NCBI GenBank assembly: GCA_030532405.1 | Contig: JAUNLF010000004.1 | Coordinates: 62,342 to 126,341, forward strand | Length of the DNA stretch: 64,000 nucleotides | Direction of reading: 5' to 3' | Source: Actinomycetaceae bacterium | Lineage (GTDB): Bacteria; Actinomycetota; Actinomycetes; Actinomycetales; Actinomycetaceae | In this document: positions 1 through 64,000 of the stretch, in pieces | Numbering within the stretch: the stretch's first letter is position 1 | Layout: every line of letters begins with the position of its first letter | Notes under the pieces: model-generated | Seen by the model: the letters and a program-made list of their open reading frames with translations, nothing else | What the model was told of the DNA's origin: nothing | Databases searched by the model: none | Position numbers and translations under genes: made by a program

Positions 1-950
1 TTTTCGGCGGACTTGGAGTCTTTAACGAGCTGTGTGAACTCTGACTGCGTGTTTAAGTGCGCGATTCCGGTGATGTCCGCGTCGGCTGCGGGCAGTGAAA
101 TCACGGGGTTTTTGACGACTTGCGCGAGTTCTTCGCTGAAGGTTTCAGTCTCCAGCAGTCCGGCGCCAACCGCGAGCGTGACCCCGTCTAAGCCGGCCAG
201 CTGCATTGCCAGATCCTTTTGCGGCAGGGTCGGCAGCGAGGTTGACACGCCGCCGGACGTGTTCACAACGTCCTCCGACAGCGTCGAAACCACAGAAAGC
301 GCGGTCGGTTCTACCTCGTATCCGGAATCCCACATGAAGATCGTGCGATCCGCAGCCCTGTTGTCGCCCGCGCTCGCGGCGACTTCAAGCCCGCGCGGCC
401 CCCAGTTGAACGCGGATCCCAGCGGCAGATCCGCCTTGTCCACGGTGATCGTGAAAGGCTTCGACTTGCCGGCCTTCAAATCACCGAGCTCCGCAGTCGT
501 AACGTACTGGCCGGGGAAACTTTCGGCCGCCAGGTAGTGCTCCATTTGCGGGATCGTGACCAGCGAATCCGCGCGCAGGTACACGTTTAACTCGACGTCC
601 TTCAGGTCCTCCTCTTTGGAGGTCACCGCGCCAGAAATGCGCACCTTTTCTTCGTCAGTTAGAACTCGGGGTTCCAAATTATTGATTTTGAGGGCGAAGT
701 CGGGTTCCTCGGCCTCCGAGTTAAAGTCATCTTGAACCGGCGCGGCGGGTAGCGAAGCTGGGGTGGCACCAACGCCCCGTGATGCCGGCCGCGAGGCGGT
801 GGATGTTTGCGCGGACTCCCGCGCGTCCAGCCCCGCAACGCCCTCACTGCCGGTCGCCGACTGAAGGCCCGCGATGGCGGCGCCGGACATTGAAACTGGC
901 ATTGCGAGGGTCATCACCAGGACCGCGAATATTTGAAGAAGTCGTCTCAT
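1..950 (-). CDS. Secreted conserved hypothetical protein, N-terminal ~316 codons (gene continues past window start); DUF6049/Rv3909-like by position
   Basis: It is absent from the ORF track because it runs off the window. Hand translation of the minus strand from the ATG (complement of 948-950) gives MRRLLQIFAVLVMTLAMPVSMSGAAIAG..., which looks like a signal peptide. I checked every codon and the frame stays open down to position 1. Its ATG overlaps the Nudix stop (ATGA, 947-950). The 13..537 + ORF is its antisense shadow. The order cca / Nudix / secreted protein matches mycobacterial pcnA-mutT4-Rv3909 synteny (from memory). Confidence 0.6.
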   Translation of the reverse strand, partial: MRRLLQIFAVLVMTLAMPVSMSGAAIAGLQSATGSEGVAGLDARESAQTSTASRPASRGVGATPASLPAAPVQDDFNSEAEEPDFALKINNLEPRVLTDEEKVRISGAVTSKEEDLKDVELNVYLRADSLVTIPQMEHYLAAESFPGQYVTTAELGDLKAGKSKPFTITVDKADLPLGSAFNWGPRGLEVAASAGDNRAADRTIFMWDSGYEVEPTALSVVSTLSEDVVNTSGGVSTSLPTLPQKDLAMQLAGLDGVTLAVGAGLLETETFSEELAQVVKNPVISLPAADADITGIAHLNTQSEFTQLVKDSKSAE

Positions 951-1489
951 GGGCGAGTTTCAGGGTAGAGCAGGTCGAGGGCGATAGCTACGACCCGGCG
1001 CTCGTTAGGGTACGCCAGTCGTTTAGACACTTCGGATAGAGGGAACCAGGCTGCGTCCTCGGCCTCTTGATCCGGGTCGTTTTCGACGGTGATTTCTCCT
1101 TCTACAAACTCCAAAAGGTAGTGGTGAACAACTTTGTGGACCCGGCGGTCGCCGGAGGAAAACCAGTAGTCAATCGAGGCTAGCGGCGACACGATGTTGC
1201 CAAGGATGCCGGTTTCTTCCGCGATTTCGCGGGTAGCGGCACTTTCGGCTGATTCGCCGTGTTCAAGGTGGCCCTTCGGCAGGCACCACTCAATTTTGCC
1301 GGCCCGATTCCGCCGGGCAATGACAGCCACGTATGGTTTTCCGTTTTCAACTTTGACGACGAGGCCGCCCGCGGAAGTCTCATCAACAACATGCAGGCGC
1401 GAAGTTTGCACGGCTAGGGACCGCGCAACGAAACGTCTGCGCGGTGGGCGTGGAACTGCCGCTTTGCGGTTGTGCTTGTGGCCTGCCAT
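947..1489 (-). CDS. Nudix hydrolase (MutT4-like)
   Basis: 180-aa ORF with a Nudix box GHLEHGESAESAATREIAEETGI (GX5EX7REUXEEXGU). It is divergent from cca and translationally coupled to the downstream secreted-protein gene. Confidence 0.85.
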   Translation of the reverse strand: MAGHKHNRKAAVPRPPRRRFVARSLAVQTSRLHVVDETSAGGLVVKVENGKPYVAVIARRNRAGKIEWCLPKGHLEHGESAESAATREIAEETGILGNIVSPLASIDYWFSSGDRRVHKVVHHYLLEFVEGEITVENDPDQEAEDAAWFPLSEVSKRLAYPNERRVVAIALDLLYPETRP

Positions 1490-1556
1490 GTCCCTACTCT
1501 ATGACGTGGCGAGTCTGATATACCGAATTGTGTGCTTTCGTGGCACCCTTATAAGG

Positions 1557-3074
1557 ATGGTAAAGCACGAAGATACGAACCAACCGAAGCCCACGCACTC
1601 CGGCGCAAGTATTGAGAAATCGCTTGAAGCGGTCGGATGTCAGGACACCGACAGGCTCCTTAAAAACGCCGAGGACGCGCTGACACGCCTACCCGAGTCT
1701 ATTTTCGAACTAGGACGTGTCTTTAGTCGCGCGGGTTTTGAGCTTTCCCTGGTTGGCGGCCCGGTCCGTGACGCTTTCCTGGCGTTGACTCCGCATGATT
1801 TTGATCTCACCACTAACGCGCGCCCTGACGACACCGAGCGGCTGCTTGGCCAGTGGGGTGATACCACGTGGGCGGTTGGTAAGGCGTTTGGGACGATCGG
1901 TGCGCGCAAGGGCGACCTGATTGTTGAGGTGACGACGTATCGCACCGAAGAGTACGACATGGATTCGCGCAAGCCGCAGGTTGAATACGGTGACACGTTG
2001 GAGGGCGACCTGACACGCCGCGACTTCACAGTCAATGCGTGCGCGATGACCCTGCCGGATCTTGAGTTGGTTGATCCGCACGGTGGCCTGCAAGACCTGG
2101 CCGACGCGGTCTTGCGCACTCCCGTAACCGCCGCGCAGTCTTTTGACGACGACCCGCTTCGTATCATGCGTGCCGCCAGGTTCAGCGCCCAGTTGGGTAT
2201 TGATGTTTCCGAGGACGTAATGAGGGCGATGGCTGACCAAGCTCACCGCCTTGAAATCGTGTCGGCTGAGCGTATCCGCGCCGAGTTTGAACGCCTGATG
2301 ATTTCACCCAAACCGCGCCGCGGCCTGGAACTCATGGTCCACACCGGGGTTGCGGACATCGTCCTACCCGAACTTTCCAACCTGCAGGATCTGAAGGATG
2401 AGCATAACCGTCACAAGGACGTTTACGAGCACACCCTGACCGTCCTCGAACACGCAATCGCCCTTGAAAGTGGGCCGGATGGACCCGTTCCGGGGCCTGA
2501 CTTTGTGCTGCGTTTCGCGGCTATCATGCACGATATTGGCAAGCCGGACACGCGCAGATTCGAACCGGACGGGACCGTCACGTTCCACCACCACGAAGTC
2601 GTGGGCGCAAAAATGACGCGCAAACGCATGCGCGACCTCAAGTTCGACAAGGCCACCACCAAGGCCGTTGTAGAACTCGTGCGCCTGCACCAGCGTTTCC
2701 ACGGTTACGGCGAGCAAAAGTGGTCGGACTCCGCGGTCCGCCGCTACGTGAGCGACGCGGGCCCCTACCTGGAACACCTGCACCGCCTGACCAGGGCGGA
2801 CTGCACCACGCGTAACCGCCGCAAGTCCGCGTACCTGCAGGCCGCGTACGACGACCTCGAAAACCGTATCCACGAGTTGGAAAAGCAAGAAGAGCTGGAC
2901 GCCATCCGCCCCGACCTCGACGGCAAACAAATCATGGAGGCCCTAGACCTCAAACCCGGGCCGGAAGTTGGCCGCGCATACAAGTACCTACTCGCACTGC
3001 GCATGGAACACGGGCCGCTTGGTGAACAGCGTGCGCGTGAAGAATTACTCAAGTGGTGGGAATCCGCGCGCTAA
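1557..3074 (+). CDS. cca: CCA tRNA nucleotidyltransferase with HD domain
   Basis: Motifs GGPVRDAFL, DFDLTT and RRDFTVNA indicate a polymerase-beta-type nucleotidyltransferase. HDIGKP indicates an HD domain. The track ORF starts at 1194 but overlaps the Nudix gene. The ATG at 1557 (MVKHED) follows AAGG and removes the overlap. Confidence 0.85.
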   Translation: MVKHEDTNQPKPTHSGASIEKSLEAVGCQDTDRLLKNAEDALTRLPESIFELGRVFSRAGFELSLVGGPVRDAFLALTPHDFDLTTNARPDDTERLLGQWGDTTWAVGKAFGTIGARKGDLIVEVTTYRTEEYDMDSRKPQVEYGDTLEGDLTRRDFTVNACAMTLPDLELVDPHGGLQDLADAVLRTPVTAAQSFDDDPLRIMRAARFSAQLGIDVSEDVMRAMADQAHRLEIVSAERIRAEFERLMISPKPRRGLELMVHTGVADIVLPELSNLQDLKDEHNRHKDVYEHTLTVLEHAIALESGPDGPVPGPDFVLRFAAIMHDIGKPDTRRFEPDGTVTFHHHEVVGAKMTRKRMRDLKFDKATTKAVVELVRLHQRFHGYGEQKWSDSAVRRYVSDAGPYLEHLHRLTRADCTTRNRRKSAYLQAAYDDLENRIHELEKQEELDAIRPDLDGKQIMEALDLKPGPEVGRAYKYLLALRMEHGPLGEQRAREELLKWWESAR

Positions 3075-3206
3075 ACAGGCACACTTGAAGAAGATATATG
3101 TTTGAGGACGTAGTTTGCTCGCGGTTTGGTAACAGCCTCCCCTCAATGTGACTCATCAGATCGGCTACGCAGCACGTAACTCAGCTTGAAGGAAAGGTGT
3201 GAACAG

Positions 3207-5510
3207 ATGGCGGATAGTCGCGACTCTAAGAATGGCAAGAGGCCTGCCCGCACGGGTTCGGGCCTGCCGTCGCGCCGTTCGATCCACCACCCCGGCTCCG
3301 GGGCGTCCGCAAGCACCGGGCGTAGCGGCACGAGTGGCGCCAACAAGCCGAGCACACGGCGCAAGCAGACAAAGAAGAGTGGCAAAAATAAGAGCTCCGT
3401 GGGACGCAAGGTTGGCCTCGGCTTCCTATTCGCATTCCTGATCGCCATCATTTTGGCGGCGGCGAGCTTCATCTTCGCGTACGCCACAATCAAAGTTCCC
3501 GAACCCGGCGAGTTCGCCCTCGCGCAAAAAACGACCGTGTATTACGCGGATGGGGAAACCGAACTGGGAACATTCGCGGAGATTGACCGCACGATCATCG
3601 ACGCGTCAACGATCCCCGACCACGTGGGCCACGCCGTGGTTGCGTCAGAAGACCGCACATTCTTTACCAACTCGGGTATTGACCTGAAGGGTATTGCCCG
3701 CGCAATGGTGAACAACCTGCGCGGTGGCGACCTGCAGGGCGCGTCCACACTTTCACAACAGTACGTTGAGCGCTACTACCTGGACACGACCACCAGTTAC
3801 GTGGGCAAAATGAAAGAGGCGATCCTGGCGCTGAAGATCAACCAGCAGCAGTCCAAGGATCAGATCCTCGAAAACTACCTGAACACCATTTACTTTGGGC
3901 GCGGCGCCTACGGCATTGAAGAAGCGTCCAAGAAATACTTTGGCCACAGCGCCTCGGAGTTGACGTTAAGCGAGTCCGCCCTCCTGGCCGGAATTATTCC
4001 CGCCCCGTCCGCGTGGGATCCCGCGGTGGATCCGCAAATGGCGCAGCAGCGTTTCGAACGCGTGTTGACGCTCATGGTGGAGGACGGTTGGATCACGCAA
4101 CAACAGGCTGACGAAGCCGAGTTCCCCGAGGTCGTTGAAGCTACCGGGAACTCGTCGATGACGGGCTGGCGAGGCCACCTCATGCAGCAGATCCGCACCG
4201 AAATTGAGGAGCGCGCGGGCATCACCGCGGAGGATCTTGACTCCGGCGGTTACGCCATCGTCTCCACGCTGGACAAGGACCTGCAGGCAAACGCGGTGGA
4301 GGCCGTCCAGTCGATTCCCGACGACCACGACCCGAACCTGCAAATCGCACTGTCGTCCATTAACCCTGAAAATGGCGAAATTTACGCCGAATACGCGGGC
4401 GGCGACTACCAGAAACGCCAGTCGAACTCGGTCACGCAAGACATTGCGATGGCCGGTTCGACCATGAAACCGTTTGGCCTGTTGGCATACATGGAAGAGG
4501 GCGGAACGCTCAAAGACATGTACAACGGCAACTCGCCGCTCAAGATCACCGACAATCGCACGGGCGAAGAGACGCCGCCGCTGTCGAACTACGCGGACCT
4601 GTCATTTGGATACGTGAACATGCTTCGCTCCACGGCCCTGTCGATCAACACGTCCTACGTGGGTATGAACAACGAGATGGGCCCTGAAAAGACGCGTGAA
4701 ACCGCGGTTCGCCTGGGTATTCCCGAAGAGACCGCCGGCCTGGATGACACGTTGCGAAACATTTTGGGATCCGCGTCGCCGCACAATATTGACTTAACGA
4801 GGGCGTACTCGACCATCGCGTCCGGTGGCATGAGGACGACGCCGCACATTGTTCGCACGGTCAGCAAGATTGACGGCACCCAGGTGTACCAGGGGCCGAC
4901 CGCTGCGGAGCGTGAGTTCTCCGCGGAAACCGTGTCCGCAATGCTTCCCGCCCTGCAGGCTGCCGCCGAGTGGGGGTCAGCTGAAAAAGCATCCGCGATT
5001 GGCCGCCCGGTTGGCGCGAAGACGGGATCTTCAGAAGAAAACCGGTCCGCCCAGTTCGCCGGGTTCATTCCGCAAATGGCCACGGTCGTCACGATGTACC
5101 AAACCTCTGATGACGGTTCGGAGCAGACGATCACCCCGTTTGGCGGCGAATACGAGATCACGGGTTCAACGTGGCCGGGCACGATCTGGCAGACGTTCAT
5201 GCTGAAGGCGATCGAAAAGTTCGAGGTTCAAGACTTCGACTGGTACAGGCCCGACTACCGCGAGTCCGTGTTCGACACCTACGTGCCGCCCACGGAGCCA
5301 CCCACGGAGGAGCCGACCACCGAGGAGCCCACGGAAGAAGAAACCGAGGCGCCCGAACCCACGGACCCGCCTGAACCCAGTGAGGAAACCGAGCCTCAAG
5401 ACCAGCCGAACGGGCCCCCGGAGCAAGGCGACAACCCCGACCAGAACGCGGGCGCCAACCCCGGTGCGAATCCCGGCGGCAACCCGGGCCGGGGCCAAGG
5501 CCGCCAGTAG
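3207..5510 (+). CDS. Class A penicillin-binding protein (GT51 transglycosylase + transpeptidase) with Pro/Thr/Glu-rich C-terminal tail
   Basis: GT51 motifs: ASEDRTFFTNSGID, GASTLSQQY and ILENYLNTIYFGRGAYGIEEAS. Transpeptidase motifs: STMKP (SxxK) and KTGS. There is an N-terminal basic segment and one TM helix. The ATG at 3207 is preceded by GAAAGG; the track start at 3186 is a TTG. Confidence 0.85.
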   Translation: MADSRDSKNGKRPARTGSGLPSRRSIHHPGSGASASTGRSGTSGANKPSTRRKQTKKSGKNKSSVGRKVGLGFLFAFLIAIILAAASFIFAYATIKVPEPGEFALAQKTTVYYADGETELGTFAEIDRTIIDASTIPDHVGHAVVASEDRTFFTNSGIDLKGIARAMVNNLRGGDLQGASTLSQQYVERYYLDTTTSYVGKMKEAILALKINQQQSKDQILENYLNTIYFGRGAYGIEEASKKYFGHSASELTLSESALLAGIIPAPSAWDPAVDPQMAQQRFERVLTLMVEDGWITQQQADEAEFPEVVEATGNSSMTGWRGHLMQQIRTEIEERAGITAEDLDSGGYAIVSTLDKDLQANAVEAVQSIPDDHDPNLQIALSSINPENGEIYAEYAGGDYQKRQSNSVTQDIAMAGSTMKPFGLLAYMEEGGTLKDMYNGNSPLKITDNRTGEETPPLSNYADLSFGYVNMLRSTALSINTSYVGMNNEMGPEKTRETAVRLGIPEETAGLDDTLRNILGSASPHNIDLTRAYSTIASGGMRTTPHIVRTVSKIDGTQVYQGPTAAEREFSAETVSAMLPALQAAAEWGSAEKASAIGRPVGAKTGSSEENRSAQFAGFIPQMATVVTMYQTSDDGSEQTITPFGGEYEITGSTWPGTIWQTFMLKAIEKFEVQDFDWYRPDYRESVFDTYVPPTEPPTEEPTTEEPTEEETEAPEPTDPPEPSEETEPQDQPNGPPEQGDNPDQNAGANPGANPGGNPGRGQGRQ

Positions 5511-5612
5511 CGTCGTAGTGAGCCGGCGCGGCCACGCCGCCCCGGCGGGGCCAACCATCCGCACGACCGCACGCACCGGCCGCGCAAGCGTAGGCATAGC
5601 GTACACAGAAAA

Positions 5613-5655
5613 GCAGCCTCGTCCTCGTAAATTATTTTCACGAGGGCGAGGCTGC
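5613..5655. terminator. Stem-loop between convergent PBP and rplI genes (bidirectional terminator candidate)
   Basis: GCAGCCTCGTCCTCGT / ACGAGGGCGAGGCTGC form a 16-bp stem with one mismatch around an AT-rich loop (AAATTATTTTC). Confidence 0.6.
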
Positions 5656-5704
5656 CTAACTATCAACTTCCGCTTCGTCTAAAACTAGACTCGCGGAAAA
5701 GCAG

Positions 5705-6157
5705 TTACTTGGCGGTAACGCGAACCTTCAGACGTGCGCTGACCTCCGGGTGGAGGTTGACGGTTACGTTGTAGTCGCCAACATACTTGATGGCCTTCTC
5801 GATGACGATCTTGCGACGGTCAACAACAATGCCGTTCGATTCCTTCAGAGCCGAAGCAATATCGCCCGTGGACACGGCGCCGTAAAGAGCGTCGGTCGGG
5901 GAGGCGAGCTTCAGGATCTCAACAAAGGGGATCTCCTGAATCTGGTCGCGAACCTCGCGAGCCTCATCAACACTGGCGATCTCCTTGGAACGAGCACGTT
6001 CAGCGATCTTATCCAGAGCCTTCTGAGCGCCCGGAGTCCAACGCTCCGCAAGACGGCGCGGAACCAGGTAGTTACGAGCGTAACCGTCCTTAACGGTCAC
6101 AACCTCGCCGGCTACGCCAAGGTTCGGGACATCGTGAGTCAAAATAAGCTTTGCCAT
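5705..6157 (-). CDS. rplI: 50S ribosomal protein L9
   Basis: 150 aa starting MAKLILTHDVPNLGVAGEVVTVKDGYARNYLVPR, a typical L9 N-terminus. It is the last gene of the rpsF-ssb-rpsR-rplI operon. Confidence 0.95.
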   Translation of the reverse strand: MAKLILTHDVPNLGVAGEVVTVKDGYARNYLVPRRLAERWTPGAQKALDKIAERARSKEIASVDEAREVRDQIQEIPFVEILKLASPTDALYGAVSTGDIASALKESNGIVVDRRKIVIEKAIKYVGDYNVTVNLHPEVSARLKVRVTAK

Positions 6158-6172
6158 TGGTGTCTCCTCCCT

Positions 6173-6415
6173 TTAGCGTCCAGAGCTCGAGTACGGCAGC
6201 AGGGCCATCTCGCGAGCGTTCTTGATTGCCTTAGCGATCTTGCGCTGTTCCTGAACGGACACGCCAGTCACGCGACGAGCACGGATCTTGCCGCGGTCCG
6301 AAATGAACTTGCGCAGCAAAGCGGTGTCCTTGTAATCGATCTTCTCAATCTTGGCGGACCGCAACGGGTTCGCCTTCTTCTTAATCGGCTTATTGCGAAG
6401 TTGAGGCTTCGCCAT
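6173..6415 (-). CDS. rpsR: 30S ribosomal protein S18
   Basis: 80 aa containing [26 protein letters not shown], the S18 signature region. Confidence 0.95.
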
Positions 6416-6532
6416 GGTGTCTCCTAAAAATCACACGCACAGGCACACTGTGCAAAAGTTGGTGAGCAAAGTTTGAGCTAAGCGAGCGCCCAGCAGTTGT
6501 CCTGCCAAGCACGCCCTCAAAAATGATGGAGC

Positions 6533-7090
6533 TTAGAACGGAGGCTCGTTATCGAACGCGGTTGCACCGCCCGTGGCCCACGGGTCGTCAGCCGACCCGC
6601 CTTGAGCCGCGTTGTAACCGGCACCGCCAGCCTGACCGCCACCGTAGGTTTGGCCACCAAAGTTCGAACCAGCATCCTGGTTCATACCGCCCTGGTTGTA
6701 GCCACCCTGGCCGCCCCCAAAGTTGGAGGGGTTACGGTTGATCTGCGCGCGAGCGTAGCGAAGCGACGGGCCGACCTCGTCGACCTGAAGCTCCATAACG
6801 GTGCGCTGCTGGCCGTCACGCGTCTCGTAAGAGCGCTGCTGGAGACGTCCTTGGACAATCACGCGGGTTCCCTTGGTTAGGGAGTCTGCCACGTTTTCCG
6901 CAATGTCACGCCAAACGGAGCAGCGCATGAACAGGGTTTCCCCGTCCTTCCACTGTCCGGAGTTGCGATCGTAGGTGCGCGGGGTTGACGCAACCGTGAA
7001 GTTGGCAACCGGTGCACCCGATGCGGTGTAGCGAAGTTCCGGGTCGGCAGTTAGGTTGCCGACAATGGTCACAATGGTATCTCCAGCCAT
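6533..7090 (-). CDS. ssb: Single-stranded DNA-binding protein
   Basis: OB-fold N-terminus [27 protein letters not shown], a Gly/Gln-rich linker and an acidic tail ending DNEPPF. Confidence 0.95.
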
Positions 7091-7132
7091 CTTTGGCTCC
7101 TCAGACTCTCAGCTCAGATAAGCGAGTAGTTG

Positions 7133-7420
7133 TTACGCTTCCGGGCGCAGCAGCTTGGTGCGCATAACGGTTTCGTTCAGCGACAGCAGTCGGTTGATTT
7201 CCTGGGCGACGTCCGGCGTCGTGGTCATGTTTACGACGACGTAGATACCCTCGGACTGCTTCTCGATCTCGTAAGCAAGGCGGCGCTTGCCCCAAATGTC
7301 GACGTTCTCAACAGTTCCGCCAGCCTCAGTTACGTTGCTGAGTAGCTTCTCCATCGAGGGGCCGACAGTGCGCTCATCAACAGTGGGATTGAAAATCACC
7401 ATCAGTTCGTAGGCACGCAT
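7133..7420 (-). CDS. rpsF: 30S ribosomal protein S6
   Basis: 95 aa starting [12 protein letters not shown], with [10 protein letters not shown] further in. Confidence 0.95.
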
Positions 7421-7574
7421 GTTTCCCCACCTCCTCTGGTCTATTCGGTCACGGAACTTCCGTGACAGGAGGGATATGCGATTCGATCCGCGCTTTGCGG
7501 ACCGGCTATCAATGCTACCGCTCCGGGGCGAACTTCTCTACAGTCGTTCAAAAAATTGTGAGCAACTTCAGCGG

Positions 7575-8996
7575 TTACGCGTCTTCTTTGTCGGTGAGGT
7601 TCATCCATTTGGTGCCGCGAGCGCGCAGTCCGGTTGTGAGGGCGCGCGCCGCCATGAACAGTCCGGCGAATGCTATCCACACCCAGACGAGCGCGGTGGT
7701 TTGTTGGTCTACGGAGAGGCCGGTGGCTGCCGTTCCGGGGCCGCCTGCTACTTGGTCGAAGTAGGTGACGATGGCCCAGAGGGCGGGCAGGTATGCCACG
7801 AGGGTTAGGACGCCCGCGATGGCGAGGTATCGGTTGTCGCCCGCACCGATGAGCACGCCGTCCATCATGAATACGAAGCCGGCGAGTACTTGGAAGGCGC
7901 CCGCGACCCACAGGCCGCGCATGGCGGCGTGGTGCATTTGCGGGTCGGTGCCGAAGATCCACGGCAGGAACGGCGAGGTCACAATCAGGATGACGCCAAT
8001 CAGCGCGCCCGTTCCCACGCCCCACAGTGTGATGCGTTTTAGCAGTGCGTGTGTTTGTTTGGGATTGTTTTGCCCCAGCGAATACCCGATGAGCGCCTGC
8101 GCGGAGATTCCGAGCGCGTCCAGCGCGAAAGCCGCGAAGCTCCACACCGTGTTTACAACCTGGTGGCCCGCCAGTGCGATTGCGCCCGCGCGCGTCACTG
8201 CCGCTACGGTTGCCAAAATCGCAAGTCGCAAAGTGAGCGTCCTAATCAGCAACGGGATCCCCGCGACCGTTGCTTCGGATAGTCCACCAAATGAGGGCGT
8301 GAGGTCGACGTCGTGTCGGCGTGCCCCTCGAACCACCACGATTACCAGGGCCAGGCCCATGAGTGTCTGTGAAATCGCGGTGCCGAGCCCCGACCCGGCG
8401 ATCCCCATGTCGAGGCCGTAGATTAGGAACGCGTTTAAACCGGCGTTCACCGCGGCGCCCGCGGTGGCGACGTACAGCGGTGTCTTGGTGTCTAAAAGTC
8501 CGCGCAGTGTTCCGGTTGCCGCCAGAACTACCAGCATGCCAACCAAACCGGGGGCCGAGTACTGCAGGTAGTCCATCGCGTGGGGGACTACGACCGGGTC
8601 GGGGTCGAACCACACCACGATTTGTTTGGCCCACAGAATCATGCCGGTTGCTACGACGACACCGAGGATTAGTGCCAGCCACATTGCGTCGATTCCAGCT
8701 TTTAACCCTTCGGCAACCTTGCCCGCACCCACAGCGCGTGACGTTATCGAAGTTGTGGAGTACGCCAAGAAAATGAAGATGCCTACCGCGGTCATCAAGA
8801 TCGTGGATGAAAGCGCCAGCCCGGCGAGTTGTTCCGTTCCCAGGTGGCCGACCATGGCAGAATCAATAGTTCTGAAAAGTGGTTCGGCAATGAGGGCGCC
8901 AAGCGCTGGGATAGCTAGGTTTAATATCTGACGGTTCAGGTTAGAACCCTCAAGTGAGGGTTGAGACTTACTTGAACCCTCGGCAGACCTATCCAC
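7575..8996 (-). CDS. MATE family efflux transporter
   Basis: 473 aa with roughly 12 hydrophobic segments. The N-terminal NRQILNLAIPALGALIAEPLFRTIDSAMVGHLG is a typical MatE repeat start. Confidence 0.8.
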   Translation of the reverse strand: MDRSAEGSSKSQPSLEGSNLNRQILNLAIPALGALIAEPLFRTIDSAMVGHLGTEQLAGLALSSTILMTAVGIFIFLAYSTTSITSRAVGAGKVAEGLKAGIDAMWLALILGVVVATGMILWAKQIVVWFDPDPVVVPHAMDYLQYSAPGLVGMLVVLAATGTLRGLLDTKTPLYVATAGAAVNAGLNAFLIYGLDMGIAGSGLGTAISQTLMGLALVIVVVRGARRHDVDLTPSFGGLSEATVAGIPLLIRTLTLRLAILATVAAVTRAGAIALAGHQVVNTVWSFAAFALDALGISAQALIGYSLGQNNPKQTHALLKRITLWGVGTGALIGVILIVTSPFLPWIFGTDPQMHHAAMRGLWVAGAFQVLAGFVFMMDGVLIGAGDNRYLAIAGVLTLVAYLPALWAIVTYFDQVAGGPGTAATGLSVDQQTTALVWVWIAFAGLFMAARALTTGLRARGTKWMNLTDKEDA

Positions 8997-9014
8997 TTAA
9001 CCTCCCGGTAACTT

Positions 9015-9298
9015 TCAATCCACAGACTGTGTAAAAGGCTGTGGACAATTTACCCCAAATTTTAGGCAATGCTCGTGGACGACGTTGACACGGCGTCATA
9101 ATAATCCACAAGTTATCCACAGTTTCTACACAATCCACAGCACTTATCCACAGTTTTTGCACAACTTATCAACATTTAGGGTTATGGAATGTTTCAAGTT
9201 GGGGGTACCGTAGCCATGATTGCATTTCGACGCGCGTGCGCGCACACGCGCGTAAGTTATCCACATTTGCACCCAGATGCTGGGGATTTCGTGGATAA
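9015..9298. promoter_or_regulatory. Cluster of ~10 DnaA-box-like 9-mers upstream of dnaB
   Basis: Perfect TTATCCACA boxes lie at 9113-9121, 9144-9152 and 9257-9265. Near-perfect boxes are:
- cAATCCACA at 9016 and 9131
- TaATCCACA at 9102
- TTATCaACA at 9166
- TGTGGACAA at 9040 (reverse of TTGTCCACA)
- CGTGGATAA at 9290 (reverse of TTATCCACg)
- a weak box at 9073
A 24-nt perfect alternating pyrimidine-purine run (9231-9254) lies between the boxes. Confidence 0.6.
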
Positions 9299-9324
9299 GT
9301 GCCGGTTAGTTTCATCCGTTTTCT

Positions 9325-10677
9325 TTGGAAGGTAGGTGCAAGTTGGCGGACAAGTCGGGCTTTGAACGCACCCCTCCACAGGACCTTGAAGCGGAGCAGT
9401 CGGTACTCGGTTCGATGATGCTGTCCAAGGACGCAGTCAACGACGTGATTGAGGCTATCGACGGGTCGGACTATTACCTCCCCGTTCACGAGATCATCCA
9501 CAACACGATCATGGAGTTGTACTCGCGCGGCGAACCCATCGACACGCTGACCGTCGCCGGGGAGCTAAAACGCGCGGGCAATCTTTCCCGCCTGCAAGAT
9601 CCGACCTACCTGCACACGCTGGTCGCATCGGTACCAACAGCCGCAAACGCGGGATACTACGCGCGCATCGTCCGCGAACGCGCCCAACTTCGCCGCCTGG
9701 TTCAGGCCGGCACCAGGATCGTCCAGCTGGGATACGCCGAAGCCGGCGGCGACGTGGACGACATTGTGGATGCCGCCCAGTCCGAGATTTACGCCGTGTC
9801 CGAACGGCGCAACACCACCGACTACGTTGTACTCGGTGACATCGCCGACCCGCTGCTGACCCAGCTGGATGAGATCCAACAAAACAAGGGGTCTTCTAAA
9901 GGCGTACCGACAGGCATTCGCGACCTCGATCATCTAACAACCGGACTGCAACCGGGACAGATGATTATTGTTGCGGCCAGGCCCGCAATGGGTAAATCAA
10001 CGCTGGCCATGAACTTCATGCGCGCAGCCGCGGTCCACTCAAACATCACGTCGGTCATTTTCTCGCTGGAAATGTCACGCGACGAGATCGGCATGCGCCT
10101 ACTCGCCGCCGAGGCTGGCGTGCACTTTGGAAAAATGCGGCGCGGCGACATGGATGAGCGCGACTGGACGCGCCTTTCCAAGACAATCTCGCACATATCC
10201 AGCGCCCCGCTGTTCATTGACGACTCGCCAAACATGGCGATGAATGAGATCCGCTCCAAGTGCAGGCGGCTAAAGCAACAGCACAACCTGGGCCTTGTGG
10301 TCGTGGACTACCTGCAGCTCATGTCCTCGGGTAAAAGGGTGGAGTCGCGTCAGCAGGAAGTCTCCGAGTTCTCGCGTTCACTAAAACTTCTGGCAAAAGA
10401 ACTAGAGATCCCCGTTGTCGCGGTCGCCCAGCTAAACCGCGGACCCGAACAGCGCACCGACAAGAAACCCATGATGGCCGACCTTCGCGAATCCGGCTCG
10501 CTAGAGCAAGACGCGGACGTCATCATCTTGCTACACCGGCCCGACTACTACGAACCCGAAGAGCGCCCCGGCGAAGCCGACATCATCGTCGCCAAGCACC
10601 GTAACGGAGAGACCGGCTCAATCGCAGTTGCCTTCCAAGGCCACTACGCGCGGTTCGTAGACATGGCCCACGAATAG
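9325..10677 (+). CDS. dnaB: Replicative DNA helicase DnaB (no intein)
   Basis: PPQDLEAEQSVLGSMM matches the DnaB N-terminus. Walker A is ARPAMGKST, and DYLQLM and KHRNGETG are also present. The start is ambiguous: TTG at 9325 (track) or TTG at 9343, which is preceded by GGAAGG. Confidence 0.93.
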   Translation: MEGRCKLADKSGFERTPPQDLEAEQSVLGSMMLSKDAVNDVIEAIDGSDYYLPVHEIIHNTIMELYSRGEPIDTLTVAGELKRAGNLSRLQDPTYLHTLVASVPTAANAGYYARIVRERAQLRRLVQAGTRIVQLGYAEAGGDVDDIVDAAQSEIYAVSERRNTTDYVVLGDIADPLLTQLDEIQQNKGSSKGVPTGIRDLDHLTTGLQPGQMIIVAARPAMGKSTLAMNFMRAAAVHSNITSVIFSLEMSRDEIGMRLLAAEAGVHFGKMRRGDMDERDWTRLSKTISHISSAPLFIDDSPNMAMNEIRSKCRRLKQQHNLGLVVVDYLQLMSSGKRVESRQQEVSEFSRSLKLLAKELEIPVVAVAQLNRGPEQRTDKKPMMADLRESGSLEQDADVIILLHRPDYYEPEERPGEADIIVAKHRNGETGSIAVAFQGHYARFVDMAHE

Positions 10678-10840
10678 CCCGCTCGCCCTCCCGCGCAATA
10701 CGCATACACACGCGCCAGCATGGCCGTAAAGCCTTGCAAAACCGCGCAAAGTTCGCCCTCACAAAATACTGTGACTGACAACATCTGCAAAAATGTCATT
10801 AAAAGTTGAGGGTTCCACACGCTAGGCGCACACTGGAAAC

Positions 10841-11176
10841 ATGACTACGCAAGGTGTTGCTCCGAAGCCTCCGGTGGGATACAGGCCGCCGTGGGAAACT
10901 TCGCGCGCTTCGCAAACGCACGACAACCAGGTGCGCCCAAACCAGTTGACCCCAGAAGAGAGGGCGCGCCGCTCAAAGGTACGCAAAGCCGCCCCCAGGT
11001 GCCCACTGCGCCCAGGTGAACCGTGCACGCTATGTCAACCCTTCGTCACGGGCCCGCAAGACTGCCAAACCGTTCGAGTCGTCATGGAAGACCCGGAACT
11101 GCGCGCAATCCTGGCTGAAAAGAGGCGCGCCTACAACGAACGCATTCGAGCCCGCCGCGCTCAAAACGCGGACTAA
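10841..11176 (+). CDS. Hypothetical small basic protein with a four-Cys segment
   Basis: 111-aa ORF with genome-typical codon usage and no competing ORF. It contains CPLRPGEPCTLCQPFVTGPQDC and an Arg-rich C-terminal helix. I do not recognise a family. Confidence 0.45.
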   Translation: MTTQGVAPKPPVGYRPPWETSRASQTHDNQVRPNQLTPEERARRSKVRKAAPRCPLRPGEPCTLCQPFVTGPQDCQTVRVVMEDPELRAILAEKRRAYNERIRARRAQNAD

Positions 11177-11254
11177 GTGTTGCGCAAGCGTTAACGGTGC
11201 GTATAAAAGAAGTTAATCCCCGCAAGGGGCGTCTACGTTACGAACGAGGTCTAC

Positions 11255-12055
11255 ATGTCTTCGGAGAATCCATCAAAGGCCCTAGTCGTCGCCGGCAATG
11301 AAGCAACCGGCGGGGCTGGCATCCAGGTTGACCTAAAAACCTTCCACCAGCTGGGGGTTTACGGCGCGGGTGCCGTCACCTGCATCGTTTCCTTCGACCC
11401 CAAGAACGATTGGGCGCACCGTTTCGTGCCCATCGACGCGCAGGTCATTAAGGATCAGGTCGAGGCCGCAACCGGCACCTGGGACCTTGACACCGTGAAG
11501 ATCGGCATGCTCGGTACCGTCGCAACCATCGACGCCGTCAACGAGGCGCTTTCAAAGCAGGAGTGGAAGAACGTCGTCCTCGACCCCGTCCTTATTTGTA
11601 AGGGACAAGAAGAGGGCGATGCTCACGACACCGACGAAGCGCTAAAGGAAAAGATCCTCCCGCTGGCAACCGTGGTTACGCCGAACCTTTTCGAGACCTC
11701 CGCACTTTCCGGCATGGTTATCAAGAATGAGGACGACCTGGCTAAGGCTGCGATGAAGATTGGTGAATCCGGCCCCAAGTACGTCCTGGCCAAGGGCGGC
11801 ATGCAACTGCCCGGCGACGAGGCCGTCGACCTTTTGTGGGATGGCGAAAAGATCACGCGCTACGCGTCCCCCAAGGTGGGCGACGAGCGTCCGACCGGCG
11901 CCGGCTGCACCCTGGCGGCTGCGATCACCGCGGAGCTCGCTAAGGGCTCCGACATTTACGACGCCGTCCGCACCGCGAAGGAACTTGTCACCCGCGGCAT
12001 TGAGGGTCGCCTGTCCGCGCACACCCCGTTCGACGCCGTCTGGCAACAAGCCTAA
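11255..12055 (+). CDS. Pyridoxal/hydroxymethylpyrimidine kinase (PdxK/ThiD family)
   Basis: GGAGIQVDLKTF near the N-terminus and a GAGCTLAAAI anion hole near the C-terminus, typical of the ribokinase-like ThiD/PdxK family. Confidence 0.8.
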   Translation: MSSENPSKALVVAGNEATGGAGIQVDLKTFHQLGVYGAGAVTCIVSFDPKNDWAHRFVPIDAQVIKDQVEAATGTWDLDTVKIGMLGTVATIDAVNEALSKQEWKNVVLDPVLICKGQEEGDAHDTDEALKEKILPLATVVTPNLFETSALSGMVIKNEDDLAKAAMKIGESGPKYVLAKGGMQLPGDEAVDLLWDGEKITRYASPKVGDERPTGAGCTLAAAITAELAKGSDIYDAVRTAKELVTRGIEGRLSAHTPFDAVWQQA

Positions 12056-12145
12056 AGTGCCACGCGGGTTAATCCCGCGTCCGGTTCGAGCGAATCGGAT
12101 CCGGTAGCCGGGTCAGGTAGCCGGATCTGGCGAAACGCTTTTAGT

Positions 12146-12176
12146 AAAGGGCCGCTGCAGTTTGCAGCGGCCCTTT
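12146..12176 (+). terminator. Stem-loop terminator candidate after the pdxK/thiD-type gene
   Basis: AAAGGGCCGCTGC / GCAGCGGCCCTTT form a 13-bp perfect stem with a 5-nt loop, flanked by A-run and T-run sequence. Confidence 0.6.
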
Positions 12177-12227
12177 CGCGTGCGCGCAACCGGGTAGCGC
12201 GCAGAGATTGCGCTACGCTGTGCGCTC

Positions 12228-12308
12228 GCGGCCACACGGCGGCGGGTGTGCGGGGCACTCGTGTTTCGCCCCGGCTAGGCCGAGCCCCGTGTCGCGCCGT
12301 GTGGCCGC
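12228..12308. other. GC-rich long hairpin element in the 5' region of the LLM operon
   Basis: A perfect 14-nt inverted repeat: GCGGCCACACGGCG (12228-12241) and CGCCGTGTGGCCGC (12295-12308). It encloses an inner CGGGGC...GCCCCG hairpin. An extra 7-bp hairpin GTAGCGC/GCGCTAC lies just upstream at about 12195-12217. Confidence 0.4.
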
Positions 12309-12357
12309 GGGGTTTGCAAGCCCGCCCTCGTATATGAAGTTGGTTATTTCGATCACA

Positions 12358-12426
12358 AACACCATTTTTGGTGTTGATTTAATGCTCGCGCATTCCTATT
12401 CTGAATGCAGTCGTTCAAACTTGAAC
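12358..12426 (+). promoter_or_regulatory. Three short inverted repeats just upstream of the LLM gene (candidate MarR operators)
   Basis: AACACC-N6-GGTGTT (12358-12375), GCATTC-N7-GAATGC (12390-12408) and GTTCAA-AC-TTGAAC (12413-12426). They sit 35-100 nt upstream of the ATG at 12460. The operon ends with a MarR gene. Confidence 0.25.
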
Positions 12427-12459
12427 AAACAAGCTTTAGGCAGAACACAGGAGCAAAAA

Positions 12460-13617
12460 ATGCAGTTCGGAATCTTCACCATTGGGGATGTCACCTACGA
12501 TCCCGTAAACAACAAGATGCCCACCGCTAACGAGCGCATCAAGAACACCGTTGAGATGGCAAAGCACGCCGAAGAGGTAGGCTTTGACGTATTCGCAACC
12601 GGTCAGCACCACAACCCGCCGTTCGTAGCACCCGGCAACCCGCCGACGCTACTTGCATACCTGGCCGCGGAAACCGAAAAGATGATTCTGTCCACCGCGA
12701 CCACGCTCATCACCACGATGGACCCGGTTCGCCTCGCCGAAGACTACGCGTACCTGCAGCACCTGGCTGACGGCCGCGTCGACCTCACGATGGGCCGCGG
12801 CAACACCGGCCCGGTCTACCCCTGGTTCGGCCGCGACATTCGCGAAGGCATTCCGCTAGCCATCGAAAACTACAACCTGCTTTACAGGCTGTGGAACGAA
12901 GACACCGTGAACTGGAGCGGCAAGTACCGCACGCCTCTGCAGAGCTTCAGCTCGATGCCCCGCCCGCTCGACGGCGTCGCCCCGTTCGTGTGGCACGGCT
13001 CGATCCGCAGCCCCGAAATCGCAGAGCAGGCCGCGTACTACGGTGACGGCTTCTTCCACAACAACATCTTCTGGACCAAGGACCACGTGCAGCGCATGGT
13101 GGCCCTGTACCGCCAGCGTTACGAATACTATGGTCACGGCAAGGCTGACGAAGCCTACGTCGCACTGGGTGGCCAGGCGTTCATGCGCAAGAACTCCCAG
13201 GACGCCGTGCGCGAGTTCCGCCCCTACTTCGACAACGCCCCCGTATACGGCCACGGCCCGTCCCTGGAGCAATACCAGGAAATGACGCCGCTAACCGTCG
13301 GCTCGCCGCAGGAAGTCATCGACCGCACCCTCGAGTTCCGCGAGTGGGTAGGCGACTACCAGCGTCAGATGTTCCTCATCGACCACGCGGGTCTGCCGCA
13401 AAAGATCGTCATGGAGCAGCTCGACTTGTGGGGCGAGGTCCTGCCCGTCCTGCGCAAGGAATTCGACGCCATGAAGCCCGCCAACGTTCCGGACGGCCCG
13501 ACCCACGAGTTCCTCGTCGAGCGCGCCCGCGCCGGCAAGGCCCCCATCGCCGGTGGTGGCCCGGGCTCGCAAGCCGAAGCTGACCGTCAAGCCGCTGCTG
13601 AAAAGAAAGGTAAGTAA
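12460..13617 (+). CDS. Luciferase-like (LLM class) FMN-dependent monooxygenase
   Basis: The protein begins MQFGIFTIGDVTYDP, contains FATGQHHNPPF, and has LLM-type TIM-barrel length. The ATG at 12460 is preceded by AGGAGC. The track start at 12208 runs through structured intergenic DNA and is rejected. Confidence 0.8.
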   Translation: MQFGIFTIGDVTYDPVNNKMPTANERIKNTVEMAKHAEEVGFDVFATGQHHNPPFVAPGNPPTLLAYLAAETEKMILSTATTLITTMDPVRLAEDYAYLQHLADGRVDLTMGRGNTGPVYPWFGRDIREGIPLAIENYNLLYRLWNEDTVNWSGKYRTPLQSFSSMPRPLDGVAPFVWHGSIRSPEIAEQAAYYGDGFFHNNIFWTKDHVQRMVALYRQRYEYYGHGKADEAYVALGGQAFMRKNSQDAVREFRPYFDNAPVYGHGPSLEQYQEMTPLTVGSPQEVIDRTLEFREWVGDYQRQMFLIDHAGLPQKIVMEQLDLWGEVLPVLRKEFDAMKPANVPDGPTHEFLVERARAGKAPIAGGGPGSQAEADRQAAAEKKGK

Positions 13618-13622
13618 GGATC

Positions 13623-14315
13623 ATGGCTGAATCTCAATCCCCCTCCATTAACGCAACCCGCGACCCGTTCACACCGCAGTCGCGCCGCATCGTGGTGGTA
13701 AGTGGCGGACTTTCCGAGTCGGCCTCCTCCTCCCGCCTTGCCCGGTCGCTCGCGGACGCCACGTCGGATGCGCTGTCCGCAATGGGCATTGGCGTTGACC
13801 TCGAGATTGTCGAGCTTCGTCCTCTTGCTACGGAAATCGCCGAAGCAATGATCACGATGAACGCGGCGCCCGCCCTCAAAAAGGCACTTGATGCGGTCGA
13901 GGGCGCTGACGGTATCATCGCGGTTTCGCCGACGTTCCAGGCGTCGTATTCGGGCCTGTTCAAGTCGTTCTGGGACCTGTTCGAAGATCCGATGCGCCAC
14001 AAGCCGATTATGCTGGGTGCTACGGGAGGTTCCGCACGTCACTCGCTGATTATCGACTACGCGATGCGCCCGCTGTTCTCCTACCTGCGCATGGACATCA
14101 TGCCGTCCGCTGTTTTCGCAGCGTCGGATGACTTCGGTGATGTGGTAGGAAAGAACGAGGGGACCCGCACCGCTCCGCTGCAAGAACGCGTTGTTCGCGC
14201 AGGCACCGAGTTCGCGCAGACCCTGTCCGAGCGGCCCGCCCTTGCGCGCGCTGAAAACGAAGACAAAGTCCTTAATGTGCAACCGTTCGAGGAGATGCTA
14301 AATGCCCTCCGATAG
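13623..14315 (+). CDS. NADPH-dependent FMN reductase partner of the LLM
   Basis: IVVVSGGLSESASSSRLA and IAVSPTFQASYSGLFKSFWD indicate a flavodoxin-like FMN reductase. It starts 6 nt after the LLM stop. Confidence 0.8.
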   Translation: MAESQSPSINATRDPFTPQSRRIVVVSGGLSESASSSRLARSLADATSDALSAMGIGVDLEIVELRPLATEIAEAMITMNAAPALKKALDAVEGADGIIAVSPTFQASYSGLFKSFWDLFEDPMRHKPIMLGATGGSARHSLIIDYAMRPLFSYLRMDIMPSAVFAASDDFGDVVGKNEGTRTAPLQERVVRAGTEFAQTLSERPALARAENEDKVLNVQPFEEMLNALR

Positions 14316-14892
14316 TGACTACGATCCCGAGTGTGAGGACGTAGCTGAGGCTCGCATAGATGCTTTGGAGGCGACCGGTTCCGGTGGGCCTGTGCCCGCC
14401 GGTTCCGGCGTAGCCGAGGCCGTGTCCCTGCAGCTATCTACTCGCAGCGATGAGGAGGCGCGTGTCGCCCTGTGGCGCGCGTGGCGTATCTACATTGAAA
14501 CGACAGGCCGCATGCAAAGCGAGATCGACGCCGTCCTCCACAAGGGCGCCGGTATCGCGATTGCGGACTACAACCTGCTGCTACTTCTTACTGAAGCACC
14601 CGAGCGGCGCCTTCGCTTCAAGGAGCTAGCCCAGCGCATGTCGTTTTCGAAGTCGCGTCTTTCCTACCAGATTCGCAGCCTCGAAAAGCGTGGCCTTATC
14701 AGTAGGGAGGCCGTTGAGGGCGATGCCCGCGGCCTTGACGTGCAGCTAACGCAAGAGGGTATGCAGACCTTTAAGAAGGCGGCTCGCTTGCATGAAAAGC
14801 ACGTGCAGGCGCTCATGTTCGACTCCATCTCTTTGCAGGAGGCCGAGGTTTTAGAGCGCATCTTTACTCGAGTCGCTAAGAAACTACTTTAG
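14302..14892 (+). CDS. MarR family transcriptional regulator
   Basis: Winged-helix region LRFKELAQRMSFSKSRLSYQIRSLEKRGLISRE. It overlaps the reductase gene by 14 nt. Confidence 0.8.
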   Translation: MPSDSDYDPECEDVAEARIDALEATGSGGPVPAGSGVAEAVSLQLSTRSDEEARVALWRAWRIYIETTGRMQSEIDAVLHKGAGIAIADYNLLLLLTEAPERRLRFKELAQRMSFSKSRLSYQIRSLEKRGLISREAVEGDARGLDVQLTQEGMQTFKKAARLHEKHVQALMFDSISLQEAEVLERIFTRVAKKLL

Positions 14893-14909
14893 TGCGCCGC
14901 TATCCAAGT

Positions 14910-14941
14910 CAGCCCGACACTGATCCGTCAGTGTCGGGCTG
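14910..14941 (+). terminator. Rho-independent terminator after the MarR gene
   Basis: CAGCCCGACACTGA / TCAGTGTCGGGCTG form a 14-bp perfect stem with a 4-nt loop, followed by ATTTCATATATGTTT. Confidence 0.75.
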
Positions 14942-15097
14942 ATTTCATATATGTTTCATGGGTTGTCGAATAACAAAACGTCAACATAATCTAATGAATG
15001 CAAAATAACTGTATGCACATGTCAATGAAGACGCGTTATATCAAGGTTTGGACGATGCTGAACCTTTAACCAGCGGGGCCCTGCCTAGCATGGACAT

Positions 15098-15673
15098 ATG
15101 GTCGAGGTAAGAATTCACGGCCGCGGTGGGCAAGGTGTCGTCACTGCCGCGGACTTATTGGCAATGGCGGCATTTGAAGACGGCCATCACGCGCAAGCGT
15201 TTCCATCATTTGGTTCGGAACGCACGGGCGCGCCGGTCGTGTCTTACTGCAGGATCCGCGATACGAGCATCCGCAGTCGCGAACCGGTACTGGAACCGGA
15301 CCTGATTATTGTTCAGGATCCCACCCTGCTTCCCATCATGGACGTTTTCTCCGGTCTTAAACCGAACGGGTTTGGGCTTATCAACTCTGCAAAACCACTC
15401 GCAGAACTGGGCCTTAAAGACCTTGAAGATAGTTACGCGCCGGGCCACATCGTGGCTATTCCCGCGGCGGATATTGCGCGCGAGCATTTGGGACGCCCCC
15501 TGCCGAACGCCGTCCTTCTAGGTGGCGTGTCAGCGCTGACGCAAATCGTTCGGTTGGAATCAGTACTTGATGCAATCGGAGGGCGTTTTAGCGGCAAGGT
15601 GGCCGCGGCAAACCAGGCGGCCGCGAAGGCTGCGTACGACCTCGTTTCGGAAATGAAGGAACAATATGCTTGA
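15098..15673 (+). CDS. 2-oxoacid:acceptor oxidoreductase, gamma subunit
   Basis: The N-terminus RIHGRGGQGVVTAADLLA is typical of PorG/KorC-type gamma subunits. Confidence 0.85.
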   Translation: MVEVRIHGRGGQGVVTAADLLAMAAFEDGHHAQAFPSFGSERTGAPVVSYCRIRDTSIRSREPVLEPDLIIVQDPTLLPIMDVFSGLKPNGFGLINSAKPLAELGLKDLEDSYAPGHIVAIPAADIAREHLGRPLPNAVLLGGVSALTQIVRLESVLDAIGGRFSGKVAAANQAAAKAAYDLVSEMKEQYA

Positions 15674-16949
15674 GCAAATTGAAGGCTCCCAAGCGATGGC
15701 GAAGGCTGTTGCAGCCTGTCGTCCCGAAGTAATCAGTGCCTACCCCATCAGCCCGCAAACGCACATTGTGGAAGCCCTGTCCGCCCTCGTGAAATCAGGA
15801 AAACTTCCAAACTGTGAATACGTGAACGTGGAGTCGGAATTCTCCGCAATGTCGGCGTGCATTGGCGCATCCGCAGTGGGCGCGAGGGCGTACACGGCAA
15901 CTGCTTCGCAGGGCCTTTTGTACATGGTTGAGGCCGTTTACAACGCTTCCGGCCTGGGGTTGCCCATCGTGATGACGGTTGCGAACCGCGCGATTGGTGC
16001 TCCTATTAACATTTGGAACGATCACACTGACGCGATGAGTCAGCGCGATTCCGGATGGTTGCAACTGTACGCGGAGAACAACCAGGAGGCCGCGGACCTG
16101 CACGTCCAGGCGTTCCGCATTGCCGAGGAGCTTTCGCTGCCGGTCATGGTCTGCATGGACGGTTTCATCTTGACGCACGCGGTTGAACAGGTAGATGTGC
16201 CCGAGCGCGAACAAGTTGAGAAGTTCCTGCCGCCCTACGAGCCGCGCCAGGTGCTGGACCCCGAAGACCCCGTTTCGATCGGCGCGATGGTCGGCCCCGA
16301 AGCGTTCACCGAGGTTCGCTACCTCGCGCACGCCAAGCAGCTGCAAGCCCTGGAGCTCATCCCGCAGGTACAAAAAGAGTTCCAGGAAGTATTCGGCCGC
16401 GATTCGGGCGGCCTGGTCCGTCCCTACAAGTGCGAAGACGCCGAGACGATCATCGTTGCGCTCGGATCCGTCCTCGGAACAATTAAGGACGTTGTGGATG
16501 AACGACGCGAGAAGGGCGAAAAGATCGGCGTCCTTGGAATCACGTCATTCCGTCCGTTCCCCAGCGAACAGGTACGCGAAATCCTGAAGGACGCGGACCG
16601 TTTCATCGTTTTGGAAAAGGCATTCTCGGTAGGTATCGGCGGCATTGTTTCATCGCACTGCCGCGCGGCACTTCGCGGTTTGAACTTCACCTGCCACGAA
16701 CTCATCGCAGGGCTCGGTGGCCGCAACATTACGGCCGCATCGCTGAACAACTACCTGGATCACGCGGTCGTAGACGATGTTGCAGACACGACCTTCCTAG
16801 ACCTGGACAAGGAACTCGTTGAACGCGAACTGGAGCGCGAGGCGAAGGTTCGCCGCTCGGGATCTCCGGCTGAAAACATCATCCGCGACATGCAAGATCG
16901 CGTGAACGCAAAGCTAAACCTCGAAGTTTCAAAGAAGGCGGATAAATAA
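15666..16949 (+). CDS. 2-oxoacid:acceptor oxidoreductase, alpha subunit
   Basis: EGSQAMAKAV...SAYPISPQTHIVE is PorA-like, and the length (427 aa) fits. It overlaps the gamma gene by 8 nt. Confidence 0.85.
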   Translation: MLEQIEGSQAMAKAVAACRPEVISAYPISPQTHIVEALSALVKSGKLPNCEYVNVESEFSAMSACIGASAVGARAYTATASQGLLYMVEAVYNASGLGLPIVMTVANRAIGAPINIWNDHTDAMSQRDSGWLQLYAENNQEAADLHVQAFRIAEELSLPVMVCMDGFILTHAVEQVDVPEREQVEKFLPPYEPRQVLDPEDPVSIGAMVGPEAFTEVRYLAHAKQLQALELIPQVQKEFQEVFGRDSGGLVRPYKCEDAETIIVALGSVLGTIKDVVDERREKGEKIGVLGITSFRPFPSEQVREILKDADRFIVLEKAFSVGIGGIVSSHCRAALRGLNFTCHELIAGLGGRNITAASLNNYLDHAVVDDVADTTFLDLDKELVERELEREAKVRRSGSPAENIIRDMQDRVNAKLNLEVSKKADK

Positions 16950-18250
16950 TGACCACGCTGTCGCAACCCGAGCGGGAACAACGCAGTGTCGATCTGGGCA
17001 TGCCCCAGACCCGCCAGACGGAAATCCCCGCACGCGAAAAAGTAAAGTTCTACCAAGTTGGCTCCTACGCCGTCGGTAACCGCCTAGCTGAAGAGCAACT
17101 ACGCGCGGTCCAGTCCGACCCGAACCGCTACAACTCCCTAACTTCCGGCCACCGCGCCTGCCAGGGATGCGGTGAGGCACTGGGTGCCCGCTACGCACTG
17201 GACACCGCGATGCGCGCAACCAACAAAGACATGGTTGCAATCAACGCGACCGGCTGTCTGGAAGTGTTCTCCACCCCGTACCCCGAAACGTCGTGGACCA
17301 TCCCGTGGCTGCACTCGCTGTTCGGCAACGCGGCCGCGGTCGCGTCCGGCGCGGCCGCCGCAATGAAGGCCAAGGGTCGGTCCACTCGCGTGGTCGCCCA
17401 GGGTGGTGACGGCGGCACGGTCGACATTGGTTTCGGCCCCCTGTCGGGCATGATGGAGCGCAACGACGACGTGCTCTACATTTGCTACGACAACGAGGCG
17501 TACATGAACACGGGCGTGCAACGCTCCGGCGCAACCCCGCCCACCGCGCGCACCGCCACAACTCAGCCGGTCGGCCCGAACCCGGGCAACGAGTGGGGCA
17601 AGGGCAAAGACATGGCTCGCATCGCCATGGCCCACGAGATCCCCTACGTTGCCACCGCAACCGTGGCTGACCTGCGCGACCTCGAATACAAGGTAAATAA
17701 GGCAATGCAGTTCCGCGGCGCACGCTACATTCACGTGCTTGTGCCCTGCCCGCTGGGATGGGGATCCGCGTCGAACCTGACGATCAAACTGGCACGGCTC
17801 GCGGTTCAAACGGGTATTTTCCCCGTTTACGAGGCCGAGTATGGCGAGATCACTTCGGTTATGAAGCTGCGCCGCCCAACCCCTGTCGAGGAGTACTTAA
17901 GGCCGCAACGCCGTTTCGCGCACCTGTTTAAGAAGGGTGGGGATCCGGAGTCGATCCGCCGCATCCAGGCGGGTGCCGACCGTAACATTCGCCGTTACAA
18001 CCTGGTGGATGACGAGGATTACGACCTCGCAACTGAAAACTACGTCGAGTTTGAACAAGCCCGTTACGGATTCCGCAAGCCCGTTGGTGAGGCCGAAGAA
18101 CAGGCCGGAGCCAGTGGCGCAACGGAACAGACTGCATCGGATACGACGACCAAACGTTTCTCGGCAAATCCGCAAACTATCGCGGATTCGGCAGACAACA
18201 TTAAAGCCGGCGAGGGCGCTGGTGAAGCGGACGTGCAAGGACAGAACTGA
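16949..18250 (+). CDS. 2-oxoacid:acceptor oxidoreductase, beta (TPP-binding) subunit with ~110-aa acidic C-terminal extension
   Basis: GHRACQGCGE (Cys cluster) and the GDGGTVDIGF...NEAYMNTG TPP motif. The ATG shares one nucleotide with the alpha-subunit TAA stop. The tail begins at about DDEDYDLATENY. Confidence 0.85.
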   Translation: MTTLSQPEREQRSVDLGMPQTRQTEIPAREKVKFYQVGSYAVGNRLAEEQLRAVQSDPNRYNSLTSGHRACQGCGEALGARYALDTAMRATNKDMVAINATGCLEVFSTPYPETSWTIPWLHSLFGNAAAVASGAAAAMKAKGRSTRVVAQGGDGGTVDIGFGPLSGMMERNDDVLYICYDNEAYMNTGVQRSGATPPTARTATTQPVGPNPGNEWGKGKDMARIAMAHEIPYVATATVADLRDLEYKVNKAMQFRGARYIHVLVPCPLGWGSASNLTIKLARLAVQTGIFPVYEAEYGEITSVMKLRRPTPVEEYLRPQRRFAHLFKKGGDPESIRRIQAGADRNIRRYNLVDDEDYDLATENYVEFEQARYGFRKPVGEAEEQAGASGATEQTASDTTTKRFSANPQTIADSADNIKAGEGAGEADVQGQN

Positions 18251-18252
18251 CA

Positions 18253-19959
18253 ATGACTGAAAAAACTGATGTGACAAATGAGGCCGTAGACGTGTCGGCA
18301 GCAACCCGAGCTGACAGTACGTCTGGTGCGCCGAATGGGGCGGACTCTAAGCCCTTTGCAATCACTTTGGACGTGGGGTCGTCTTTGGCGAACGAAACCG
18401 GGTCGTGGCGCACTGAGCGTCCGATCTACGTGGACTTGCTGCCCCCGTGTAATAAGGCGTGCCCGGCTGGTGAGAATGTTCAGCAGTGGCTGTATCACGC
18501 GGAGGAGGGCGACTACGAGTCCGCGTGGCGCGAGATCATGGTGAACAACCCGATGCCCGCGGTGATGGGGCGCGTGTGCTACCACCCGTGCCAAACCATG
18601 TGTAACCGCGGCAAGGTTGACGAGACGGTTGGTATTAACTCGGTTGAGCGTTTCCTGGGCGATAAGGCGCTTAAGGAGGGTTGGACTGTCGACCAGGTTA
18701 ACGAGGACACGGGTAAGAACGTGCTGATTGTTGGCGCGGGCCCGTCCGGCCTGTCGGCCGCGTACCACCTGCGTCGTTTCGGCCATAACGTGACGATTTA
18801 TGAGGCTGGCCCGATGGCTGGCGGCATGATGCGTTTTGGCATCCCGTCGTACCGTTTGCCGCGAAATATTCTCGAGGGCGAAATCAAGCGCATTGAGGAC
18901 ATGGGCGTCAACATTGTTTTGAATAAGAAGGTTGACAATGTTGAGGACGTGAAGGACGACTTCGACGCGGTATTCCTAGCGGTTGGTGCTCACATTGGTA
19001 AGCGCGCTTACGTTCCGGCGGGCGAGTCGGCAAAGATTATGGACGCGGTTTCCATGCTTTCCGAGGTCGAGACCGGTGATAAGCCGCTGCTGGGCCGTCG
19101 CGTTGTGGTTTACGGTGGTGGCAACACGGCTGTTGATGCTGCCCGCACCGCGCGCCGTTTGGGCGCGGAAGAGGCTGTGATTTTGTACCGCCGCACCCGC
19201 GACCGCATGCCTGCCCATGATTCTGAGGTCCGTGAGGCTGAGGAAGAGGGCATCATGATGCGCTGGCTGTCAACGGTTAAGCACGTTGACGGCGGTTCGA
19301 TCACGATCGAGAAGATGGAGCTGGATGAGAAGGGCTTCCCGCAGCCGACCGGCGAGTTCGAGGAGCTTGGCGCTGACTCTCTGATTATGGCTTTGGGTCA
19401 AGAGGCTGACCTGTCTTTGATTGAGAATGCTGAGGGAATCGAAATCAAGGATGGCGTCGTCGAGGTCGACAGGCAGATGATGACCGGCCTTGAGGGCGTG
19501 TTTGCTGGCGGCGACATGGTTCCGTCGGAGCGCACGGTGACTGTCGCTATTGGCCACGGTAAGAAGGCGGCCCGCTACATTGATGCTTACTTGCGCGGGT
19601 CGGAGTACCATCCGAAGCCCAAGCATGATGATGCGAGCTTTGACCGCATGACGACTTGGTACTACGCGGATGCGCCGCGTCGTATTCGCGCTCGCCTTGA
19701 GGGCCCGCGTCGTGCGTCCACGTTCGATGAGGTCGTGCAGGGTCTGGATGAGGAATCGGCACTGTTTGAGGCTCGCCGTTGCATGTCGTGCGGTAACTGT
19801 TTCGGCTGTGACAACTGCTTCGGCGTGTGCCCTGACAACGCGATCACGAAGATTAAGCCCGGCGAGTACGAGTTCAAGTACGACTACTGCAAGGGTTGCG
19901 GTATTTGTGCTGAAGAGTGCCCGTGCGGTGCCATCTCGATGATCCCCGAGGAGGTTTAA
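18253..19959 (+). CDS. GltD/NfnB-like NAD(P)H:FAD oxidoreductase fused to a C-terminal 2x[4Fe-4S] ferredoxin (PorD-like) domain
   Basis: N-terminal Cys motifs CNKACPAGENV and CYHPCQTMCNRG. Two Rossmann motifs, VLIVGAGPSGLSAA and VVVYGGGNTAVDAA. C-terminal CMSCGNCFGCDNCFGVCP and CKGCGICAEECP. It starts 3 nt after the beta subunit. Confidence 0.8.
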   Translation: MTEKTDVTNEAVDVSAATRADSTSGAPNGADSKPFAITLDVGSSLANETGSWRTERPIYVDLLPPCNKACPAGENVQQWLYHAEEGDYESAWREIMVNNPMPAVMGRVCYHPCQTMCNRGKVDETVGINSVERFLGDKALKEGWTVDQVNEDTGKNVLIVGAGPSGLSAAYHLRRFGHNVTIYEAGPMAGGMMRFGIPSYRLPRNILEGEIKRIEDMGVNIVLNKKVDNVEDVKDDFDAVFLAVGAHIGKRAYVPAGESAKIMDAVSMLSEVETGDKPLLGRRVVVYGGGNTAVDAARTARRLGAEEAVILYRRTRDRMPAHDSEVREAEEEGIMMRWLSTVKHVDGGSITIEKMELDEKGFPQPTGEFEELGADSLIMALGQEADLSLIENAEGIEIKDGVVEVDRQMMTGLEGVFAGGDMVPSERTVTVAIGHGKKAARYIDAYLRGSEYHPKPKHDDASFDRMTTWYYADAPRRIRARLEGPRRASTFDEVVQGLDEESALFEARRCMSCGNCFGCDNCFGVCPDNAITKIKPGEYEFKYDYCKGCGICAEECPCGAISMIPEEV

Positions 19960-19993
19960 CCTTTAACCGCCGCGCAGGCGGACAGGTGTGAGT

Positions 19994-20029
19994 GGCCCCT
20001 GAAGTTGGATTCGTCCAACTTCAGGGGCC
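19994..20029 (+). terminator. Stem-loop terminator candidate after the oxidoreductase operon
   Basis: GGCCCCTGAAGTTGGA / TCCAACTTCAGGGGCC form a 16-bp perfect stem with a 4-nt loop. The downstream T-tract is weak (CATTTATATAAATT). Confidence 0.65.
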
Positions 20030-20141
20030 GTCCTCATTTATATAAATTCCCCGCGTGGCCAACGCCCGTGGCGGCCGGATTTTCGCCCACTGTTAGAGGC
20101 CGCGCGCACGGCTGGCGCCGCGCGGTTGCTAAGCTTCAAGG

Positions 20142-21080
20142 GTGAAGCAACTGCAGTCCATATCTATCGTCGTTCCTTGCTACAACGAGGAGGGGTCGCT
20201 GAGGCGCCTGGCCGCCCAGCTGCAAACGAGCCTGGAGTCGGCGGGCTACTCGTGGAATCTGATCCTGGTTGACGACGGGTCGCGCGACGACACCGCGCGG
20301 ATTATCACCGAACTTGCCCAGCAGCACGCCCACATCAAAGGTGTGTTGCTGTCGCGAAACTTCGGTAAAGAATCCGCGATGCTCGCGGGCCTCACCTACG
20401 CGGATGGCGACGCGACGCTCATCATGGATGCGGACATGCAGCACCCTCCGCAGCTGGTGCCGCAGCTCGTTGAAAAAATGGTTGAAACCGGTGCCGACCA
20501 GGTGGTAGCAATCCGCGACCGCGTAGGCGATTCCAGGTTCCGATCCGCCCTCGCACGCCTTTATTACAAGATTGCAAATAGATTAATGGAGGACGTTGAG
20601 CTAATCGATGGGGCTGGCGACTTCCGCCTGCTTTCGCGCCGTGCTGTGGAAACACTGCTGGCGTTGGACGAGCGGCAGCGGTTTTCGAAGGGCTTGTTCT
20701 CTTGGATTGGGTACCCGACAGAGACGATTAGGTACGCGAATCAGGCGTCGAATAGAGAGCGGTCAACGTGGTCGTTTAGTTCGCTACTCGACTACGGGAT
20801 GGACGGCATCATGTCGTTCAACGCGAAGCCCCTCCGAGTTGTCGCAGTCATCGGCGGGATCGGGTTCGCGATAGCGTTTATTTACTTCATCTGGGTACTA
20901 GTGCAGTGGGCGTTGAACGGCGTTGACGCGCCCGGATACATTACGATGATCGCCTCGGTCATCGGATTTGGCGGCATCCAGCTTCTAGCTCTCGGTGTCA
21001 TCGGAGAGTACGTGGGCCGCATATATCGAGAGGTCAAAGCCCGCCCTCATTTTGTCGTCAAAGACGAGCTGGGCTTCTAA
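20142..21080 (+). CDS. Family 2 glycosyltransferase, polyprenyl-phosphate sugar transferase type (GtrB/ArnC/DPM1-like)
   Basis: SIVVPCYNEE, LVDDGSRD and MDADMQH (DXD), plus two C-terminal TM helices. It uses a GTG start. Confidence 0.85.
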   Translation: MKQLQSISIVVPCYNEEGSLRRLAAQLQTSLESAGYSWNLILVDDGSRDDTARIITELAQQHAHIKGVLLSRNFGKESAMLAGLTYADGDATLIMDADMQHPPQLVPQLVEKMVETGADQVVAIRDRVGDSRFRSALARLYYKIANRLMEDVELIDGAGDFRLLSRRAVETLLALDERQRFSKGLFSWIGYPTETIRYANQASNRERSTWSFSSLLDYGMDGIMSFNAKPLRVVAVIGGIGFAIAFIYFIWVLVQWALNGVDAPGYITMIASVIGFGGIQLLALGVIGEYVGRIYREVKARPHFVVKDELGF

Positions 21081-21083
21081 CGC

Positions 21084-21160
21084 CCGCGTTGAACTTCCCA
21101 CTTAACATAACACCTACTTCCCACAGTGTTATGTTGAGTGTTAAGTAAGTGGGAAGTTGG
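21084..21160 (+). repeat. Copy A of ~70-nt hairpin repeat
   Basis: GCGTTGAACTTCCCACTTAACATAACACCTACTTCCCACAGTGTTATGTTGAGTGTTAAGTAAGTGG. The arms are 21100-21113 (ACTTAACATAACAC) and 21126-21139 (GTGTTATGTTGAGT). It starts 4 nt after the GT2 stop and ends 14 nt before the antitoxin stop. Confidence 0.9.
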
Positions 21161-21173
21161 CAAGCGGCGCCGA

Positions 21174-21416
21174 CTACCAAGTAGGCTCGGTGGACGCCTC
21201 TTTTAGTCCAGCTTTTTGACCGTTCTGAACTGACTCGACCATTCCTGGGATCGACTGAAGGTACAGGGTCTCTTGGACTGAGATCCACGTGTCTTCGCTT
21301 ATTAACACCGCATTTTTTCGTTTACCGACTATAACAATAGGGTCATCTACGCCACTGAACCCAGCGATAATTTGCTCCAGATTCACAGCGGCATCCTCGG
21401 CTGTAATAGTCCTCAT
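21174..21416 (-). CDS. Phd/YefM family type II antitoxin (no cognate toxin gene adjacent)
   Basis: MRTITAEDAAVNLEQIIAGF...PIVIVGKRKNAVLISEDTWISVQETLYLQSIPG is the typical YefM/Phd fold sequence. I prefer the start at M11 of the track ORF (21416). Local GC is about 42% by hand count of one 60-nt line. Confidence 0.8.
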   Translation of the reverse strand: MRTITAEDAAVNLEQIIAGFSGVDDPIVIVGKRKNAVLISEDTWISVQETLYLQSIPGMVESVQNGQKAGLKEASTEPTW

Positions 21417-21507
21417 GTCGACAACGTATGCAATAACGAGTCGCACATCAATACCCTCGTGTCTGATCCTTCCATGTGGAGGGCGAAATCCGGATGCGCA
21501 TCGAGCC

Positions 21508-21570
21508 TTAACTTCCCACTTAACATAACACTAACTTCCCACAGTGTTATGTTAAGTGTTATGTTTGGTG
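21508..21570 (+). repeat. Copy B of ~70-nt hairpin repeat (perfect 14-bp stem)
   Basis: TTAACTTCCCACTTAACATAACACTAACTTCCCACAGTGTTATGTTAAGTGTTATG. The arms at 21518-21531 and 21544-21557 are perfectly complementary. It lies in the divergent intergenic region between the antitoxin and the AlbA_2 gene. Confidence 0.9.
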
Positions 21571-21595
21571 TTGAGCTAGGTTAGGCGGGTGCTCA

Positions 21596-23017
21596 ATGGA
21601 TGTTGAAAATATTGTTCTCAATCTAAGGATGCTGGGCAAGGACGACCAGACTGTCGAAGCTAAAGAGGGTGTGGGAAAGTCGATTCTTGAAACTCTTAGC
21701 GCATTTGCCAACAGCGGGGGAGGCATTGTTCTTGTAGGCATATCCGAGTCGCAAGGGTTTCAGATAGTTCCAGGTTTTGACGCCAAGCAGGCGGCTGACC
21801 AAATCCGAGACCGCGGAGAGCAAATCACCCCTCCGGTACGTCCAACCATATCGATCGTGCCTTTTGAAGGTGGCGATCTCGTAGTTGCCGAAGTTGATGG
21901 ATTCCCATCGCAGGATAAACCGGCATACGTTACTAATCGCGGTATGTACGGGGGTAGCTTTCAGCGTGTTGGGGATGCAGATATTAGGTTAACCCAGTAC
22001 GAGGTTGACCGAATGCGTGAAGAACGCACGCAACCTCGTTGGGACGAGCAACCTGTTCCGGGCGCTCGCCTTGCCGATTTGAATTCCGGGATGTTGGAGA
22101 GTTTTGTCGCTAAACAACGGTCTAGCAGACCGAAAACGTTTGCCGATGGAGACACCGTTGCCCTACAGAGGTTGAGGGTGCTTCGTGGTGAGGAGCTAAC
22201 GCTTGCCGCGCTACTTGCTATGGGGGACTACCCGCAGGAGTACTATCCGCGACTTACAGTTGCGTTCTCGGTCTACCCTGGAACATCAAAGGGTGACGTT
22301 ACTACTGGATTTCGCTTCCTGGATCGAAAGACTGTGAGCGGTTCGATTCCAGAAATTGTAGAGACAACTGTAGAACTTGTTTCTAACAATATGCGCTCAG
22401 GTGCTTTGATTGGAGATGTTTTCCGTAAGGAAATACAAGACTATCCCCTGGTGGCTGTCAGAGAAGCGATAGTTAATGCGTTAATGCACCGAGACTATTC
22501 TGAGCAGTCTCAGGGGAGTCAGGTTCAGGTGAACATGTTTGTAGATCGCCTTGAAATCATGAGTCCGGGTGGTCTTTATGGTGGGGTCACGCTGCAAACA
22601 TTGGGGGAGGTAGGGGCTAGTTCAACCCGAAACCAGCGTTTAGCCACATTCCTTGAATCTGTAGAGTTCCCCGGAGGAGGCATAGTTGCTGAAGGTCGTG
22701 GCACAGGACTTGCCGTTATCGGAAAGTCATTGGCAGAAAACCTGCAACCCGAGCCTAGTTTTAGAGCTGATCTAAATAGTTTCACCATTACTTTCTATAG
22801 GCGTCGTGTAGCACCTCAAGAAAAATACGCGACTGCTGAAGATCGTGTCCGGCAGGTGTTTAGCGGAGTCGAATCCGCGTCCACAACCGAACTCGTTAGC
22901 GAAACAGGGCTCAGCCGAACTGCGGTTCAAAAAGCAATCAACAAACTGATCGATGAAGATTTCCTAGAGCCCACAGAGCCGCATAGAAGTCCCAGACAAC
23001 GGTATCGAAGACTGTAA
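21596..23017 (+). CDS. AlbA_2 (Schlafen-like) DNA-binding domain + HATPase_c_4-like domain + C-terminal winged-helix protein
   Basis: N-terminal DQTVEAKEGVGKSILETLSAFANSGGGIVLVGI is the AlbA_2 motif. The central REAIVNALMHRDYS...VDRLEIMSPGGL is a divergent ATPase-like domain. The C-terminal TTELVSETGLSRTAVQKAINKLIDEDFLE is an HTH. Two sample lines counted by hand gave 38-50% GC, against 60-67% in flanking genes. Confidence 0.8.
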   Translation: MDVENIVLNLRMLGKDDQTVEAKEGVGKSILETLSAFANSGGGIVLVGISESQGFQIVPGFDAKQAADQIRDRGEQITPPVRPTISIVPFEGGDLVVAEVDGFPSQDKPAYVTNRGMYGGSFQRVGDADIRLTQYEVDRMREERTQPRWDEQPVPGARLADLNSGMLESFVAKQRSSRPKTFADGDTVALQRLRVLRGEELTLAALLAMGDYPQEYYPRLTVAFSVYPGTSKGDVTTGFRFLDRKTVSGSIPEIVETTVELVSNNMRSGALIGDVFRKEIQDYPLVAVREAIVNALMHRDYSEQSQGSQVQVNMFVDRLEIMSPGGLYGGVTLQTLGEVGASSTRNQRLATFLESVEFPGGGIVAEGRGTGLAVIGKSLAENLQPEPSFRADLNSFTITFYRRRVAPQEKYATAEDRVRQVFSGVESASTTELVSETGLSRTAVQKAINKLIDEDFLEPTEPHRSPRQRYRRL

Positions 23018-23035
23018 ACAGCGGAGTCTACGCGT

Positions 23036-23104
23036 GCGCGTTGAACTTCCCACTGGACATAACACTAGCTTCCCACAGTGTTATGTTAAGTGTTAAGTAA
23101 GTGG
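23036..23104 (+). repeat. Copy C of ~70-nt hairpin repeat
   Basis: GCGCGTTGAACTTCCCACTGGACATAACACTAGCTTCCCACAGTGTTATGTTAAGTGTTAAGTAAGTGG. The arms are 23052-23065 and 23078-23091. By hand alignment it matches copy A at about 62 of 67 positions. It ends about 20 nt before the hydrolase start. Confidence 0.9.
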
Positions 23105-23123
23105 CATGAGGAAGGGTGATCAC

Positions 23124-23891
23124 ATGGGCCAACACGAAGTTGAGTTCGAAGGCGCTCGCGGGCTGAAACTCGCCGGCATCTTGGACACGCCCGAAGGGGC
23201 CGTCAAAACGTGGGCTGTGATCGCGCATTGTTTCACGTGCAACAAATCAGTTCCCGCGGTGTCACGCATTGCAAAGTCGCTGAACAAGCTCGGTATTGGC
23301 GTGCTCCGGTTCGACTTCGCCGGCCTCGGAGCATCCGCTGGAAAGTTCACGGAATCAACATTTTCCGCGGACGTTGAAGACCTAAAAGCGGCTTGTAAAT
23401 GGATGGAGGGCGAAGGCCGAACCCCAAAGCTTTTGATTGGCCATTCGCTCGGCGGCGCGGCGGTGCTCGCAGCCGCGGGAGACATCCCCTCGGTCGTAGC
23501 GGTCGCCACCATTGCGGCGCCCTCCGACCCCGGACACGTTGCGGAACTACTAAAAGACCGACTAGCGCCCGTCTACGAAGCCGGCGTTGCCGAAATCCAA
23601 ATAGCCGGCCACACGATGATGGTGGGGGCGCCCCTATTTGACGACCTGACGAGCCAAAACGAGCATCACGAGCGCATCCGGAACCTGAATGCCGCGCTAC
23701 TGGTGATGCACTCGCCGCAAGACAGGGTGGTAGATATCCACAACGCGATGGATATCTACCGAACCGCTGAAATGCCGAAGAGCTTCATCGCCTTTGACGG
23801 CGCCGATCACCTTATGACAAAAAAGGGCGTCGCAGCGTGGGCGGGCGAAATGATCGCCGCGTGGGCCTCACGCTACGTGAGCGACCTATAA
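23124..23891 (+). CDS. Alpha/beta hydrolase
   Basis: GHSLGG nucleophile elbow and a C-terminal FDGADH. The ATG at 23124 is preceded by AGGAAGGG; the track start at 23106 has no RBS. Confidence 0.75.
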   Translation: MGQHEVEFEGARGLKLAGILDTPEGAVKTWAVIAHCFTCNKSVPAVSRIAKSLNKLGIGVLRFDFAGLGASAGKFTESTFSADVEDLKAACKWMEGEGRTPKLLIGHSLGGAAVLAAAGDIPSVVAVATIAAPSDPGHVAELLKDRLAPVYEAGVAEIQIAGHTMMVGAPLFDDLTSQNEHHERIRNLNAALLVMHSPQDRVVDIHNAMDIYRTAEMPKSFIAFDGADHLMTKKGVAAWAGEMIAAWASRYVSDL

Positions 23892-25292
23892 CCTGCTAGC
23901 CAAAATCTGGTCTGCACTAGCAACAATCGCACTAATCACCTCAGCGTCACCCGCAAGTGAGGGCGCAACAAACTCCAAAACCGCAGCCGCATCCTCCTCA
24001 ACAGACCTACCAACCAGGCCCGTCACACGGTCCGCATACGCGTCCTTCACCGGTGCGCCGTGACCCTGCAGGTGCAACATCCATGCCGCAACCGCCCTCA
24101 CCGCGCCCGCCGGCAGCTCGCCCTCATTACGCAATCGCACGAGTGTAGGCGAAATTCGAACCGGGATCTTCTGCGAACCATCATGCGCGATCTGAGCCAA
24201 CAGGTGACGAATATTCGGGTTCTCGTAGCGTTCAATTAGAGCCTTCGCGTACTCCTCCCACTCAACAGACAACCCAGAACCCGCTTCGGACCACCACTGC
24301 TCGACCCAAGACCGAACAGTCGCATCCGCAATCGCCTCACCAACCGTTTCAAACCCCAGAATCGACCCCGCGTAAGCCATCAGCGAATGCGAACCATTCA
24401 GCATCCACAGTTTGCGTTGCTCAAAAGGTTCAACATCCTCCACAACCTGCGCTCCGGCCGACTCCCAGTCGGGACGACCAGCGGGAAAATCACCAGAAAT
24501 AACCCACTCGCTAAACGGTTCCGTCGGCACCGGGGAAGCGTCCAGGTAGCCCTGCGCGCGTTCGACCTCGTCGCGCTCATCATCAGTCGTCGCGGGCGTA
24601 ATACGATCCACCATGCAGGTCGCCCACGCGACATTGTCGGCCGCCCACTCCAAAATTGACGAGTCCACTGCCTTTGCCGCATCCTTAACGACCCTCGAAA
24701 ACGCGGAACCATTATCCGGAATGTTGTCGCACGGCAACACCGTCAACTTCGTCGCTCCAGAAATCCTACGAGCAAGCAACCCCGCCAAAATGCGCGCCGG
24801 CGCAGTCGACACCCGCAACGACTTCACATCATCAACGCTGTAGTCACCGCCCTCCACCAGGCCCTTCAACGCAGCGAGGTCGCTAGCAACGTCCTCATTT
24901 TCAACATCCAACGACCCATCATCGCGCCGGCAGTAGCCCGCCTCGGTGACGGTCGAAGTTACCACCGCCAAATCCTCGGATGTGAAGTACTCGATTAACT
25001 GTGCAAAATCGGACGCGGGGTGGACGCGCGAAAGTGAAGAAATGACCTCGAATGAATCACCCTCATTACCCTTCGTAACAAGCGTGTACAGGCCATCTTG
25101 CGGTTCGAGTAGTTCCGCCATCGTTGGGCGCCGCCCCGTAAATGCTGCAATCCCCCAGTCGTTCGCGTCGCTAGCGTGCTCGGTGTACCACGCCTGGTGC
25201 GCGCGAGTGAAGTTCCCCAAACCTATGTGCACCATCTTGATAGGTGCGGCGGGACGGCCGTGCGATTCACGCGTTAACTTAGGTGCGCTCAT
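23886..25292 (-). CDS. Mannitol dehydrogenase family oxidoreductase, fructuronate reductase (UxuB)-like
   Basis: MVHIGLGNFTRAHQAWYT and VTSTVTEAGY resemble the E. coli UxuB motifs (IVHLGCGAFHRAHQA, SLTVTEKGY; from memory). It overlaps the uxaC stop by 4 nt. Confidence 0.75.
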   Translation of the reverse strand: MSAPKLTRESHGRPAAPIKMVHIGLGNFTRAHQAWYTEHASDANDWGIAAFTGRRPTMAELLEPQDGLYTLVTKGNEGDSFEVISSLSRVHPASDFAQLIEYFTSEDLAVVTSTVTEAGYCRRDDGSLDVENEDVASDLAALKGLVEGGDYSVDDVKSLRVSTAPARILAGLLARRISGATKLTVLPCDNIPDNGSAFSRVVKDAAKAVDSSILEWAADNVAWATCMVDRITPATTDDERDEVERAQGYLDASPVPTEPFSEWVISGDFPAGRPDWESAGAQVVEDVEPFEQRKLWMLNGSHSLMAYAGSILGFETVGEAIADATVRSWVEQWWSEAGSGLSVEWEEYAKALIERYENPNIRHLLAQIAHDGSQKIPVRISPTLVRLRNEGELPAGAVRAVAAWMLHLQGHGAPVKDAYADRVTGLVGRSVEEDAAAVLEFVAPSLAGDAEVISAIVASADQILASRL

Positions 25293-26710
25293 AGTTTGAA
25301 TACCTTTCGCGGCTGAGTGGTTACAAGATCGACGGCAACTTCCAAAGCTTCATCCATCTGCAGGCGGTGCTCCGCGACAAGCGATCCAAGGAACGCTGAA
25401 TCTACGCGGCGTGACACGTCGTGACGGGCCGGAATGGAACAGTACGCGCGAGTGTCATCAATGAACCCGCTCGTCTTGTAAAACCCTGCGTAACCCGTAA
25501 CCGCGCGCCGGTACCGCATGATCGCATCGGCTTCATCGATAAACCACCAGGGAGCGCCCACGTAAAGGCCACGATAGTAGCCTGCCAGCGGCGCTAGCTC
25601 GCGTGAATACGTGGTTTCGTCAATCGTGAAAACAACCAGTTGGAAGTTGTCGTGGTTGCCGTACTCCGCGAGGATTGGCTGCAACGCCCTCGAAAATTCA
25701 ACTGAATGAGGCACGTCGCCGCCCACATCCGCACCGTATTTCGCAAAAGCGTGCGGGTCGTGATTTCGAACCACCGCGGGATGCATTGTCATTACGAGGC
25801 CGTCTTCAACCGCTAGGCGCGCCTGGTCGTTTACCATGTGCCTGCGCAAAGCATCGCCCTCCGCAACAGAAATTTCCCCCTTGAGGGCGGACTTGTACAG
25901 GCGCTCCGCTTCAGTGTCGCTAAGGCGTTCGCAACGCGCGTCCGCGTGAGAGTGGTCTGTTGAAACCGCGCCGCGCTCCTTGAAGTAGAGGCGGCGAGTG
26001 CGCATGGCTTCTAAGTGCCCCTTGTAACTGGAGACATCAACGTCCGCCACTTCGCCTAACTTGTGTGTCAGGTCCACCCAGCCTTCACGGGCGGGCTCCA
26101 AGTACTTGTCGGGGCGGAACGTGGGCATGACGCGGCCGTCCCAGTCGGGATCATCCGCTAGCTGCTGGTGCTTCGCCAAGTCGTCGCAAGGGTCGTCCGT
26201 AGTCGCAAGGGCTTCGATGTTGAACCGCTTGTAAAGCGCTCGTGGACGATACTCCGGCTGTTCAATGCACACTTGAATTTGGTCGTAAATCTGGTCGGCG
26301 GTTTCCGCAGAAGGGCGGACTTTAACTCCGAACACGTCGTGGAACTCCGACTCGAACCAGAACTGCACGGGCGTTCCGCGCAGGTACTTCCAGTTCTCGC
26401 ACAGCAGTCGAAAAGCTGCCCTTGACTGCTCTTCGGAAATCTTAGAGCCCACCGGAACACCCAGATCAGCCAGTTCTACTCCCGCGGCTCCGTGCAACAT
26501 CCGGTTCGTGTAATGATCCGGGGTTAAAAGTAGCGATGTGGGGTCGGAAAATGGAATGTCGTCGGCTATCCACTCGACGGGCACATGCCCGTGCGGAGAG
26601 ATAATCGGCAGATCCTTCACGGCTTCGTAAAGCTCGCGGGTAATATCTCGAGTCTTCGGGTCGGCCGGAAATAGCCGATCGGGGTGCGGGTTCAAGGGCT
26701 TTGGAGACAT
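25289..26710 (-). CDS. uxaC: Glucuronate isomerase
   Basis: 473 aa. The N-terminus DRLFPADPKTRDITRELYEAVKDLPIISPHGH is the UxaC hallmark. Confidence 0.88.
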   Translation of the reverse strand: MSPKPLNPHPDRLFPADPKTRDITRELYEAVKDLPIISPHGHVPVEWIADDIPFSDPTSLLLTPDHYTNRMLHGAAGVELADLGVPVGSKISEEQSRAAFRLLCENWKYLRGTPVQFWFESEFHDVFGVKVRPSAETADQIYDQIQVCIEQPEYRPRALYKRFNIEALATTDDPCDDLAKHQQLADDPDWDGRVMPTFRPDKYLEPAREGWVDLTHKLGEVADVDVSSYKGHLEAMRTRRLYFKERGAVSTDHSHADARCERLSDTEAERLYKSALKGEISVAEGDALRRHMVNDQARLAVEDGLVMTMHPAVVRNHDPHAFAKYGADVGGDVPHSVEFSRALQPILAEYGNHDNFQLVVFTIDETTYSRELAPLAGYYRGLYVGAPWWFIDEADAIMRYRRAVTGYAGFYKTSGFIDDTRAYCSIPARHDVSRRVDSAFLGSLVAEHRLQMDEALEVAVDLVTTQPRKVFKL

Positions 26711-26741
26711 AAATTACTCGCTTTCGACAATGAAATCGGGG

Positions 26742-27767
26742 TCAGAACTTAGGGTGTGCGGGTCCAACGCTCTCTCGAAGTACGAGTTTCATTGGAACCA
26801 CTTGCGTTTCAGCCACAGGCGTACTCCTGTGACGCAGTTGCGATATAAGGGTTCTCGCTGCGCGGGCACCTATCTTTGCTGAAGGTGGACCAATCGACGA
26901 CAGCGATGGTGTTGTGAAAAAGGAGGCTACCGAGTTATCAAATCCGATCACTGAAACTGCTTCAGGAACCTCAAAACCACGCGTTTGCACGGCCTTAATA
27001 AACCCGATAGCAATCACGTCGTTGTAGCAAACCACAGCCGACGTTGGGCTTTGCAGCCATGCTTTCGCGCCTCTAACACCGCCTTCCAGCGTGGGACTGT
27101 TAGGTCCCACCCTGCGCAGGTGCAGACCAAACTGTTCGCAAGATTTAGCTAGCGCCCTCCATCGCATGCCGTCCGCCCACGACGCTGCGGGGCCGGACAG
27201 GTACGTTACGCGTTGGTGGCCCAGGTCGCGTAAGTGTTCAACGGCTTCGTGAACCGCCTGGTCGGTGTCTGGAACAATGGAGGGGATACCGACGGCGTGA
27301 CGATTTACCGCCACTACCGGTTTAACCTTCTTGATTTGGTTGATGGACGAGTCGCTCATCCTCGATGACGTCAAAACGATTCCGTCAACCAGGTGGAGGA
27401 CTCGCTCGATAGCGCTGCGTTCCTGCTGGTCGTCCTCTTGCGAATCGATAAGCAGTACGGTGTAGCCGTTCTTGGTTGCTTCGATTTGAAAGCCGCGCAT
27501 TGTTTGAGCGAACACGGGGTTTGAAATGTCGGCCACTACGAACGCTAATACGTTAGTGTCTTCCCCCAGGTCCGCACTGGTCACAGGTTTAGTGCGGTAC
27601 CCGAGTTCGGCCGCAATCTCTCGGATTCGCTGCCCGGTTTGCGCGTTGACGCGTCCGGGTCTTGAAAACGCTCGAGAAACCGTGGAGGGAGCTACGCCCG
27701 CAACCTTCGCAACATCGTAAATGGTGATGCGTTTGGGTTGCTTTGGATTTTCTTCAGCAGAAGTCAC
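26742..27767 (-). CDS. LacI family transcriptional regulator
   Basis: HTH ITIYDVAKVAGVAPSTVSRAFS followed by a periplasmic-binding-protein-like core. Its GTG start overlaps the larC stop (GTGA). Confidence 0.85.
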   Translation of the reverse strand: MTSAEENPKQPKRITIYDVAKVAGVAPSTVSRAFSRPGRVNAQTGQRIREIAAELGYRTKPVTSADLGEDTNVLAFVVADISNPVFAQTMRGFQIEATKNGYTVLLIDSQEDDQQERSAIERVLHLVDGIVLTSSRMSDSSINQIKKVKPVVAVNRHAVGIPSIVPDTDQAVHEAVEHLRDLGHQRVTYLSGPAASWADGMRWRALAKSCEQFGLHLRRVGPNSPTLEGGVRGAKAWLQSPTSAVVCYNDVIAIGFIKAVQTRGFEVPEAVSVIGFDNSVASFFTTPSLSSIGPPSAKIGARAARTLISQLRHRSTPVAETQVVPMKLVLRESVGPAHPKF

Positions 27768-29239
27768 GGTCGCTCACCTTCGCCCCCATGTCCAGGCCAG
27801 TTCGCACCCGAATACAGGCCACTTTCCGCGGCTGCGCACTGGGCGCGTGCCAGCGCAACGCGCTGTGGAACTGCGAGTACTTCAGCGAGCTTTTCGACGT
27901 CCACAAACTCTGCGGTTGCCTGCAGAATCTGGGTTTGCTCCCGGTTTGCTGAAATCTTTATGCGCACCGGATGGCCTTCTACCTGAACTGTTTGCCATTC
28001 GCGTTTGAGGACGCGGCGGTGTGCAGGTGCGGAAACTCTGGCTCCGATCGTCGACGTGTGATTCAAAAGCGCGTCAATCACCGCGTTTACGCTGTCTGCC
28101 TTGGCAAGGGCGCTGCACACGTGTGCGGGTCGCCCTTTTTTCATGATGACGGGAGTTAGCCACGCATCGAGGGCGCCGGCCTCCATCAGCTGGTCGATCA
28201 CCGCCGGCCACACTCGCGGGTCCAGGTCGTCAACATTGGCGTCAACTTGGACAACCGTGTCGGAACCGGTGAACTGCGGCTCGGTGGGCTGCGTAGCACC
28301 CGTATCCGGTGAGGCGGGGCTTCCCACTACTGCGCGGAGGATCCCTGCCCTGTCTTGTCGCACTCGACTTCCCGCTCCGAAACCGACAGTGTCCAGCTTC
28401 ATCGCTGGCATTGATCCGACTTTTGAACAGATCGCACGAATCAGGGTCATGCCGGTGGGGGTGCAAAGTTCTCCCACATCCTGTGGCCCACCCGCTTCGA
28501 TTTCCCACCCGCGCGAAAGCTCAACCACGGCGGGAGGGGGCACCGTTAAAGTGCCGTGCATAGTTTGGATCGTCCCGGCACCCACTGCGACCTTTGAGGA
28601 TGTCGCTTCACCGACCCGCAGCGTGCGAATCGCCTCGCAAACGCCAACAATGTCGCCAATAGAATCTAAAGCGCCTACTTCGTGGAAGTGGACAGATTCA
28701 ACACTTGCCCCGTGAACCTTAGCTTCTGCAACGGCGAGACGAGTAAACGCTTCAACCGCTAGTTCCCGCGTGAAACCAGGAACGTCCTCGTGGTCGAGCA
28801 TTGCTTTAATGTCGGAAAGGTGACGGGCCGGCGGATTAGGTTCGTCAGCAATTACGTCAATTTTGAGGGCGGAGAAGGCTCCGCGTTGGACTCGGCGTTG
28901 CTGCAAGTGAAGCTTGCCGGGGGCAATGATCTGCAGGACTCGTGCAACCGACCGGGCATCGGCGCCGGCATCGATGAGGGCGGCCAGGAGCATGTCGCCC
29001 GAAGCCCCCTCGGTGGCATCAATCCACAGTATGTTCTGGCTTTGTCCTTCGGGGGCTTGCCACAGATCGCCCGGCTCTATCGGCTCACCGGCCGGAACCT
29101 CATCCCCGTCCGCAGTGTGCACGTGCGGGTGGTGGTGGGTGTGCCCGTGCTCGTGCTTGCCGTGGCCGTGGGCATGTGGGTGCGCATGGTCGCCGTGGCT
29201 GTGGTGGTGCCCGGAAGGGCCGGTGGGAATATCATGCAT
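27764..29239 (-). CDS. larC: Nickel insertion protein LarC (single unsplit ORF) with His-rich N-terminus
   Basis: DUF111-type motif ILWIDATEGASGDMLLAALIDAG. The N-terminal tract is GHHHSHGDHAHPHAHGHGKHEHGHTHHHPHVH. I prefer the start at MHDIPTG (29239), which overlaps the larB stop by 8 nt. The track start at 29347 lies inside larB. Confidence 0.8.
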   Translation of the reverse strand: MHDIPTGPSGHHHSHGDHAHPHAHGHGKHEHGHTHHHPHVHTADGDEVPAGEPIEPGDLWQAPEGQSQNILWIDATEGASGDMLLAALIDAGADARSVARVLQIIAPGKLHLQQRRVQRGAFSALKIDVIADEPNPPARHLSDIKAMLDHEDVPGFTRELAVEAFTRLAVAEAKVHGASVESVHFHEVGALDSIGDIVGVCEAIRTLRVGEATSSKVAVGAGTIQTMHGTLTVPPPAVVELSRGWEIEAGGPQDVGELCTPTGMTLIRAICSKVGSMPAMKLDTVGFGAGSRVRQDRAGILRAVVGSPASPDTGATQPTEPQFTGSDTVVQVDANVDDLDPRVWPAVIDQLMEAGALDAWLTPVIMKKGRPAHVCSALAKADSVNAVIDALLNHTSTIGARVSAPAHRRVLKREWQTVQVEGHPVRIKISANREQTQILQATAEFVDVEKLAEVLAVPQRVALARAQCAAAESGLYSGANWPGHGGEGERP

Positions 29240-29948
29240 GGTCGTCCTCCTCGACGATGTCATTGCGAGTCGTGCGCGATCCGGTGGCGGCGATCTGGGC
29301 GGCCAAATGTCCAGCGCCGTAACCGTTGTCAATGTTGACAACTCCAACTCCGGGTGCGCATGCGTTTAACATTCCAAGTAGCGCGGCAACGCCACCAAAA
29401 GCGGCTCCATAACCAACTGAAGTTGGCACGGCGACGACGGGGCACGCAACTAATCCCGCAACGACCGATGCCAGTGCGCCTTCCATGCCCGCAACAACGA
29501 CGATCACGTCAGCTGACTCCAGCACATCTCGCCGCGACAGGATTCGATCCAATCCGGCCACGCCAACATCGACCAGTTCAACAACTTCGCGGCCCAAATA
29601 GCGTGCGGTCAAAGCGGCCTCCCGCGCGATCGGAACATCAGAAGTTCCCGCGCACGCGACGACTACGCGTCCTCCGCTAGGCTGGGGTGGTTGCGCTGGC
29701 CAGGCCAACAAGCGCGCGGTTTCGTCATACAGCGCGTCTGGCAGGACATCCAAAACGGCACGCGCATGCTCCGCGTTAGCCCGCGTAAAAAGTGCGCATC
29801 CAAGCTCGCCCTCACCGGCGTTAAAACGCTGCTTCCAAAGGCGCGCAATGTCGCGAACTTGCGATGCAGATTTGCCTTCGCAATAGATTGCCTCGGGGTA
29901 GCCGCGTCGCGCGAAACGCCCAAAGTCCAGGTTCGCGTCACTCATCAT
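29232..29948 (-). CDS. larB: Nickel pincer cofactor biosynthesis protein LarB (PurE-like carboxylase/hydrolase)
   Basis: The PurE-like core has VVVACAGTSDVPIAREA and VVVAGMEGALASVVAG. It lies between larE and larC. Confidence 0.8.
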   Translation of the reverse strand: MMSDANLDFGRFARRGYPEAIYCEGKSASQVRDIARLWKQRFNAGEGELGCALFTRANAEHARAVLDVLPDALYDETARLLAWPAQPPQPSGGRVVVACAGTSDVPIAREAALTARYLGREVVELVDVGVAGLDRILSRRDVLESADVIVVVAGMEGALASVVAGLVACPVVAVPTSVGYGAAFGGVAALLGMLNACAPGVGVVNIDNGYGAGHLAAQIAATGSRTTRNDIVEEDDHA

Positions 29949-30906
29949 GACCTCGCGTCGTTTTACCCGCGTTCAAAATCGACAAAGTGAACGCGCCGGA
30001 CCTAATCCCTTCCAGGTCAAGCGTCACGTGCTTGAATCCCGCGGCCTTAATTTCGTTCACGAGGGCGGACTTGCGATGCTGATCCAAAAGCAGGTCAAAC
30101 TCTTCGGTGGGAACCTCGACTCGGGCGAGGTCCCCGTGATGTCGAACCCTGCAGTCGCTAAAGCCCGCGCGCAGCACGGCGTCTTCCGCGAGGTCAATCA
30201 TCTTGAGCTTCTGTGCCGTCACCGCCTGGCCGTGCGGAATACGACTAGCCAGGCACGGAGCGGCCGGCTTATCCGCGCTTATCAGGCCAAAAGCCCGCGC
30301 AATGCTACGCACGTCCGCCTTAGTAGCCGACGCAGTCGCAAGCGGATAGAGCACACCGTGCTCACGCGCCGCCCTCCCGCCCGGCCTATCAATACGGGCG
30401 GCGTCATCGAGGTTCTCACCGTAAACCACAGGGCCAACACGGTGAGCATCCAGCACGCCCTCATCGAAACGGTTATAAAGTTCGTCTTTGCAAAAATAGC
30501 AACGATTCACGGGATTGCTAGCGTAGTTCGGATTCTCAAGCTCGCGGGTAACGACCTCGACAACTGCAAGGTCAAGCTGCTTCGCCTGGCGCAGTGCGAA
30601 CGATTTTTCGCGGCGAGCAAGGGACGCGGAATCGCCCAGTAGTAAGACGGTGCGCTCACGGCCTACGGCTCGCGCCACCAGGGTTGCAAGGACGGAAGAG
30701 TCCACGCCTCCCGAATATGAAACCCCTACTCTAAGATCCGTCGCGGCGTTTTCCGACTCGTCGAGTGCCGTCGTAATCTGGGCTGCAACCGCGTCTGCAA
30801 TCTTAGAAAGCTGCGCGGGCAAGTCTTGAAGCAGGTCGACCGCAGGAGCGTGAGTTAACGCGCTACTTAGGAGCATAAAATCACGCCTTGGTTCGGTCGA
30901 CGGCAA
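29938..30906 (-). CDS. larE: ATP-dependent sacrificial sulfur transferase LarE (PP-loop ATPase)
   Basis: PP-loop VSYSGGVDSSVLA and a conserved Cys in AAPCLASRIP. The start is either 30906 (overlapping larA) or the ATG at 30876, which lies 4 nt after the larA stop and is preceded by AAGG. Confidence 0.8.
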   Translation of the reverse strand: MPSTEPRRDFMLLSSALTHAPAVDLLQDLPAQLSKIADAVAAQITTALDESENAATDLRVGVSYSGGVDSSVLATLVARAVGRERTVLLLGDSASLARREKSFALRQAKQLDLAVVEVVTRELENPNYASNPVNRCYFCKDELYNRFDEGVLDAHRVGPVVYGENLDDAARIDRPGGRAAREHGVLYPLATASATKADVRSIARAFGLISADKPAAPCLASRIPHGQAVTAQKLKMIDLAEDAVLRAGFSDCRVRHHGDLARVEVPTEEFDLLLDQHRKSALVNEIKAAGFKHVTLDLEGIRSGAFTLSILNAGKTTRGHDE

Positions 30907-32182
30907 GCCGGTGTAGTAGTTCGCCAGCTTGGGGGACGATCAGCGTGTCCGGATCGTTTTGGAGCTGATCAAAATCCACATCCGCCGGATCCATATAAAC
31001 AAGGTTCACCGCTTCGACTTGTTCGCGTGGGATGGAGGTAGCCAAAATCACCTTGACCCGGTTTGATTCGACGCCCTCCTGCTCGTCGTACTCACCCATT
31101 CCGCGCAGGTGCGTAGAGTGGGCGAGTTCGCCCCACGGATGGTCCTTGAACTTGTCCCACTGTTTAACGAAGTAGTCGCGGCTGTGGTAGCCGATCTTCA
31201 TGAGACCGGGGTGCATGTGCGACACTTCGGTAATGTGCGGGGCGTACAGGATCAACTCGCCACCGTCTGCAACGACGGGTTCGAGTTTGTAAAAGCCTTT
31301 TGCCGCAGTCCAGATGTCTTCATACATTGTGGGCATGATCGAGACAACGCGCTTGTACGCCTTGTCAACGTACTTAACGTGAACGTCTGCCGACACGTTA
31401 GCGCACGCTTCCCACGACGATTTGGAGTCGCCAAACGACACGAACTGAAGGTCTAAACTGCCGGGTTTCACAATCATTCCGAGCAGCAGTTTTTGCGATG
31501 GTACCAGGTCTGCAGCCGCGTCAATCATCTGGCGAACCGGCGTGATGCCGCGCGCGCCAATCATTTCGTAACTGGTGATCAATGCGCCCACCCAGTGCGA
31601 CATGTCGATCACGTCATGACCGGACAGGCCCGGAAATAGGTACTTGTTGCCACCGGAAATGCCGACCACTTCGTGGGGGAGTACCGGCCCTAAAATCAGC
31701 GTGATGTCCGTGTCCACCACCATTTTGTTAACGAGGACGGTCATCGCCCGGTCCGTCAGGCGTCCGCCCGACAGTTCACTAATCCGTTCTTTCGGAATCG
31801 TGCCCAGGTTGGCGAAAGTTTCCTCTTCACGCCACGCGTGGTTGTAAATTTTCCAGCCGGGGTATTCGGATTCAAACTCGCCGGGCTTATTTCCCATGAG
31901 TTTTCCGATTGCTTCATCGGACATGTCATCGTGCGTGCCAAGCGCGATCACAACCCGCACGTCGCGCGGCCTGTCGCCCAGCGCCTCATAAACGTAGTGC
32001 GCCATCTTGTCTACGGGAGCGTGCCTTGTCCCATCGGGAACTACAAGAGTTACGCGTTTGCCGTCAAAATCGAAATTTCCTAATTGTTCGAGGACGAACG
32101 CGCGAATCTGTTCATCGGTCAGCACAACGTCCGCGCCGCCGACACTGGCGGCTTCCGGAAGCCCTGGATATAGATCAGTCAT
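30881..32182 (-). CDS. LarA-family nickel-pincer-dependent 2-hydroxyacid racemase/epimerase (substrate unknown)
   Basis: LVVPDGTRHAP and PHEVVGISGGNKYLFPG...SHW fit the LarA H...GxSGGxK...H pattern for the catalytic His, the NPN-tethering Lys and the Ni-binding His (pattern from memory). I prefer the start MTDLYPG at 32182, because an 11-bp GC hairpin (32243-32270) would otherwise lie inside the track ORF (start 32293). Confidence 0.75.
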   Translation of the reverse strand: MTDLYPGLPEAASVGGADVVLTDEQIRAFVLEQLGNFDFDGKRVTLVVPDGTRHAPVDKMAHYVYEALGDRPRDVRVVIALGTHDDMSDEAIGKLMGNKPGEFESEYPGWKIYNHAWREEETFANLGTIPKERISELSGGRLTDRAMTVLVNKMVVDTDITLILGPVLPHEVVGISGGNKYLFPGLSGHDVIDMSHWVGALITSYEMIGARGITPVRQMIDAAADLVPSQKLLLGMIVKPGSLDLQFVSFGDSKSSWEACANVSADVHVKYVDKAYKRVVSIMPTMYEDIWTAAKGFYKLEPVVADGGELILYAPHITEVSHMHPGLMKIGYHSRDYFVKQWDKFKDHPWGELAHSTHLRGMGEYDEQEGVESNRVKVILATSIPREQVEAVNLVYMDPADVDFDQLQNDPDTLIVPQAGELLHRLAVDRTKA

Positions 32183-32242
32183 ATCTTTACTGTGACCCCA
32201 ATCTCTGGTTACTGCAACAAGTTGCCACTTTTTACCGTAAGA

Positions 32243-32270
32243 GGGCCGAGCAGATTTTTCTGCTCGGCCC
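32243..32270 (-). terminator. Stem-loop between the PfkB kinase and the larA-like gene (possible internal terminator/attenuator)
   Basis: GGGCCGAGCAG / CTGCTCGGCCC form an 11-bp perfect stem with a 6-nt AT loop. There is no clear U-tract on the minus strand. Confidence 0.35.
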
Positions 32271-32370
32271 AATTCCTGATGTTTTGCAAGCACGCCCTCG
32301 AAAATCGGAATCTACGCGGGCGACCGCATTTTAAGTTGAAGGATTTACCAAAAGGGATGAAGCGGCTACC

Positions 32371-33444
32371 TCAGCGTTGGACGCGGGCGTTGCCCTCCCA
32401 GATTGACCAAACCTGCGCTTCGTCGGCGGGCGAACCGTAATCGTTAACCGACGTTGCTGCCAGTGCGCCGGTTGCCCAACCAAACTGCATGCACTTCTCG
32501 GCCGGCCAGCCCTTCAGGATGCCGTAAAGCACGCCACCAATCGAACCGTCGCCACCGCCGATACGATCAATCACCTGAATATCGCGCAGGCTTCCGACGT
32601 AGAAGTCGTCATCGCCCCACAGGATCATGCCCCACTTGTGGTGGTTGGCATTAACAACTTCACGCAGCGACGTTCCAATGTACTGGGCCTTCGGATAAGC
32701 CTCCCGGATTCGGCCAATCATTTCCTTAAAAGCACCGATTTCCGCGTCGATATCTTCGCCCCCGGCCTCCGGCCCTTTAATGCCAAGGCAGAGCTGGAAG
32801 TCCTCTTCGTTGCCGTACAAAATGTCGCAGTGCGTGGCAATGTCGTGGAAAGCTTCGGACAGCTCGTCCTCGCGGCCCTTCCAAAACGATGCACGGTAGT
32901 TCAAATCGAACGAAACCATCGTGCCGTTTTCCTTAGCAACGCGGGCGATCTGAACGCAGAACTTAGATGTTTGCGGAGACAGTGCCGCAACGAGTCCGGA
33001 CAGGTGGAGGATCTTCACGCCCTCGTCCTTGAACAGCTTGTCCAAGTCGAAGTCGTCCACGTCTAGCGTCAAACCGACTTCCCCGGCGCGGTCGTTCCAC
33101 ACGCGCGGTGCGCGACCTCCGAACCCAGAATCTGCAATGTTGAACTGGTGGCGGAATCCCCACGCGTCACCCTGCGGTTTGTCCGGGCCTTCAAACGCCA
33201 TCCCGCGGGCACGCAAGTCAGCCTTAATGAAAGCCGAAATGGGTGATCCTTCAACAAAGTTTGTGAGAACCTTCGTCGGCATTCCCAAGTGGGACGCAAC
33301 CGACGCTACGTTAGTTTCAGCCGAGGTGGCCTGCATGTAGTAGCGGTTCGAGGTGTGTACGGGCTGGCGGTTTTCTGGCGTAATGCGCACGCCGATCGAA
33401 GTGGGAACAACCATTGCCCACTTTGCGTCTTCACGTAGCTGCAT
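32371..33444 (-). CDS. PfkB family sugar(-acid) kinase, KdgK-like
   Basis: PfkB signature DRIGGGDGSIGG near the C-terminus, within a ribokinase-like layout. The start MQLRED at 33444 lies 4 nt after the gnd stop. The track start at 33537 overlaps gnd. Confidence 0.75.
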   Translation of the reverse strand: MQLREDAKWAMVVPTSIGVRITPENRQPVHTSNRYYMQATSAETNVASVASHLGMPTKVLTNFVEGSPISAFIKADLRARGMAFEGPDKPQGDAWGFRHQFNIADSGFGGRAPRVWNDRAGEVGLTLDVDDFDLDKLFKDEGVKILHLSGLVAALSPQTSKFCVQIARVAKENGTMVSFDLNYRASFWKGREDELSEAFHDIATHCDILYGNEEDFQLCLGIKGPEAGGEDIDAEIGAFKEMIGRIREAYPKAQYIGTSLREVVNANHHKWGMILWGDDDFYVGSLRDIQVIDRIGGGDGSIGGVLYGILKGWPAEKCMQFGWATGALAATSVNDYGSPADEAQVWSIWEGNARVQR

Positions 33445-33448
33445 TTTC

Positions 33449-34903
33449 TTAGGCCTCAACTTCCGGGCGGCCCTCTTGCGCCCACATAGTGTGGAAGGTG
33501 CCGTCCTTGTCGATCCGCTTGTAGGTGTGTGCGCCAAAGAAGTCGCGCTGGCCCTGAATCAGGGCGGCCGGCAGGCGCTCTGCGCGAACCCCGTCGTAGT
33601 AGGCCAGTGAGGACGAGAACACGGGGGTTGCAACCCCGTGCAACGCCGCCATCGACACCAGGCGACGCCAGTGCGGCAGTGCGCCAACGATCTTGTCGTA
33701 GAAGAAGTCATCCGCAATGAGCAGCGGCAGCTCGGCGTTCTTCTCGTAAGCCTTGGTGATGTCGTTTAGGAAGCGCGCGCGAATAATGCAGCCGCCCCTC
33801 CAAATCCGCGCCATGTCACCCAGCTTGATGTCCCAGTTGTATTCTTCGGCGGCAGCTTGAATCTCGTTGAAGCCCTGCGAGTATGCCACAATCTTCGACG
33901 CGTAAAGGGCCTGGCGGACGTCCTCGATGAACCCTTCACGATCCTCGATGTTCCAGTCCTCGGCCTTACCTTCAAAACCGCGAGCGGCTTCGCGCTGCTT
34001 CGGGGAGGACGACAGGCCGCGAGCAAACGTTGCCTCACCAATGCCGGTCACCGGCACGCCTAGCGACAGTGCGGTCTGAGTGGTCCAAGCGCCCGTGCCC
34101 TTCTGGCCCGCGGCGTCCACGATTAGGTCAACCAGCGGTTTACCCGTCTTGGCATCAACCTGGCGCAAAACTTCAACCGAAATCTCCATGAGGTACGAGT
34201 CCAGTTCGCCCTCGTTCCAACGTGCGAAAATGTCCGCAATCTCGGTGGGCTTCAAGCCCAGAGCCCGGCGCAGCAGGTCGTAGGCTTCGCCGATAACCTG
34301 CATGTCCGCGTACTCGATGCCGTTGTGGACCATCTTCACAAAGTGGCCCGCGCCGTCCTCACCAACGTGCGTGCAGCACGGCTCGCCGTCCACCTTCGCG
34401 GAAATCTTCTCTAGCATCGGGCCCAGACGGTCGTAGGATTCTTTAGATCCGCCCGGCATGATCGACGGGCCCCACAGGGCGCCCTCTTCACCACCGGAAA
34501 CGCCGCAGCCAACGAAGTGCAACCCGCGTTCGCTCATTTCGCGTTCGCGGCGAATCGTGTCGGTAAACAGCGAGTTGCCAGCGTCGACGATGATGTCGCC
34601 TTCGTCCATGCGTTCGGCGAGTTGTTCAATAACCGCGTCGGTTGCCGCACCGGCTTTCACCATGATGATCGCGCAACGTGGCGGCGTCAGCGCGGCCACG
34701 AAGTCGTCGATTGATTCTGCCGCGATGAACTGTGCTTCTTCGCCGTACTTGTCCATTACGGCTTCAGTCTTTGCGGAGGTCCGGTTGTGGATTGCCACAC
34801 GGTAACCGTTTCGCGCGAAGTTTCGGGCCAGATTACTGCCCATCACGCCCATGCCGGTTACGCCAATATCTGCAGATGCAGCCGCCGGGGTCTCGAGGGT
34901 CAT
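33449..34903 (-). CDS. gnd: 6-phosphogluconate dehydrogenase, decarboxylating
   Basis: IGVTGMGVMGSNLARNF Rossmann motif, GEDGAGHFVKMVHNGIEYADMQ, and a length of 484 aa. Confidence 0.9.
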   Translation of the reverse strand: MTLETPAAASADIGVTGMGVMGSNLARNFARNGYRVAIHNRTSAKTEAVMDKYGEEAQFIAAESIDDFVAALTPPRCAIIMVKAGAATDAVIEQLAERMDEGDIIVDAGNSLFTDTIRREREMSERGLHFVGCGVSGGEEGALWGPSIMPGGSKESYDRLGPMLEKISAKVDGEPCCTHVGEDGAGHFVKMVHNGIEYADMQVIGEAYDLLRRALGLKPTEIADIFARWNEGELDSYLMEISVEVLRQVDAKTGKPLVDLIVDAAGQKGTGAWTTQTALSLGVPVTGIGEATFARGLSSSPKQREAARGFEGKAEDWNIEDREGFIEDVRQALYASKIVAYSQGFNEIQAAAEEYNWDIKLGDMARIWRGGCIIRARFLNDITKAYEKNAELPLLIADDFFYDKIVGALPHWRRLVSMAALHGVATPVFSSSLAYYDGVRAERLPAALIQGQRDFFGAHTYKRIDKDGTFHTMWAQEGRPEVEA

Positions 34904-35129
34904 TACTACTCCTTCAATGTCGCCTATCTACAGAGTGGTACATAACACGCCTCGCGACAACCAGTTGCCATCATTTGCGCCGATCGTGCCACAAAGCAGA
35001 CTAATCGCGTGTTTTCTCAATAACCATACACGAGGGCGCCCCTGCTACGCGCTGCGAATACGGCGGTGGTGCCGGCTTGTTTGGGGTGTTTTTGCGCGTG
35101 AGGGCGTGCGGGTTTCCGCCCGGTGTTGC

Positions 35130-36518
35130 TTACGCGTTTTGGTGGGGTGTGCAGTTGGGTGGCAGAGGGCGGACTTCGTCGGTCCAAAACTCAGGCATCG
35201 GCCCGTCGTAGCCGCTGGGTACGTAGAGGCACGTGGGGTCGGATGCGAGCGGGTTGCGCGTGAGCGCGTACGCGGTGGACCGTGACCCGCCGCAGAAGTG
35301 GTTGTATTCGCACGCCCCGCATTTGCCTTCAAAGTCTTGCGGGCTTCGAAGCGCCCTCATGATTGGGGCGTCACGGTAAAGCTCGGCAAACGGTTTTTCC
35401 TTGATAGAGCCCACGTGGATTGGTAGGAATCCCGACGGGTACATGTCGCCCACGTGGTCGATGAAGGCGAACCCGGATCCGGAGTTAATCGCGAGCGGCG
35501 TGCGCGGGGGCCGCGGCTGTGAGGCGTGCTCGCCGAGTAGTCGTGTTGTTTCAGCGGTCAGCCAGTGGTAGAGCTCGCCGTGCTCAAACTCGCCACCCGT
35601 TTCAACGGCCTTCGCCCTCTGGAATGCAACGCGGCGATACTGCGGGGCTTCCGTCGTTTTAATCGCAATCCGATCGGACACGTCATGAAGCCAATGGAGG
35701 ACGTCTTCGCGTTCGCGGGGGCTCATCGCATCAAGCTGCGCTCCGCGTCCGGTTGGAACCAGGAAGAACACGTACCACATGAACGCGTCCAACTCGATAG
35801 CTTTGGCCAGCATTGCGGGGGCTTCGTGAATGTTCCCCCTCGTGAGTGTCGTGTTGATCTGGAGACGGAATCCGACCTCCTTAATCAACTTCGTGGCCTC
35901 AATAGTCTTGTCGAATGTGCCCGTGATTCCGCGGAAATTGTCGTGCGTTTGCGCAGTCGCCCCATCCATGGACACCGACATTGCGCGGCCACCCGCGTCC
36001 TTCAACGCCTGCAGGCGCTCGCGGGTAAACAGTGGAGTGACCGACGGTGAAATCGACATTGACAGCCCCAAACTGCTGCCGTACTCGACAATCTCCACAA
36101 GGTCAGTGCGTTCGAAACAATCCCCACCAGTTAGGACCACGAGGGGTCGAGGACGCTCGTACTGCGCTAGTTGGCGAAGCAAGTCTTTGCCCTGCTCGGT
36201 GGTGAGTTGCAGCGGGTGCGCGTTGGGGTGAGCCTCCGCCCGACAGTGCTTGCAAACTAGTGCGCACGCGCGAGTGACCTCCCAGATAACAATGAAAGGT
36301 TTTTCACCCAGGTCGTGCTTGATTTCGCGGACGATAGCGCCGGGGCGTCCATCCGGTCGCCGCATGCTCCCAAGATCACCGGGATGCCCGCCCGGGTGAC
36401 CTCCCGGATGCCCGCCCGGGTGCGTGTGGCTAACGTCAACTTCGGTCGGGTGTCCGTGGGGGTCCTGTACGTCCTGGGGGATTCCGTGCGGGTGCGCGGT
36501 GTGCGGGTGCGATGGCAT
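35130..36518 (-). CDS. Radical SAM/SPASM domain protein (NirJ/AhbD-like architecture) with His/Pro/Gly-rich N-terminal extension
   Basis: CxxxCxxC in VTRACALVCKHCRA. The C-terminal SPASM-like Cys motif is CGACEYNHFCGG...DPTC. The N-terminus is MPSHPHTAHPHG...SHTHPGGHPGGHPGGHPGD. The ATG at 36518 is preceded by GAAGGAG. Confidence 0.8.
   Translation of the reverse strand: MPSHPHTAHPHGIPQDVQDPHGHPTEVDVSHTHPGGHPGGHPGGHPGDLGSMRRPDGRPGAIVREIKHDLGEKPFIVIWEVTRACALVCKHCRAEAHPNAHPLQLTTEQGKDLLRQLAQYERPRPLVVLTGGDCFERTDLVEIVEYGSSLGLSMSISPSVTPLFTRERLQALKDAGGRAMSVSMDGATAQTHDNFRGITGTFDKTIEATKLIKEVGFRLQINTTLTRGNIHEAPAMLAKAIELDAFMWYVFFLVPTGRGAQLDAMSPREREDVLHWLHDVSDRIAIKTTEAPQYRRVAFQRAKAVETGGEFEHGELYHWLTAETTRLLGEHASQPRPPRTPLAINSGSGFAFIDHVGDMYPSGFLPIHVGSIKEKPFAELYRDAPIMRALRSPQDFEGKCGACEYNHFCGGSRSTAYALTRNPLASDPTCLYVPSGYDGPMPEFWTDEVRPLPPNCTPHQNA
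36382..36422. repeat. Tandem 24-nt periodic repeat inside the radical SAM gene, encoding (GGHP)n
   Basis: GGATGCCCGCCCGGGTG occurs at 36382-36398 and again at 36406-36422. The reverse-strand translation is HPGGHPGGHPGGHPG. Confidence 0.85.
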
Positions 36519-36641
36519 AGCCACTCCTTCGTGAAAAAGTCGCTCCCAGTGTAAAACCGAAGACGCGCACTTCTTGAACACCGGTGTGGCCGTGCTTGAC
36601 TCGACCCCCGCGAGGCCCGGTAACTCCCCGATTGTGGGCGG

Positions 36642-37391
36642 TTAGCTTGCGAACACAGTGAATCGGAATGAGTACAGCGAAGGCCGATATACGTGATTTC
36701 CGACTTCCACAATACGACCGTCTTCGGTGTAGGCAGTACGCTCCATGGTCAAAAGTGGCGCCTTGGTTTCCTCCGTGAGGATTTCCGCTTCTGCAGGCGT
36801 CGCCTGGCGTGCACCGATCTTTTGGCTAGCGGAAGCAATCTTAATGTTTCGCCTCGCGAAGCATTCGTACAGGCCTGACTCTTGCAACTCTTTCCACGTC
36901 GGCGCCAAATCCAGGGGCAGGTGGTTGGTCAAAATCGCCAAAGGCTGCCCGTCAACACTGCGCAGCCGTGACGAAAGCAGCACCCCGTCGCCTACTTCAA
37001 GCCCGAGCATCTGAGCTTCCTCCGGCCCGGCCTCAATAATCTCGTAAGAAAGTACGCGCGTCGAAGGCTTGTAGCCAGCCTCCACAAGATCATCGTTTAA
37101 CGAGCTGAGCTCAAGCGGCCTGTGGATTTGCGACGGCGTAACGCGCGTCCCGACCCCGCGCCGCCTAGTTAGAAGCCCACGATTTACCAATTCTTGGAGG
37201 GCGCGGCGGGCAGTTGGCCTAGAAACCTCTAAACGCCGAGCCATAGAAATCTCGTCCTCAACAAGCTGTCCCGGAGCGATCTGACCCGAAATTATTGCGT
37301 GCTCTAACGGTTCAGAAATCTGCTGGTACAAAGGGACCGAACTGTCGCGGTCTATGTCAACCATTAGTTGGTATGGCTCGTCCATTGTCAT
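36642..37391 (-). CDS. GntR family transcriptional regulator, HutC subfamily (UTRA effector domain)
   Basis: The N-terminal wHTH has LYQQISEPLEHAIISGQIAPGQLVEDEISMARRLEVSRPTARRALQELVNRGLL. The C-terminal domain is UTRA-like in size. Confidence 0.85.
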   Translation of the reverse strand: MTMDEPYQLMVDIDRDSSVPLYQQISEPLEHAIISGQIAPGQLVEDEISMARRLEVSRPTARRALQELVNRGLLTRRRGVGTRVTPSQIHRPLELSSLNDDLVEAGYKPSTRVLSYEIIEAGPEEAQMLGLEVGDGVLLSSRLRSVDGQPLAILTNHLPLDLAPTWKELQESGLYECFARRNIKIASASQKIGARQATPAEAEILTEETKAPLLTMERTAYTEDGRIVEVGNHVYRPSLYSFRFTVFAS

Positions 37392-37474
37392 TTCCTACAA
37401 ACAAATCTGTGAGATGGCTAGATCCCGCCCAAAACCCTGCGGACAAAGCGGGACGATATATGAATAATTACCCT

Positions 37475-37488
37475 ATTGAATAGTCAAT
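37475..37488. promoter_or_regulatory. Palindrome ATTGA-ATAG-TCAAT upstream of the GntR gene (candidate operator)
   Basis: Perfect 5-4-5 palindrome lying 84-97 nt upstream of the GntR start, in the divergent intergenic region. Confidence 0.2.
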
Positions 37489-37704
37489 TGTACAGTCATG
37501 ACGGGGCGCGAGTGGCACATATGCGACCGGATTCGCAAAATGAGGTAGGACAAACGGGGCAGTGAACCATTTTCTTCGCGCTTCGACGCTTCGAAACCAC
37601 TTACATCCCGCATGAAACCTGACACCAAATTTGTTCGAAGTGTTTGATTTTCACGGGTTTTCGTTAGGCTTGGAAGGTCGCGACGGTAGATAAAGGAATT
37701 TCTG

Positions 37705-39447
37705 GTGACAAGTTTTCTACGACCCACAGTTGTTAAGAAGAGCTTCGGCGCACTGTTGGCGGCGTGCCTGGTGAGTGCGGGCCTGGCGGCTTGTTCTCCG
37801 CAAGTGCCAACGCCACCCCAGACGCAACCCGAAGTGCAACCAGAACCCACCGAGCCCCAACCGGTCCCGGCGCAGACCGTCGCCTACTCAACCGATTTGG
37901 AAGCGTCAAGTAGTCTGTTCGCCGAATCGCCTGTTGCCATCGTTGCGGCAGGCGACGAGCTGGCCCAGGCCCGTGCTGCCGCCACCGCCCTCGCCCTGCG
38001 TGCCCCCATGCTTACTGTTCAAGACAACGCCGACGCGATCGCCGCAGAACTGCAGCGCTTGGGCGTTCAAACCGTGCTTGCCGTCGGGGATGTGACAGTG
38101 CCCGCCGCGGTTGACGTCATGGTCGACCCGGGCAGTTCCGCTGCGCTAACAGAAGTCGTCGGCAGCGAAGTTCAAACAGTGGAAACCGTCGGAGTTGGCG
38201 ACCTGGTTGCGATGGACCCGGCGGCGCCCTCGGCCCCTGAAATTCCCACTTTAGAGCCGGGAACTTCCGAAACTTTCGCAGAATCTTCCCCCGAAAGTGC
38301 GGGTAGTAATGAGTCGGAAGACGCGGCCGACTCGCCAGCCGGCGACCCCGCTGAAGATACGCAGGAAGCCGCGGGGCGGCCGCGCATGGTTGAAGTGGGC
38401 CCGCTTGAAAAGGGCGAAGTTGGAATCGGGAACGAGGGCGCCGCCGTGTTCGCGACTGGAAATTCACCGCTCGGTGTGGTTGCAAACGCGCGGACGGCCG
38501 GCCTGGACCCGGTGGTGCTCCCGCAGGCGGACCCGCGGGCAACATCGGAGTCGATGACCCTGATGCGCGAGTCCGAAATCGCCGTCGGCCTGGGCCCCGA
38601 CTTCGGCGGAACTGACCGCCTGCAAGTGACCGCCGAGCTGGCGGCGAATACCGAGGAGCTACCCGGCGGTGGGGGGCTCGTCTTCCCGGGGCGCCGAATG
38701 ACGGCGCTGTACGGTCATCCGTGGGGAGGCGCCCTCGGCGTCCTTGGCGAACAAGGCGCGCAAGAGGCGGCCGCACTGGCAAAACAGTATGCGGAGCAGT
38801 ATCAGCCGTTCAGCTCCCAGCAGGTGATTCCGGCGTTTGAAATCATCGCGACGGTAGCGGCCGGAGGCCCTGGCGACGATGGAAACTATTCGAACGTGAC
38901 TCCCGCGCAGGACTTGGTTCCGTACATTGATGCGATTACGGAGGTCGGAGGCTACGCCATCTTGGATCTTCAGCCCGGCCGCGCCAGCCTGCTGGACCAG
39001 GCGAAAATCTACGAGGACCTGTTGAAACGCCCGAACGTCGGATTAGCGTTGGATCCGGAGTGGAAACTGTACGGCGATGAGGTTCCCCTCCAGCAAATCG
39101 GCCACATTGACGTGTCCGAAGCGAACGAGGTTTCCGAATGGCTCGCGACCCTAACCCGGCAAAATAACCTGCCGCAGAAGGTGTTCATGCTCCACCAGTT
39201 CCAACTGCAAATGATCCGAAACCGCGACCAGCTCAACACCGGCCACCCCGAACTCGCGATCGTCCTACACGCGGACGGTCACGGAACGCCCGGAATGAAG
39301 ATGGACACGTGGAACGCGATGCGAGAAGGCCTGCCCGGCGGCGTGTGGATGGCGTGGAAAAATTTCATTGACGAGGACCAGCCCATGCTGAACCCGGAGC
39401 AAACCATGGGGGTTGAACCCAGCCCCTGGATCGTCTCATTCCAGTAG
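37705..39447 (+). CDS. Lipoprotein of unknown function (580 aa)
   Basis: Signal peptide with lipobox LAACS, then a Pro/Glu/Gln-rich linker and an acidic low-complexity stretch. The conserved-looking C-terminal ~250 aa include DLQPGRASLLDQAKIYEDLL and ALDPEWKL. It uses a GTG start. Confidence 0.65.
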   Translation: MTSFLRPTVVKKSFGALLAACLVSAGLAACSPQVPTPPQTQPEVQPEPTEPQPVPAQTVAYSTDLEASSSLFAESPVAIVAAGDELAQARAAATALALRAPMLTVQDNADAIAAELQRLGVQTVLAVGDVTVPAAVDVMVDPGSSAALTEVVGSEVQTVETVGVGDLVAMDPAAPSAPEIPTLEPGTSETFAESSPESAGSNESEDAADSPAGDPAEDTQEAAGRPRMVEVGPLEKGEVGIGNEGAAVFATGNSPLGVVANARTAGLDPVVLPQADPRATSESMTLMRESEIAVGLGPDFGGTDRLQVTAELAANTEELPGGGGLVFPGRRMTALYGHPWGGALGVLGEQGAQEAAALAKQYAEQYQPFSSQQVIPAFEIIATVAAGGPGDDGNYSNVTPAQDLVPYIDAITEVGGYAILDLQPGRASLLDQAKIYEDLLKRPNVGLALDPEWKLYGDEVPLQQIGHIDVSEANEVSEWLATLTRQNNLPQKVFMLHQFQLQMIRNRDQLNTGHPELAIVLHADGHGTPGMKMDTWNAMREGLPGGVWMAWKNFIDEDQPMLNPEQTMGVEPSPWIVSFQ

Positions 39448-39558
39448 GTTCGCGCCACCCGCCGGCTGCGCTTTCCACGCGCCCCGCCTGCGCCTGTTTG
39501 GTCGGCCGTTAACGCACCCGGGCATCCTGCCCTCGCGCCCCGCCTGCGCCCTCGCGCC

Positions 39559-40398
39559 TCATACAACGAGGTAGATGGAAGAAATGATTGTCAGCACAAT
39601 GACGATGGGTTCGAAGATCTTCTGATTCATGCGTTTGGCCAGCACGCGTCCCAGTAGGGCGCCTGTCAAGACTAGGGGTACCAACGCCAGGTCTAGTCGC
39701 AAGGTTGCGGGGTTTATCAACCCGATCGAGAACGAAAAAGGCAACTTGATCACGTTAATAATGAAGAAGAACCACGCCTGCGTTCCCAGGAACTTCAGCA
39801 CCGGAAACCTCGCCCACAGGAAATACAGCGTCATTACCGGCCCGCCCGCGTTTGCCGCCATGGTCGTGAATCCGCCTAAAATCCCGTAAAAATAGCGGGG
39901 CAGTGCGCGCGTTGACAGACGTTCGTATTCGCCTTTCCCCGCGAGGGCGTCCCCGGGCTCGCCCTCAAAATCGGGACGAACGCGTGCCGACCCGCTGGCA
40001 GCAGCATTAATGCGCGAAGAGGAGCGGGCTTTCTTTCGGTACATGATTAGCAAAGTGAGGGCGGTCAGCGCTATAAGAATCCACCCAATCGAGCGGCGCA
40101 TGATCAGATCGTCGGCCCACTGGAGGAACCACGCGCCAACCAGGATTCCGATAACAACGGTTGGGATAAGTCTGCGCAGGGTCGGCCAATGCGCGTCGTG
40201 ACGGTACGTCCAAATCGCAATCAAATCCCCGGTGAGCAGCAGAACAAGCATGACCGCGGTTGACTCCCGCGCGGGAATCACCGCCGCGAAAATCGCGACC
40301 GACAGGGTAGCCAAACCCGGCAACGCCGTTTTTGACACGCCAATAAAGAACGCCGCCAACCCTATAAGTAACCACGCGTAGCCGGAAAGTTCGAACAT
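39559..40398 (-). CDS. TauE/SafE family sulfite/anion exporter
   Basis: 279 aa with 7-8 hydrophobic helices and an internal duplication. The central loop is hydrophilic (RKKARSSSRINAAASG...). Confidence 0.7.
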   Translation of the reverse strand: MFELSGYAWLLIGLAAFFIGVSKTALPGLATLSVAIFAAVIPARESTAVMLVLLLTGDLIAIWTYRHDAHWPTLRRLIPTVVIGILVGAWFLQWADDLIMRRSIGWILIALTALTLLIMYRKKARSSSRINAAASGSARVRPDFEGEPGDALAGKGEYERLSTRALPRYFYGILGGFTTMAANAGGPVMTLYFLWARFPVLKFLGTQAWFFFIINVIKLPFSFSIGLINPATLRLDLALVPLVLTGALLGRVLAKRMNQKIFEPIVIVLTIISSIYLVV

Positions 40399-40475
40399 AT
40401 AACTAGCCTAGCCAAGTAGGGCAGCCGCATTGAGATCAGTCCTTCGTTTGGTCACTTAGTGGCTACCATTGGGAC

Positions 40476-41462
40476 ATGAGTTCCAGACCCACCCAGGATG
40501 ACATCGCGCGCGAGGCCGGTGTTTCGCGCGGCCTTGTTTCTCTCGCGCTTTCCGGATCCAGCACGGTTGCCGACTCCACAAGGGAGCGCATTTTAGCGGT
40601 CGCCGAACGCCTGGGATACACGCGTAACCTCAGTGCGGCAATGCTCGCCGCCCGCACGTCCCCAATCGTGGGTATCGTACTTCCGAACCTGATGCACCCG
40701 TTCTTCGACTCGATGGTCTCCAGCATCCAAAGCGTCGCCGACGACCTTGGGAAAATGGCGTTCACCGCTATCCGCGGCGAAATGCAAACCAACGAGTCAT
40801 GCGCCCTTGACTACTTCATCGGCCTTCGCGTCGGTGGAGCCGTCCTCGTTGCCCCCACGCTTCCCAAAGATCGGCTAATCGAGTACGGCACCAAAATCCC
40901 CACGTGCGTCATCGCCGGCGACGTCGTCGGCGGAACCATCGACTCTGTCTACATCGATGAGGATGCGGCCGCCAAGCTCGTCCTCACCCATCTAAACGAG
41001 GCGGGCTACGAAAAAATCGTGTTCTTCACTCGCGAAACCACCGCCGCCGACGAGCTCGTCCACCGCCGCGTCGAATCTTTCACATCCGCAGTTTCCGCCA
41101 CCGGAGTCAAACCCGACGTGCGTGTCGTCCACGACGTTGACAGTTCCGTGCGAGATTTAATCCATGAGGGCGGGCCTCGAACTGCCATCGTGTGCTACAA
41201 CGACCCGTTGGCTATGGACGTGGTCATGGCGGCCCGCGCCCTCGGGTTGGAGCCCGGCGCCGACATCGGTGTCGTGGGCTACGACAACACCTTCTACGCG
41301 GAAAAACCCGGCTATGACATCACTTCGATCGACCCCAAGCCCCACGAAATGGCCGCCGCCGCACTCGATTTTGTCACCTCGCGCGCCGAACAGCTGGCGT
41401 TAGACGCCCGCCACCACCTTGTGCAACCGGCACTCATCGTGCGCGGGTCAACGTCGCGGTAA
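40476..41462 (+). CDS. LacI family transcriptional regulator
   Basis: HTH TQDDIAREAGVSRGLVSLALSG followed by a sugar-binding-like core. Confidence 0.85.
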   Translation: MSSRPTQDDIAREAGVSRGLVSLALSGSSTVADSTRERILAVAERLGYTRNLSAAMLAARTSPIVGIVLPNLMHPFFDSMVSSIQSVADDLGKMAFTAIRGEMQTNESCALDYFIGLRVGGAVLVAPTLPKDRLIEYGTKIPTCVIAGDVVGGTIDSVYIDEDAAAKLVLTHLNEAGYEKIVFFTRETTAADELVHRRVESFTSAVSATGVKPDVRVVHDVDSSVRDLIHEGGPRTAIVCYNDPLAMDVVMAARALGLEPGADIGVVGYDNTFYAEKPGYDITSIDPKPHEMAAAALDFVTSRAEQLALDARHHLVQPALIVRGSTSR

Positions 41463-41490
41463 AGTGCGGACCACTTCGGCCCGCACGCCG

Positions 41491-42939
41491 CTAGATCAGG
41501 TGCTGGGACAGGTTGGTTTGCTCCAAGTGCTCCTGGGTGGGTAGCACGTGCTGGGGAATGCCCGACGCGGCCTTTCGCACCGCGCGCGACACGAAGCGGG
41601 GGACACGCTCGTCGAAGACACCCGGAATGATGTAGTGCTTGGAGCGCTCCTCGTCAGAAATCACGCTGGCGATTGCGGTGGCGGTGACGCGCAGCAGCTC
41701 GGTGGTTACGGTCTTGATGTGCGCGTCCAAAATGCCGCGGAACAGGCCCGGGAATGCGAGCACGTTATTGATCTGATTCGGGAAGTCCGAACGCCCGGTT
41801 GCCACGATTTCGGCGTATTCAGCCGCGCCAATCGGGTCAACTTCAGGCGTAGGGTTGGCCAGCGCAAACACGATTGCGCGGTCCGCCATGACTTCCAGGT
41901 CTTTGGGCTCCAAAATGTCGCCGTGCGAAACGCCGATGAACACGTCGGCGTCCTTTAGGCCTTCCTTCAAAGTGCCCTTAACCAGGCGCGGGTTGGTCTG
42001 CTCCGCAAGCTCCTTGCGCGCCTCATTAAACCCGTCCGTTTCGTCGCGAGACAGCGCCCCATTTCGGCCGTACCCGACGATATCCTTAGCGCCCTGAGCC
42101 ATCAGGAGCTTAATAATCGCAGTTCCGGCCGCCCCAACACCGGAAACCACGATGCGCACGTCCTCAATGTTCTTATCCACAACCTTCAGGGCGTTTAGTA
42201 GCGCCGCGAGGACGACGATGGCCGTCCCGTGCTGGTCGTCGTGGAACACCGGAATGTCAAGCTCTTCTTTCAACCGCGCTTCGATTTCGAAGCAACGCGG
42301 GGCGGAGATGTCTTCTAGGTTGATACCCCCGTATGCGGGCGCGATTGCCTTGACGATGCGGATGATCTCTTCGGTGTCTTTCGTGTCAAGCACGACCGGC
42401 CACGCGTCTACGCCACCAAACTGTTTGAACAGTACCGCCTTGCCTTCCATGACTGGCAGCGCGGCCTCGGGGCCAATGTCACCCATCCCTAAAACGGCGG
42501 TGCCATCGGTTACGACAGCCACCGAGTTTGCGCGCATCGTCAAAAAGTGCGACTTCATCGGAGCGTCGTGAATCGACTGGCACACCCTCGCCACGCCGGG
42601 GGTGTAAACCCTGGACAGGTCGGCGCGGTTGCGAATCGGCGCCTTGGGTTGCACCTGAATCTTGCCACCCACGTGCGCCAAGAAAGTAGCGTCAGAGATG
42701 GAAGTTAGATTAACGCCCTCAGTTTCGCGCAAGATACGCGCAATTTCACGACGATGCTCCGAGTCGCGCGCGTTGCACGTGAGGTCCAAAATCAGTTCGC
42801 CACGATCCGAGTCAGCCACATCCAGGCCCGTGATCGCCGCCCCCGTTTCGGTAATAAGGTCGATTACCCCGTTTAGTTTCACGCGAGTTTCATCAACAAT
42901 CAGGCGAAATGACGCGGTGTAGGAGGGCGATACTCTCAT
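41491..42939 (-). CDS. NAD(P)-dependent malic enzyme with N-terminal ACT-like domain
   Basis: YTPGVARVC, the NAD-binding VVSGVGAAGTAIIKLL, and FALANPTPE. The ATG at 42939 is preceded by AAAGGAG; the track start at 42975 is less likely. Confidence 0.85.
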   Translation of the reverse strand: MRVSPSYTASFRLIVDETRVKLNGVIDLITETGAAITGLDVADSDRGELILDLTCNARDSEHRREIARILRETEGVNLTSISDATFLAHVGGKIQVQPKAPIRNRADLSRVYTPGVARVCQSIHDAPMKSHFLTMRANSVAVVTDGTAVLGMGDIGPEAALPVMEGKAVLFKQFGGVDAWPVVLDTKDTEEIIRIVKAIAPAYGGINLEDISAPRCFEIEARLKEELDIPVFHDDQHGTAIVVLAALLNALKVVDKNIEDVRIVVSGVGAAGTAIIKLLMAQGAKDIVGYGRNGALSRDETDGFNEARKELAEQTNPRLVKGTLKEGLKDADVFIGVSHGDILEPKDLEVMADRAIVFALANPTPEVDPIGAAEYAEIVATGRSDFPNQINNVLAFPGLFRGILDAHIKTVTTELLRVTATAIASVISDEERSKHYIIPGVFDERVPRFVSRAVRKAASGIPQHVLPTQEHLEQTNLSQHLI

Positions 42940-43238
42940 TGGGGCTCCTTTGCCAGTACGGTTCACAGCTACCAAAAGTCGTGCGAAAACTCTCAGCGGC
43001 TTTCACTATACAAGCGCATGTGTGCACTCGCCCGGCCTGTCCGCCTACAGTGCGTGAGGGCGAGCCCGGTTGAACATAATCGCGCCGCCACCGGCGCGTA
43101 CTGCAGGTTTGACTGGCGGTGACCTTCTGCCCGCTGGGAAGCAAAAGTGTGAGCTAAACTATTAAAGGCTTGTGCTGTAAGCCGTAAAGCGAAGCAAAAT
43201 ACAAGCTCAACTTCTCAAGAGTAGGACGTTTTCTGACG

Positions 43239-44711
43239 ATGACAACGAAGTCGCAAAAGGTTCAACGCCCATCATCCCGACCTAGCGTAAGGCGCGGACC
43301 TAAGCGAAAGAATGGCCCCAAAGCGGTGGCCCAGAAGCAGACCTCCAAGGTGCAAAGGTTCGGCCAAATTGCGGCCGTGGTCGGTTTTATTCTTCCATTC
43401 CTCTTTGACATTCCCGGTCTGGACAATGTGGGCCAGCGGATGCTTTCCATCTTCCTCGCGGCCATCATGCTGTGGGTTACGGAAGCTATTCCACTTTCCG
43501 CCACCGCGGTGCTCGTGATTATGGCGGAGGTGCTCCTGGTTTCAGATCAGGCACTCCTGCCCGTAGCGGACGCAGCGCCGGCCTCGTCATCATTCTTTGC
43601 GGCACTTGCAAACCCTGTAATTATTTTGTTCCTGGGTGGCTTCATGCTTGCGGATGGAGCAGCGAAGTACGGTGTGGACCGCGCGATCGCGGCCGTCATG
43701 TTGAAGCCATTCCTGTCCTCGCCACGGTTCATGCTGATGGGCGTCATGCTGATTACCGCGGTGCTTTCCATGTTCATGTCCAACACGGCCACCACGGCCA
43801 CAATGTTCGCCGTGTTCATGCCGGTTCTCGCGCAACTACCCAAGGGGAAGTCACGCACGGGCCTGGCGCTTTCAATCCCCGTCGCGGCGAACGTGGGTGG
43901 CATTGGAACACCCGTTGGTACGCCCCCGAACGCAATCGCGCTGGGTGCGCTCCAAAGCGCGGGCATTCACATCACGTTCGTGTCCTGGATGGCGCTCGCA
44001 ATCCCGCTAATGCTAGTGGTCCTCGCGATTGCGTGGACTTGGCTGGCATTTGTCTACATGCCGTCCGATCTGAAGATCGACCTGGACCTGACCGCGAAGT
44101 TCGAAACCGGTCGCAACGCGGTCATCTTCTACGTGGTTGGCGGCATCACTATTGCGCTGTGGATGACCGAACCCCTGCACGGCATTTCTTCAAACACCGT
44201 CGGCTTCGTCCCCGTCGTTTTGCTGATGGTCAGCCAAGTGATGACGGGTGAAGACCTGAAGAGCCTGGACTGGCCCGTCTTGTGGCTGGTCGCGGGCGGT
44301 ATTGCGCTCGGCATCGGCGTTGGATCCACGGGCCTGGACGCGTGGATCATCGGTTCGATCGACTGGGCGTCCGTGCCCGTAGCCCTGCTGCTCCTAGTGC
44401 TCGCCGGCGTTGGGTTCCTAATGTCGAACGTGATCTCGCACTCCGCCGCAGCTAACCTGTTGATTCCGCTCGGCATGGGGCTGGGCGCAACCGTTGCCGC
44501 CACGCCCTCTGAAATCGCGGTAGTCCTCGCGCTGGGCTGTTCACTCGGCATGTGTCTGCCGATTTCGACCCCGCCGAACGCAATCGCGTACTCCACCGGA
44601 GAGATCGGCACCCCGAAGATGGTCCAAACCGGCCTGGTTGTAGGCGTGTCGGGCACGATCCTACTAGCATTCATCATGCCGATTTACTGGTCTTTCTCAG
44701 GCTTGCTATGA
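43239..44711 (+). CDS. DASS/SLC13 family anion (di/tricarboxylate) transporter
   Basis: Duplicated hairpin motifs FMSNTATTAT and GTPVGTPPNAIA / PISTPPNAIAY, with many TM segments. Confidence 0.8.
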   Translation: MTTKSQKVQRPSSRPSVRRGPKRKNGPKAVAQKQTSKVQRFGQIAAVVGFILPFLFDIPGLDNVGQRMLSIFLAAIMLWVTEAIPLSATAVLVIMAEVLLVSDQALLPVADAAPASSSFFAALANPVIILFLGGFMLADGAAKYGVDRAIAAVMLKPFLSSPRFMLMGVMLITAVLSMFMSNTATTATMFAVFMPVLAQLPKGKSRTGLALSIPVAANVGGIGTPVGTPPNAIALGALQSAGIHITFVSWMALAIPLMLVVLAIAWTWLAFVYMPSDLKIDLDLTAKFETGRNAVIFYVVGGITIALWMTEPLHGISSNTVGFVPVVLLMVSQVMTGEDLKSLDWPVLWLVAGGIALGIGVGSTGLDAWIIGSIDWASVPVALLLLVLAGVGFLMSNVISHSAAANLLIPLGMGLGATVAATPSEIAVVLALGCSLGMCLPISTPPNAIAYSTGEIGTPKMVQTGLVVGVSGTILLAFIMPIYWSFSGLL

Positions 44712-46909
44712 GCCGGCAAACAAGCGTTTCAGGGCCGGGTTTCGAAGACGAGGACGACCTCGCGGCCGCTGTTAAAGAAGGCAGTACTCGCCGCGTTGCG
44801 GTCGCGTCGAACTCGCGGATGGGGGGTGACTCCGCGCGCTACGGCCTGCACATCCTAGTTGTTGCAGCCGACGAGGACGACTACTCGCGGCAAGCAGCCA
44901 AAGACCTAGACGGCCACTTGACCAACTGCGACGTGCGCGTAGCCAACGGTCTAGAAGGTGCCGCTAAAGCACTTGCCACGCAGTGCGACGACGAGGTCGA
45001 GTGCCTGGTCCCCGGCGTTATCATCACACCCCGGCTTGGCAAAGTTGACGAAGTTGTAGGCCGGCTCAAACAAAACCCGATACTAAACAAGTCGGGATTC
45101 GTCCTCCTGACCGATCAAAAGCGACACGACGACGTCGCAGAATCCGTCGGAGACGGGTCGCTCGTGTCCGTGGTCGCGGTTCCGTGGACGCAGCCGGCCA
45201 TCGTTGACCAGATCACCGCGGTCATTGACCGCTGGCTGTTTAACAACCTGCCGGACGCGGAGATCACGCGGTCAGTTATCGGCGGAGACCCCTACGACGA
45301 GCCGCGCGCGGGCGACCTCCTGTACGGTCTGGACACTCCCGGTGAAACCGTTCAACGCGTACTACTTGAAGGCATCGAACGCATCCTCGGCCCGCGTCCG
45401 CGAATGATCCTGCCCGAAGGTGTGAACCTAACCCGCCAGGGGGAGTCTGTGGACGCCGTGTACCTGGTGCTCCGCGGATCCGTGGCGCTACACAGGTCCT
45501 CGCAGTTCGGTGACGTACTACTGCACCACGCTACATCCGGCCCCCTCATCGGCCTGGTGTCGCTCGCGCGCCAACAGCGCGCCCTCTTCACGTCCACAAC
45601 CACGACAGAGGTCGAACTGATCCGCCTGTCCCTGGAACAACTCGAACTGGTCTTGCAACAGTCCCCCGACACTTCCGCAAACCTCGCGGTGGTCGCAATC
45701 CAGGCGCTCACGCAAAGGCTCGTGCGAGCAGAATACCTACACATCGAGCAAAACGAGCTTGCCGAACAGCTCGAAATCGAGCGGGGCAACCTGCAGGCCG
45801 CCCTCGAAGAGCTACGCAGCACGCGCGAACAGCTGGTTGATCAAACAAAGTTCGCCATGCTGGGCGAACTGTCCGCCGGCATTGCCCACGAGCTGAACAA
45901 CCCGGTGGCCGCACTGCAGCGCTCCACCCAGCACATCGCGCAAGACCTGGAAGCGGTACTCGGGTCGAGCTCCGACCTCGACGACGCATTACAAGCCATG
46001 GAACGCACGCTACACGCGCGGCCGCGATCAACGTCGGAAGACCGCGCGCTCGTCCGCCAAGTCATGGAGCACACGGGCGGCGACCGGGCGCTCGCAAAAC
46101 GGCTAGTCGCCGCGGAAATCACGCATCCGGACCAGATCAAGGCACTACTTAAAAAAGAACGATTCTTCGGGCGCCTGCGCGGCAAAACGACACCCATTCA
46201 GATCATTGAGGCCGCCGCCCACATCGGCCGGTCCGTCAAAAACTCGACGGTCGCATCAAACCGAATCACCGACCTAGTGTCGTCACTAAAAGCGTACGCG
46301 CGTCCCGACACGTCCCCCATCGAAGGCGTTGATTTACACGAAAACATCGAGGACGTACTACGCCTGACCAGCCACCGCACGCGCGGAGTTACCGTCGAGC
46401 GCGAGTACGGCAAACTCCCACCGATACGCTGCTATCCGGCACGGCTCGAACAGGTGTGGACAAACCTGGTGGTCAACGCGTCGGAGGCACTCGAGGACGA
46501 AGTTGAAGCCCTCACCCAGGCGGAGGCCTACGCGACCTCCGACAATCCGGATACGGGACAGGTACCAAAGTTCCAGCCCGCTCGCGGAACGGACGACCCG
46601 ACAATCACGATTTCGACCGCGCAAATCGACGAAAGCCACGTGCGCGTCACGATCACGGACAACGGGCCGGGCATCCCCGACGCGATCGTCGAGAAGATCA
46701 TGGAACCGCATTTCACCACCAAGGGCGGCCAAGTCCGGTTTGGGCTCGGCATGGGAATGTCGATTTCGAACTCGATCGTTGAGGACCACGGCGGAACGCT
46801 CACCATCGATTCCGAGCCCGGCCGCACCTCCATTTCAATTGTTTTGCCCATAGAAGGGCCCGCCGGGGAGCCTTCATCAAATACAGTGATAGAAGACAGC
46901 GAGGACTGA
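44708..46909 (+). CDS. Cytoplasmic sensor histidine kinase: pseudo-receiver-like N-domain + cyclic-nucleotide-binding domain + HisKA + HATPase
   Basis: The cNMP-like segment is ILPEGVNLTRQGESVDAVYLVLRGSVAL. H-box ELSAGIAHELNNP, G1 DNGPGIP, G2 GLGMGMS. I predict no TM helix. The ATG at 44708 overlaps the transporter stop (ATGA). Confidence 0.8.
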   Translation: MSRQTSVSGPGFEDEDDLAAAVKEGSTRRVAVASNSRMGGDSARYGLHILVVAADEDDYSRQAAKDLDGHLTNCDVRVANGLEGAAKALATQCDDEVECLVPGVIITPRLGKVDEVVGRLKQNPILNKSGFVLLTDQKRHDDVAESVGDGSLVSVVAVPWTQPAIVDQITAVIDRWLFNNLPDAEITRSVIGGDPYDEPRAGDLLYGLDTPGETVQRVLLEGIERILGPRPRMILPEGVNLTRQGESVDAVYLVLRGSVALHRSSQFGDVLLHHATSGPLIGLVSLARQQRALFTSTTTTEVELIRLSLEQLELVLQQSPDTSANLAVVAIQALTQRLVRAEYLHIEQNELAEQLEIERGNLQAALEELRSTREQLVDQTKFAMLGELSAGIAHELNNPVAALQRSTQHIAQDLEAVLGSSSDLDDALQAMERTLHARPRSTSEDRALVRQVMEHTGGDRALAKRLVAAEITHPDQIKALLKKERFFGRLRGKTTPIQIIEAAAHIGRSVKNSTVASNRITDLVSSLKAYARPDTSPIEGVDLHENIEDVLRLTSHRTRGVTVEREYGKLPPIRCYPARLEQVWTNLVVNASEALEDEVEALTQAEAYATSDNPDTGQVPKFQPARGTDDPTITISTAQIDESHVRVTITDNGPGIPDAIVEKIMEPHFTTKGGQVRFGLGMGMSISNSIVEDHGGTLTIDSEPGRTSISIVLPIEGPAGEPSSNTVIEDSED

Positions 46910-46915
46910 GGAGCC

Positions 46916-47386
46916 ATGAAACTTTCGATCCTAATTCTTGAAGACGAACCGGAAGTTCGCGACGCACTGGAGCGTGACCTGGAGCCTTTCGCGAACGACT
47001 GCCGCATCGAAGTTGCCGACACTGCCGACGACGCGTGGGCCGCGGTCGATGAGATTGACGAGGACGGCGACCTCCTGGCCCTTATCCTCGCCGACCACCG
47101 CCTGCCGGGGAAAACGGGCGTGGACCTGCTGGTCGAAATGTGCGACGACGACCGCACGATCGACACTCGTAAAGTCCTAGTGACCGGCCAGGCCGACCAG
47201 GAGGACACGATCCGCGCGTTGAATGACGCGAAACTCGACCACTACTTCGCGAAGCCGTGGGATGTGGACATGCTCCTTGACGTGGTGCGTAGCCAGTTGA
47301 CCGACTACGTCCTCATTATGGGAATTGATCCACTACCGCACCTGCGTGTTCTTGATGGCGTGCGAGTTATGGAAGCAATCAAGTAA
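46916..47386 (+). CDS. Stand-alone response regulator receiver (no output domain)
   Basis: ILILEDEPE, the phospho-acceptor context LILADHRLPG, VLVTGQAD and FAKPW. It is only 156 aa and starts 7 nt after the kinase stop. Confidence 0.85.
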   Translation: MKLSILILEDEPEVRDALERDLEPFANDCRIEVADTADDAWAAVDEIDEDGDLLALILADHRLPGKTGVDLLVEMCDDDRTIDTRKVLVTGQADQEDTIRALNDAKLDHYFAKPWDVDMLLDVVRSQLTDYVLIMGIDPLPHLRVLDGVRVMEAIK

Positions 47387-47403
47387 CCAGATTTCGATTT
47401 TTG

Positions 47404-47441
47404 AGGGCGGGCGGGGCTACCTTTTGATCCCCGCCCGCCCT
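47404..47441 (+). terminator. Rho-independent terminator after the response regulator
   Basis: AGGGCGGGCGGGG / CCCCGCCCGCCCT form a 13-bp perfect stem followed by TTTG. Confidence 0.7.
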
Positions 47442-47494
47442 TTGCGTGCGCTTCGCTTTTTATTCGCGAGGGCGGGCCGGCTTCTCATAAGGGT

Positions 47495-47531
47495 GCCCTT
47501 GGGATTCTTCTGAGCGAAGAACCCCAAGGGC
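47495..47531 (-). terminator. Stem-loop downstream of the SDR gene
   Basis: GCCCTTGGGATTCTTC / GAAGAACCCCAAGGGC form a 16-bp stem with one mismatch. There is no clear U-tract. Confidence 0.4.
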
Positions 47532-47550
47532 AGTGTCGCATTACGCGCGG

Positions 47551-48414
47551 TTACTCACCGTCGCGGATCTTGCGGAACTCGCGGTAATCTTCCATGCGCT
47601 GCATGTAGTAGTCCATTTGTTCGGGTCGGACAGGACCCGGGTAATCCTTGGCGCGGAACCACGCGTCGGTGCCACCGTCAAGGAAAATAACCGACCCGCA
47701 CAGGAAGTTAGCGGCCGGTGACAGCATGAAGATCACCCAGTGGGCAATGTCGTCGGGATTACCAAACCCGCCGACCGGTACGGGGAAGTCGAGTACCGCC
47801 TGCGCAGTTTCTGGGGTGGCCAGCTGCTTTTCAACCATGGGGGTCCTGATCGCGCCGGGTGCGAGGGCGTTCAGGCGGATACCCGCACCCGCCCACTCCA
47901 TCGTGGTAGCGGTTTCGCGAACCCAGTGCGCCAGTGCCGTCTTTGACGCCCCGTAAATCGCGGTCGCGGGAATCCTGGCTTGCTTCGAGATCTCCATCAC
48001 CTTGTCGAAGTCGCGCTCGCGGAATGCTTCAACTAGGTTCGGCGGCAGGCCCGGCAGCGTCGTGGTGGAGTTTGAGGAGAAGACTACGACCTTTGAGTCA
48101 ATACCTTCGGCAAGCAGGTCGCGGATGCCTTCCAGAATCTCGACGGTGCCCCAGTAGTTGACCTTTGCGATTAGTTCTTCGCGTCCCGGGATGGGGCCTA
48201 GGCCGGCGGCCAGGGCGGCGCCCTCTAGACGGCCACCGCTTAGTCGGTGGACTTCGTCGATGGCGTGCTTGCGTCCTTCGGATGTGGACAGGTCCGCAAT
48301 GATGTCCGCGTGGTGCAGGTCGATGCCGATTACCCGGTGGCCTTGCCATCGCAGTTGGTTAGCTGTGGACTTCCCCATGCCCGACGCTACACCCGTGACT
48401 AGATAAACACCCAT
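47551..48414 (-). CDS. SDR family oxidoreductase
   Basis: TGVASGMGKS (TGxxxGxG) and YGASKTAL (YxxxK). I prefer the start at MGVYLVTG (48414). Confidence 0.8.
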   Translation of the reverse strand: MGVYLVTGVASGMGKSTANQLRWQGHRVIGIDLHHADIIADLSTSEGRKHAIDEVHRLSGGRLEGAALAAGLGPIPGREELIAKVNYWGTVEILEGIRDLLAEGIDSKVVVFSSNSTTTLPGLPPNLVEAFRERDFDKVMEISKQARIPATAIYGASKTALAHWVRETATTMEWAGAGIRLNALAPGAIRTPMVEKQLATPETAQAVLDFPVPVGGFGNPDDIAHWVIFMLSPAANFLCGSVIFLDGGTDAWFRAKDYPGPVRPEQMDYYMQRMEDYREFRKIRDGE

Positions 48415-48579
48415 TGTGACTCCTATACCTGCGATTGAGAATAAAAAGAAGGGCCGGGCAGTGCCCAAACCCACTGCAAGTCTAGTGGCTCGCATGGTGG
48501 AATGGATCGACTCGAAGGATATTAATGCTATAGTTTACTAAACCTAAAGAGTGCGTAAAACTAAAGGAGGGGTTTAGTA

Positions 48580-49155
48580 ATGCTGATTGAGAATAGAGTC
48601 GCACTGTCCAGCATTTGCGTTGAGATTGGCGCCCCCGACCACCCGGTAACCTTGCAGGGTCTTGGCCTGGATCCCGAATTGTTGGAAGTCAGCGTTTTGG
48701 CGGCGCTCCAAAGGACCGGACAACAATCCATTGATTTCCTGCAACTTCCGGGCATTAACGCGGACTCTTTAATTCCCAAAGAACTGATTGTTAAGCTACG
48801 CGACCTTGTCGCGGAAGGACTCGTCCACAAATGGGGCATCCGGGCCCGCACTGTTAAGCAGGCTATGCGCGCCATGTCTTTCCTCGGCCTCGACTTCGTA
48901 TCAGTGTCCGCAGCCGACTTGGGGATGAGCGCAGTTCCCGGTATTCTGCGGGCGGCGAATCGAGCGAAAATGCCCGTCATGATCAGCGTCAGCGCGGACA
49001 CCTCGCCCCTAACCATCGCCGAGATTCGCGACAACCCCAGCGTCCTCGCGGTCCTAATCGAAGCTCGCAACGAGCAAGAGCAGGCCCTCGCAGACCGCAC
49101 CCTGACTTCGCTTTCATCCGGAAAGGAATATGCGTCAGCCATCAAGATCGCGTAG
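48580..49155 (+). CDS. Short aldo/keto-reductase-like protein (appears to lack the N-terminal catalytic half)
   Basis: Strong RBS (AAAGGAGG) before the ATG. SIDFLQLPG...LRDLVAEGLVHKWGIR resembles the AKR segment (Y)IDL(Y)Q(I)H...L..L...GK(IR)..G(V)S. At 191 aa it is well short of the ~320 aa typical of the family. Confidence 0.45.
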   Translation: MLIENRVALSSICVEIGAPDHPVTLQGLGLDPELLEVSVLAALQRTGQQSIDFLQLPGINADSLIPKELIVKLRDLVAEGLVHKWGIRARTVKQAMRAMSFLGLDFVSVSAADLGMSAVPGILRAANRAKMPVMISVSADTSPLTIAEIRDNPSVLAVLIEARNEQEQALADRTLTSLSSGKEYASAIKIA

Positions 49156-50137
49156 GCGCCCTCCCGCTCGCGGCGGACTTTACCCAACCCGGGTGCACAC
49201 GCCGCCCTCGGGCCCGCTGAGCCACGCCCTCGAGAATCGATTCCCTACCCTTCCAACGCAAGTCATCGCGCAAATGTTCGCCGCCGGAAACGTTGTTGAT
49301 TTTCGAGGGCGAGCTTTGGAGTCGCACACCGATTGCGCGGAAGTACCGCAAGGTGTCTGGATATATCGGCCCATTCCCGACGAGCCCGACCGGCCGATCC
49401 CCGTGAATATTCTGGCGCGCGGTGACGGGTGGATAGCGGTGGAAAAACCGCACGGACTCGCGACTATGCCTCGCGGAAGGTTCGTGGCGCGCAGCCTCAC
49501 GGTTGCCCTGCGCCGGCAAGAAGCAAACGACGACATCGTGTGCGCGCACCGCTTGGATCGCGCCACCGCCGGAGTCGTCCTCGCCGTCACCGACCCTGCC
49601 AAACGCGGCGCGTACCAGCGGCTCTTCCAAAACGGCGAGGTCAGCAAAACCTACCTGGCGGTCGCGCCCGCGAGACTCACGCAACCGGTGTTGTTGGACG
49701 GCGGCGCCGGCCATCTCCAAGTTTCCACGGGTAGCGACCAGCTGGGTGACTTCACGCGCGTACTATCCCGGATTGAAAAAGACGGCATCCGCATGCGAAA
49801 CGTCCCCGGCGTCCCCAATTCCGAAACAATCCTGCGTCCCGCCTCCAAAATTTTCACCCACGAGGGCGTGCCCGGCCTGCGCGTTTGGAAAGTCGAGCCC
49901 CTCACCGGGCGTACCCATCAGATTCGCGTCCACTTCGCCGGCCTCGGGGCGCCTATTGTGGGGGACCCACTGTACGGGGGAGCCTTGGCCTCCCCCTACG
50001 GCTGCGACGAACTTGTGGACGGCAGTGTTCACCTGCAACTACTCGCAAAGTCCCTACAGTTTCACGACCCGTTTAACGGCCAGCCCATCTTGATCACCAG
50101 CCACCGGCATCCGGACATGGGAATGCCCCGGAAGTAG
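49130..50137 (+). CDS. RluA family pseudouridine synthase
   Basis: The catalytic motif HRLDRATAGVVL and THQIRVH are present. The start is uncertain; 49130 overlaps the upstream gene by 26 nt. Confidence 0.8.
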   Translation: MRQPSRSRRRPPARGGLYPTRVHTPPSGPLSHALENRFPTLPTQVIAQMFAAGNVVDFRGRALESHTDCAEVPQGVWIYRPIPDEPDRPIPVNILARGDGWIAVEKPHGLATMPRGRFVARSLTVALRRQEANDDIVCAHRLDRATAGVVLAVTDPAKRGAYQRLFQNGEVSKTYLAVAPARLTQPVLLDGGAGHLQVSTGSDQLGDFTRVLSRIEKDGIRMRNVPGVPNSETILRPASKIFTHEGVPGLRVWKVEPLTGRTHQIRVHFAGLGAPIVGDPLYGGALASPYGCDELVDGSVHLQLLAKSLQFHDPFNGQPILITSHRHPDMGMPRK

Positions 50138-50165
50138 AACGCATTTCCCAGTTCTACTTCCGGGG
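50126..50165. terminator. Bidirectional stem-loop between convergent rluA-like and iol genes
   Basis: CCCCGGAAGTAGAAC / GTTCTACTTCCGGGG form a 15-bp perfect stem. The rluA-like stop codon lies inside the left arm. Confidence 0.55.
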
Positions 50166-50178
50166 CACAGCCAAAAAC

Positions 50179-51039
50179 TTAGGCCAAAGCCTTGAGCGCG
50201 GAGAATGACTTCAGAGCGTTCTCCTTCGGACCGCCGTCCGCGACAGGCTCCTCATCCAGCATGATGTCCTGCTCTAGAACGTAGTAGCCGTCAAAGCCGA
50301 CCTTATTCAACGCCTCCACGATCGCAGCGAAGTCGATATCGCCCTCACCGATCGGTGCGAACATGCCCTGCTTCACGCCCTCGGACCAAGTCAGTTCACC
50401 CGGCAGTAGCTTGTCGGTCTGATCCTTGTGAACATCCTTCGCGTGCACAATGTCAACGCGGTCAGCGTACTTCTTCGTCAGCTCCACAACGTCGGCGCCA
50501 CCGGCAGTAAGGTGCCCGGTGTCGAGGCACAAACCAACACTGGAGTTATCCAGAACCTTCTCGACCTCGTCAACATTTTGAACCATGGTTCCCCAGTGCG
50601 GGTGGATGCACGCGGTCACGCCCGCTTCCTTGCAAACCTCGGTGATGCGCGAAAGGTTAGAAAATAGGGTGCTCCAGCCTTCCTCATCCAAAACGGGACG
50701 ATTGTCGTAGCCGTCCTGGCCGGAATCAGCCGCGAGTACCAGGTAGTCGCCACCGGCCACCTTGAAAGCCTCCAACTCCTTGCGAACAGCCGGAATCGGA
50801 TCGTGGTTCGGATCGTGCATGACAGCAAGGAAGAAAGAGCCAACCGGCTTCAGACCAAACTTAGAAACAGCCTCGGCGCGAGCCTCAGGCTCCTCGGGAA
50901 GCCATCCTTGCGGGCCGAACTCGGTTGCTTCCAGGCCCATATCTTTCATTTCCTTGAGGACGCGATCCGGGCTCATCTGGTAGCCCCAGCCGGGAACCTC
51001 GCAAACGCCCCAAGAAATGGGAGCTCCTGCAATCTGCAT
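50179..51039 (-). CDS. Xylose-isomerase-like TIM-barrel sugar phosphate isomerase/epimerase (IolE/IolI-like)
   Basis: MQIAGAPISWGVCEVPGWG at the N-terminus and CLDTGHL. It is adjacent to iolG. Confidence 0.7.
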   Translation of the reverse strand: MQIAGAPISWGVCEVPGWGYQMSPDRVLKEMKDMGLEATEFGPQGWLPEEPEARAEAVSKFGLKPVGSFFLAVMHDPNHDPIPAVRKELEAFKVAGGDYLVLAADSGQDGYDNRPVLDEEGWSTLFSNLSRITEVCKEAGVTACIHPHWGTMVQNVDEVEKVLDNSSVGLCLDTGHLTAGGADVVELTKKYADRVDIVHAKDVHKDQTDKLLPGELTWSEGVKQGMFAPIGEGDIDFAAIVEALNKVGFDGYYVLEQDIMLDEEPVADGGPKENALKSFSALKALA

Positions 51040-51113
51040 GTTTTTCTCCTTCGAAAAGATTGTGTTAAAGAAAGTGATTAGTAAAGGGGGAGTTGGACAA
51101 GAGAGGTGGGCGG

Positions 51114-52100
51114 TTACAGTGAAACCGGGCCGCCCGACTTAGCACTTTCACCAGCGGCTTCAGCAATCTTAAGAGCGGCAATGCCGTCGTGAATGCTAGG
51201 AGCAAAGCTACCTTCGCCCTCAATCGCCCGAATGAACGTGTCTAGCTCGTTGTAGTAGGCGCTTTCGTAACGCTCTAGGAAGAAGTCCAGGTAGGGCTGC
51301 TGAGCCTCGGTGTAGTCCGCGGTGGAACTACGAACCGTGGTGGCGCGAACATTGTCTGCAAATAGCGCGCCCTTCGGGCCGAAGGCCTCGAGCCTCTGAT
51401 CGTAACCCGAAGCGCAGTGGCGCGAGTTAACAATCGTTGCAACCTTGCCGTCAGCGTTCTTCAACACGATGATCGCAGCGTCAAAGTCGCCCGTATCAGC
51501 CAGGTCGGGATCCAAGTTCTGTCCGATCGCGGTCACTTCGGTGATTTCTCCAAGGAAGAAACGAGCCATGTCAAAGTCGTGGATCGTCATGTCCTTGAAA
51601 ATGCCGCCCGAAACAGCGATGTACTCCTTCGGCGGGGCCGCCGGGTCGCGCGAGATGATAGTCAGCTGCTCCACATCGCCAATGTGGCCCTGGTCAACCA
51701 GGTTGTGAATGTGAGAGAAGTTCGGGTCAAACCGGCGGTTAAATCCGAGCATTACGCGCGGATTGAACCCTTCCAGCTCATCTTCAAGCGTTGCTACGGC
51801 CTCAGAATCCATGGCGATCGGCTTTTCGCAAAGAACAGCCTTACCGGCCTTCACGCCCTCCGAAATGTGGGTAACGTGAAGCGGAGTCGGGGAGCAGACA
51901 ATAACGGCGTCAATATCCTCATTGTTGAAAATATCGGGCGCTTCAGTGACAGCTTTCGCGTCGTACTGATCCGCAAGCTTTTGCGCCGCCTCAATAACCG
52001 GATCCGAGATGGCAACTAGTTTGGCCTCTGGATGCTGAAAGATCGAACGCGCATGCACCTGTCCGATGCGGCCAGCGCCGATAATTCCAAAGCGAATCAT
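51114..52100 (-). CDS. iolG: Inositol 2-dehydrogenase (Gfo/Idh/MocA family)
   Basis: IRFGIIGAGRIGQVHA and VLCEKPIA, with iol context. The substrate call is by context only. Confidence 0.75.
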   Translation of the reverse strand: MIRFGIIGAGRIGQVHARSIFQHPEAKLVAISDPVIEAAQKLADQYDAKAVTEAPDIFNNEDIDAVIVCSPTPLHVTHISEGVKAGKAVLCEKPIAMDSEAVATLEDELEGFNPRVMLGFNRRFDPNFSHIHNLVDQGHIGDVEQLTIISRDPAAPPKEYIAVSGGIFKDMTIHDFDMARFFLGEITEVTAIGQNLDPDLADTGDFDAAIIVLKNADGKVATIVNSRHCASGYDQRLEAFGPKGALFADNVRATTVRSSTADYTEAQQPYLDFFLERYESAYYNELDTFIRAIEGEGSFAPSIHDGIAALKIAEAAGESAKSGGPVSL

Positions 52101-52184
52101 ATTATTCTCCTTTGAATAAATGGATTAAAGGTGCCGCCGCCGAGCCGTCAAGGCGGCGACACCGGTCTTAGTGGATATTCAAAA

Positions 52185-53264
52185 CTACGGGGCGGGAACC
52201 AGAATGTCGCGAACCAGCGCGTCCAGATCCGCGTCCGCCGCGAGGAACTGACGCAAAGTCTTTCGGGTCGGACCGAAATCCTTAAACTCTTCAACACTCA
52301 TGCCGTCCACGTCGTACGCCTTGCTAAAGTCGGGAATGCGACGAAGCTGCTCAATGTAGTGCTCGTCAACAGGCTCATCCATGCGCGGTTCGAACTTGTA
52401 GTCAGAATCGTTAATGATCTGCGCCCACTTAAACGGAGGCGAAACCACAACGTCGCCACCTTGGAACTCCGACCACTGGTAGACGTTCCTGAAGGCCGCG
52501 CTAAGCAGGCGGGAGCGGAATCCGCGTTCCTGGAAAATCCCGTACGCCTTCTTGAAGGCCGCAACGCCCGCCCATTCCAACGCGGATGCATCAATGAAAA
52601 TGCCGTCACGCTTAACCACGTGCTTTAGCCAGTCATCCAGGCGACCAACCATGATGGTGACCACCGGACCCATGTCTTCCGTCGGCAGACCTTCCTTGTC
52701 GCGACGTTCTAGGCCTCGCTCAATAGCTTCGGCAGCCCGAACGGCCTGCGCGACGGTAAACGAAACAGTTACGTTGATCGAAACACCGCGGTAGGTGGCG
52801 TCCTCAATGGCCTCGATTCCGATTTCGGTTGCCGGAATCTTCACGACGATGTTCGGAGCCATCTTGTGGAACTCTTCAGCCTGGTCGGCAAGCTTCTTCG
52901 CATCGCGGTGGAAACGCGGGTCGGTCTGCACCGAAAGGCGACCATTGCGACCGCCCTCGCGCTCAAAAATAGGTTCTAGTAGTTTGGCTGCCTCTACGGA
53001 CATGTCTTTAACGGCTTGCCAGCCGATCTCAGACTCGCCCCAGGTGGGATTGTCCTGTGCGATCTTGCGAATACGGTCCGTCCAGATCTCCGGGTAGCGA
53101 GCGATCGTGGTGTATGCAATGACCGGGTTGCAGGTCGCGCCCACACCACCAAACGAGATTGACTGACGCAACTCGTTTAAGTCTGACGAGTCATTCCACA
53201 ATGCAGTGGGAGTGTTTTCAACCGCATCGCGCAGCGGTCCGGGGGTAGGCTTAATCTCTTCCAT
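52185..53264 (-). CDS. Transaldolase family protein
   Basis: GATCNPVI and VKIPAT (Schiff-base Lys context). The ATG at 53264 is preceded by AGGAGAACC. Confidence 0.75.
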   Translation of the reverse strand: MEEIKPTPGPLRDAVENTPTALWNDSSDLNELRQSISFGGVGATCNPVIAYTTIARYPEIWTDRIRKIAQDNPTWGESEIGWQAVKDMSVEAAKLLEPIFEREGGRNGRLSVQTDPRFHRDAKKLADQAEEFHKMAPNIVVKIPATEIGIEAIEDATYRGVSINVTVSFTVAQAVRAAEAIERGLERRDKEGLPTEDMGPVVTIMVGRLDDWLKHVVKRDGIFIDASALEWAGVAAFKKAYGIFQERGFRSRLLSAAFRNVYQWSEFQGGDVVVSPPFKWAQIINDSDYKFEPRMDEPVDEHYIEQLRRIPDFSKAYDVDGMSVEEFKDFGPTRKTLRQFLAADADLDALVRDILVPAP

Positions 53265-53707
53265 GAGGTTCTCCTGTCGACTTTGTTGCCTAGCGTCGTC
53301 GCTAAACTCACCTGCAACTATTTGAACGTACAAATAATAAGCTTGTCAAGTCTTTGTACGTACAATGTTACCGTAACTTCGGTGTTTGGGTAATAGAATA
53401 TCGTTAGAGCGCGCAAAAGGTTGTGGGGTGCGTAAGGTCGAAACTTCGAGGACACTCGGCGGTAGCTAAATTTGAGCGATTTTCCGTAATCCACCTTACA
53501 AGAACCCGTCGACATTAGGTGGCAACCAGGGCAATTGTGGGCCCTTTGGTTTTGGCGCGTGCCATGAATTTGTTAGGTCAAAAAGCTTGAAATGATTTAC
53601 AAAGAGCCATAATGTTCAAGCATGGTCACCGCGGTAATCCAAATTGGATACCTAATTTTTCGCCGGTGACGCGGGAAAACCAGTCCGGTAGTTAGCAAAG
53701 GAGCAAC

Positions 53708-54904
53708 ATGTCGGAGAAAACCACACTCGGTGTAGGTGTTATCAGCCTTGGATGGATGGGGCGTTTGCACACACGTTCTTACAAAGCACTCGCAGAACGC
53801 TTCCCTGAACTCGATGTCAATATCCGCCTTGTAAGTTGCGCGGATCCGATTGCCGAAAACCAAGACTGGGCGGTAAACGCCCTCGGATTTGAAAAGGCAA
53901 CCGCCGACTACATGGATGTGCTGAATGATCCCGAGGTGCAGGTAGTTTCCATTTGTTCCCCAAACTATCTACACCACGAGATCGCACTGGCCGCAGCCAA
54001 GGCTGGCAAGCCCTTCTGGATCGAAAAGCCCATGGGTGTATCGGCTGAAGAGTCAAAGGAAATCGCGCAGGCTGCCCAGGCGGCTAACCTGGCCACGGCG
54101 GTTGGTTTTAACTACCGTCACACGCCCGCAATCCAGCGCGCCCGCGACTTGATTCGCAACGGGGAGCTCGGACGTATTACGAATGTTCGCTGCTGGTTGA
54201 TCGCCGACTACGCGTCCGCACCGGAAGGTCCGCTCACGTGGCGTTACGACCGCAAGCGCGCTGGCGCGGGCGTTGTTGGTGACCTGATGTCCCACGGTGC
54301 CGACCTGGTGCAGTACCTGGTCGGACGCATCGACTCCGTGTCCGCCCTTACCGACACGTTTATCACCGAGCGTCCAATCCCAACCAAGGTCGGCGTCGGC
54401 CACACCGGTTTCGAGGTCGGCGACGAGGTGGGTCCGGTTGGTAACGAAGACTACGTAGCCGTCCTGCTCCGCACCGAAAACGGAGTGGTAGGCACCCTTG
54501 AATCCTCGCGCGTATCCGTTGGTCCGCGCGCCGAATACATCATCGAGGTTTACGGAACCGACGGTTCTATTCGCTGGAACTTCGAGCATCTTAACGACCT
54601 GGAGGTTTGCGTCGGTCGAGATAACGGACCTAACCAGGGTTACATTCGCGCGATGGCATCCGGCGATTTTGGCTACTTTGATAGGTTCCAGCCCGGTGCC
54701 GGAACTTCGATGGGCTTTGATGACATGAAGGTTGTTGAAGCCAAGCTGTTCATTGAATCAGTTCTTACCGGTCAGCAAGTTGCTCCCTCTGCTGCTGACG
54801 GTTGGGCTGCAGCGGAAGTTGATGATGCGACTGTGAAGTCCGCGGAGGACGGACAGTGGCACAAGGTCGCGCGGGTGGAAGGCCCAACGACATTCGACAA
54901 GTAG
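53708..54904 (+). CDS. Gfo/Idh/MocA family oxidoreductase
   Basis: GVGVISLGWMGRLH and FWIEKPMG. Confidence 0.8.
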   Translation: MSEKTTLGVGVISLGWMGRLHTRSYKALAERFPELDVNIRLVSCADPIAENQDWAVNALGFEKATADYMDVLNDPEVQVVSICSPNYLHHEIALAAAKAGKPFWIEKPMGVSAEESKEIAQAAQAANLATAVGFNYRHTPAIQRARDLIRNGELGRITNVRCWLIADYASAPEGPLTWRYDRKRAGAGVVGDLMSHGADLVQYLVGRIDSVSALTDTFITERPIPTKVGVGHTGFEVGDEVGPVGNEDYVAVLLRTENGVVGTLESSRVSVGPRAEYIIEVYGTDGSIRWNFEHLNDLEVCVGRDNGPNQGYIRAMASGDFGYFDRFQPGAGTSMGFDDMKVVEAKLFIESVLTGQQVAPSAADGWAAAEVDDATVKSAEDGQWHKVARVEGPTTFDK

Positions 54905-55048
54905 GTGGTCTCGCCCGTTCGCGGGCGCGATTTACCGTTAGAGCCGTCAGTCCTGAAAGTGTTGCCGACCTTAGTTAGCAGTTAAGAGACGCGCACACTT
55001 AAACATTCTTTGACCATGGCACTGATGCCATTAAAATCGGGAGATCTC

Positions 55049-56701
55049 ATGTCTAATAACAGTGCGCCTGAACTCGGCCTTAACTCGAGTTCAAGTGACA
55101 TCAGAAAAGCGGTATCGGCAACGAAGCCGGCTGGTAAGCACCGCTCCGTTGGTTTTGTAGCTTTCGTGGCTACTTTGGGTGGATTCCTATTCGGCTATGA
55201 CACCGGCGTAATTTCCGGTGCGCTCCCATACATGTACATGCCGCTTGGCGCGGGTGGCCTTCACTTAACTGCCGGCGAAGAGGGCGCAGTTGGTGCAACG
55301 CTTCTTATCGGTGCCGCGTTTGGTGCGCTTATCGGTGGTCGCATGTCCGACCGTTGGGGCCGCCGGCACAACCTGTTGATGCTCGCCGCCCTATTCCTGG
55401 TTGGTGCTGTTGGAACCGCGCTGGCTCCAAATATTTGGATTATGTACATCTTCCGCGTAATTCTTGGTTTCGCGGTCGGTGGCGCATCGGCTACAGTTCC
55501 GGTCTACCTGTCGGAGACGGCTCCGAAGCGTATCCGCGGCACGATTGTTGCCGTTGACCAGCTGATGATTGTTACCGGTCAGTTGATGGCCTTCACCTTT
55601 AACGCAATCATTAACGCCATTTACGGTGGTCCGACGCTTGAGATTGCGGAAGATCCCAGTGGTCAACTACAGCCGGGCGTGCAGTCTTTCGACAACGTGA
55701 ATAGTTTGGCAGCTTCGCGCGGTGGTGACTTGGCCTCCGCTGACTGGTACTCCTACCTGGACCAGCTGGTGGTCGTTGGTGGCAACGGTTCGGGTTGGCG
55801 CCTGATGCTTATCCTCTGTTCGATCCCGGCAATCGCGCTGTGGATTGGAATGCGCCTAATGCCCGAGTCGCCCCGCTGGTACGCTGCAAATGCGCGCTAC
55901 TACGAAGCGATCGCGTCGCTCAAGCAGGTCCGTGTTGAGGACAAGGACGGCAAGGTTGAGGACGAGGTTGGCCAGATCCTTGAGCTCCAGCGCGAACGTC
56001 AACACGAGCAGAAGGGCACGTTCAAGGACATCTTCCAGACCCCTTGGATTAGGAAGCTATTCTTTGTAGGCGTATTCGTTGCAATCACGAACCAGACTAC
56101 GGGTGTGAATACCGTAATGTACTACGCGCCCAAGGTACTGCAGTACGCGGGCATGGGCACTTCCGCGGCTATTACCGCGCAGGTTGCTAACGGCGTCATG
56201 TCGGTTATCGGCTGTGTTATCGCCCTGTGGCTGATCGGCGCGTTCCGTCGCCGCCAGATTCTGATCACGTGCCTTAGCTTGGTGTTTGTCACTCTAGGCA
56301 TTATCGCAACCCTGTTCCAGTTCACGATTCAACCCGCTATGGATAACCACAGCGCGCCGCCGGCCTGGGCGCCGTTCGTCATCCTGGCGATGATGGGTGC
56401 GTTTATGCTCGTCGTTCAGGCGGGTAACGGCCCGGTTGTTTGGACCATGATGGGCGAGATGTTCCCGTCTAGGGTTCGCGGTATTGCAAACGGTTCGGCC
56501 GTGTTCATCCTGTGGATCATGAATGCAATCGTTACCTTCACCTTCCCGAAGATGATGGAGTCCTGGGGTGGCGGTCCCACCTACGGTTTCTACGCCGTGT
56601 TGAACCTGGTGTTTGCCGTTATCCTCTACAAGATCATGCCGGAAACCTCCGGCCGCTCCCTGGAGGAGCTGGAGGAGTACTTGAAGGAGCGCTACTCTTA
56701 A
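55049..56701 (+). CDS. MFS sugar porter (inositol transporter candidate) with enlarged TM5-TM6 loop
   Basis: GGRMSDRWGRR, PVYLSETAPKRIRG and PESPRWY are sugar-porter signatures. The ATG at 55049 is preceded by GGGAG. Confidence 0.8.
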   Translation: MSNNSAPELGLNSSSSDIRKAVSATKPAGKHRSVGFVAFVATLGGFLFGYDTGVISGALPYMYMPLGAGGLHLTAGEEGAVGATLLIGAAFGALIGGRMSDRWGRRHNLLMLAALFLVGAVGTALAPNIWIMYIFRVILGFAVGGASATVPVYLSETAPKRIRGTIVAVDQLMIVTGQLMAFTFNAIINAIYGGPTLEIAEDPSGQLQPGVQSFDNVNSLAASRGGDLASADWYSYLDQLVVVGGNGSGWRLMLILCSIPAIALWIGMRLMPESPRWYAANARYYEAIASLKQVRVEDKDGKVEDEVGQILELQRERQHEQKGTFKDIFQTPWIRKLFFVGVFVAITNQTTGVNTVMYYAPKVLQYAGMGTSAAITAQVANGVMSVIGCVIALWLIGAFRRRQILITCLSLVFVTLGIIATLFQFTIQPAMDNHSAPPAWAPFVILAMMGAFMLVVQAGNGPVVWTMMGEMFPSRVRGIANGSAVFILWIMNAIVTFTFPKMMESWGGGPTYGFYAVLNLVFAVILYKIMPETSGRSLEELEEYLKERYS

Positions 56702-56736
56702 ACAGCACTTCTGAGATGAAGTACTCATGATGAAGA

Positions 56737-56773
56737 CCGCCCCGGTGCTCTCCCCAAATTTGCACCGGGGCGG
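56737..56773 (+). terminator. Stem-loop after the MFS transporter gene
   Basis: CCGCCCCGGTGC / GCACCGGGGCGG form a 12-bp perfect stem with a 13-nt loop. Confidence 0.5.
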
Positions 56774-56962
56774 CCTCATGCGCTCGTACGTCGATATGTA
56801 AACACAAGCGCAGCTAAGATAGTAGGCGGACCAACATTTCGGCAGTCGGGTCCGGGCATTACGGGTTACAAATAAAACCCTAAAAACTCAAGAACTACAA
56901 CTGCAAGCCCCGTCGACCAGCCGTAATTGCTGAAATTGCGCCAAAAACCCAGAACTTTGAAA

Positions 56963-57006
56963 TGTTATAACAAATGCTTGACATTGTGATGAGTTAGAGG
57001 CAAACT
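56963..57006 (+). promoter_or_regulatory. Candidate iolC promoter with adjacent palindrome
   Basis: Perfect palindrome TGTTATAACA (56963-56972), followed directly by TTGACA (56978-56983). A weak -10 (CAAACT) lies 17 nt further on. The site is about 115 nt upstream of the iolC GTG. Confidence 0.25.
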
Positions 57007-57121
57007 TGTAGGTGAGCGAGTTTAAAGCGAAGGCGCTTAAAGTCCTAAATCGCAATGTTGCGGACGGTCTTAGGCGTTAAACGCAATCAAATTTGCCCCA
57101 GTGTTGTGGAAAGGAGCCCCC

Positions 57122-58108
57122 GTGGGCACGCAAGAGCAAAACATTTTCGACGTCTTGACCATCGGTCGCAGCGGCATTGACATTTACCCGCTACAGACGG
57201 AAGTTGGGCTGGAGGACGTAGAGTCTTTTGGTAAGTTCCTCGGAGGGTCCCCCATGAACGTCGCGGTAGCTGCGGCGCGCATGGAGCATTCATCCGCAAT
57301 CATCACCGGTGTGGGCGACGACCCCTTCGGCAACTTCGTGCGCAGGGAAATGAAGCGCCTCGGCGTATCCGATCGCTACGTTGTCACCAACCAAAACTTC
57401 AATACGCCGGTCACGTTTTGCGAAATCTTCCCGCCCGACACTTTCCCCCTGTACTTCTACCGCGAGCCGTCAGCACCCGACCTGGAACTAACCGAGGGTG
57501 ACATTCCGCTTGAATCAGTTAAGAACGCAAAGATCTTCTGGCTATCCGTAACCGGCCTGTCCGTTGAGCCCTCGCGTTCCGCGCACCACTTCGCCCTCGA
57601 CGCACGCGCCAAAAAAGGCTGGACTATCGCCGACCTGGACTACCGCGACATGTTCTGGGAAAGCGAAGAGCTGGCAACCCAAGAAGTTGGCCGCATGCTA
57701 GAAAAAGTTAACGTCGCTGTGGGCAACAAGGAAGAGTGCCGCATCGCAGTCGGAGAAACCGAGCCGGATCGCGCCGCGGACGCGCTCCTAGAGCGCGGCA
57801 TTGAACTCGCAATCGTCAAGCAAGGCCCCAAGGGAACCCTGGCCAAGACAGCCGATGAGCGCATCGAAGTGCCAGTAACCCCCGTGGAGGTCTGCAACGG
57901 CCTCGGCGCCGGAGACTCATTCGGCGGATCACTTTGCCACGCGCTATTGGAAGGCTGGGACATTCCTCGGGCAATCCAGTTTGCATCCACCGCAGGCGCC
58001 ATCGTCGCGTCCCGACTCGAGTGCTCCACGGCCATGGCGACCGAGGCGGAAGTGCTCGAAATGATCGAAAAGAATCCGCAGTCAGCACCAGTTGTAGAGA
58101 GTCTATAG
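57122..58108 (+). CDS. iolC: 5-dehydro-2-deoxygluconokinase (PfkB family)
   Basis: PfkB motif NGLGAGDSFGG. The GTG at 57122 is preceded by AAAGGAG. It is the first gene of the iolC-(aldolase)-iolB-iolD run. Confidence 0.8.
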   Translation: MGTQEQNIFDVLTIGRSGIDIYPLQTEVGLEDVESFGKFLGGSPMNVAVAAARMEHSSAIITGVGDDPFGNFVRREMKRLGVSDRYVVTNQNFNTPVTFCEIFPPDTFPLYFYREPSAPDLELTEGDIPLESVKNAKIFWLSVTGLSVEPSRSAHHFALDARAKKGWTIADLDYRDMFWESEELATQEVGRMLEKVNVAVGNKEECRIAVGETEPDRAADALLERGIELAIVKQGPKGTLAKTADERIEVPVTPVEVCNGLGAGDSFGGSLCHALLEGWDIPRAIQFASTAGAIVASRLECSTAMATEAEVLEMIEKNPQSAPVVESL

Positions 58109-58112
58109 ACAG

Positions 58113-58976
58113 ATGAATTTGATCGAAAAGCTCACGGAGATTCGAACCTTCGAACCTTCGAAAATCGATGAGGCTTTGCAAAACAGGAAGCCGGGTCAGC
58201 TTCCGCGCGACCGTAACATCATGGTCATCGCGTGCGATCACCCGGCGCGCGGCGCCCTCGGGGCCGGTGGAGATCCAATGGCCATGGCATCGCGTGAAGA
58301 AGTCCTAGAACGCTGCGTCGAAGCCCTGTCCAGGCCCGGTGTAGATGGCTTCTTGGGCACGGCCGACATGATCGAAGACCTCGCGCTACTTGGGGCACTG
58401 GAAGGCAAACTCGTGTGGGGATCCATGAACCGCGCGGGCCTGCAGGGAGCGTCCTTCGAAATGGACGACCGCTTCAACTGCTACGACGCGCAAGGAATCG
58501 TCGATTCAAAGCTAGACGGTGGCAAGATGCTCACCCGCATCAACCTAGAGGACGCCAACACCGCCGCCACGCTGGAAGCCTCGGCGAACGCGATCGATGA
58601 ACTAAACGCGCGCAAAGTGATGGCCATGGTCGAGCCTTTCATCTCCAACTGGGTGGATGGCCGCATCGTTAACGACCTGTCCACCGATGCCGTGATCAAG
58701 TCGATTGCGATCGCGTCGGGGCTCGGACGCAGCTCGGCATACACGTGGCTAAAACTGCCGTGTGTTGACAACATGGAACGCGTAATGGAAGCCACCACGC
58801 TACCGTCGCTAATCCTGGGCGGCGAAGTCCCAGAAAATCCGGATCAAGCTCTGGAAGGATGGGCTAGTGCGCTGAAACTACCCAACGTGAAGGGTCTGGT
58901 TATCGGCCGGTCGTTGTTGTTCCCCGGCGACGGAGATGTCGCCAAGGCCGTCGACAACGCTACTGAACTACTGTGA
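58113..58976 (+). CDS. (beta/alpha)8 aldolase-like protein of iol clusters (probable DKGP aldolase role)
   Basis: 287 aa positioned between iolC and iolB. It resembles the protein found at this position in corynebacterial iol clusters (from memory). The function is inferred from context only. Confidence 0.55.
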   Translation: MNLIEKLTEIRTFEPSKIDEALQNRKPGQLPRDRNIMVIACDHPARGALGAGGDPMAMASREEVLERCVEALSRPGVDGFLGTADMIEDLALLGALEGKLVWGSMNRAGLQGASFEMDDRFNCYDAQGIVDSKLDGGKMLTRINLEDANTAATLEASANAIDELNARKVMAMVEPFISNWVDGRIVNDLSTDAVIKSIAIASGLGRSSAYTWLKLPCVDNMERVMEATTLPSLILGGEVPENPDQALEGWASALKLPNVKGLVIGRSLLFPGDGDVAKAVDNATELL

Positions 58977-58984
58977 GGATGAAC

Positions 58985-59866
58985 ATGAGCGATAACGATA
59001 AGTACGTAATCCGCGCGGGCGAAACCTCGCACGGCAACTTCGAGACAGACTTAACGATCGAGCGAGCCGGCTGGGAGTGGAGCGCCCTCGGCGTCCTCGC
59101 ACTGCCCGCCGGCGAAGCTGAGCAGGTCAACTCCGGTGAGACCGAACTGCTCGTCCTCCCACTAGAAGGATCGTGCACCGTCACTATCGCCGATCAGACT
59201 TACGAGCTTGCAGGCCGGGAGTCAATCTGGACCGGCGTCACCGACTACCTGTACGTTCCGCGCAATACGACCTTCGAAATTAAATCCGATAAAGGAGGGC
59301 GCTTCGCGCTCCCGGCCGCTAAAGCGACTGTAGACCTAGAGCCGCGATACTGCCCGACCGAAGAGGTCGTAACAATGGTTCGCGGCGCGGGGGACTGCTC
59401 GCGACAGGTGCACAACTATTCGATCGGTAACGAACTGAAGCCCTCCCACCTGCTTGCAACCGAGGTGTACACGCCCGGCGGAAACTGGTCGTCATACCCT
59501 CCGCACAAGCACGACGAGCACACCGAACAAGAACGGCAGCTGGAGGAGATCTACTACTACGAAATCCGCCCCGCCAAGAACGGCACCGAAGGCATGGCAA
59601 TCCAGCGGATCTACCCCTCCCCGGGAAAGCCGATTGACGTGTGCGCGGAGGTGCACTCGCGCGACATTGTGATCATGCCCTACGGCTACCACGGCCCGTC
59701 GATCGCGGCACCCGGCTACGACCTCTACTACTTGAACGTCATGGCAGGTCCGGCAGAAGACGCGCAGTGGATGGTCACCCTGGACCCGCACTACAGCTGG
59801 ATCAACGACGAACTAGATCCGAAAGACATCGACCCCCGACTGCCACTATTCCCCCTGGACAACTAA
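58985..59866 (+). CDS. iolB: 5-deoxy-glucuronate isomerase
   Basis: Cupin-type KduI/IolB-like sequence (YPPHKHDE...EIYYY). The ATG at 58985 is preceded by GAGGA. Confidence 0.8.
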   Translation: MSDNDKYVIRAGETSHGNFETDLTIERAGWEWSALGVLALPAGEAEQVNSGETELLVLPLEGSCTVTIADQTYELAGRESIWTGVTDYLYVPRNTTFEIKSDKGGRFALPAAKATVDLEPRYCPTEEVVTMVRGAGDCSRQVHNYSIGNELKPSHLLATEVYTPGGNWSSYPPHKHDEHTEQERQLEEIYYYEIRPAKNGTEGMAIQRIYPSPGKPIDVCAEVHSRDIVIMPYGYHGPSIAAPGYDLYYLNVMAGPAEDAQWMVTLDPHYSWINDELDPKDIDPRLPLFPLDN

Positions 59867-59894
59867 TAGTTGGCCCACCCCCAAAGGAGTGAAA

Positions 59895-61793
59895 ATGAAT
59901 CCAAACGTCGAAACAGTTCGCCTAACTGTCGGCCAGGCAACTATTCGTTTTCTGGTAAACCAGTTCGTCGAGCGCGACGGTCAAGAAGAACGTCTGATTG
60001 CCGGGGCATTCGGCATTTTCGGTCACGGCAACGTCGCCGGTATCGGACAGGCCTTGCTGCAAAACGAGCTTGACTCTGAGCCTGACGGCGGTGAAATGCC
60101 GTACTACATGCCGCGCAACGAGCAGGGCATGGTGAACGCGGCCGCCGCTTTCGCTAAGGCAAAGAACCGTCGCCAAACCATGATGTGCACGGCCTCGATT
60201 GGTCCGGGCTCGTTGAACATGGTTACGGGTGCGGCCCTTGCAACCACTAACCGCCTGCCGGTCTTGCTGTTCCCCTCCGACCAGTTCGCAACCCGCTACC
60301 CGGATCCGGTGCTGCAGCAGCTGGAGGACCCCACGACGCTGGATACTTCCGTAAACGACACGTTCAGGGTTGTCTCCAAGTTCTTTGACCGCATCAACCG
60401 CCCCGAGCAGCTGATCCCGTCGCTCATCAACGCGATGCAGGTGCTGACCAACCCGGCGGACACCGGCGCGGTTACCATCGCGATGCCGCAGGACGTTCAA
60501 GCCGAAGCGTTCGACTTCCCGGTCGAGTTCTTCCGCAAGCGCGTGTGGCACATTCGCCGCGCCCCCGCGGAGCCCGCGGCAATCGAGCGCGCCGCAGACC
60601 TCATTCGCGCGTCTAAGCGCCCCATGGTTATCGCCGGCGGTGGCGTCATTTACTCCGATGCCGCCGAAGAACTACGCGAGTTCGCAAAAGCCACCGGAAT
60701 CCCGGTTGGTGACACCCAGGCGGGTAAGGGCGCGATCAACTTTGACCACCCGCAAGCAATCGGCGGCGTCGGCTCCACGGGCGGCGACTCCGGCAACCAC
60801 ATTGCCGACAAGGCCGACCTGGTCATCGGCATCGGCACCCGCTACTCGGACTTCACCACGGCTTCGCGCACTCAGTTCAAGAACATGGACGTGAAGTTTG
60901 TAAACATCAACGTGCTACCGTTCGACGCGGTTAAGAACTCCGCCGAAATGGTCGTAGCAGACGCGCGCGAAGCCCTGAAGGCACTGACGGCAGCGCTCGC
61001 GGACTACCGCGTGTCTGACGACTACGAGCAGGAATACACTCGCGAGATTGAAGCCTGGCACAAGAAGACCCACGAGCTGTACCACCTTGGCCACGGGCCT
61101 TTGCCCAGCCAGGTAGAAGTGTTTGGCGCCCTCAACGAAATGATGGGTGACAACGACGTGGTGATTAACGCGGCCGGTTCGATGCCGGGTGACCTGCAGG
61201 CGCTGTGGCAGGCGCGTACTCCCGTCCAGTACCACGTTGAATACGCCTTCTCGTGCATGGGCTACGAAATCCCCGCCGGCCTGGGCGTCAAGTTGGCACT
61301 GCCCGAATCCGAAGTTGTCGCAATCGTGGGCGATGGCACGTACCAGATGCTTCCGATGGAACTTGCCACCGTTGTTCAAGAGGGCGTGAAGGTCATCTAT
61401 GTCCTCCTGCAAAACTACGGGTTCGCCTCGATTGGTGCGCTGTCGGAGTCGCGCGGATCGCAGCGGTTTGGCACTCGTTACCGTGCGGGCGGAGGACGTC
61501 CTCACAACGAAGAAGGCGAAGTGCTACCCGTTGACATTGCGGCGAACGCCGAGTCTTGGGGTCTGAAAGTATTCCGCGTGAAGACGATGGATGAGTTCCG
61601 CAAGGCGTACCGCGAGGCCGAGGCCTACGATCGCGCTTGCATGATCCACATCGAGACCGACCTGTACGGTCCGAATCCGCCCTCTTCATCGTGGTGGGAT
61701 GTTCCGGTTTCGCAAGAATCGCGCATCGAATCCACCCAGCAGGCCTACGGCGAGTACGTCGAGGCCAAGAAGGACCAGAGGCACTACCTCTAA
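59895..61793 (+). CDS. iolD: 3D-(3,5/4)-trihydroxycyclohexane-1,2-dione acylhydrolase (TPP enzyme)
   Basis: TPP motif GDGTYQMLPMELATVVQEGVKVIYVLLQNYGFASI within an ~630-aa acetolactate-synthase-like layout. The ATG at 59895 is preceded by AAAGGAG. Confidence 0.85.
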   Translation: MNPNVETVRLTVGQATIRFLVNQFVERDGQEERLIAGAFGIFGHGNVAGIGQALLQNELDSEPDGGEMPYYMPRNEQGMVNAAAAFAKAKNRRQTMMCTASIGPGSLNMVTGAALATTNRLPVLLFPSDQFATRYPDPVLQQLEDPTTLDTSVNDTFRVVSKFFDRINRPEQLIPSLINAMQVLTNPADTGAVTIAMPQDVQAEAFDFPVEFFRKRVWHIRRAPAEPAAIERAADLIRASKRPMVIAGGGVIYSDAAEELREFAKATGIPVGDTQAGKGAINFDHPQAIGGVGSTGGDSGNHIADKADLVIGIGTRYSDFTTASRTQFKNMDVKFVNINVLPFDAVKNSAEMVVADAREALKALTAALADYRVSDDYEQEYTREIEAWHKKTHELYHLGHGPLPSQVEVFGALNEMMGDNDVVINAAGSMPGDLQALWQARTPVQYHVEYAFSCMGYEIPAGLGVKLALPESEVVAIVGDGTYQMLPMELATVVQEGVKVIYVLLQNYGFASIGALSESRGSQRFGTRYRAGGGRPHNEEGEVLPVDIAANAESWGLKVFRVKTMDEFRKAYREAEAYDRACMIHIETDLYGPNPPSSSWWDVPVSQESRIESTQQAYGEYVEAKKDQRHYL

Positions 61794-61861
61794 CAGTTTC
61801 GGTGCTACCGGGCGGCAGGCGGCCACGGTCTGAATCCCACGGTGCACCCGAAGCACTATTT

Positions 61862-61896
61862 GATAGCCCGCGCACGCACAAGGTGCGCGGGCTATC
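61862..61896 (+). terminator. Stem-loop terminator candidate after iolD
   Basis: GATAGCCCGCGCAC / GTGCGCGGGCTATC form a 14-bp perfect stem. Confidence 0.6.
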
Positions 61897-62086
61897 ACTA
61901 TGCGCATTTCGCTGAAGTCGCGGTCAAAAACTATGGCATTGAAAACTAGGGGATGCCACACAACTTCTGCTATGTCACGACAAAGTAAGTATTTCGGGTT
62001 ACGATTGAAAGCGAAAGATAGTCCACTTGCCCAGATTTGTTTGAACAACTTAAGTCTGGTGTCCATGAACGCATAGAGGAGTTCAG

Positions 62087-63586
62087 ATGGAAATTATTTG
62101 CCAATGGATTAACGGAGAGTACTACGAAGGCAACCCCGACGGAGAGGTTGAAATCGAGAATCCGGCAACCGGTAAGATCGTTCGTAAAGCCCAGCTAACC
62201 AGCCAAGAAGACCTGGAATACGCGGTCAAGGTCGCCCGCAAGGCGCAGGAAGAATGGCGCAATATCTCGCTGGCAAAGCGCGTTGACATCATGTTCAAGA
62301 TGCGCCAGCTTCTGCTTGACAACCAAGACAAGATGGCCAAACTGATCGTAGAAGAGCACGGCAAAACCTACGGTGACGCAATCGGTGAAATCCAGCGCGG
62401 CCGCGAGACGATCGACTTTGCCTGCGGAATCAACGCAAACCTTAAGGGCGAGATGTCCTACAACATCTCGACTCGCGTAGACATTCACACTATCCGTCAG
62501 CCACTTGGCGTTGTGGGCGGCATTTGCCCGTTCAACTTTCCCGCAATGGTTCCAATGTGGATGCACCCGCTCGCGCTTGCAACCGGTAACGCGTTCATTT
62601 TGAAGCCGGCAACCACCACGCCGTCCGCCTCCTTGTTCACCGCTGAACTGTACAAGCAAGCCGGCCTGCCCGACGGTCTGTTCAACGTGGTTATTGGAGA
62701 CGTCCCGGTTGTGCAGGGCATGTTGAACCATGATGGAATCGACGCCATCTCGTTCGTTGGCTCAACCCCGGTTGCGCGCATCGTCCAGGAGACCGGCATT
62801 GCGAACGGCAAGCGTGTCCAGGCGCTTGGCGGCGCGAACAACCACGCGATCGTGATGCCCGACGCGGACCTCGAGTTCGCTGCCGAACACATTTCGGCCG
62901 CCGCGTTCGGCGCAGCCGGTGAGCGCTGCATGGCCCTGCCGGTAGTTGTCGCGGTTGGTGGCACCGGCGAGAAGCTCGCCGAACTGGTTGCCAAGCACGC
63001 TCGCAACATAACGGTTGGATCCGGTATGAACGAGAACACCGACATGGGCCCGGTCATCACCGCGGACGCCAAGAAGCGCATCATCGGCCTCATTGATTCG
63101 GCTGAAAAGGCGGGCGCGAAGATCGTCCTCGACGGCCGTGACCACGTTGTAGAAGGCTTCGAGGGCGGGCACTTCCTTGCCCCCACGATTGTCACCGACG
63201 TGCCGCTGGATAACGAGCTGTACACGAACGAAGTCTTCGGCCCCGTCCTCACGATCGTCGCCGCGAAAGACTACGAAGAAGCCATCAAGATCGTTAACGC
63301 GCAGCCGTTCGGAAATGGCTCCGCAATCTTCACCAACGACGGTGGTATGGCGCGCCGCTTCACCCAGGAAGTTGAGGCCGGCATGGTCGGCGTCAACGTT
63401 CCGATCCCGACCCCGGTTGCCTACTACAGCTTCGGTGGTTGGAAGAACTCACTAATGGGCGATACGCACATTCATGGCCCCGAGGGCGTAAAGTTCTACA
63501 CCCGCGCCAAGGCGATCACCACGCGCTGGCCCTCCGAGTCGGGCGCGTACCAGGCGACCATGTCGTTCGAGCGCGACGAGGAGTAG
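62087..63586 (+). CDS. iolA: CoA-acylating methylmalonate/malonate-semialdehyde dehydrogenase
   Basis: ALDH family with FVGSTPVA and the catalytic Cys in AGERCMA. The length (499 aa) and iol context fit. Confidence 0.85.
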   Translation: MEIICQWINGEYYEGNPDGEVEIENPATGKIVRKAQLTSQEDLEYAVKVARKAQEEWRNISLAKRVDIMFKMRQLLLDNQDKMAKLIVEEHGKTYGDAIGEIQRGRETIDFACGINANLKGEMSYNISTRVDIHTIRQPLGVVGGICPFNFPAMVPMWMHPLALATGNAFILKPATTTPSASLFTAELYKQAGLPDGLFNVVIGDVPVVQGMLNHDGIDAISFVGSTPVARIVQETGIANGKRVQALGGANNHAIVMPDADLEFAAEHISAAAFGAAGERCMALPVVVAVGGTGEKLAELVAKHARNITVGSGMNENTDMGPVITADAKKRIIGLIDSAEKAGAKIVLDGRDHVVEGFEGGHFLAPTIVTDVPLDNELYTNEVFGPVLTIVAAKDYEEAIKIVNAQPFGNGSAIFTNDGGMARRFTQEVEAGMVGVNVPIPTPVAYYSFGGWKNSLMGDTHIHGPEGVKFYTRAKAITTRWPSESGAYQATMSFERDEE

Positions 63587-63649
63587 CGGACGCTAGTTCG
63601 CCCACCCGGGTGTGACTAGCACGCCCCGGTTTTCTTGATTTACCGCTCA

Positions 63650-63694
63650 AAAGTCCGGTGCGAGGTTCTATGCAAGAGCCTCGTACCGGACTTT
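63650..63694 (+). terminator. Rho-independent terminator after iolA
   Basis: AAAGTCCGGTGCGAGG / CCTCGTACCGGACTTT form a 16-bp stem with one G-U pair, followed by ATTTTG. Confidence 0.75.
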
Positions 63695-63869
63695 ATTTTG
63701 CCCAAAATAGAGCGAGTTTCAATAAACGTTGTAACAAAGACTTCCAATTCGTTTCTTTGTGTTATATGCTATTAGCGCGCGCCAAAGAGTGGGGCAGTTA
63801 GATGTATTCACTCGTAGGCTCCAAATGTTAGGTCAAAGGGCTGAGCGTATCTCAAAGAGGAGACTAAAA

Positions 63870-64000
63870 ATGGCATTCACCGGATTTAAGAAGGCAGTCA
63901 ACACCACGGACCCCAAGTACAAGAATCTTGCTATTGGAGTCTGTCCCGACCAGTGGGGCGTGTGGTTCCCCGAAGATGAAAAGCAAATGGATCCGCGCCA
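63870..64000 (+). CDS. Partial CDS (N-terminus only), probably an IolE-like inosose dehydratase / TIM-barrel sugar isomerase
   Basis: The ATG at 63870 is preceded by AAGAGGAG. The protein begins MAFTGFKKAVNTTDPKYKNLAIGVCPDQWGVWFPEDEKQMDP and runs off the window. The family call rests on the CPDQWGVWFP segment and on context. Confidence 0.5.
   Translation, partial: MAFTGFKKAVNTTDPKYKNLAIGVCPDQWGVWFPEDEKQMDPR

Follow-up and report, generated by a model that had tools for sequence, protein, structure and literature searches.

A low-GC stretch of an Actinomycetaceae genome is divided by three copies of a palindromic repeat, which raises the question of whether these copies are the ends of a mobile module and, if so, of what kind. 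We analyzed 64,000 nt of contig JAUNLF010000004.1 surrounding the repeat (referred to as the window). Judging from sequence comparisons, we consider it probable (roughly 70%) that the repeats serve as both the ends and the promoter of a horizontally mobile single-gene module encoding a Schlafen-GHKL-wHTH protein. The features discussed below are as follows; related loci are given by L numbers, and units F and H are defined further on (a prime marks reverse orientation).

20142-21080: GT2 glycosyltransferase gene, left neighbor of the inserted block
21081-21084, no strand: left edge of the inserted block, directly 3' of the GT2 stop codon; this GT2/hydrolase junction is empty in L055
21085-21158, forward strand: copy A, units F H F facing H' h' F' (three forward, three reverse)
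21174-21446, reverse strand: orphan Phd/YefM antitoxin gene (Pfam PF02604, E 2e-7)
21503-21570, forward strand: copy B, units F H F facing H' H'; upstream end of the putative Schlafen module
21545-21553 and 21557-21565, forward strand: two predicted extended -10 motifs (TGTTATGTT) inside the H' units of copy B, directed toward the Schlafen gene
21596-23017, forward strand: prokaryotic Schlafen (AlbA_2)-GHKL ATPase (HATPase_c_4)-C-terminal wHTH gene, 473 aa (Pfam)
23037-23104, forward strand: copy C, units F H F facing H' h', then a truncated third unit; downstream end of the putative module

The GC content of the block at 21081-23105 (~2.0 kb) is 49.9%, whereas the window as a whole has 58.5% and the adjoining 10 kb to the left and right have 58-60%. 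The block ranks lowest among 310 windows of the same size. An earlier note on this DNA had also singled out the block as low in GC, but its contrast of 38-50% with 60-67% was overstated. Read against a related genome (L055, an Actinomycetaceae MAG with the same upstream gene order), in which the GT2 and hydrolase genes are adjacent with a 38-nt gap and no element, the 2.0-kb block is an insertion between the GT2 gene and the hydrolase gene to its right. It encloses exactly the two genes that the note had delimited, Phd/YefM on the reverse strand and AlbA_2/HATPase on the forward strand. The note's placement of the window near the origin is plausible by gene content, with cca, PBP, ssb, and dnaB at 1-11 kb. 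Within the window, Rfam gave no match at gathering thresholds, and no tRNAs were found.

A repeat search of the window returned a single three-member direct family (A, 21085-21152; B, 21503-21570; C, 23037-23104), in agreement with the three same-orientation copies noted earlier. Copy B is 79% identical to copy A, and copy C is 91% identical (62/68; the hand alignment had given about 62/67). The copies are built from units of 10-12 bp: to the left of a 1-2-nt center stand two to four of them in forward orientation, to the right two to three in reverse, and such arrays are found in the window and at every related locus. There are two kinds of unit, F (AACTTCCCAC) and H (AACATAACAC), which have the pattern C.T..CAC in common. 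The sequence GTGTTATGTTAAGT or its complement occurs seven times at up to two mismatches, always within the copies, against a chance expectation of 0.09. The right half of copy A is of the "downstream" type, like that of C. The "upstream type" right half of copy B (H' H') also occurs in the relatives L010 and L057, at other genomic sites, and copy C has 91% identity with its downstream counterpart in L010. In the best reading, B and C are the module's own ends, and A is a third, C-type copy enclosing the orphan Phd/YefM gene. An assembly of the same organism in Logan breaks at copy A.

The pairing of arms had been described accurately: it is perfect in B (21518-31 with 21544-57), with one mismatch in A and two in C, around a 12-nt loop that carries the repeated motif ACTTCCCAC. 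As single-stranded DNA, copy A folds with -18.2 kcal/mol (z -5.6), and z ranges from -2.9 to -9.5 over all copies. F opposite H' can pair, and in this offset register near-perfect 22-bp stems form in several lineages. The copies therefore fold, as the word hairpin in the earlier note implied, but the fold arises mainly because two near-identical unit types are arrayed in inverted orientation. A comparison across copies for covariation, which the note had proposed, gave 84% pairing in the offset register, where shuffles reach 82% and double changes are weakly in excess (21 versus 13), and no excess in the symmetric register. A hairpin kept by covariation was accordingly rejected as the main constraint on the element.

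The Schlafen protein matches PF04326 (E 2e-15) and PF13749 (E 6e-22), both above the Pfam cutoffs. Its C-terminal MarR_2 match (E 5e-4, 20.7 bits) is below the Pfam cutoff of 27 bits, and the HTH assignment combines this weak match with the MarR_2 and related HTH families recorded in many homologs. With AlbA_2 and its E.K motif, a GHKL ATPase, and, through the weak match, a C-terminal HTH, the protein has the domain architecture defined as "pSlfn HisKinase-HTH" (PMC13056530); like the genes of that class, it keeps the catalytic E.K motif. The E21.K23 and HRDY...PGG (GHKL) motifs are conserved over 117 homologs, and conservation of the wHTH (0.67) does not exceed that of the remaining protein (0.68-0.74). 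The gene product is a candidate anti-phage tRNA nuclease. The E. coli tests reported for prokaryotic Schlafens covered other architectures, not HisKinase-HTH, and that report mentions neither flanking repeats nor mobility (PMC13056530).

A protein search yielded 378 homologs at E ≤1e-20; the best 120 of these 378, at least 54% identical where named, all belong to Actinomycetota genera, MAG bins apart. The plasmid collection held no DNA match to the element, and its closest protein relative was only 30% identical. Viral contigs had no exact core match, and phage records contained only distant homologs of the Schlafen protein (≤36%). Of 13 distant plasmid homologs (23-30% identity), 12 lie in BREX or RM operons without such repeats, so the link between repeat and Schlafen gene is specific to a clade, and we dropped the idea that flanking repeats are a universal trait of the protein superfamily. 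In another phylum, a stand-alone homolog (Acetoanaerobium, 30% identity) lies between copies of a different, unrelated palindromic direct repeat, of which there are nine copies.

We then examined where the repeat occurs. An 18-mer scan of 185,579 species genomes found 13 loci, three of them seeming chance matches, and a 21-mer scan of metagenome contigs found 12, one too short to judge. Both DNA scans required F followed by H' at the center and thus give a biased sample: loci found through the protein have centers of AT (Corynebacterium diphtheriae) or of T plus GTGGGATG (Schaalia). A Schlafen homolog lies beside 7 of the 10 real genome matches and 8 of the 12 metagenome loci; at the rest, the copy is solo or the fetched DNA ended. 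Copy number is low: the window has three copies, all at one locus, and no species genome scanned has more than two with the exact core. By exact-core matches, the copy count proposed earlier shows a repeat present in few copies, most real matches being beside a Schlafen homolog. Exact-sequence and keyword searches of the literature found no prior description of it.

The repeat brackets Schlafen orthologs (54-87% amino acid identity) in about 20 other genomes, including Corynebacterium, Schaalia, Gulosibacter, Pseudoglutamicibacter, Vaginimicrobium, and several MAGs. The gene has a copy on either side in the window and at L005, L010, L012, L013, L021-L024, L029, L037, L038, L039, and L057; the copies of the L025/L026 contig come from two pieces fetched separately. 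At bracketed loci, 14-25 nt separate the upstream copy from the start codon (25 nt for copy B), and 0-41 nt separate the stop codon from the downstream copy (20 nt for copy C), with the exception of L057 (384 nt). Between lineages, the element is more conserved than the gene it brackets, with mean nucleotide identities of 80% and 64%, respectively.

The boundaries of transferred DNA coincide with the ends of the copies. Across families, Gulosibacter L005 is 84-85% identical at the nucleotide level to Pseudoglutamicibacter L038/L024 solely over 3169-4788, a span that opens exactly with the first upstream-copy unit and closes exactly with the last downstream-copy unit; the sequences on either side are unrelated. 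The Schlafen protein of the window is 87% identical to that of MAG JAUNLN01 (L010), where the gene is sited elsewhere. Among flanking proteins compared, GT2 is 66% and the hydrolase 70% identical, and the next two upstream genes are 86% and 90% identical, so the cassette does not stand out by protein identity alone. Stronger signs of transfer than protein identity are its low GC content and its different location.

Comparison of related genomes, as the earlier note had suggested, revealed occupied, solo, and empty alleles. Besides L055, an empty site without the element is present in C. pseudotuberculosis (L040), where C. diphtheriae (L029) is occupied. Solo copies occur at L003, compared with occupied L012/L021 (flanks 96% identical), and at L018/L019, compared with occupied L013/L022/L023 (flanks ~90% identical). 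In both cases, the solo copy is a composite whose left part is that of the upstream copy and whose right part is that of the downstream one. No target-site duplication was seen at the C. diphtheriae, Gulosibacter, and Pseudoglutamicibacter junctions, and the left flanks of 11 loci share no conserved target sequence. The view that the repeats bound horizontally acquired, variably present DNA is borne out for the Schlafen gene (B to C).

The interval from A to B is a different matter. "Two single-gene cassettes" holds as a description of the layout and, for B to C, as a module, but not for the Phd interval, whose status as an independent cassette is unsupported because no other element-Phd-element unit was found at related loci. 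The Pfam match of the Phd/YefM protein begins at residue 11, which makes the ATG at 21416 the likely start, and the space between the gene and copy A is too small for a toxin gene. Vaginimicrobium L037 has a 5'-truncated Phd homolog (58% amino acid identity) adjoining the downstream copy; all other cassette loci lack one. Copy A and the Phd gene are left unexplained by a simple B-gene-C module, which counts against our best reading.

Matches to the extended -10 consensus TGnTAnnnT lie within both H' units of copy B, and from these we infer that the units probably carry an extended -10 promoter. A sigma-70 scan with an obligatory -35 box detected no promoter in any copy, and an intrinsic terminator scan found none at them, with no T-run 3' of A, B, or C; a generic sigma-70 promoter or intrinsic terminator was dropped. 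The H' unit upstream of the gene is kept in all lineages, including a decayed copy in Arachnia of which only the gene-proximal H' F' part survives. The two copies in Schaalia differ, with H' H' upstream of the gene and F' F' downstream. The reverse H units (GTGTTATGTT) would supply the extended -10 promoter of the gene, and we propose that the unit to the right of the center is almost always H' because of this role. Since downstream copies carry H' as well, a promoter role leaves those units unexplained.

These features invite an explanation in which the copies are purely regulatory palindromes, an operator or promoter upstream and a terminator or insulator downstream, and the gene is gained and lost by generic recombination. 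The copies sit tight against the start and stop codons, H' contains the extended -10 motif, every copy can fold, and Arachnia retains the promoter-proximal part alone. We nevertheless regard this as unlikely: in independent transfers, homology stops exactly where the copies end on their outer sides, there is no reason for the same 65-bp direct sequence to serve as both promoter and terminator, the hairpins have no T-tract, pairing barely exceeds that in shuffles, and solo copies survive without the gene. The absence of a recombinase in cis would suit a module that exploits the host's Xer system. As claimed earlier, the window has none (no recombinase or transposase Pfam match in 47 ORFs ≥150 aa), nor was a recombinase, tyrosine recombinases included, found within 3-5 kb in the seven other contexts with gene calls. 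XerC/XerD of the host might bind the H' units and integrate or excise a circle of the gene plus one element, as for pdif modules or IMEXs. The XerD-arm likeness is real, in that TTATGTTAAGT matches the E. coli XerD arm at 10/11, an actinobacterial dif arm (Frankia alni) also at 10/11 (PMC3025954), and the predicted Rhodoferax ferrireducens dif arm at 11/11 (PMC2731167). Such 11-mers are confined to the copies in the window, the unit is kept across families like Xer arms, and solo copies resemble products of precise recombination. The likeness ends at this arm. A XerC arm scores 3-6/11, the 6-bp center 0-2/6, and the best 28-mer matches F. alni dif at 13-14/28, which is the background of the window, so a complete dif-like site was rejected. 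Furthermore, the inverted XerD-like arms are 18 nt apart rather than 6, the center differs by lineage (A, AT, or T), and the inner right unit in Schaalia is other than H'. The copies are direct, whereas pdif modules use inverted sites; the loci are ordinary intergenic sites between housekeeping genes that differ from genus to genus, not dif; and both copies arrive jointly at element-free sites. The suggested pdif or Xer-exploiting membership thus fails, and we find a Xer-driven module quite improbable.

A non-autonomous transposable element moved in trans, either a MITE-like composite whose terminal inverted repeats comprise several units or an element of the IS200/IS605 type that travels as single-stranded DNA and has hairpins at both ends, would account for other observations. 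Terminal inverted repeats (AACTTCCCAC ... GTGGGAAGTT) are made up by the outer units of the two copies, each end carries a direct hairpin copy and no target duplication was seen at the three-genus junctions, which fits IS200/IS605-type (PATE) ends, solo copies occur, and a transposase is absent in cis. The dispersal typical of REP, BIME, or MITE sequences is missing from the 64 kb and, by exact-core matches, from the species genomes. The very low copy number and near-constant tie to one gene family, left ends that share no conserved adjoining 4-5-nt target among 11 loci, ~22-bp stems with 12-nt loops unlike known IS200/IS605 ends, and the lack of an identified candidate transposase make such an origin very doubtful. 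Hardly credible is an integrase-less attC cluster whose sites an IntI-type enzyme would recombine. By inspection, ACTTAAC and GTTAAGT fit R'' (RYYYAAC) and R' (GTTRRRY), as had been pointed out, GTTGAGT and GTTAGGT do so too, and imperfect palindromes bound single genes. However, the box match is non-specific because every unit junction fits GTTRRRY. R'' and R' span ~40 nt with continuous stems and no bulges, and attC hairpins range from 57 to 141 nt and have L''/L' boxes, an unpaired spacer, and extrahelical bases. The cassette has its own predicted promoter, the Phd and Schlafen genes are divergent rather than a co-oriented promoterless array, and intI and attI are absent from the window and the related loci with gene calls. 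To our knowledge, integrons are essentially absent from Actinobacteria. The attC-like boundary proposed earlier comes down to its 7-mer boxes.

Returning to a mobile Schlafen module bounded by B and C, the units may be protein-binding half-sites, for which the most economical binder would be the module's own wHTH domain. Recombination between two direct copies would loop out the gene and leave one solo copy, and insertion would require a trans-acting factor that recognizes the arrays. A bolder version is that this is a new kind of mobile cassette, in which a single defense gene between direct palindromic arrays of 12-bp half-sites, lacking a dedicated recombinase in cis, is moved by a co-opted host tyrosine recombinase that uses the XerD-arm-like units in non-dif geometry or by the Schlafen protein binding its own ends. 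We hold this version as speculative and on balance doubtful; if it were true, the unrelated clostridial repeat pair would be an independent second instance.

The movement of single defense genes without integrases or transposases is poorly understood, and here a defense-type gene crosses actinobacterial families that include human-associated Corynebacterium, Schaalia, and relatives of Actinomyces. Because the boundaries are precise and conserved and natural occupied, solo, and empty alleles exist, the mechanism of mobility is directly testable in tractable hosts such as C. glutamicum or C. diphtheriae. The repeat, which breaks short-read assemblies, is also a practical marker for such modules. 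Should the wHTH protein bind the arrays, they would be the first DNA ligand for the HisKinase-HTH pSlfn class.

Among the cassette systems compared (Xer/dif, integron attC, and MITE), the element fits none. It resembles pdif modules and IMEXs in being a small module without its own recombinase, with short conserved boundary sites and one half-site that is a near-perfect XerD arm. It differs in having arrays of four to seven half-site units in place of a complete 11-6-11 site, in its direct, chromosomal intergenic copies away from dif, and in a cargo that is always one gene family. Integron cassettes likewise place single genes between imperfect palindromes with matching 7-mer boxes, and they can carry defense genes. 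The element, in contrast, has no integrase or attI, a palindrome that is too short and lacks extrahelical bases, two full copies per gene rather than one shared attC, and a predicted promoter of its own. With REPIN/RAYT systems, IS200/IS605-derived elements, and Correia-type MITEs, it shares a palindromic repeat around a single-copy gene, hairpin-capable ends, and the lack of target duplication, and it may carry a promoter, as Correia elements do. Here, however, the flanked gene is Schlafen-GHKL-wHTH and not an HUH transposase, and the element is undispersed, at one to three copies per genome. The solo copies at L003 and L018 are reminiscent of solo LTRs: the repeats are 50-75-bp palindromic arrays and neither reverse transcription nor an integrase is involved, but in both cases recombination between direct repeats would delete the interior and leave one repeat behind.

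A repeat search detected one direct repeat family in the window, with three members (copies A, B and C), which alternate with two genes as follows:

20142-21080, GT2 gene, left neighbour of the block
21085-21152, copy A, direct
21174-21446, minus strand, Phd/YefM gene, between A and B
21503-21570, copy B, direct, 79% identity to A
21596-23017, AlbA_2+HATPase_c_4+wHTH gene (the Schlafen gene), between B and C
23037-23104, copy C, direct, 91% identity to A
23106-23891, alpha/beta hydrolase gene, right neighbour of the block

A scan of the window for the 14-mer GTGTTATGTTAAGT or its complement at no more than two mismatches gave seven occurrences (0.09 expected), all within copies A to C. The earlier note's description of three direct copies that delimit the two genes was borne out. 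The block (21081-23105) is also GC-poor, at 49.9% compared with 58.5% for the window and the lowest of 310 equal-sized windows, although the difference is smaller than the earlier note's hand counts implied. Searches of the window for Rfam families and tRNAs returned no matches.

Each copy is built from 10-12-bp units arranged in an array. The units come in two kinds, F (AACTTCCCAC) and H (AACATAACAC), which have the pattern C.T..CAC in common. Two to four forward units stand opposite two or three reverse units (GTGGGAAGTT or GTGTTATGTT) around a centre of 1-2 nt. With a slash for the centre, the unit order is F H F/H' h' F' in copy A, F H F/H' H' in copy B, and F H F/H' h' in copy C. The 14-nt arms and loop previously read as a hairpin are the H/H' pair and the innermost F unit, respectively. 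These inverted arms exist, and single-stranded folds are possible for all copies (z -2.9 to -9.5), with near-perfect 22-bp stems and the inner F unit as loop in some lineages, but the element is a unit array and not a single designed hairpin. Because F and H are identical at 7 of 10 positions, any inverted array pairs. When the proposed covariation check was run on 25 copies, pairing was 84% versus 82% in shuffles in the offset register and 78% versus 77% in the symmetric register, and covariation was weak. Base pairing was therefore rejected as the main constraint. The conserved feature would thus be the half-site array, which points to protein binding.

To survey related genomes, as the earlier note had suggested, a collection with one genome for each species was searched for an exact 18-mer taken from the element centre. 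Genuine matches numbered one or two per genome and belonged to Corynebacterium spp., Gulosibacter hominis, Actinomycetaceae MAGs and two MAGs labelled Bacillota. A metagenome scan added 12 loci. In tblastn comparisons, a homologue of the window's AlbA_2 protein (55-87% identity) directly adjoined the element in 7 of the 10 genuine genomic loci and in 8 of the 12 from metagenomes. In the remainder, the element was solitary or the retrieved DNA ended too soon for a judgement. A protein-based search, free of DNA-seed bias, recovered the same bracketing in C. diphtheriae (centre AT), Vaginimicrobium propionicum, Pseudoglutamicibacter albus, Schaalia sp. (centre T, then GTGGGATG) and an uncultured relative. 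The gap between the upstream copy and the start codon is 14-25 nt. On the other side, 0-41 nt separate the stop codon from the downstream copy, or 384 nt in L057, a locus whose module holds that much extra DNA. On these loci, the repeat-bracketed module appears to be widespread in Actinomycetota.

Several loci depart from this arrangement. Arachnia rubra (CP072384) retains only a decayed upstream copy, of which the gene-adjacent H' F' part remains, and has no F/H copy downstream of the Schlafen gene; a different direct repeat of ~56 nt (98% identity), which could form internal hairpins, flanks the decayed element and gene at ~3849-3904 and ~5468-5522 of the fetched locus. L007 (1480-1542) is the sole locus with the element centre inverted relative to the gene, and no downstream copy was detected inside it. 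In Corynebacterium sp. LK2522 (L012, 3736-5218), the bracketed gene is broken into two ORFs by a frameshift or stop, making it a pseudogene that has kept both of its flanking copies.

Comparison of strains and relatives, another check proposed earlier, yielded occupied, solo and empty alleles. Between Gulosibacter (Microbacteriaceae) and Pseudoglutamicibacter (Micrococcaceae), 84-85% nucleotide identity is confined to positions 3169-4788 of the L005 locus. This stretch opens with the first unit of the upstream copy and closes with the final unit of the downstream one; the flanks are unrelated. The related Actinomycetaceae MAG JAUNLN01 has the upstream gene order of the window, but its GT2-hydrolase gap (L055) is 38 nt and lacks the element; its cassette is on a separate contig (L010), with a Schlafen protein 87% identical to the window's. 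The flanking GT2 and hydrolase proteins are 66% and 70% identical and the next two upstream genes 86% and 90%, so protein identity alone does not distinguish cassette from backbone. The different location, empty site and low GC nevertheless argue for a separate acquisition of the window cassette. At a second empty site, C. pseudotuberculosis trhO overlaps a convergent 157-aa gene by 4 nt. In C. diphtheriae, 1.67 kb occupies this site, comprising a partial array, element, gene and element. This partial third array (F ... H h; L029, 3844-3893), located 40 nt before the upstream copy, is reminiscent of window copy A.

Solo copies were found in two independent cases: at a site that reads element-gene-element in LK2522 and L021, Corynebacterium HMSC04H06 has a single element (flanks 96% identical), and L018/L019 differ likewise from L013/L022/L023 (flanks ~90% identical). 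In both, the left part of the solo copy equals that of the upstream copy and its right part that of the downstream copy, as would be expected from recombination between direct repeats. Mean nucleotide identity between lineages is 80% for the non-coding element versus 64% for the gene, which we take as a sign of probable selection on the element. In agreement with the earlier note, no recombinase or transposase was found among the 47 window ORFs of at least 150 aa, nor within 3-5 kb in seven other gene-called contexts. Short-read assemblies break at the copies; a Logan assembly of the same organism (SRR24915805; L014/L027) breaks exactly at copy A, and many protein-database homologues are on contigs of ~1.5-1.9 kb, the cassette length.

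The idea that the copies are cassette boundaries held for the Schlafen gene, with its solo and empty alleles, but not for the Phd interval: no other element-Phd-element unit occurs among the loci found, leaving the A-B interval a candidate independent cassette. Copy A belongs to the C type, and A and C have 7 extra left-flank bases in common, which suggests a duplication event. In V. propionicum (L037, 4539-4661), a 5'-truncated Phd/YefM pseudogene (58% amino acid identity to window Phd residues 27-67) directly follows the downstream copy and precedes a RelB/PemK pair, so Phd adjoins the element in two genera.

Beyond the cassette, a cluster of cca, class A PBP, ssb and dnaB (1194-10677) is in line with a typical actinobacterial origin-proximal region, as had been remarked. 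A ~17-kb block between the hydrolase and malic-enzyme/CitMHS genes (23886-41462; mannitol dehydrogenase, UxaC, LacI, LarC/LarB/Lar_N, PfkB, 6PGD, radical SAM, GntR and TauE) is replaced in related MAGs (L055, L056) by a single unknown gene, 573 or 484 aa long, and is a second large indel adjoining the cassette.

The array units may serve as protein-binding half-sites. The candidate binder is the module's own wHTH protein, the element's sole constant partner, whose wHTH is moderately but not exceptionally conserved. The H' units (GTGTTATGTT) contain TGTTATGTT, which we take to be an extended -10 motif (TGnTAnnnT) facing the gene, and are the predicted promoter of the Schlafen gene. A promoter there would account for the near-invariant H' right of the centre, for H' H' in the upstream versus F' F' in the downstream Schaalia copy, and for survival of the H' F' part in Arachnia. 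A simple sigma-70 scan requiring a -35 box found no promoter in the copies.

The cargo architecture, AlbA_2/Schlafen-GHKL-HTH, is the second commonest prokaryotic Schlafen class (19.2%); phage defence was demonstrated for other classes, and flanking repeats are unmentioned (PMC13056530). Catalytic-type motifs are conserved, PADLOC gave only partial matches, to pAgo-associated proteins, and the PDB matches are two uncharacterised structures. Among 13 distant plasmid homologues, 12 belong to BREX or RM operons and have no such repeats. The closest (30% identity) is a stand-alone gene in Acetoanaerobium noterae (NZ_CP154629; L042). It is bracketed at 1154-1281 and 2989-3113 by a ~105-nt palindromic direct repeat that is unrelated to the element, made of 17-nt sub-repeats and present at nine places in the 2.6-Mb record. 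On a Streptococcus dysgalactiae plasmid (NZ_CP044103; L043, 2866-3075), ~21 tandem copies of TAGGATACAG separate a distant Schlafen-GHKL homologue from a DEAD/DEAH helicase gene. On a Chlorohelix plasmid (L044), two 61-nt repeats with palindrome TGTCTGTATATACAGACA (1187-1247 and 1271-1331) lie between parB and a distant homologue and may be a centromere or operator. Phages also carry distant homologues: among the matches listed, in Mycobacterium phage Squirty (NC_026588, 26117-27457; gp31, annotated 'RecG-like DNA helicase'; 24% identity) and in human-gut phage contigs (30-36%), and, outside that list, in Gordonia phage records.

Judged by sequence, element and gene apparently form an undescribed, repeat-bracketed mobile defence module without a recombinase, the gene being candidate defence cargo; an exact-sequence literature search found no paper containing the element sequences. 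Identity as a REP or MITE was rejected, the copy number being far too low. The noted likeness to a XerD arm is genuine (10/11 to the F. alni and E. coli arms, 11/11 to the predicted Rhodoferax ferrireducens dif arm). However, the other dif-site parts are missing, the copies run in direct orientation and none of the loci is dif, which argues against membership in the Xer/pdif or IMEX families. The suggested attC kinship fails similarly, since only the 7-mer boxes fit, and they fit at every unit junction. IS200/IS605-type ends also comprise direct hairpins without target duplication, but a comparison of 11 loci showed no conserved target sequence beside the left end, and no transposase is known for the element.

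Follow-up and report, generated by a model that had tools for sequence, protein, structure and literature searches.

The nine genes at 23886-34903 of a 64-kb stretch of actinobacterial DNA (hereafter the window) are best read as a glucuronate (or glucuronide) catabolic regulon of a Propionibacteriaceae-like actinobacterium in which nickel-pincer C2 epimerisation replaces UxuA, KdgK, and KdgA, a reading to which we assign a probability of roughly 0.68. Most likely, glucuronate enters the pentose phosphate pathway through the enzymes of this cluster. In vivo, flux would run from glucuronate to fructuronate through UxaC, and a UxuB-like reductase would then make D-mannonate. A LarA homologue of group 19 would invert C2 with NPN from the co-encoded LarB, LarE, and LarC, a KdgK-like PfkB kinase would phosphorylate C6, and Gnd would decarboxylate 6-phosphogluconate to ribulose-5-phosphate. 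The first-pass annotation had proposed this NPN-dependent route to ribulose-5-phosphate, which fits the group-19 membership of the LarA homologue, the conserved gene linkage, and the shared operator.

The ORF list and profile searches give nine same-direction genes in this interval, one fewer than the ten first counted, while the gene identities, coordinates, and common minus-strand orientation agree with the first-pass annotation (Table 1). The junctions it described are borne out by direct reading of the sequence: the kinase ATG lies 4 nt past the gnd stop, and larE/larB, larB/larC, larC/lacI, and uxaC/uxuB overlap by 11, 8, 4 (GTGA), and 4 nt (ATGA), respectively. Direct reading also gives a 31-nt gap between lacI and uxaC. 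The larA/larE gap is 4 nt if ATG 30876 is the larE start, and a GAAGGAG ribosome-binding site precedes the gnd ATG at 34903. Since the identical nine-gene order occurs in a related locus (L005) and portions of it in dozens of genera, the cluster is not a chance assembly.

Table 1 Genes and sequence elements of the cluster, numbered from the first letter of the window.
Feature	Position	Strand	Basis or remark
Operator-like palindrome O1, TGGCAACTGGTTGTCG	34955..34970		Promoter-proximal edge 51 nt upstream of gnd ATG
gnd, NADP-dependent decarboxylating 6-phosphogluconate dehydrogenase, 484 aa	33449..34903	-	Pfam and NCBIfam
PfkB-family sugar-acid kinase, KdgK-like, 357 aa	32371..33444	-	Pfam PfkB
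GC-rich hairpin GGGCCGAGCAGA / UCUGCUCGGCCC, 12-bp stem	32243..32270	-	Kinase-larA spacer
Operator-like palindrome O2, TGGCAACTTGTTGCAG	32212..32227		Promoter-proximal edge ~30 nt upstream of larA-homologue ATG
LarA homologue, group 19 (GntE1 type), 433 aa	30881..32182	-	Lar_N domain
LarE	29938..30906 (TTG start) or ..30876 (ATG start)	-	TIGR00268
LarB	29232..29948	-	NF033503, Pfam AIRC
LarC, fused LarC1-LarC2	27764..29239	-	Pfam Ni_insertion, LarC1 and LarC2 models
LacI-family repressor	26742..27767	-	Pfam LacI and Peripla_BP_1/3
UxaC, glucuronate (uronate) isomerase	25289..26710	-	NF002794
Long-chain mannitol-dehydrogenase-family reductase, UxuB-like	23886..25292	-	Pfam Mannitol_dh N- and C-terminal domains

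A neighbour-joining tree places the LarA homologue inside group 19 of Desguin et al., and its identity is 51-56% to group-19 members (51% to Corynebacterium glutamicum GntE1), 32% to group 20, and 26% to group 18. All 20 active-site signature positions match the group-19 consensus, with which the catalytic and NPN-binding residues also agree; GntE1 itself is alike at 19 of the 20, the exception being an Ile in GntE1 that is Leu in the window protein. The structure of Thermotoga maritima GntE2 (PDB 4NAR) is matched at E 3e-54. The protein is not LarA proper, the lactate racemase, in which the substrate positions F175/F176 and Y294/Q295 correspond to E/V and W/T here, and assignment to group 18 was rejected (NF052594, 178 bits against a cut-off of 500, at only 26% identity). 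In vitro, D-mannonate is epimerised to D-gluconate by GntE1 (group 19), which interconverts the two acids, and by GntE2 (group 20) (PMC7583248). The window protein belongs to an experimentally assayed group of D-gluconate 2-epimerases, an activity that the first reading had listed for the LarA superfamily. We propose that it is an NPN-dependent D-mannonate/D-gluconate 2-epimerase, or acts on the 6-phospho form. Since the Km of GntE1 for mannonate is 120 mM, its discoverers doubt that mannonate is the native substrate (PMC7583248).

The cofactor genes are assigned by profile. LarE scores 245 bits with TIGR00268 (cut-off 150), contains the PAAPCLASR cysteine motif, and is the predicted ATP-dependent sacrificial sulfur transferase of NPN synthesis. 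LarB (NF033503, 269 bits against 175; also Pfam AIRC) is the predicted NaAD carboxylase/hydrolase of the same synthesis, and LarC, whose translation has a His-rich N-terminus, is the predicted nickel insertase (Pfam Ni_insertion, 5e-114; LarC1 model, 175 bits against 90; LarC2 model, 118 against 50).

Among 83 related actinobacterial loci with a group-19 epimerase, the reductase lies nearby in 48 and UxaC in 45, and LarE, LarB, and LarC accompany the epimerase in 37, 37, and 35, respectively. UxaC of the window scores 526 bits with NF002794 (cut-off 387). The reductase does not reach the cut-off of any NCBIfam model (DalD 257, fructuronate reductase 242, tagaturonate reductase 184 bits), and among PDB entries it matches E. 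coli YdfI best (4IM7, 7e-66). The ATGA overlap ties its gene to uxaC, and the UxaC-reductase pair is found in about half of the 83 loci. We propose that it is a UxuB-like fructuronate reductase forming mannonate, with the proviso that sequence cannot separate fructuronate from tagaturonate. A beta-glucuronidase (862 bits against a cut-off of 544) is linked in 8 of the 83 loci, and related loci also have a linked permease that resembles glucuronide transporters.

Two putative transcription units, gnd-kinase and larA-larE-larB-larC-lacI-uxaC-uxuB, each have a palindrome ahead of them. Its consensus, TGGCAAC-N2-GTTGCCA, is conserved ahead of pathway genes in related loci: with at most two mismatches, it is matched 33 times in independent loci of the 83-locus set and about 4 times in shuffles, and 22 of the 33 matches fall within the 7% of DNA that lies upstream of pathway genes (p = 4e-18). 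In Flaviflexus, the palindrome begins 74 nt upstream of gnd. LacI orthologues are present in 36 of the 83 loci, and the palindrome frequently lies directly ahead of them. The LacI repressor of the cluster presumably binds these operators in response to an inferred effector, and the common operator supports the joining of both units in one regulon. The hairpin that the first-pass annotation suspected of splitting the cluster is present in the kinase-larA spacer (188 nt, MFE z-score -3.1). Its tail is UCUU only, and it was not among the terminators called by a consensus scan. In the close relatives L004 and L005, the spacer is 27-50 nt and has no room for the hairpin, which is possibly a weak-tail terminator or an RNA-stabilising element.

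Gnd is assigned by profile (NF006765 equivalog, 732 bits against 413; Pfam 6PGD, 1.6e-124). The PfkB kinase lies below the cut-off of every NCBIfam KDG-kinase model (equivalog scores of 93 against 440 and 31 against 400), while its nearest characterised relatives are KDG kinases and its top PDB match is T. maritima KdgK (2AFB, 6e-28). The caveat in the first-pass annotation, that the kinase looks KdgK-like rather than like a known gluconokinase, is justified. We propose that it is a hexonate (gluconate or mannonate) 6-kinase. Its orthologues (357 aa, 74-91% identity) are labelled 2-dehydro-3-deoxygluconokinase by some sources. The Gnd-PfkB adjacency also occurs in Tessaracoccus, Arachnia, Flaviflexus, Actinomyces, and Parenemella. 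Around the group-19 epimerases, gluconokinase-like FGGY kinases occur in 12 of the 83 loci, PfkB kinases in 7, and Gnd in only 8. In loci L049 and L054, PfkB orthologues (67-77% identity) follow the reductase in the operon, at the place where other loci have an FGGY kinase; L025 carries both in one operon, suggesting that the two kinases may not be equivalent.

As to the order of the two central steps, we lean slightly towards free mannonate being epimerised first and the gluconate then phosphorylated, because no other activity has yet been demonstrated in group 19. A possible but less favoured alternative with the same end product is that PfkB is a mannonate 6-kinase and the LarA homologue a 6-phosphomannonate 2-epimerase, which would deliver 6-phosphogluconate to Gnd. 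In the absence of ATP, Lactobacillus suebicus extracts did not convert mannonate to gluconate. The extracts did form 6-phosphomannonate and interconverted it with 6-phosphogluconate, and a GntE homologue is abundant in the proteome of this organism (PMC6978723). The high Km of GntE1 also suggests another native substrate, the PfkB kinase belongs to no known type of gluconokinase, and the reductase gene of Parenemella adjoins the PfkB gene while an epimerase gene is absent within 8 kb; 'mannonate kinase' occurs in a single paper of the literature searched. However, the group-19 activity known so far is on the free acid, and the three assayed GntE-type enzymes turn over free mannonate. Moreover, a kinase is missing within 10 kb in many of the group-19 loci that have UxaC and the reductase, which fits use of a housekeeping gluconokinase, and the FGGY kinases of related operons score best against the gluconokinase model.

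It is improbable that the classical Ashwell pathway (UxaC, UxuB, UxuA, KdgK, KdgA) operates here, with PfkB as a true KDG kinase, UxuA and KDPG aldolase encoded elsewhere, the LarA homologue as a gluconate/mannonate side link, and gnd as a housekeeping neighbour. The upper half of this pathway is present together with the KdgK-like kinase, for which KDG kinases are the best family and structure matches and whose orthologues carry the KDG-kinase label in some sources. Our view also covers 64 kb of the genome, so uxuA, kdgA, or gntK may exist elsewhere, and the window gnd is perhaps merely a housekeeping copy. Within the window, scanning the remaining 38 candidate ORFs with Pfam and reading one by eye revealed no lactate gene, true UxuA, or KDPG aldolase, in line with the first-pass annotation, and no gluconokinase; a hexuronate transporter was likewise not found by these scans with the cluster included, and its absence from the cluster counts against the preferred reading. 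A weak secondary match to UxuA in an IolE-like protein (50179-51039) is a superfamily cross-hit. The extra ORFs inspected in L025, L050, and L054 contain no UxuA, KDPG aldolase, or gluconokinase, and UxuA and the aldolase were not found in any inspected locus. Against the classical pathway, the KDG-kinase equivalog scores are far under the cut-offs, and the kinase gene, which lies behind the pathway operator, has gnd 4 nt away as its coupled partner instead of an aldolase. This adjacency is kept in five genera, and the same operon position is held in other genera by FGGY kinases, a family not known to use KDG.

Very unlikely is a LarA homologue that acts on lactate, malate, or an aldarate (e.g., glucarate/mannarate, a group-19 speculation of Desguin et al. 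prompted by the high Km; PMC7583248) amid unrelated sugar-acid neighbours: a malic enzyme (41491-42975) and a DASS-type anion transporter (43239-44711) lie 9-12 kb away, but six unrelated genes part the malic enzyme from the cluster at 9 kb, the NCBIfam lactate- and malate-racemase models reach 59-96 bits against cut-offs of 460-500, the active-site signature departs from LarA at the substrate positions, lactate or aldarate genes were not found nearby, and UxaC and the reductase are conserved neighbours of the homologue, which shares its operator with gnd.

The preferred reading, C2 epimerisation in place of UxuA, KdgK, and KdgA, has precedents, and the earlier suggestion of an undescribed route does not stand. 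Rodionova et al. (2012) proposed that GntE and GntK convert mannonate to 6-phosphogluconate in T. maritima, and Desguin et al. (2020) demonstrated epimerase activity in two cases, the enzyme of T. maritima and one of group 19 from an actinobacterium (PMC7583248). The latter, C. glutamicum LarAH19/GntE1, is actinobacterial like the window protein, and the published group-19 context (LarE, LarB, LarC, LacI, UxaC, a COG0246 reductase, and beta-glucuronidase) matches the window (PMC7583248). The window differs in the KdgK-like PfkB kinase and Gnd directly upstream, which are rare in group 19 (7/83 and 8/83), and its activity is predicted from sequence, whereas that of GntE1 was assayed. The route proposed for T. 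maritima GntE2 (TM0442), GntK, and Gnd, which the work of Desguin et al. supports, follows the same logic, from mannonate made by the upper isomerase pathway through C2 epimerisation and phosphorylation to 6-phosphogluconate dehydrogenase. However, the homologous epimerase there belongs to group 20 (32% identity), the kinase is of the COG1070 sugar (pentulose/hexulose) kinase family, which includes FGGY, rather than PfkB, and the regulator is GntR-type rather than LacI-type; larBCE, present in the window cluster, are not in the published group-20 context table. Group-18 homologues ('putative hexonate epimerase', NF052594) have a published context of Gnd (32%), ribokinase-family kinase (16%), and UxaC (12%). 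The Phytophthora homologue LarAH15, later shown to be a gluconate 2-epimerase, probably belongs to this branch, since P. infestans is listed in group 18.

The bypass demonstrated by Valk et al. (2020) in the hybrid isomerase-phosphoketolase pathway of L. suebicus runs from mannonate via 6-phosphomannonate to 6-phosphogluconate and Gnd, avoids UxuA, KdgK, and KdgA, and is redox-neutral (PMC6978723), as the window route would be. It differs in starting from galacturonate, which requires UxaE, and in placing the kinase before the 6-phosphomannonate 2-epimerase; it is known from activities whose genes were not identified (PMC6978723). If phosphorylation does come first in the window route, its kinase and LarA homologue would be the gene-level counterpart of these two orphan L. 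suebicus activities.

Nine genes, all on the minus strand and in one direction, fill positions 23886-34903 of the window, one fewer than the first-pass annotation had counted. Its gene junctions were borne out when the sequence was read directly: gnd and the kinase gene are separated by 4 nt, larE/larB and larB/larC overlap by 11 and 8 nt, and larC/lacI and uxaC/uxuB share GTGA and ATGA, respectively. LarB, LarC, and LarE, the makers of the nickel-pincer cofactor (NPN), each score over the curated cut-off, and the NPN synthesis set is complete in the cluster. The scores of the reductase are all below cut-off (NF011611 for UxuB, 242 bits versus 603; DalD, 257; UxaB, 184), and its top PDB match is YdfI, a paralogue of UxuB. 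Fructuronate is favored as its probable substrate by the translational coupling to uxaC and the β-glucuronidase linkage. No lactate gene, true UxuA (mannonate dehydratase), or KDPG aldolase is present in the 64-kb window, as noted in the first pass; among the 38 other candidate ORFs classified by Pfam and one read by eye, there is also no gluconokinase or hexuronate transporter. The candidate UxuA at 50179-51039 was rejected as a weak secondary Pfam match, a fold-superfamily cross-hit: the gene there, part of the inositol cluster, encodes an IolE-like TIM-barrel protein.

Features of the lar-hexuronate cluster and its surroundings, in window coordinates
Feature	Position	Strand	Match or remark
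Gnd	34903..33449	-	above curated cut-off (Pfam/NCBIfam)
PfkB kinase	33444..32371	-	Pfam PfkB-type
LarA homologue	32182..30881	-	Pfam Lar_N 2e-22
LarE	30876 or 30906..29938	-	NCBIfam 245 vs cut-off 150
LarB	29948..29232	-	NCBIfam 269 vs cut-off 175
LarC	29239..27764	-	LarC1 175 vs 90; LarC2 118 vs 50; both halves above cut-off
LacI-family regulator	27767..26742	-	
UxaC	26710..25289	-	above curated cut-off (Pfam/NCBIfam)
Long-chain mannitol-dehydrogenase-family reductase	25292..23886	-	
Near-palindrome TGGCAACTGGTTGTCG	34955-34970		near edge 51 nt upstream of gnd ATG
Near-palindrome TGGCAACTTGTTGCAG	32212-32227		near edge ~30 nt upstream of larA ATG
Hairpin	32243-32270		GC-rich 12-bp stem inside 188-nt spacer
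Radical SAM/SPASM protein	35130-36581	-	TIGR04053, 514 bits vs cut-off 395
GntR/UTRA regulator	36642-37391		
580-aa protein	37705-39447	+	
Malic enzyme	41491-42975	-	N-terminal extension
DASS/SLC13-type anion transporter	43239-44711	+	assigned by eye from translation, not Pfam
Schlafen AlbA_2/HATPase_c_4 protein	21596-23017		
2-Oxoacid:ferredoxin oxidoreductase genes and flavoprotein	15098-19959		
Myo-inositol catabolic cluster	50179-63586		
IolE-like	50179-51039		
IolG-like GFO oxidoreductases	51114-52100, 53708-54904		
Transaldolase	52185-53333		
Sugar transporter	55010-56701		
IolC-like PfkB kinase	57101-58108		
Cgl0159-like protein	58113-58976		
IolB	58973-59866		
IolD	59889-61793		
Aldehyde dehydrogenase	62087-63586		

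The best solved relative of the LarA homologue is PDB 4NAR (E 3e-54, ORF residues 58-463), which is Thermotoga maritima TM0442, the GntE2 of Desguin et al. 2020 (PMC7583248). Of the 13 LarA homologues assayed in that study, two showed D-gluconate 2-epimerase activity (mannonate to gluconate), namely GntE2 (group 20) and Corynebacterium glutamicum GntE1 (group 19) (PMC7583248). The window protein shares 51% identity with C. glutamicum GntE1; by group, the figures are 43-56% for group 19, 32% for group 20, and 26% for group 18. In a simple neighbor-joining tree on the truncated published sequences (Dataset S2 of Desguin et al. 2020, PMC7583248), it falls within group 19, beside the Brachybacterium/Corynebacterium branch. 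The equivalents of LarA D72, R75, H108, H174, K184, H200, and K298 are kept as D50, R53, H84, H170, K180, H196, and K295. All 20 family-signature positions carry the commonest group-19 pattern of Dataset S2 (D50, R53, H84, H170, E171, V172, K180, H196, V216, W291, T292, A294, K295, G351, L353, A354, S356, T357, H358, and R360), a set that takes in both catalytic histidines together with the lysine that anchors NPN and the histidine that binds nickel. The group-19 pocket pattern is likewise present, with E-V in the loop (E171, V172), W-T-x-A-K in α11 (W291, T292, A294, K295), and G-x-L/I-A-x-S-T-H-x-R in α14 (G351, L353, A354, S356, T357, H358, R360). The model for LarA sensu stricto, the lactate racemase (NF033504, cut-off 460), gave 58.8 bits, and the lactate-racemase pocket residues F175/F176 and Y294/Q295 are replaced by E/V and W/T; the NCBIfam malate racemase model scored far under its cut-off, and the pocket residues also speak against that activity. 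Since the protein is placed in group 19, matches the signature, and scores far below the cut-offs of the racemase models, it is predicted to be a GntE1-type enzyme and neither a lactate nor a malate racemase. This placement among characterized members agrees with the non-lactate type proposed in the first-pass annotation. The nearest database homologues (75-88% identity) come from Tessaracoccus, Arachnia, and Propionibacteriaceae MAGs, which hints at the lineage from which the window derives.

A one-genome-per-species scan gave at least 597 stretches with relatives, of which 80 were kept and combined with three loci into a set of 83. GC3-based gene calls were dropped because they placed antisense ORFs where LarE, LarB, and LacI lie in high-GC loci and under-counted these families. 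Instead, families were counted by tblastn up to 10 kb from the epimerase gene, with four additional reference proteins besides those of the window as queries; since many loci stop at contig edges, the following counts are lower bounds. The reductase occurs in 48/83 loci and UxaC in 45, followed by LarE and LarB (37 each), LacI (36), LarC (35), an FGGY kinase (12), a GPH-type permease (9), Gnd and a GH2 enzyme (8 each), and the window-type PfkB kinase (7). By NCBIfam equivalog, the GH2 enzyme is a β-glucuronidase (862 bits vs 544); the permease resembles a glucuronide transporter, and the top-scoring model for the FGGY kinase is gluconokinase, yet below cut-off. The counts enlarge on the context that Desguin et al. 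2020 list for group 19, namely LarE, LarB, LacI, UxaC, COG0246, LarC, and β-glucuronidase (PMC7583248), and they suggest that substrate enters as glucuronide and glucuronate. In the commonest layout, (kinase)<-reductase<-uxaC diverges from the epimerase gene; the complete nine-gene order of the window is found again in one related locus, L005. In Flaviflexus massiliensis (L084, 6373-14779), the order is gnd-pfkB-larE-larB-lacI-uxaC-reductase with the operator upstream of gnd, and neither a LarA homologue nor LarC lies within 8 kb. In Georgenia (L002), the LarA homologue with LarC and LarE with LarB form separate pairs. The Flaviflexus and Georgenia arrangements suggest that these pairs are two movable modules.

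The window kinase has a PfkB fold, and its closest families and structures are KDG (2-keto-3-deoxygluconate) kinases. The caution in the first-pass annotation that it looks KdgK-like and unlike a known gluconokinase was justified, as it lies outside both known gluconokinase families (P-loop GntK and FGGY). On the other side, its scores are far from those of the KdgK equivalogs (NF041332, 93 vs 440; NF040938, 40 vs 400; NF052444, 31 vs 400), and it is only distantly similar to 2AFB and 1V1A. Orthologues exactly 357 aa long and 74-91% identical to it occur widely in Propionibacteriales and Actinomycetales. Four observations speak for a putative hexonate 6-kinase rather than a KDG kinase: the kinase ATG lies 4 nt past the gnd stop codon; Gnd and PfkB are neighbors again in five genera (Tessaracoccus, Arachnia, Flaviflexus, Actinomyces, and Parenemella); in two related loci (L049 and L054), PfkB orthologues (67-77% identity) sit in the post-reductase slot elsewhere held by the gluconokinase-like FGGY gene; and neither a UxuA/UxaA dehydratase nor a KDPG aldolase was found in the 64 kb of the window or among the related loci inspected. 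A plain reading of the FGGY and PfkB kinases as interchangeable is weakened by another related locus, L025 (4290-10000), in which uxaC, the reductase, a gluconokinase-like FGGY kinase, and a PfkB kinase share a single operon, and the two kinases may therefore act on different substrates. In Actinomyces culturomici (L085, 221-9074), gnd-pfkB closes an operon that lacks UxaC and the epimerase; its other genes encode a cyclase-family protein, two 2-hydroxyacid dehydrogenases, a HIBADH-like protein, a mannitol-dehydrogenase-family protein, and a zinc alcohol dehydrogenase. This operon may represent another sugar-acid route meeting the same kinase-Gnd pair.

In the proposed route, glucuronate, which in many relatives is probably freed from glucuronides, would be isomerized to fructuronate by UxaC and reduced to D-mannonate by the reductase. 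The NPN-loaded group-19 enzyme would then invert C2, an activity expected by analogy with the 51%-identical C. glutamicum orthologue, for which mannonate/gluconate epimerization is known from the literature. The PfkB kinase would phosphorylate C6, and Gnd would decarboxylate 6-phosphogluconate to ribulose-5-phosphate. The earlier proposal that every step is encoded here is consistent with the gene content, as the mannonate-forming branch, a C2 epimerase, a proposed hexonate kinase, and Gnd all lie in 23886-34903, and the window holds no UxuA or aldolase. What the analysis establishes is the gene identities, the group-19 placement, the conserved linkage, and the conserved palindrome described below; the kinase substrate, the reductase specificity, the effector of the regulator, the in-vivo flux, and the order of epimerization and phosphorylation are inferred.

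The order of epimerization and phosphorylation can be argued both ways. We place the epimerase before the kinase with a probability of roughly 55%, since free mannonate is the sole substrate shown for the GntE-type enzymes assayed, LarAH15 included, most UxaC-positive related loci have no dedicated kinase, and the FGGY genes resemble gluconokinases. The same three points weigh against the reverse order, to which we give somewhat less than an even chance, in which mannonate would be phosphorylated and 6-phosphomannonate then epimerized. Phosphorylation first would agree with the GntE1 Km for mannonate of 120 mM, on which its discoverers doubted mannonate as the native substrate (PMC7583248). 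It would also agree with Lactobacillus suebicus extracts, which phosphorylated mannonate and interconverted 6-phosphomannonate and 6-phosphogluconate but failed to epimerize free mannonate (PMC6978723), and with Parenemella, where the reductase gene adjoins the PfkB gene and no epimerase gene lies within 8 kb. We consider it rather unlikely that the mannonate 6-kinase still sought is this KdgK-like PfkB protein, with group-19 LarA homologues as NPN-dependent 6-phosphomannonate 2-epimerases. If true, this assignment would supply genes for two orphan L. suebicus activities, explain the high Km of GntE1 for free mannonate, and reveal a widespread nickel-dependent, redox-neutral route from glucuronate to the pentose phosphates in Actinobacteria, under a LacI-type regulon whose operator would be TGGCAAC-N2-GTTGCCA.

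Both promoter-bearing spacers of the cluster carry a common near-palindrome, idealized as TGGCAAC-N2-GTTGCCA. In the window alone, it is weak evidence (6 matches at ≤2 mismatches vs 3.7 expected). In the 83 independent loci used as the test set, there are 33 matches at ≤2 mismatches versus ~4 in shuffled sequence. Of these 33, 22 lie within 300 nt upstream of a pathway gene, in zones that account for 7% of the DNA (binomial p = 4e-18). The palindrome occurs in the divergent spacer between uxaC and the epimerase gene as well as upstream of lacI, the β-glucuronidase gene, the permease gene, and larE, and it also precedes gnd in two relatives (L036 and L050). In Flaviflexus, a copy identical to the larA-proximal site of the window starts 74 nt upstream of gnd. 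The motif is shaped like a typical LacI-family operator, and the regulator and motif are a predicted repressor-operator pair. The hairpin between the kinase and larA genes, reported in the first pass as a possible split into two transcripts, is present; its tail is only UCUU, and a consensus terminator scan did not call it, the T-tail being short. Since the spacers between the kinase and epimerase genes are just 27-50 nt in two relatives (L004 and L005), the split is not conserved. The conserved palindrome that precedes both gnd and larA speaks for co-regulation of gnd-kinase and larA...uxuB, even if the hairpin gives two transcripts. Searched against Rfam, the 23-37.8 kb stretch yielded neither a riboswitch nor any known RNA, the sole match being sub-threshold and inside the radical SAM gene.

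That radical SAM gene lies immediately upstream of gnd, and its product has an unusual His/Pro/Gly-rich N-terminal extension, HPHTAHPHG...HPGGHPGGHPGGHPGD; the GntR/UTRA regulator gene comes next. The 580-aa protein beyond it is predicted to be secreted or lipid-anchored, has a Pro/Glu/Ala-rich linker, and gave no Pfam match. The malic enzyme and the divergent anion transporter, 9-12 kb from the Lar cluster, look like a unit for malate uptake and decarboxylation unrelated to it. On the other flank, a stretch of lower G+C (20000-24000; 0.54 vs about 0.59) contains the Schlafen protein, a family-2 glycosyltransferase, and an α/β hydrolase whose gene converges on the end of the reductase gene with a 6-nt overlap. 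This stretch may be acquired DNA flanking the cluster. Farther out, 2-oxoacid:ferredoxin oxidoreductase genes (gamma, alpha, beta) are followed by a Fer4_20/Pyr_redox_2 flavoprotein with a C-terminal 4Fe-4S dicluster domain.

The first-pass annotation had taken the route to be undescribed, and here it was overtaken by earlier work. As cited in later papers (PMC7583248, PMC6978723), Rodionova et al. 2012 proposed that in T. maritima mannonate is joined to 6-phosphogluconate by GntE and GntK. The activity of the epimerase was confirmed by Desguin et al. 2020, who considered that it probably lets mannonate into the pentose phosphate pathway; their Table S1 places uronate genes near group 19 and Gnd with a ribokinase-family kinase near group 18, and they guessed aldarates for group 19 (PMC7583248). 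Valk et al. 2020 demonstrated a physiological bypass from mannonate to 6-phosphogluconate in L. suebicus (PMC6978723); Lactobacillus members were sought in the group-18 list as a link to that work, and none were found. The window resembles the T. maritima proposal and the L. suebicus pathway in its mannonate branch, C2 epimerase, proposed hexonate kinase, Gnd, and absence of UxuA/KdgA from the window, and its components share the palindrome upstream of gnd and larA, with predicted co-regulation. Since both the idea and the activity of the enzyme were in print before, the finding is an extension of known work. In the accessible literature, we found no explicit statement of the route for group 19 or Actinobacteria, no assignment of the PfkB kinase, and no TGGCAAC-N2-GTTGCCA operator.

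For the group-19 nickel-pincer epimerases, published in-vitro assays left the native substrate unconfirmed, and the window cluster with its relatives is the clearest genomic case for their role, the passage of glucuronate-derived mannonate into 6-phosphogluconate. The main value lies in this clean genomic argument for group-19 physiology and in candidates for two orphan activities, the mannonate kinase and the 6-phosphomannonate epimerase; the cluster also yields a candidate hexonate kinase and a predicted repressor-operator pair. The redox neutrality of the route has been pointed out as an advantage for engineering uronic-acid fermentation. The route would tie the use of glucuronate and glucuronides to nickel in many Actinobacteria, including the host-associated genera Arachnia, Actinomyces, Dermabacter, and Brachybacterium.
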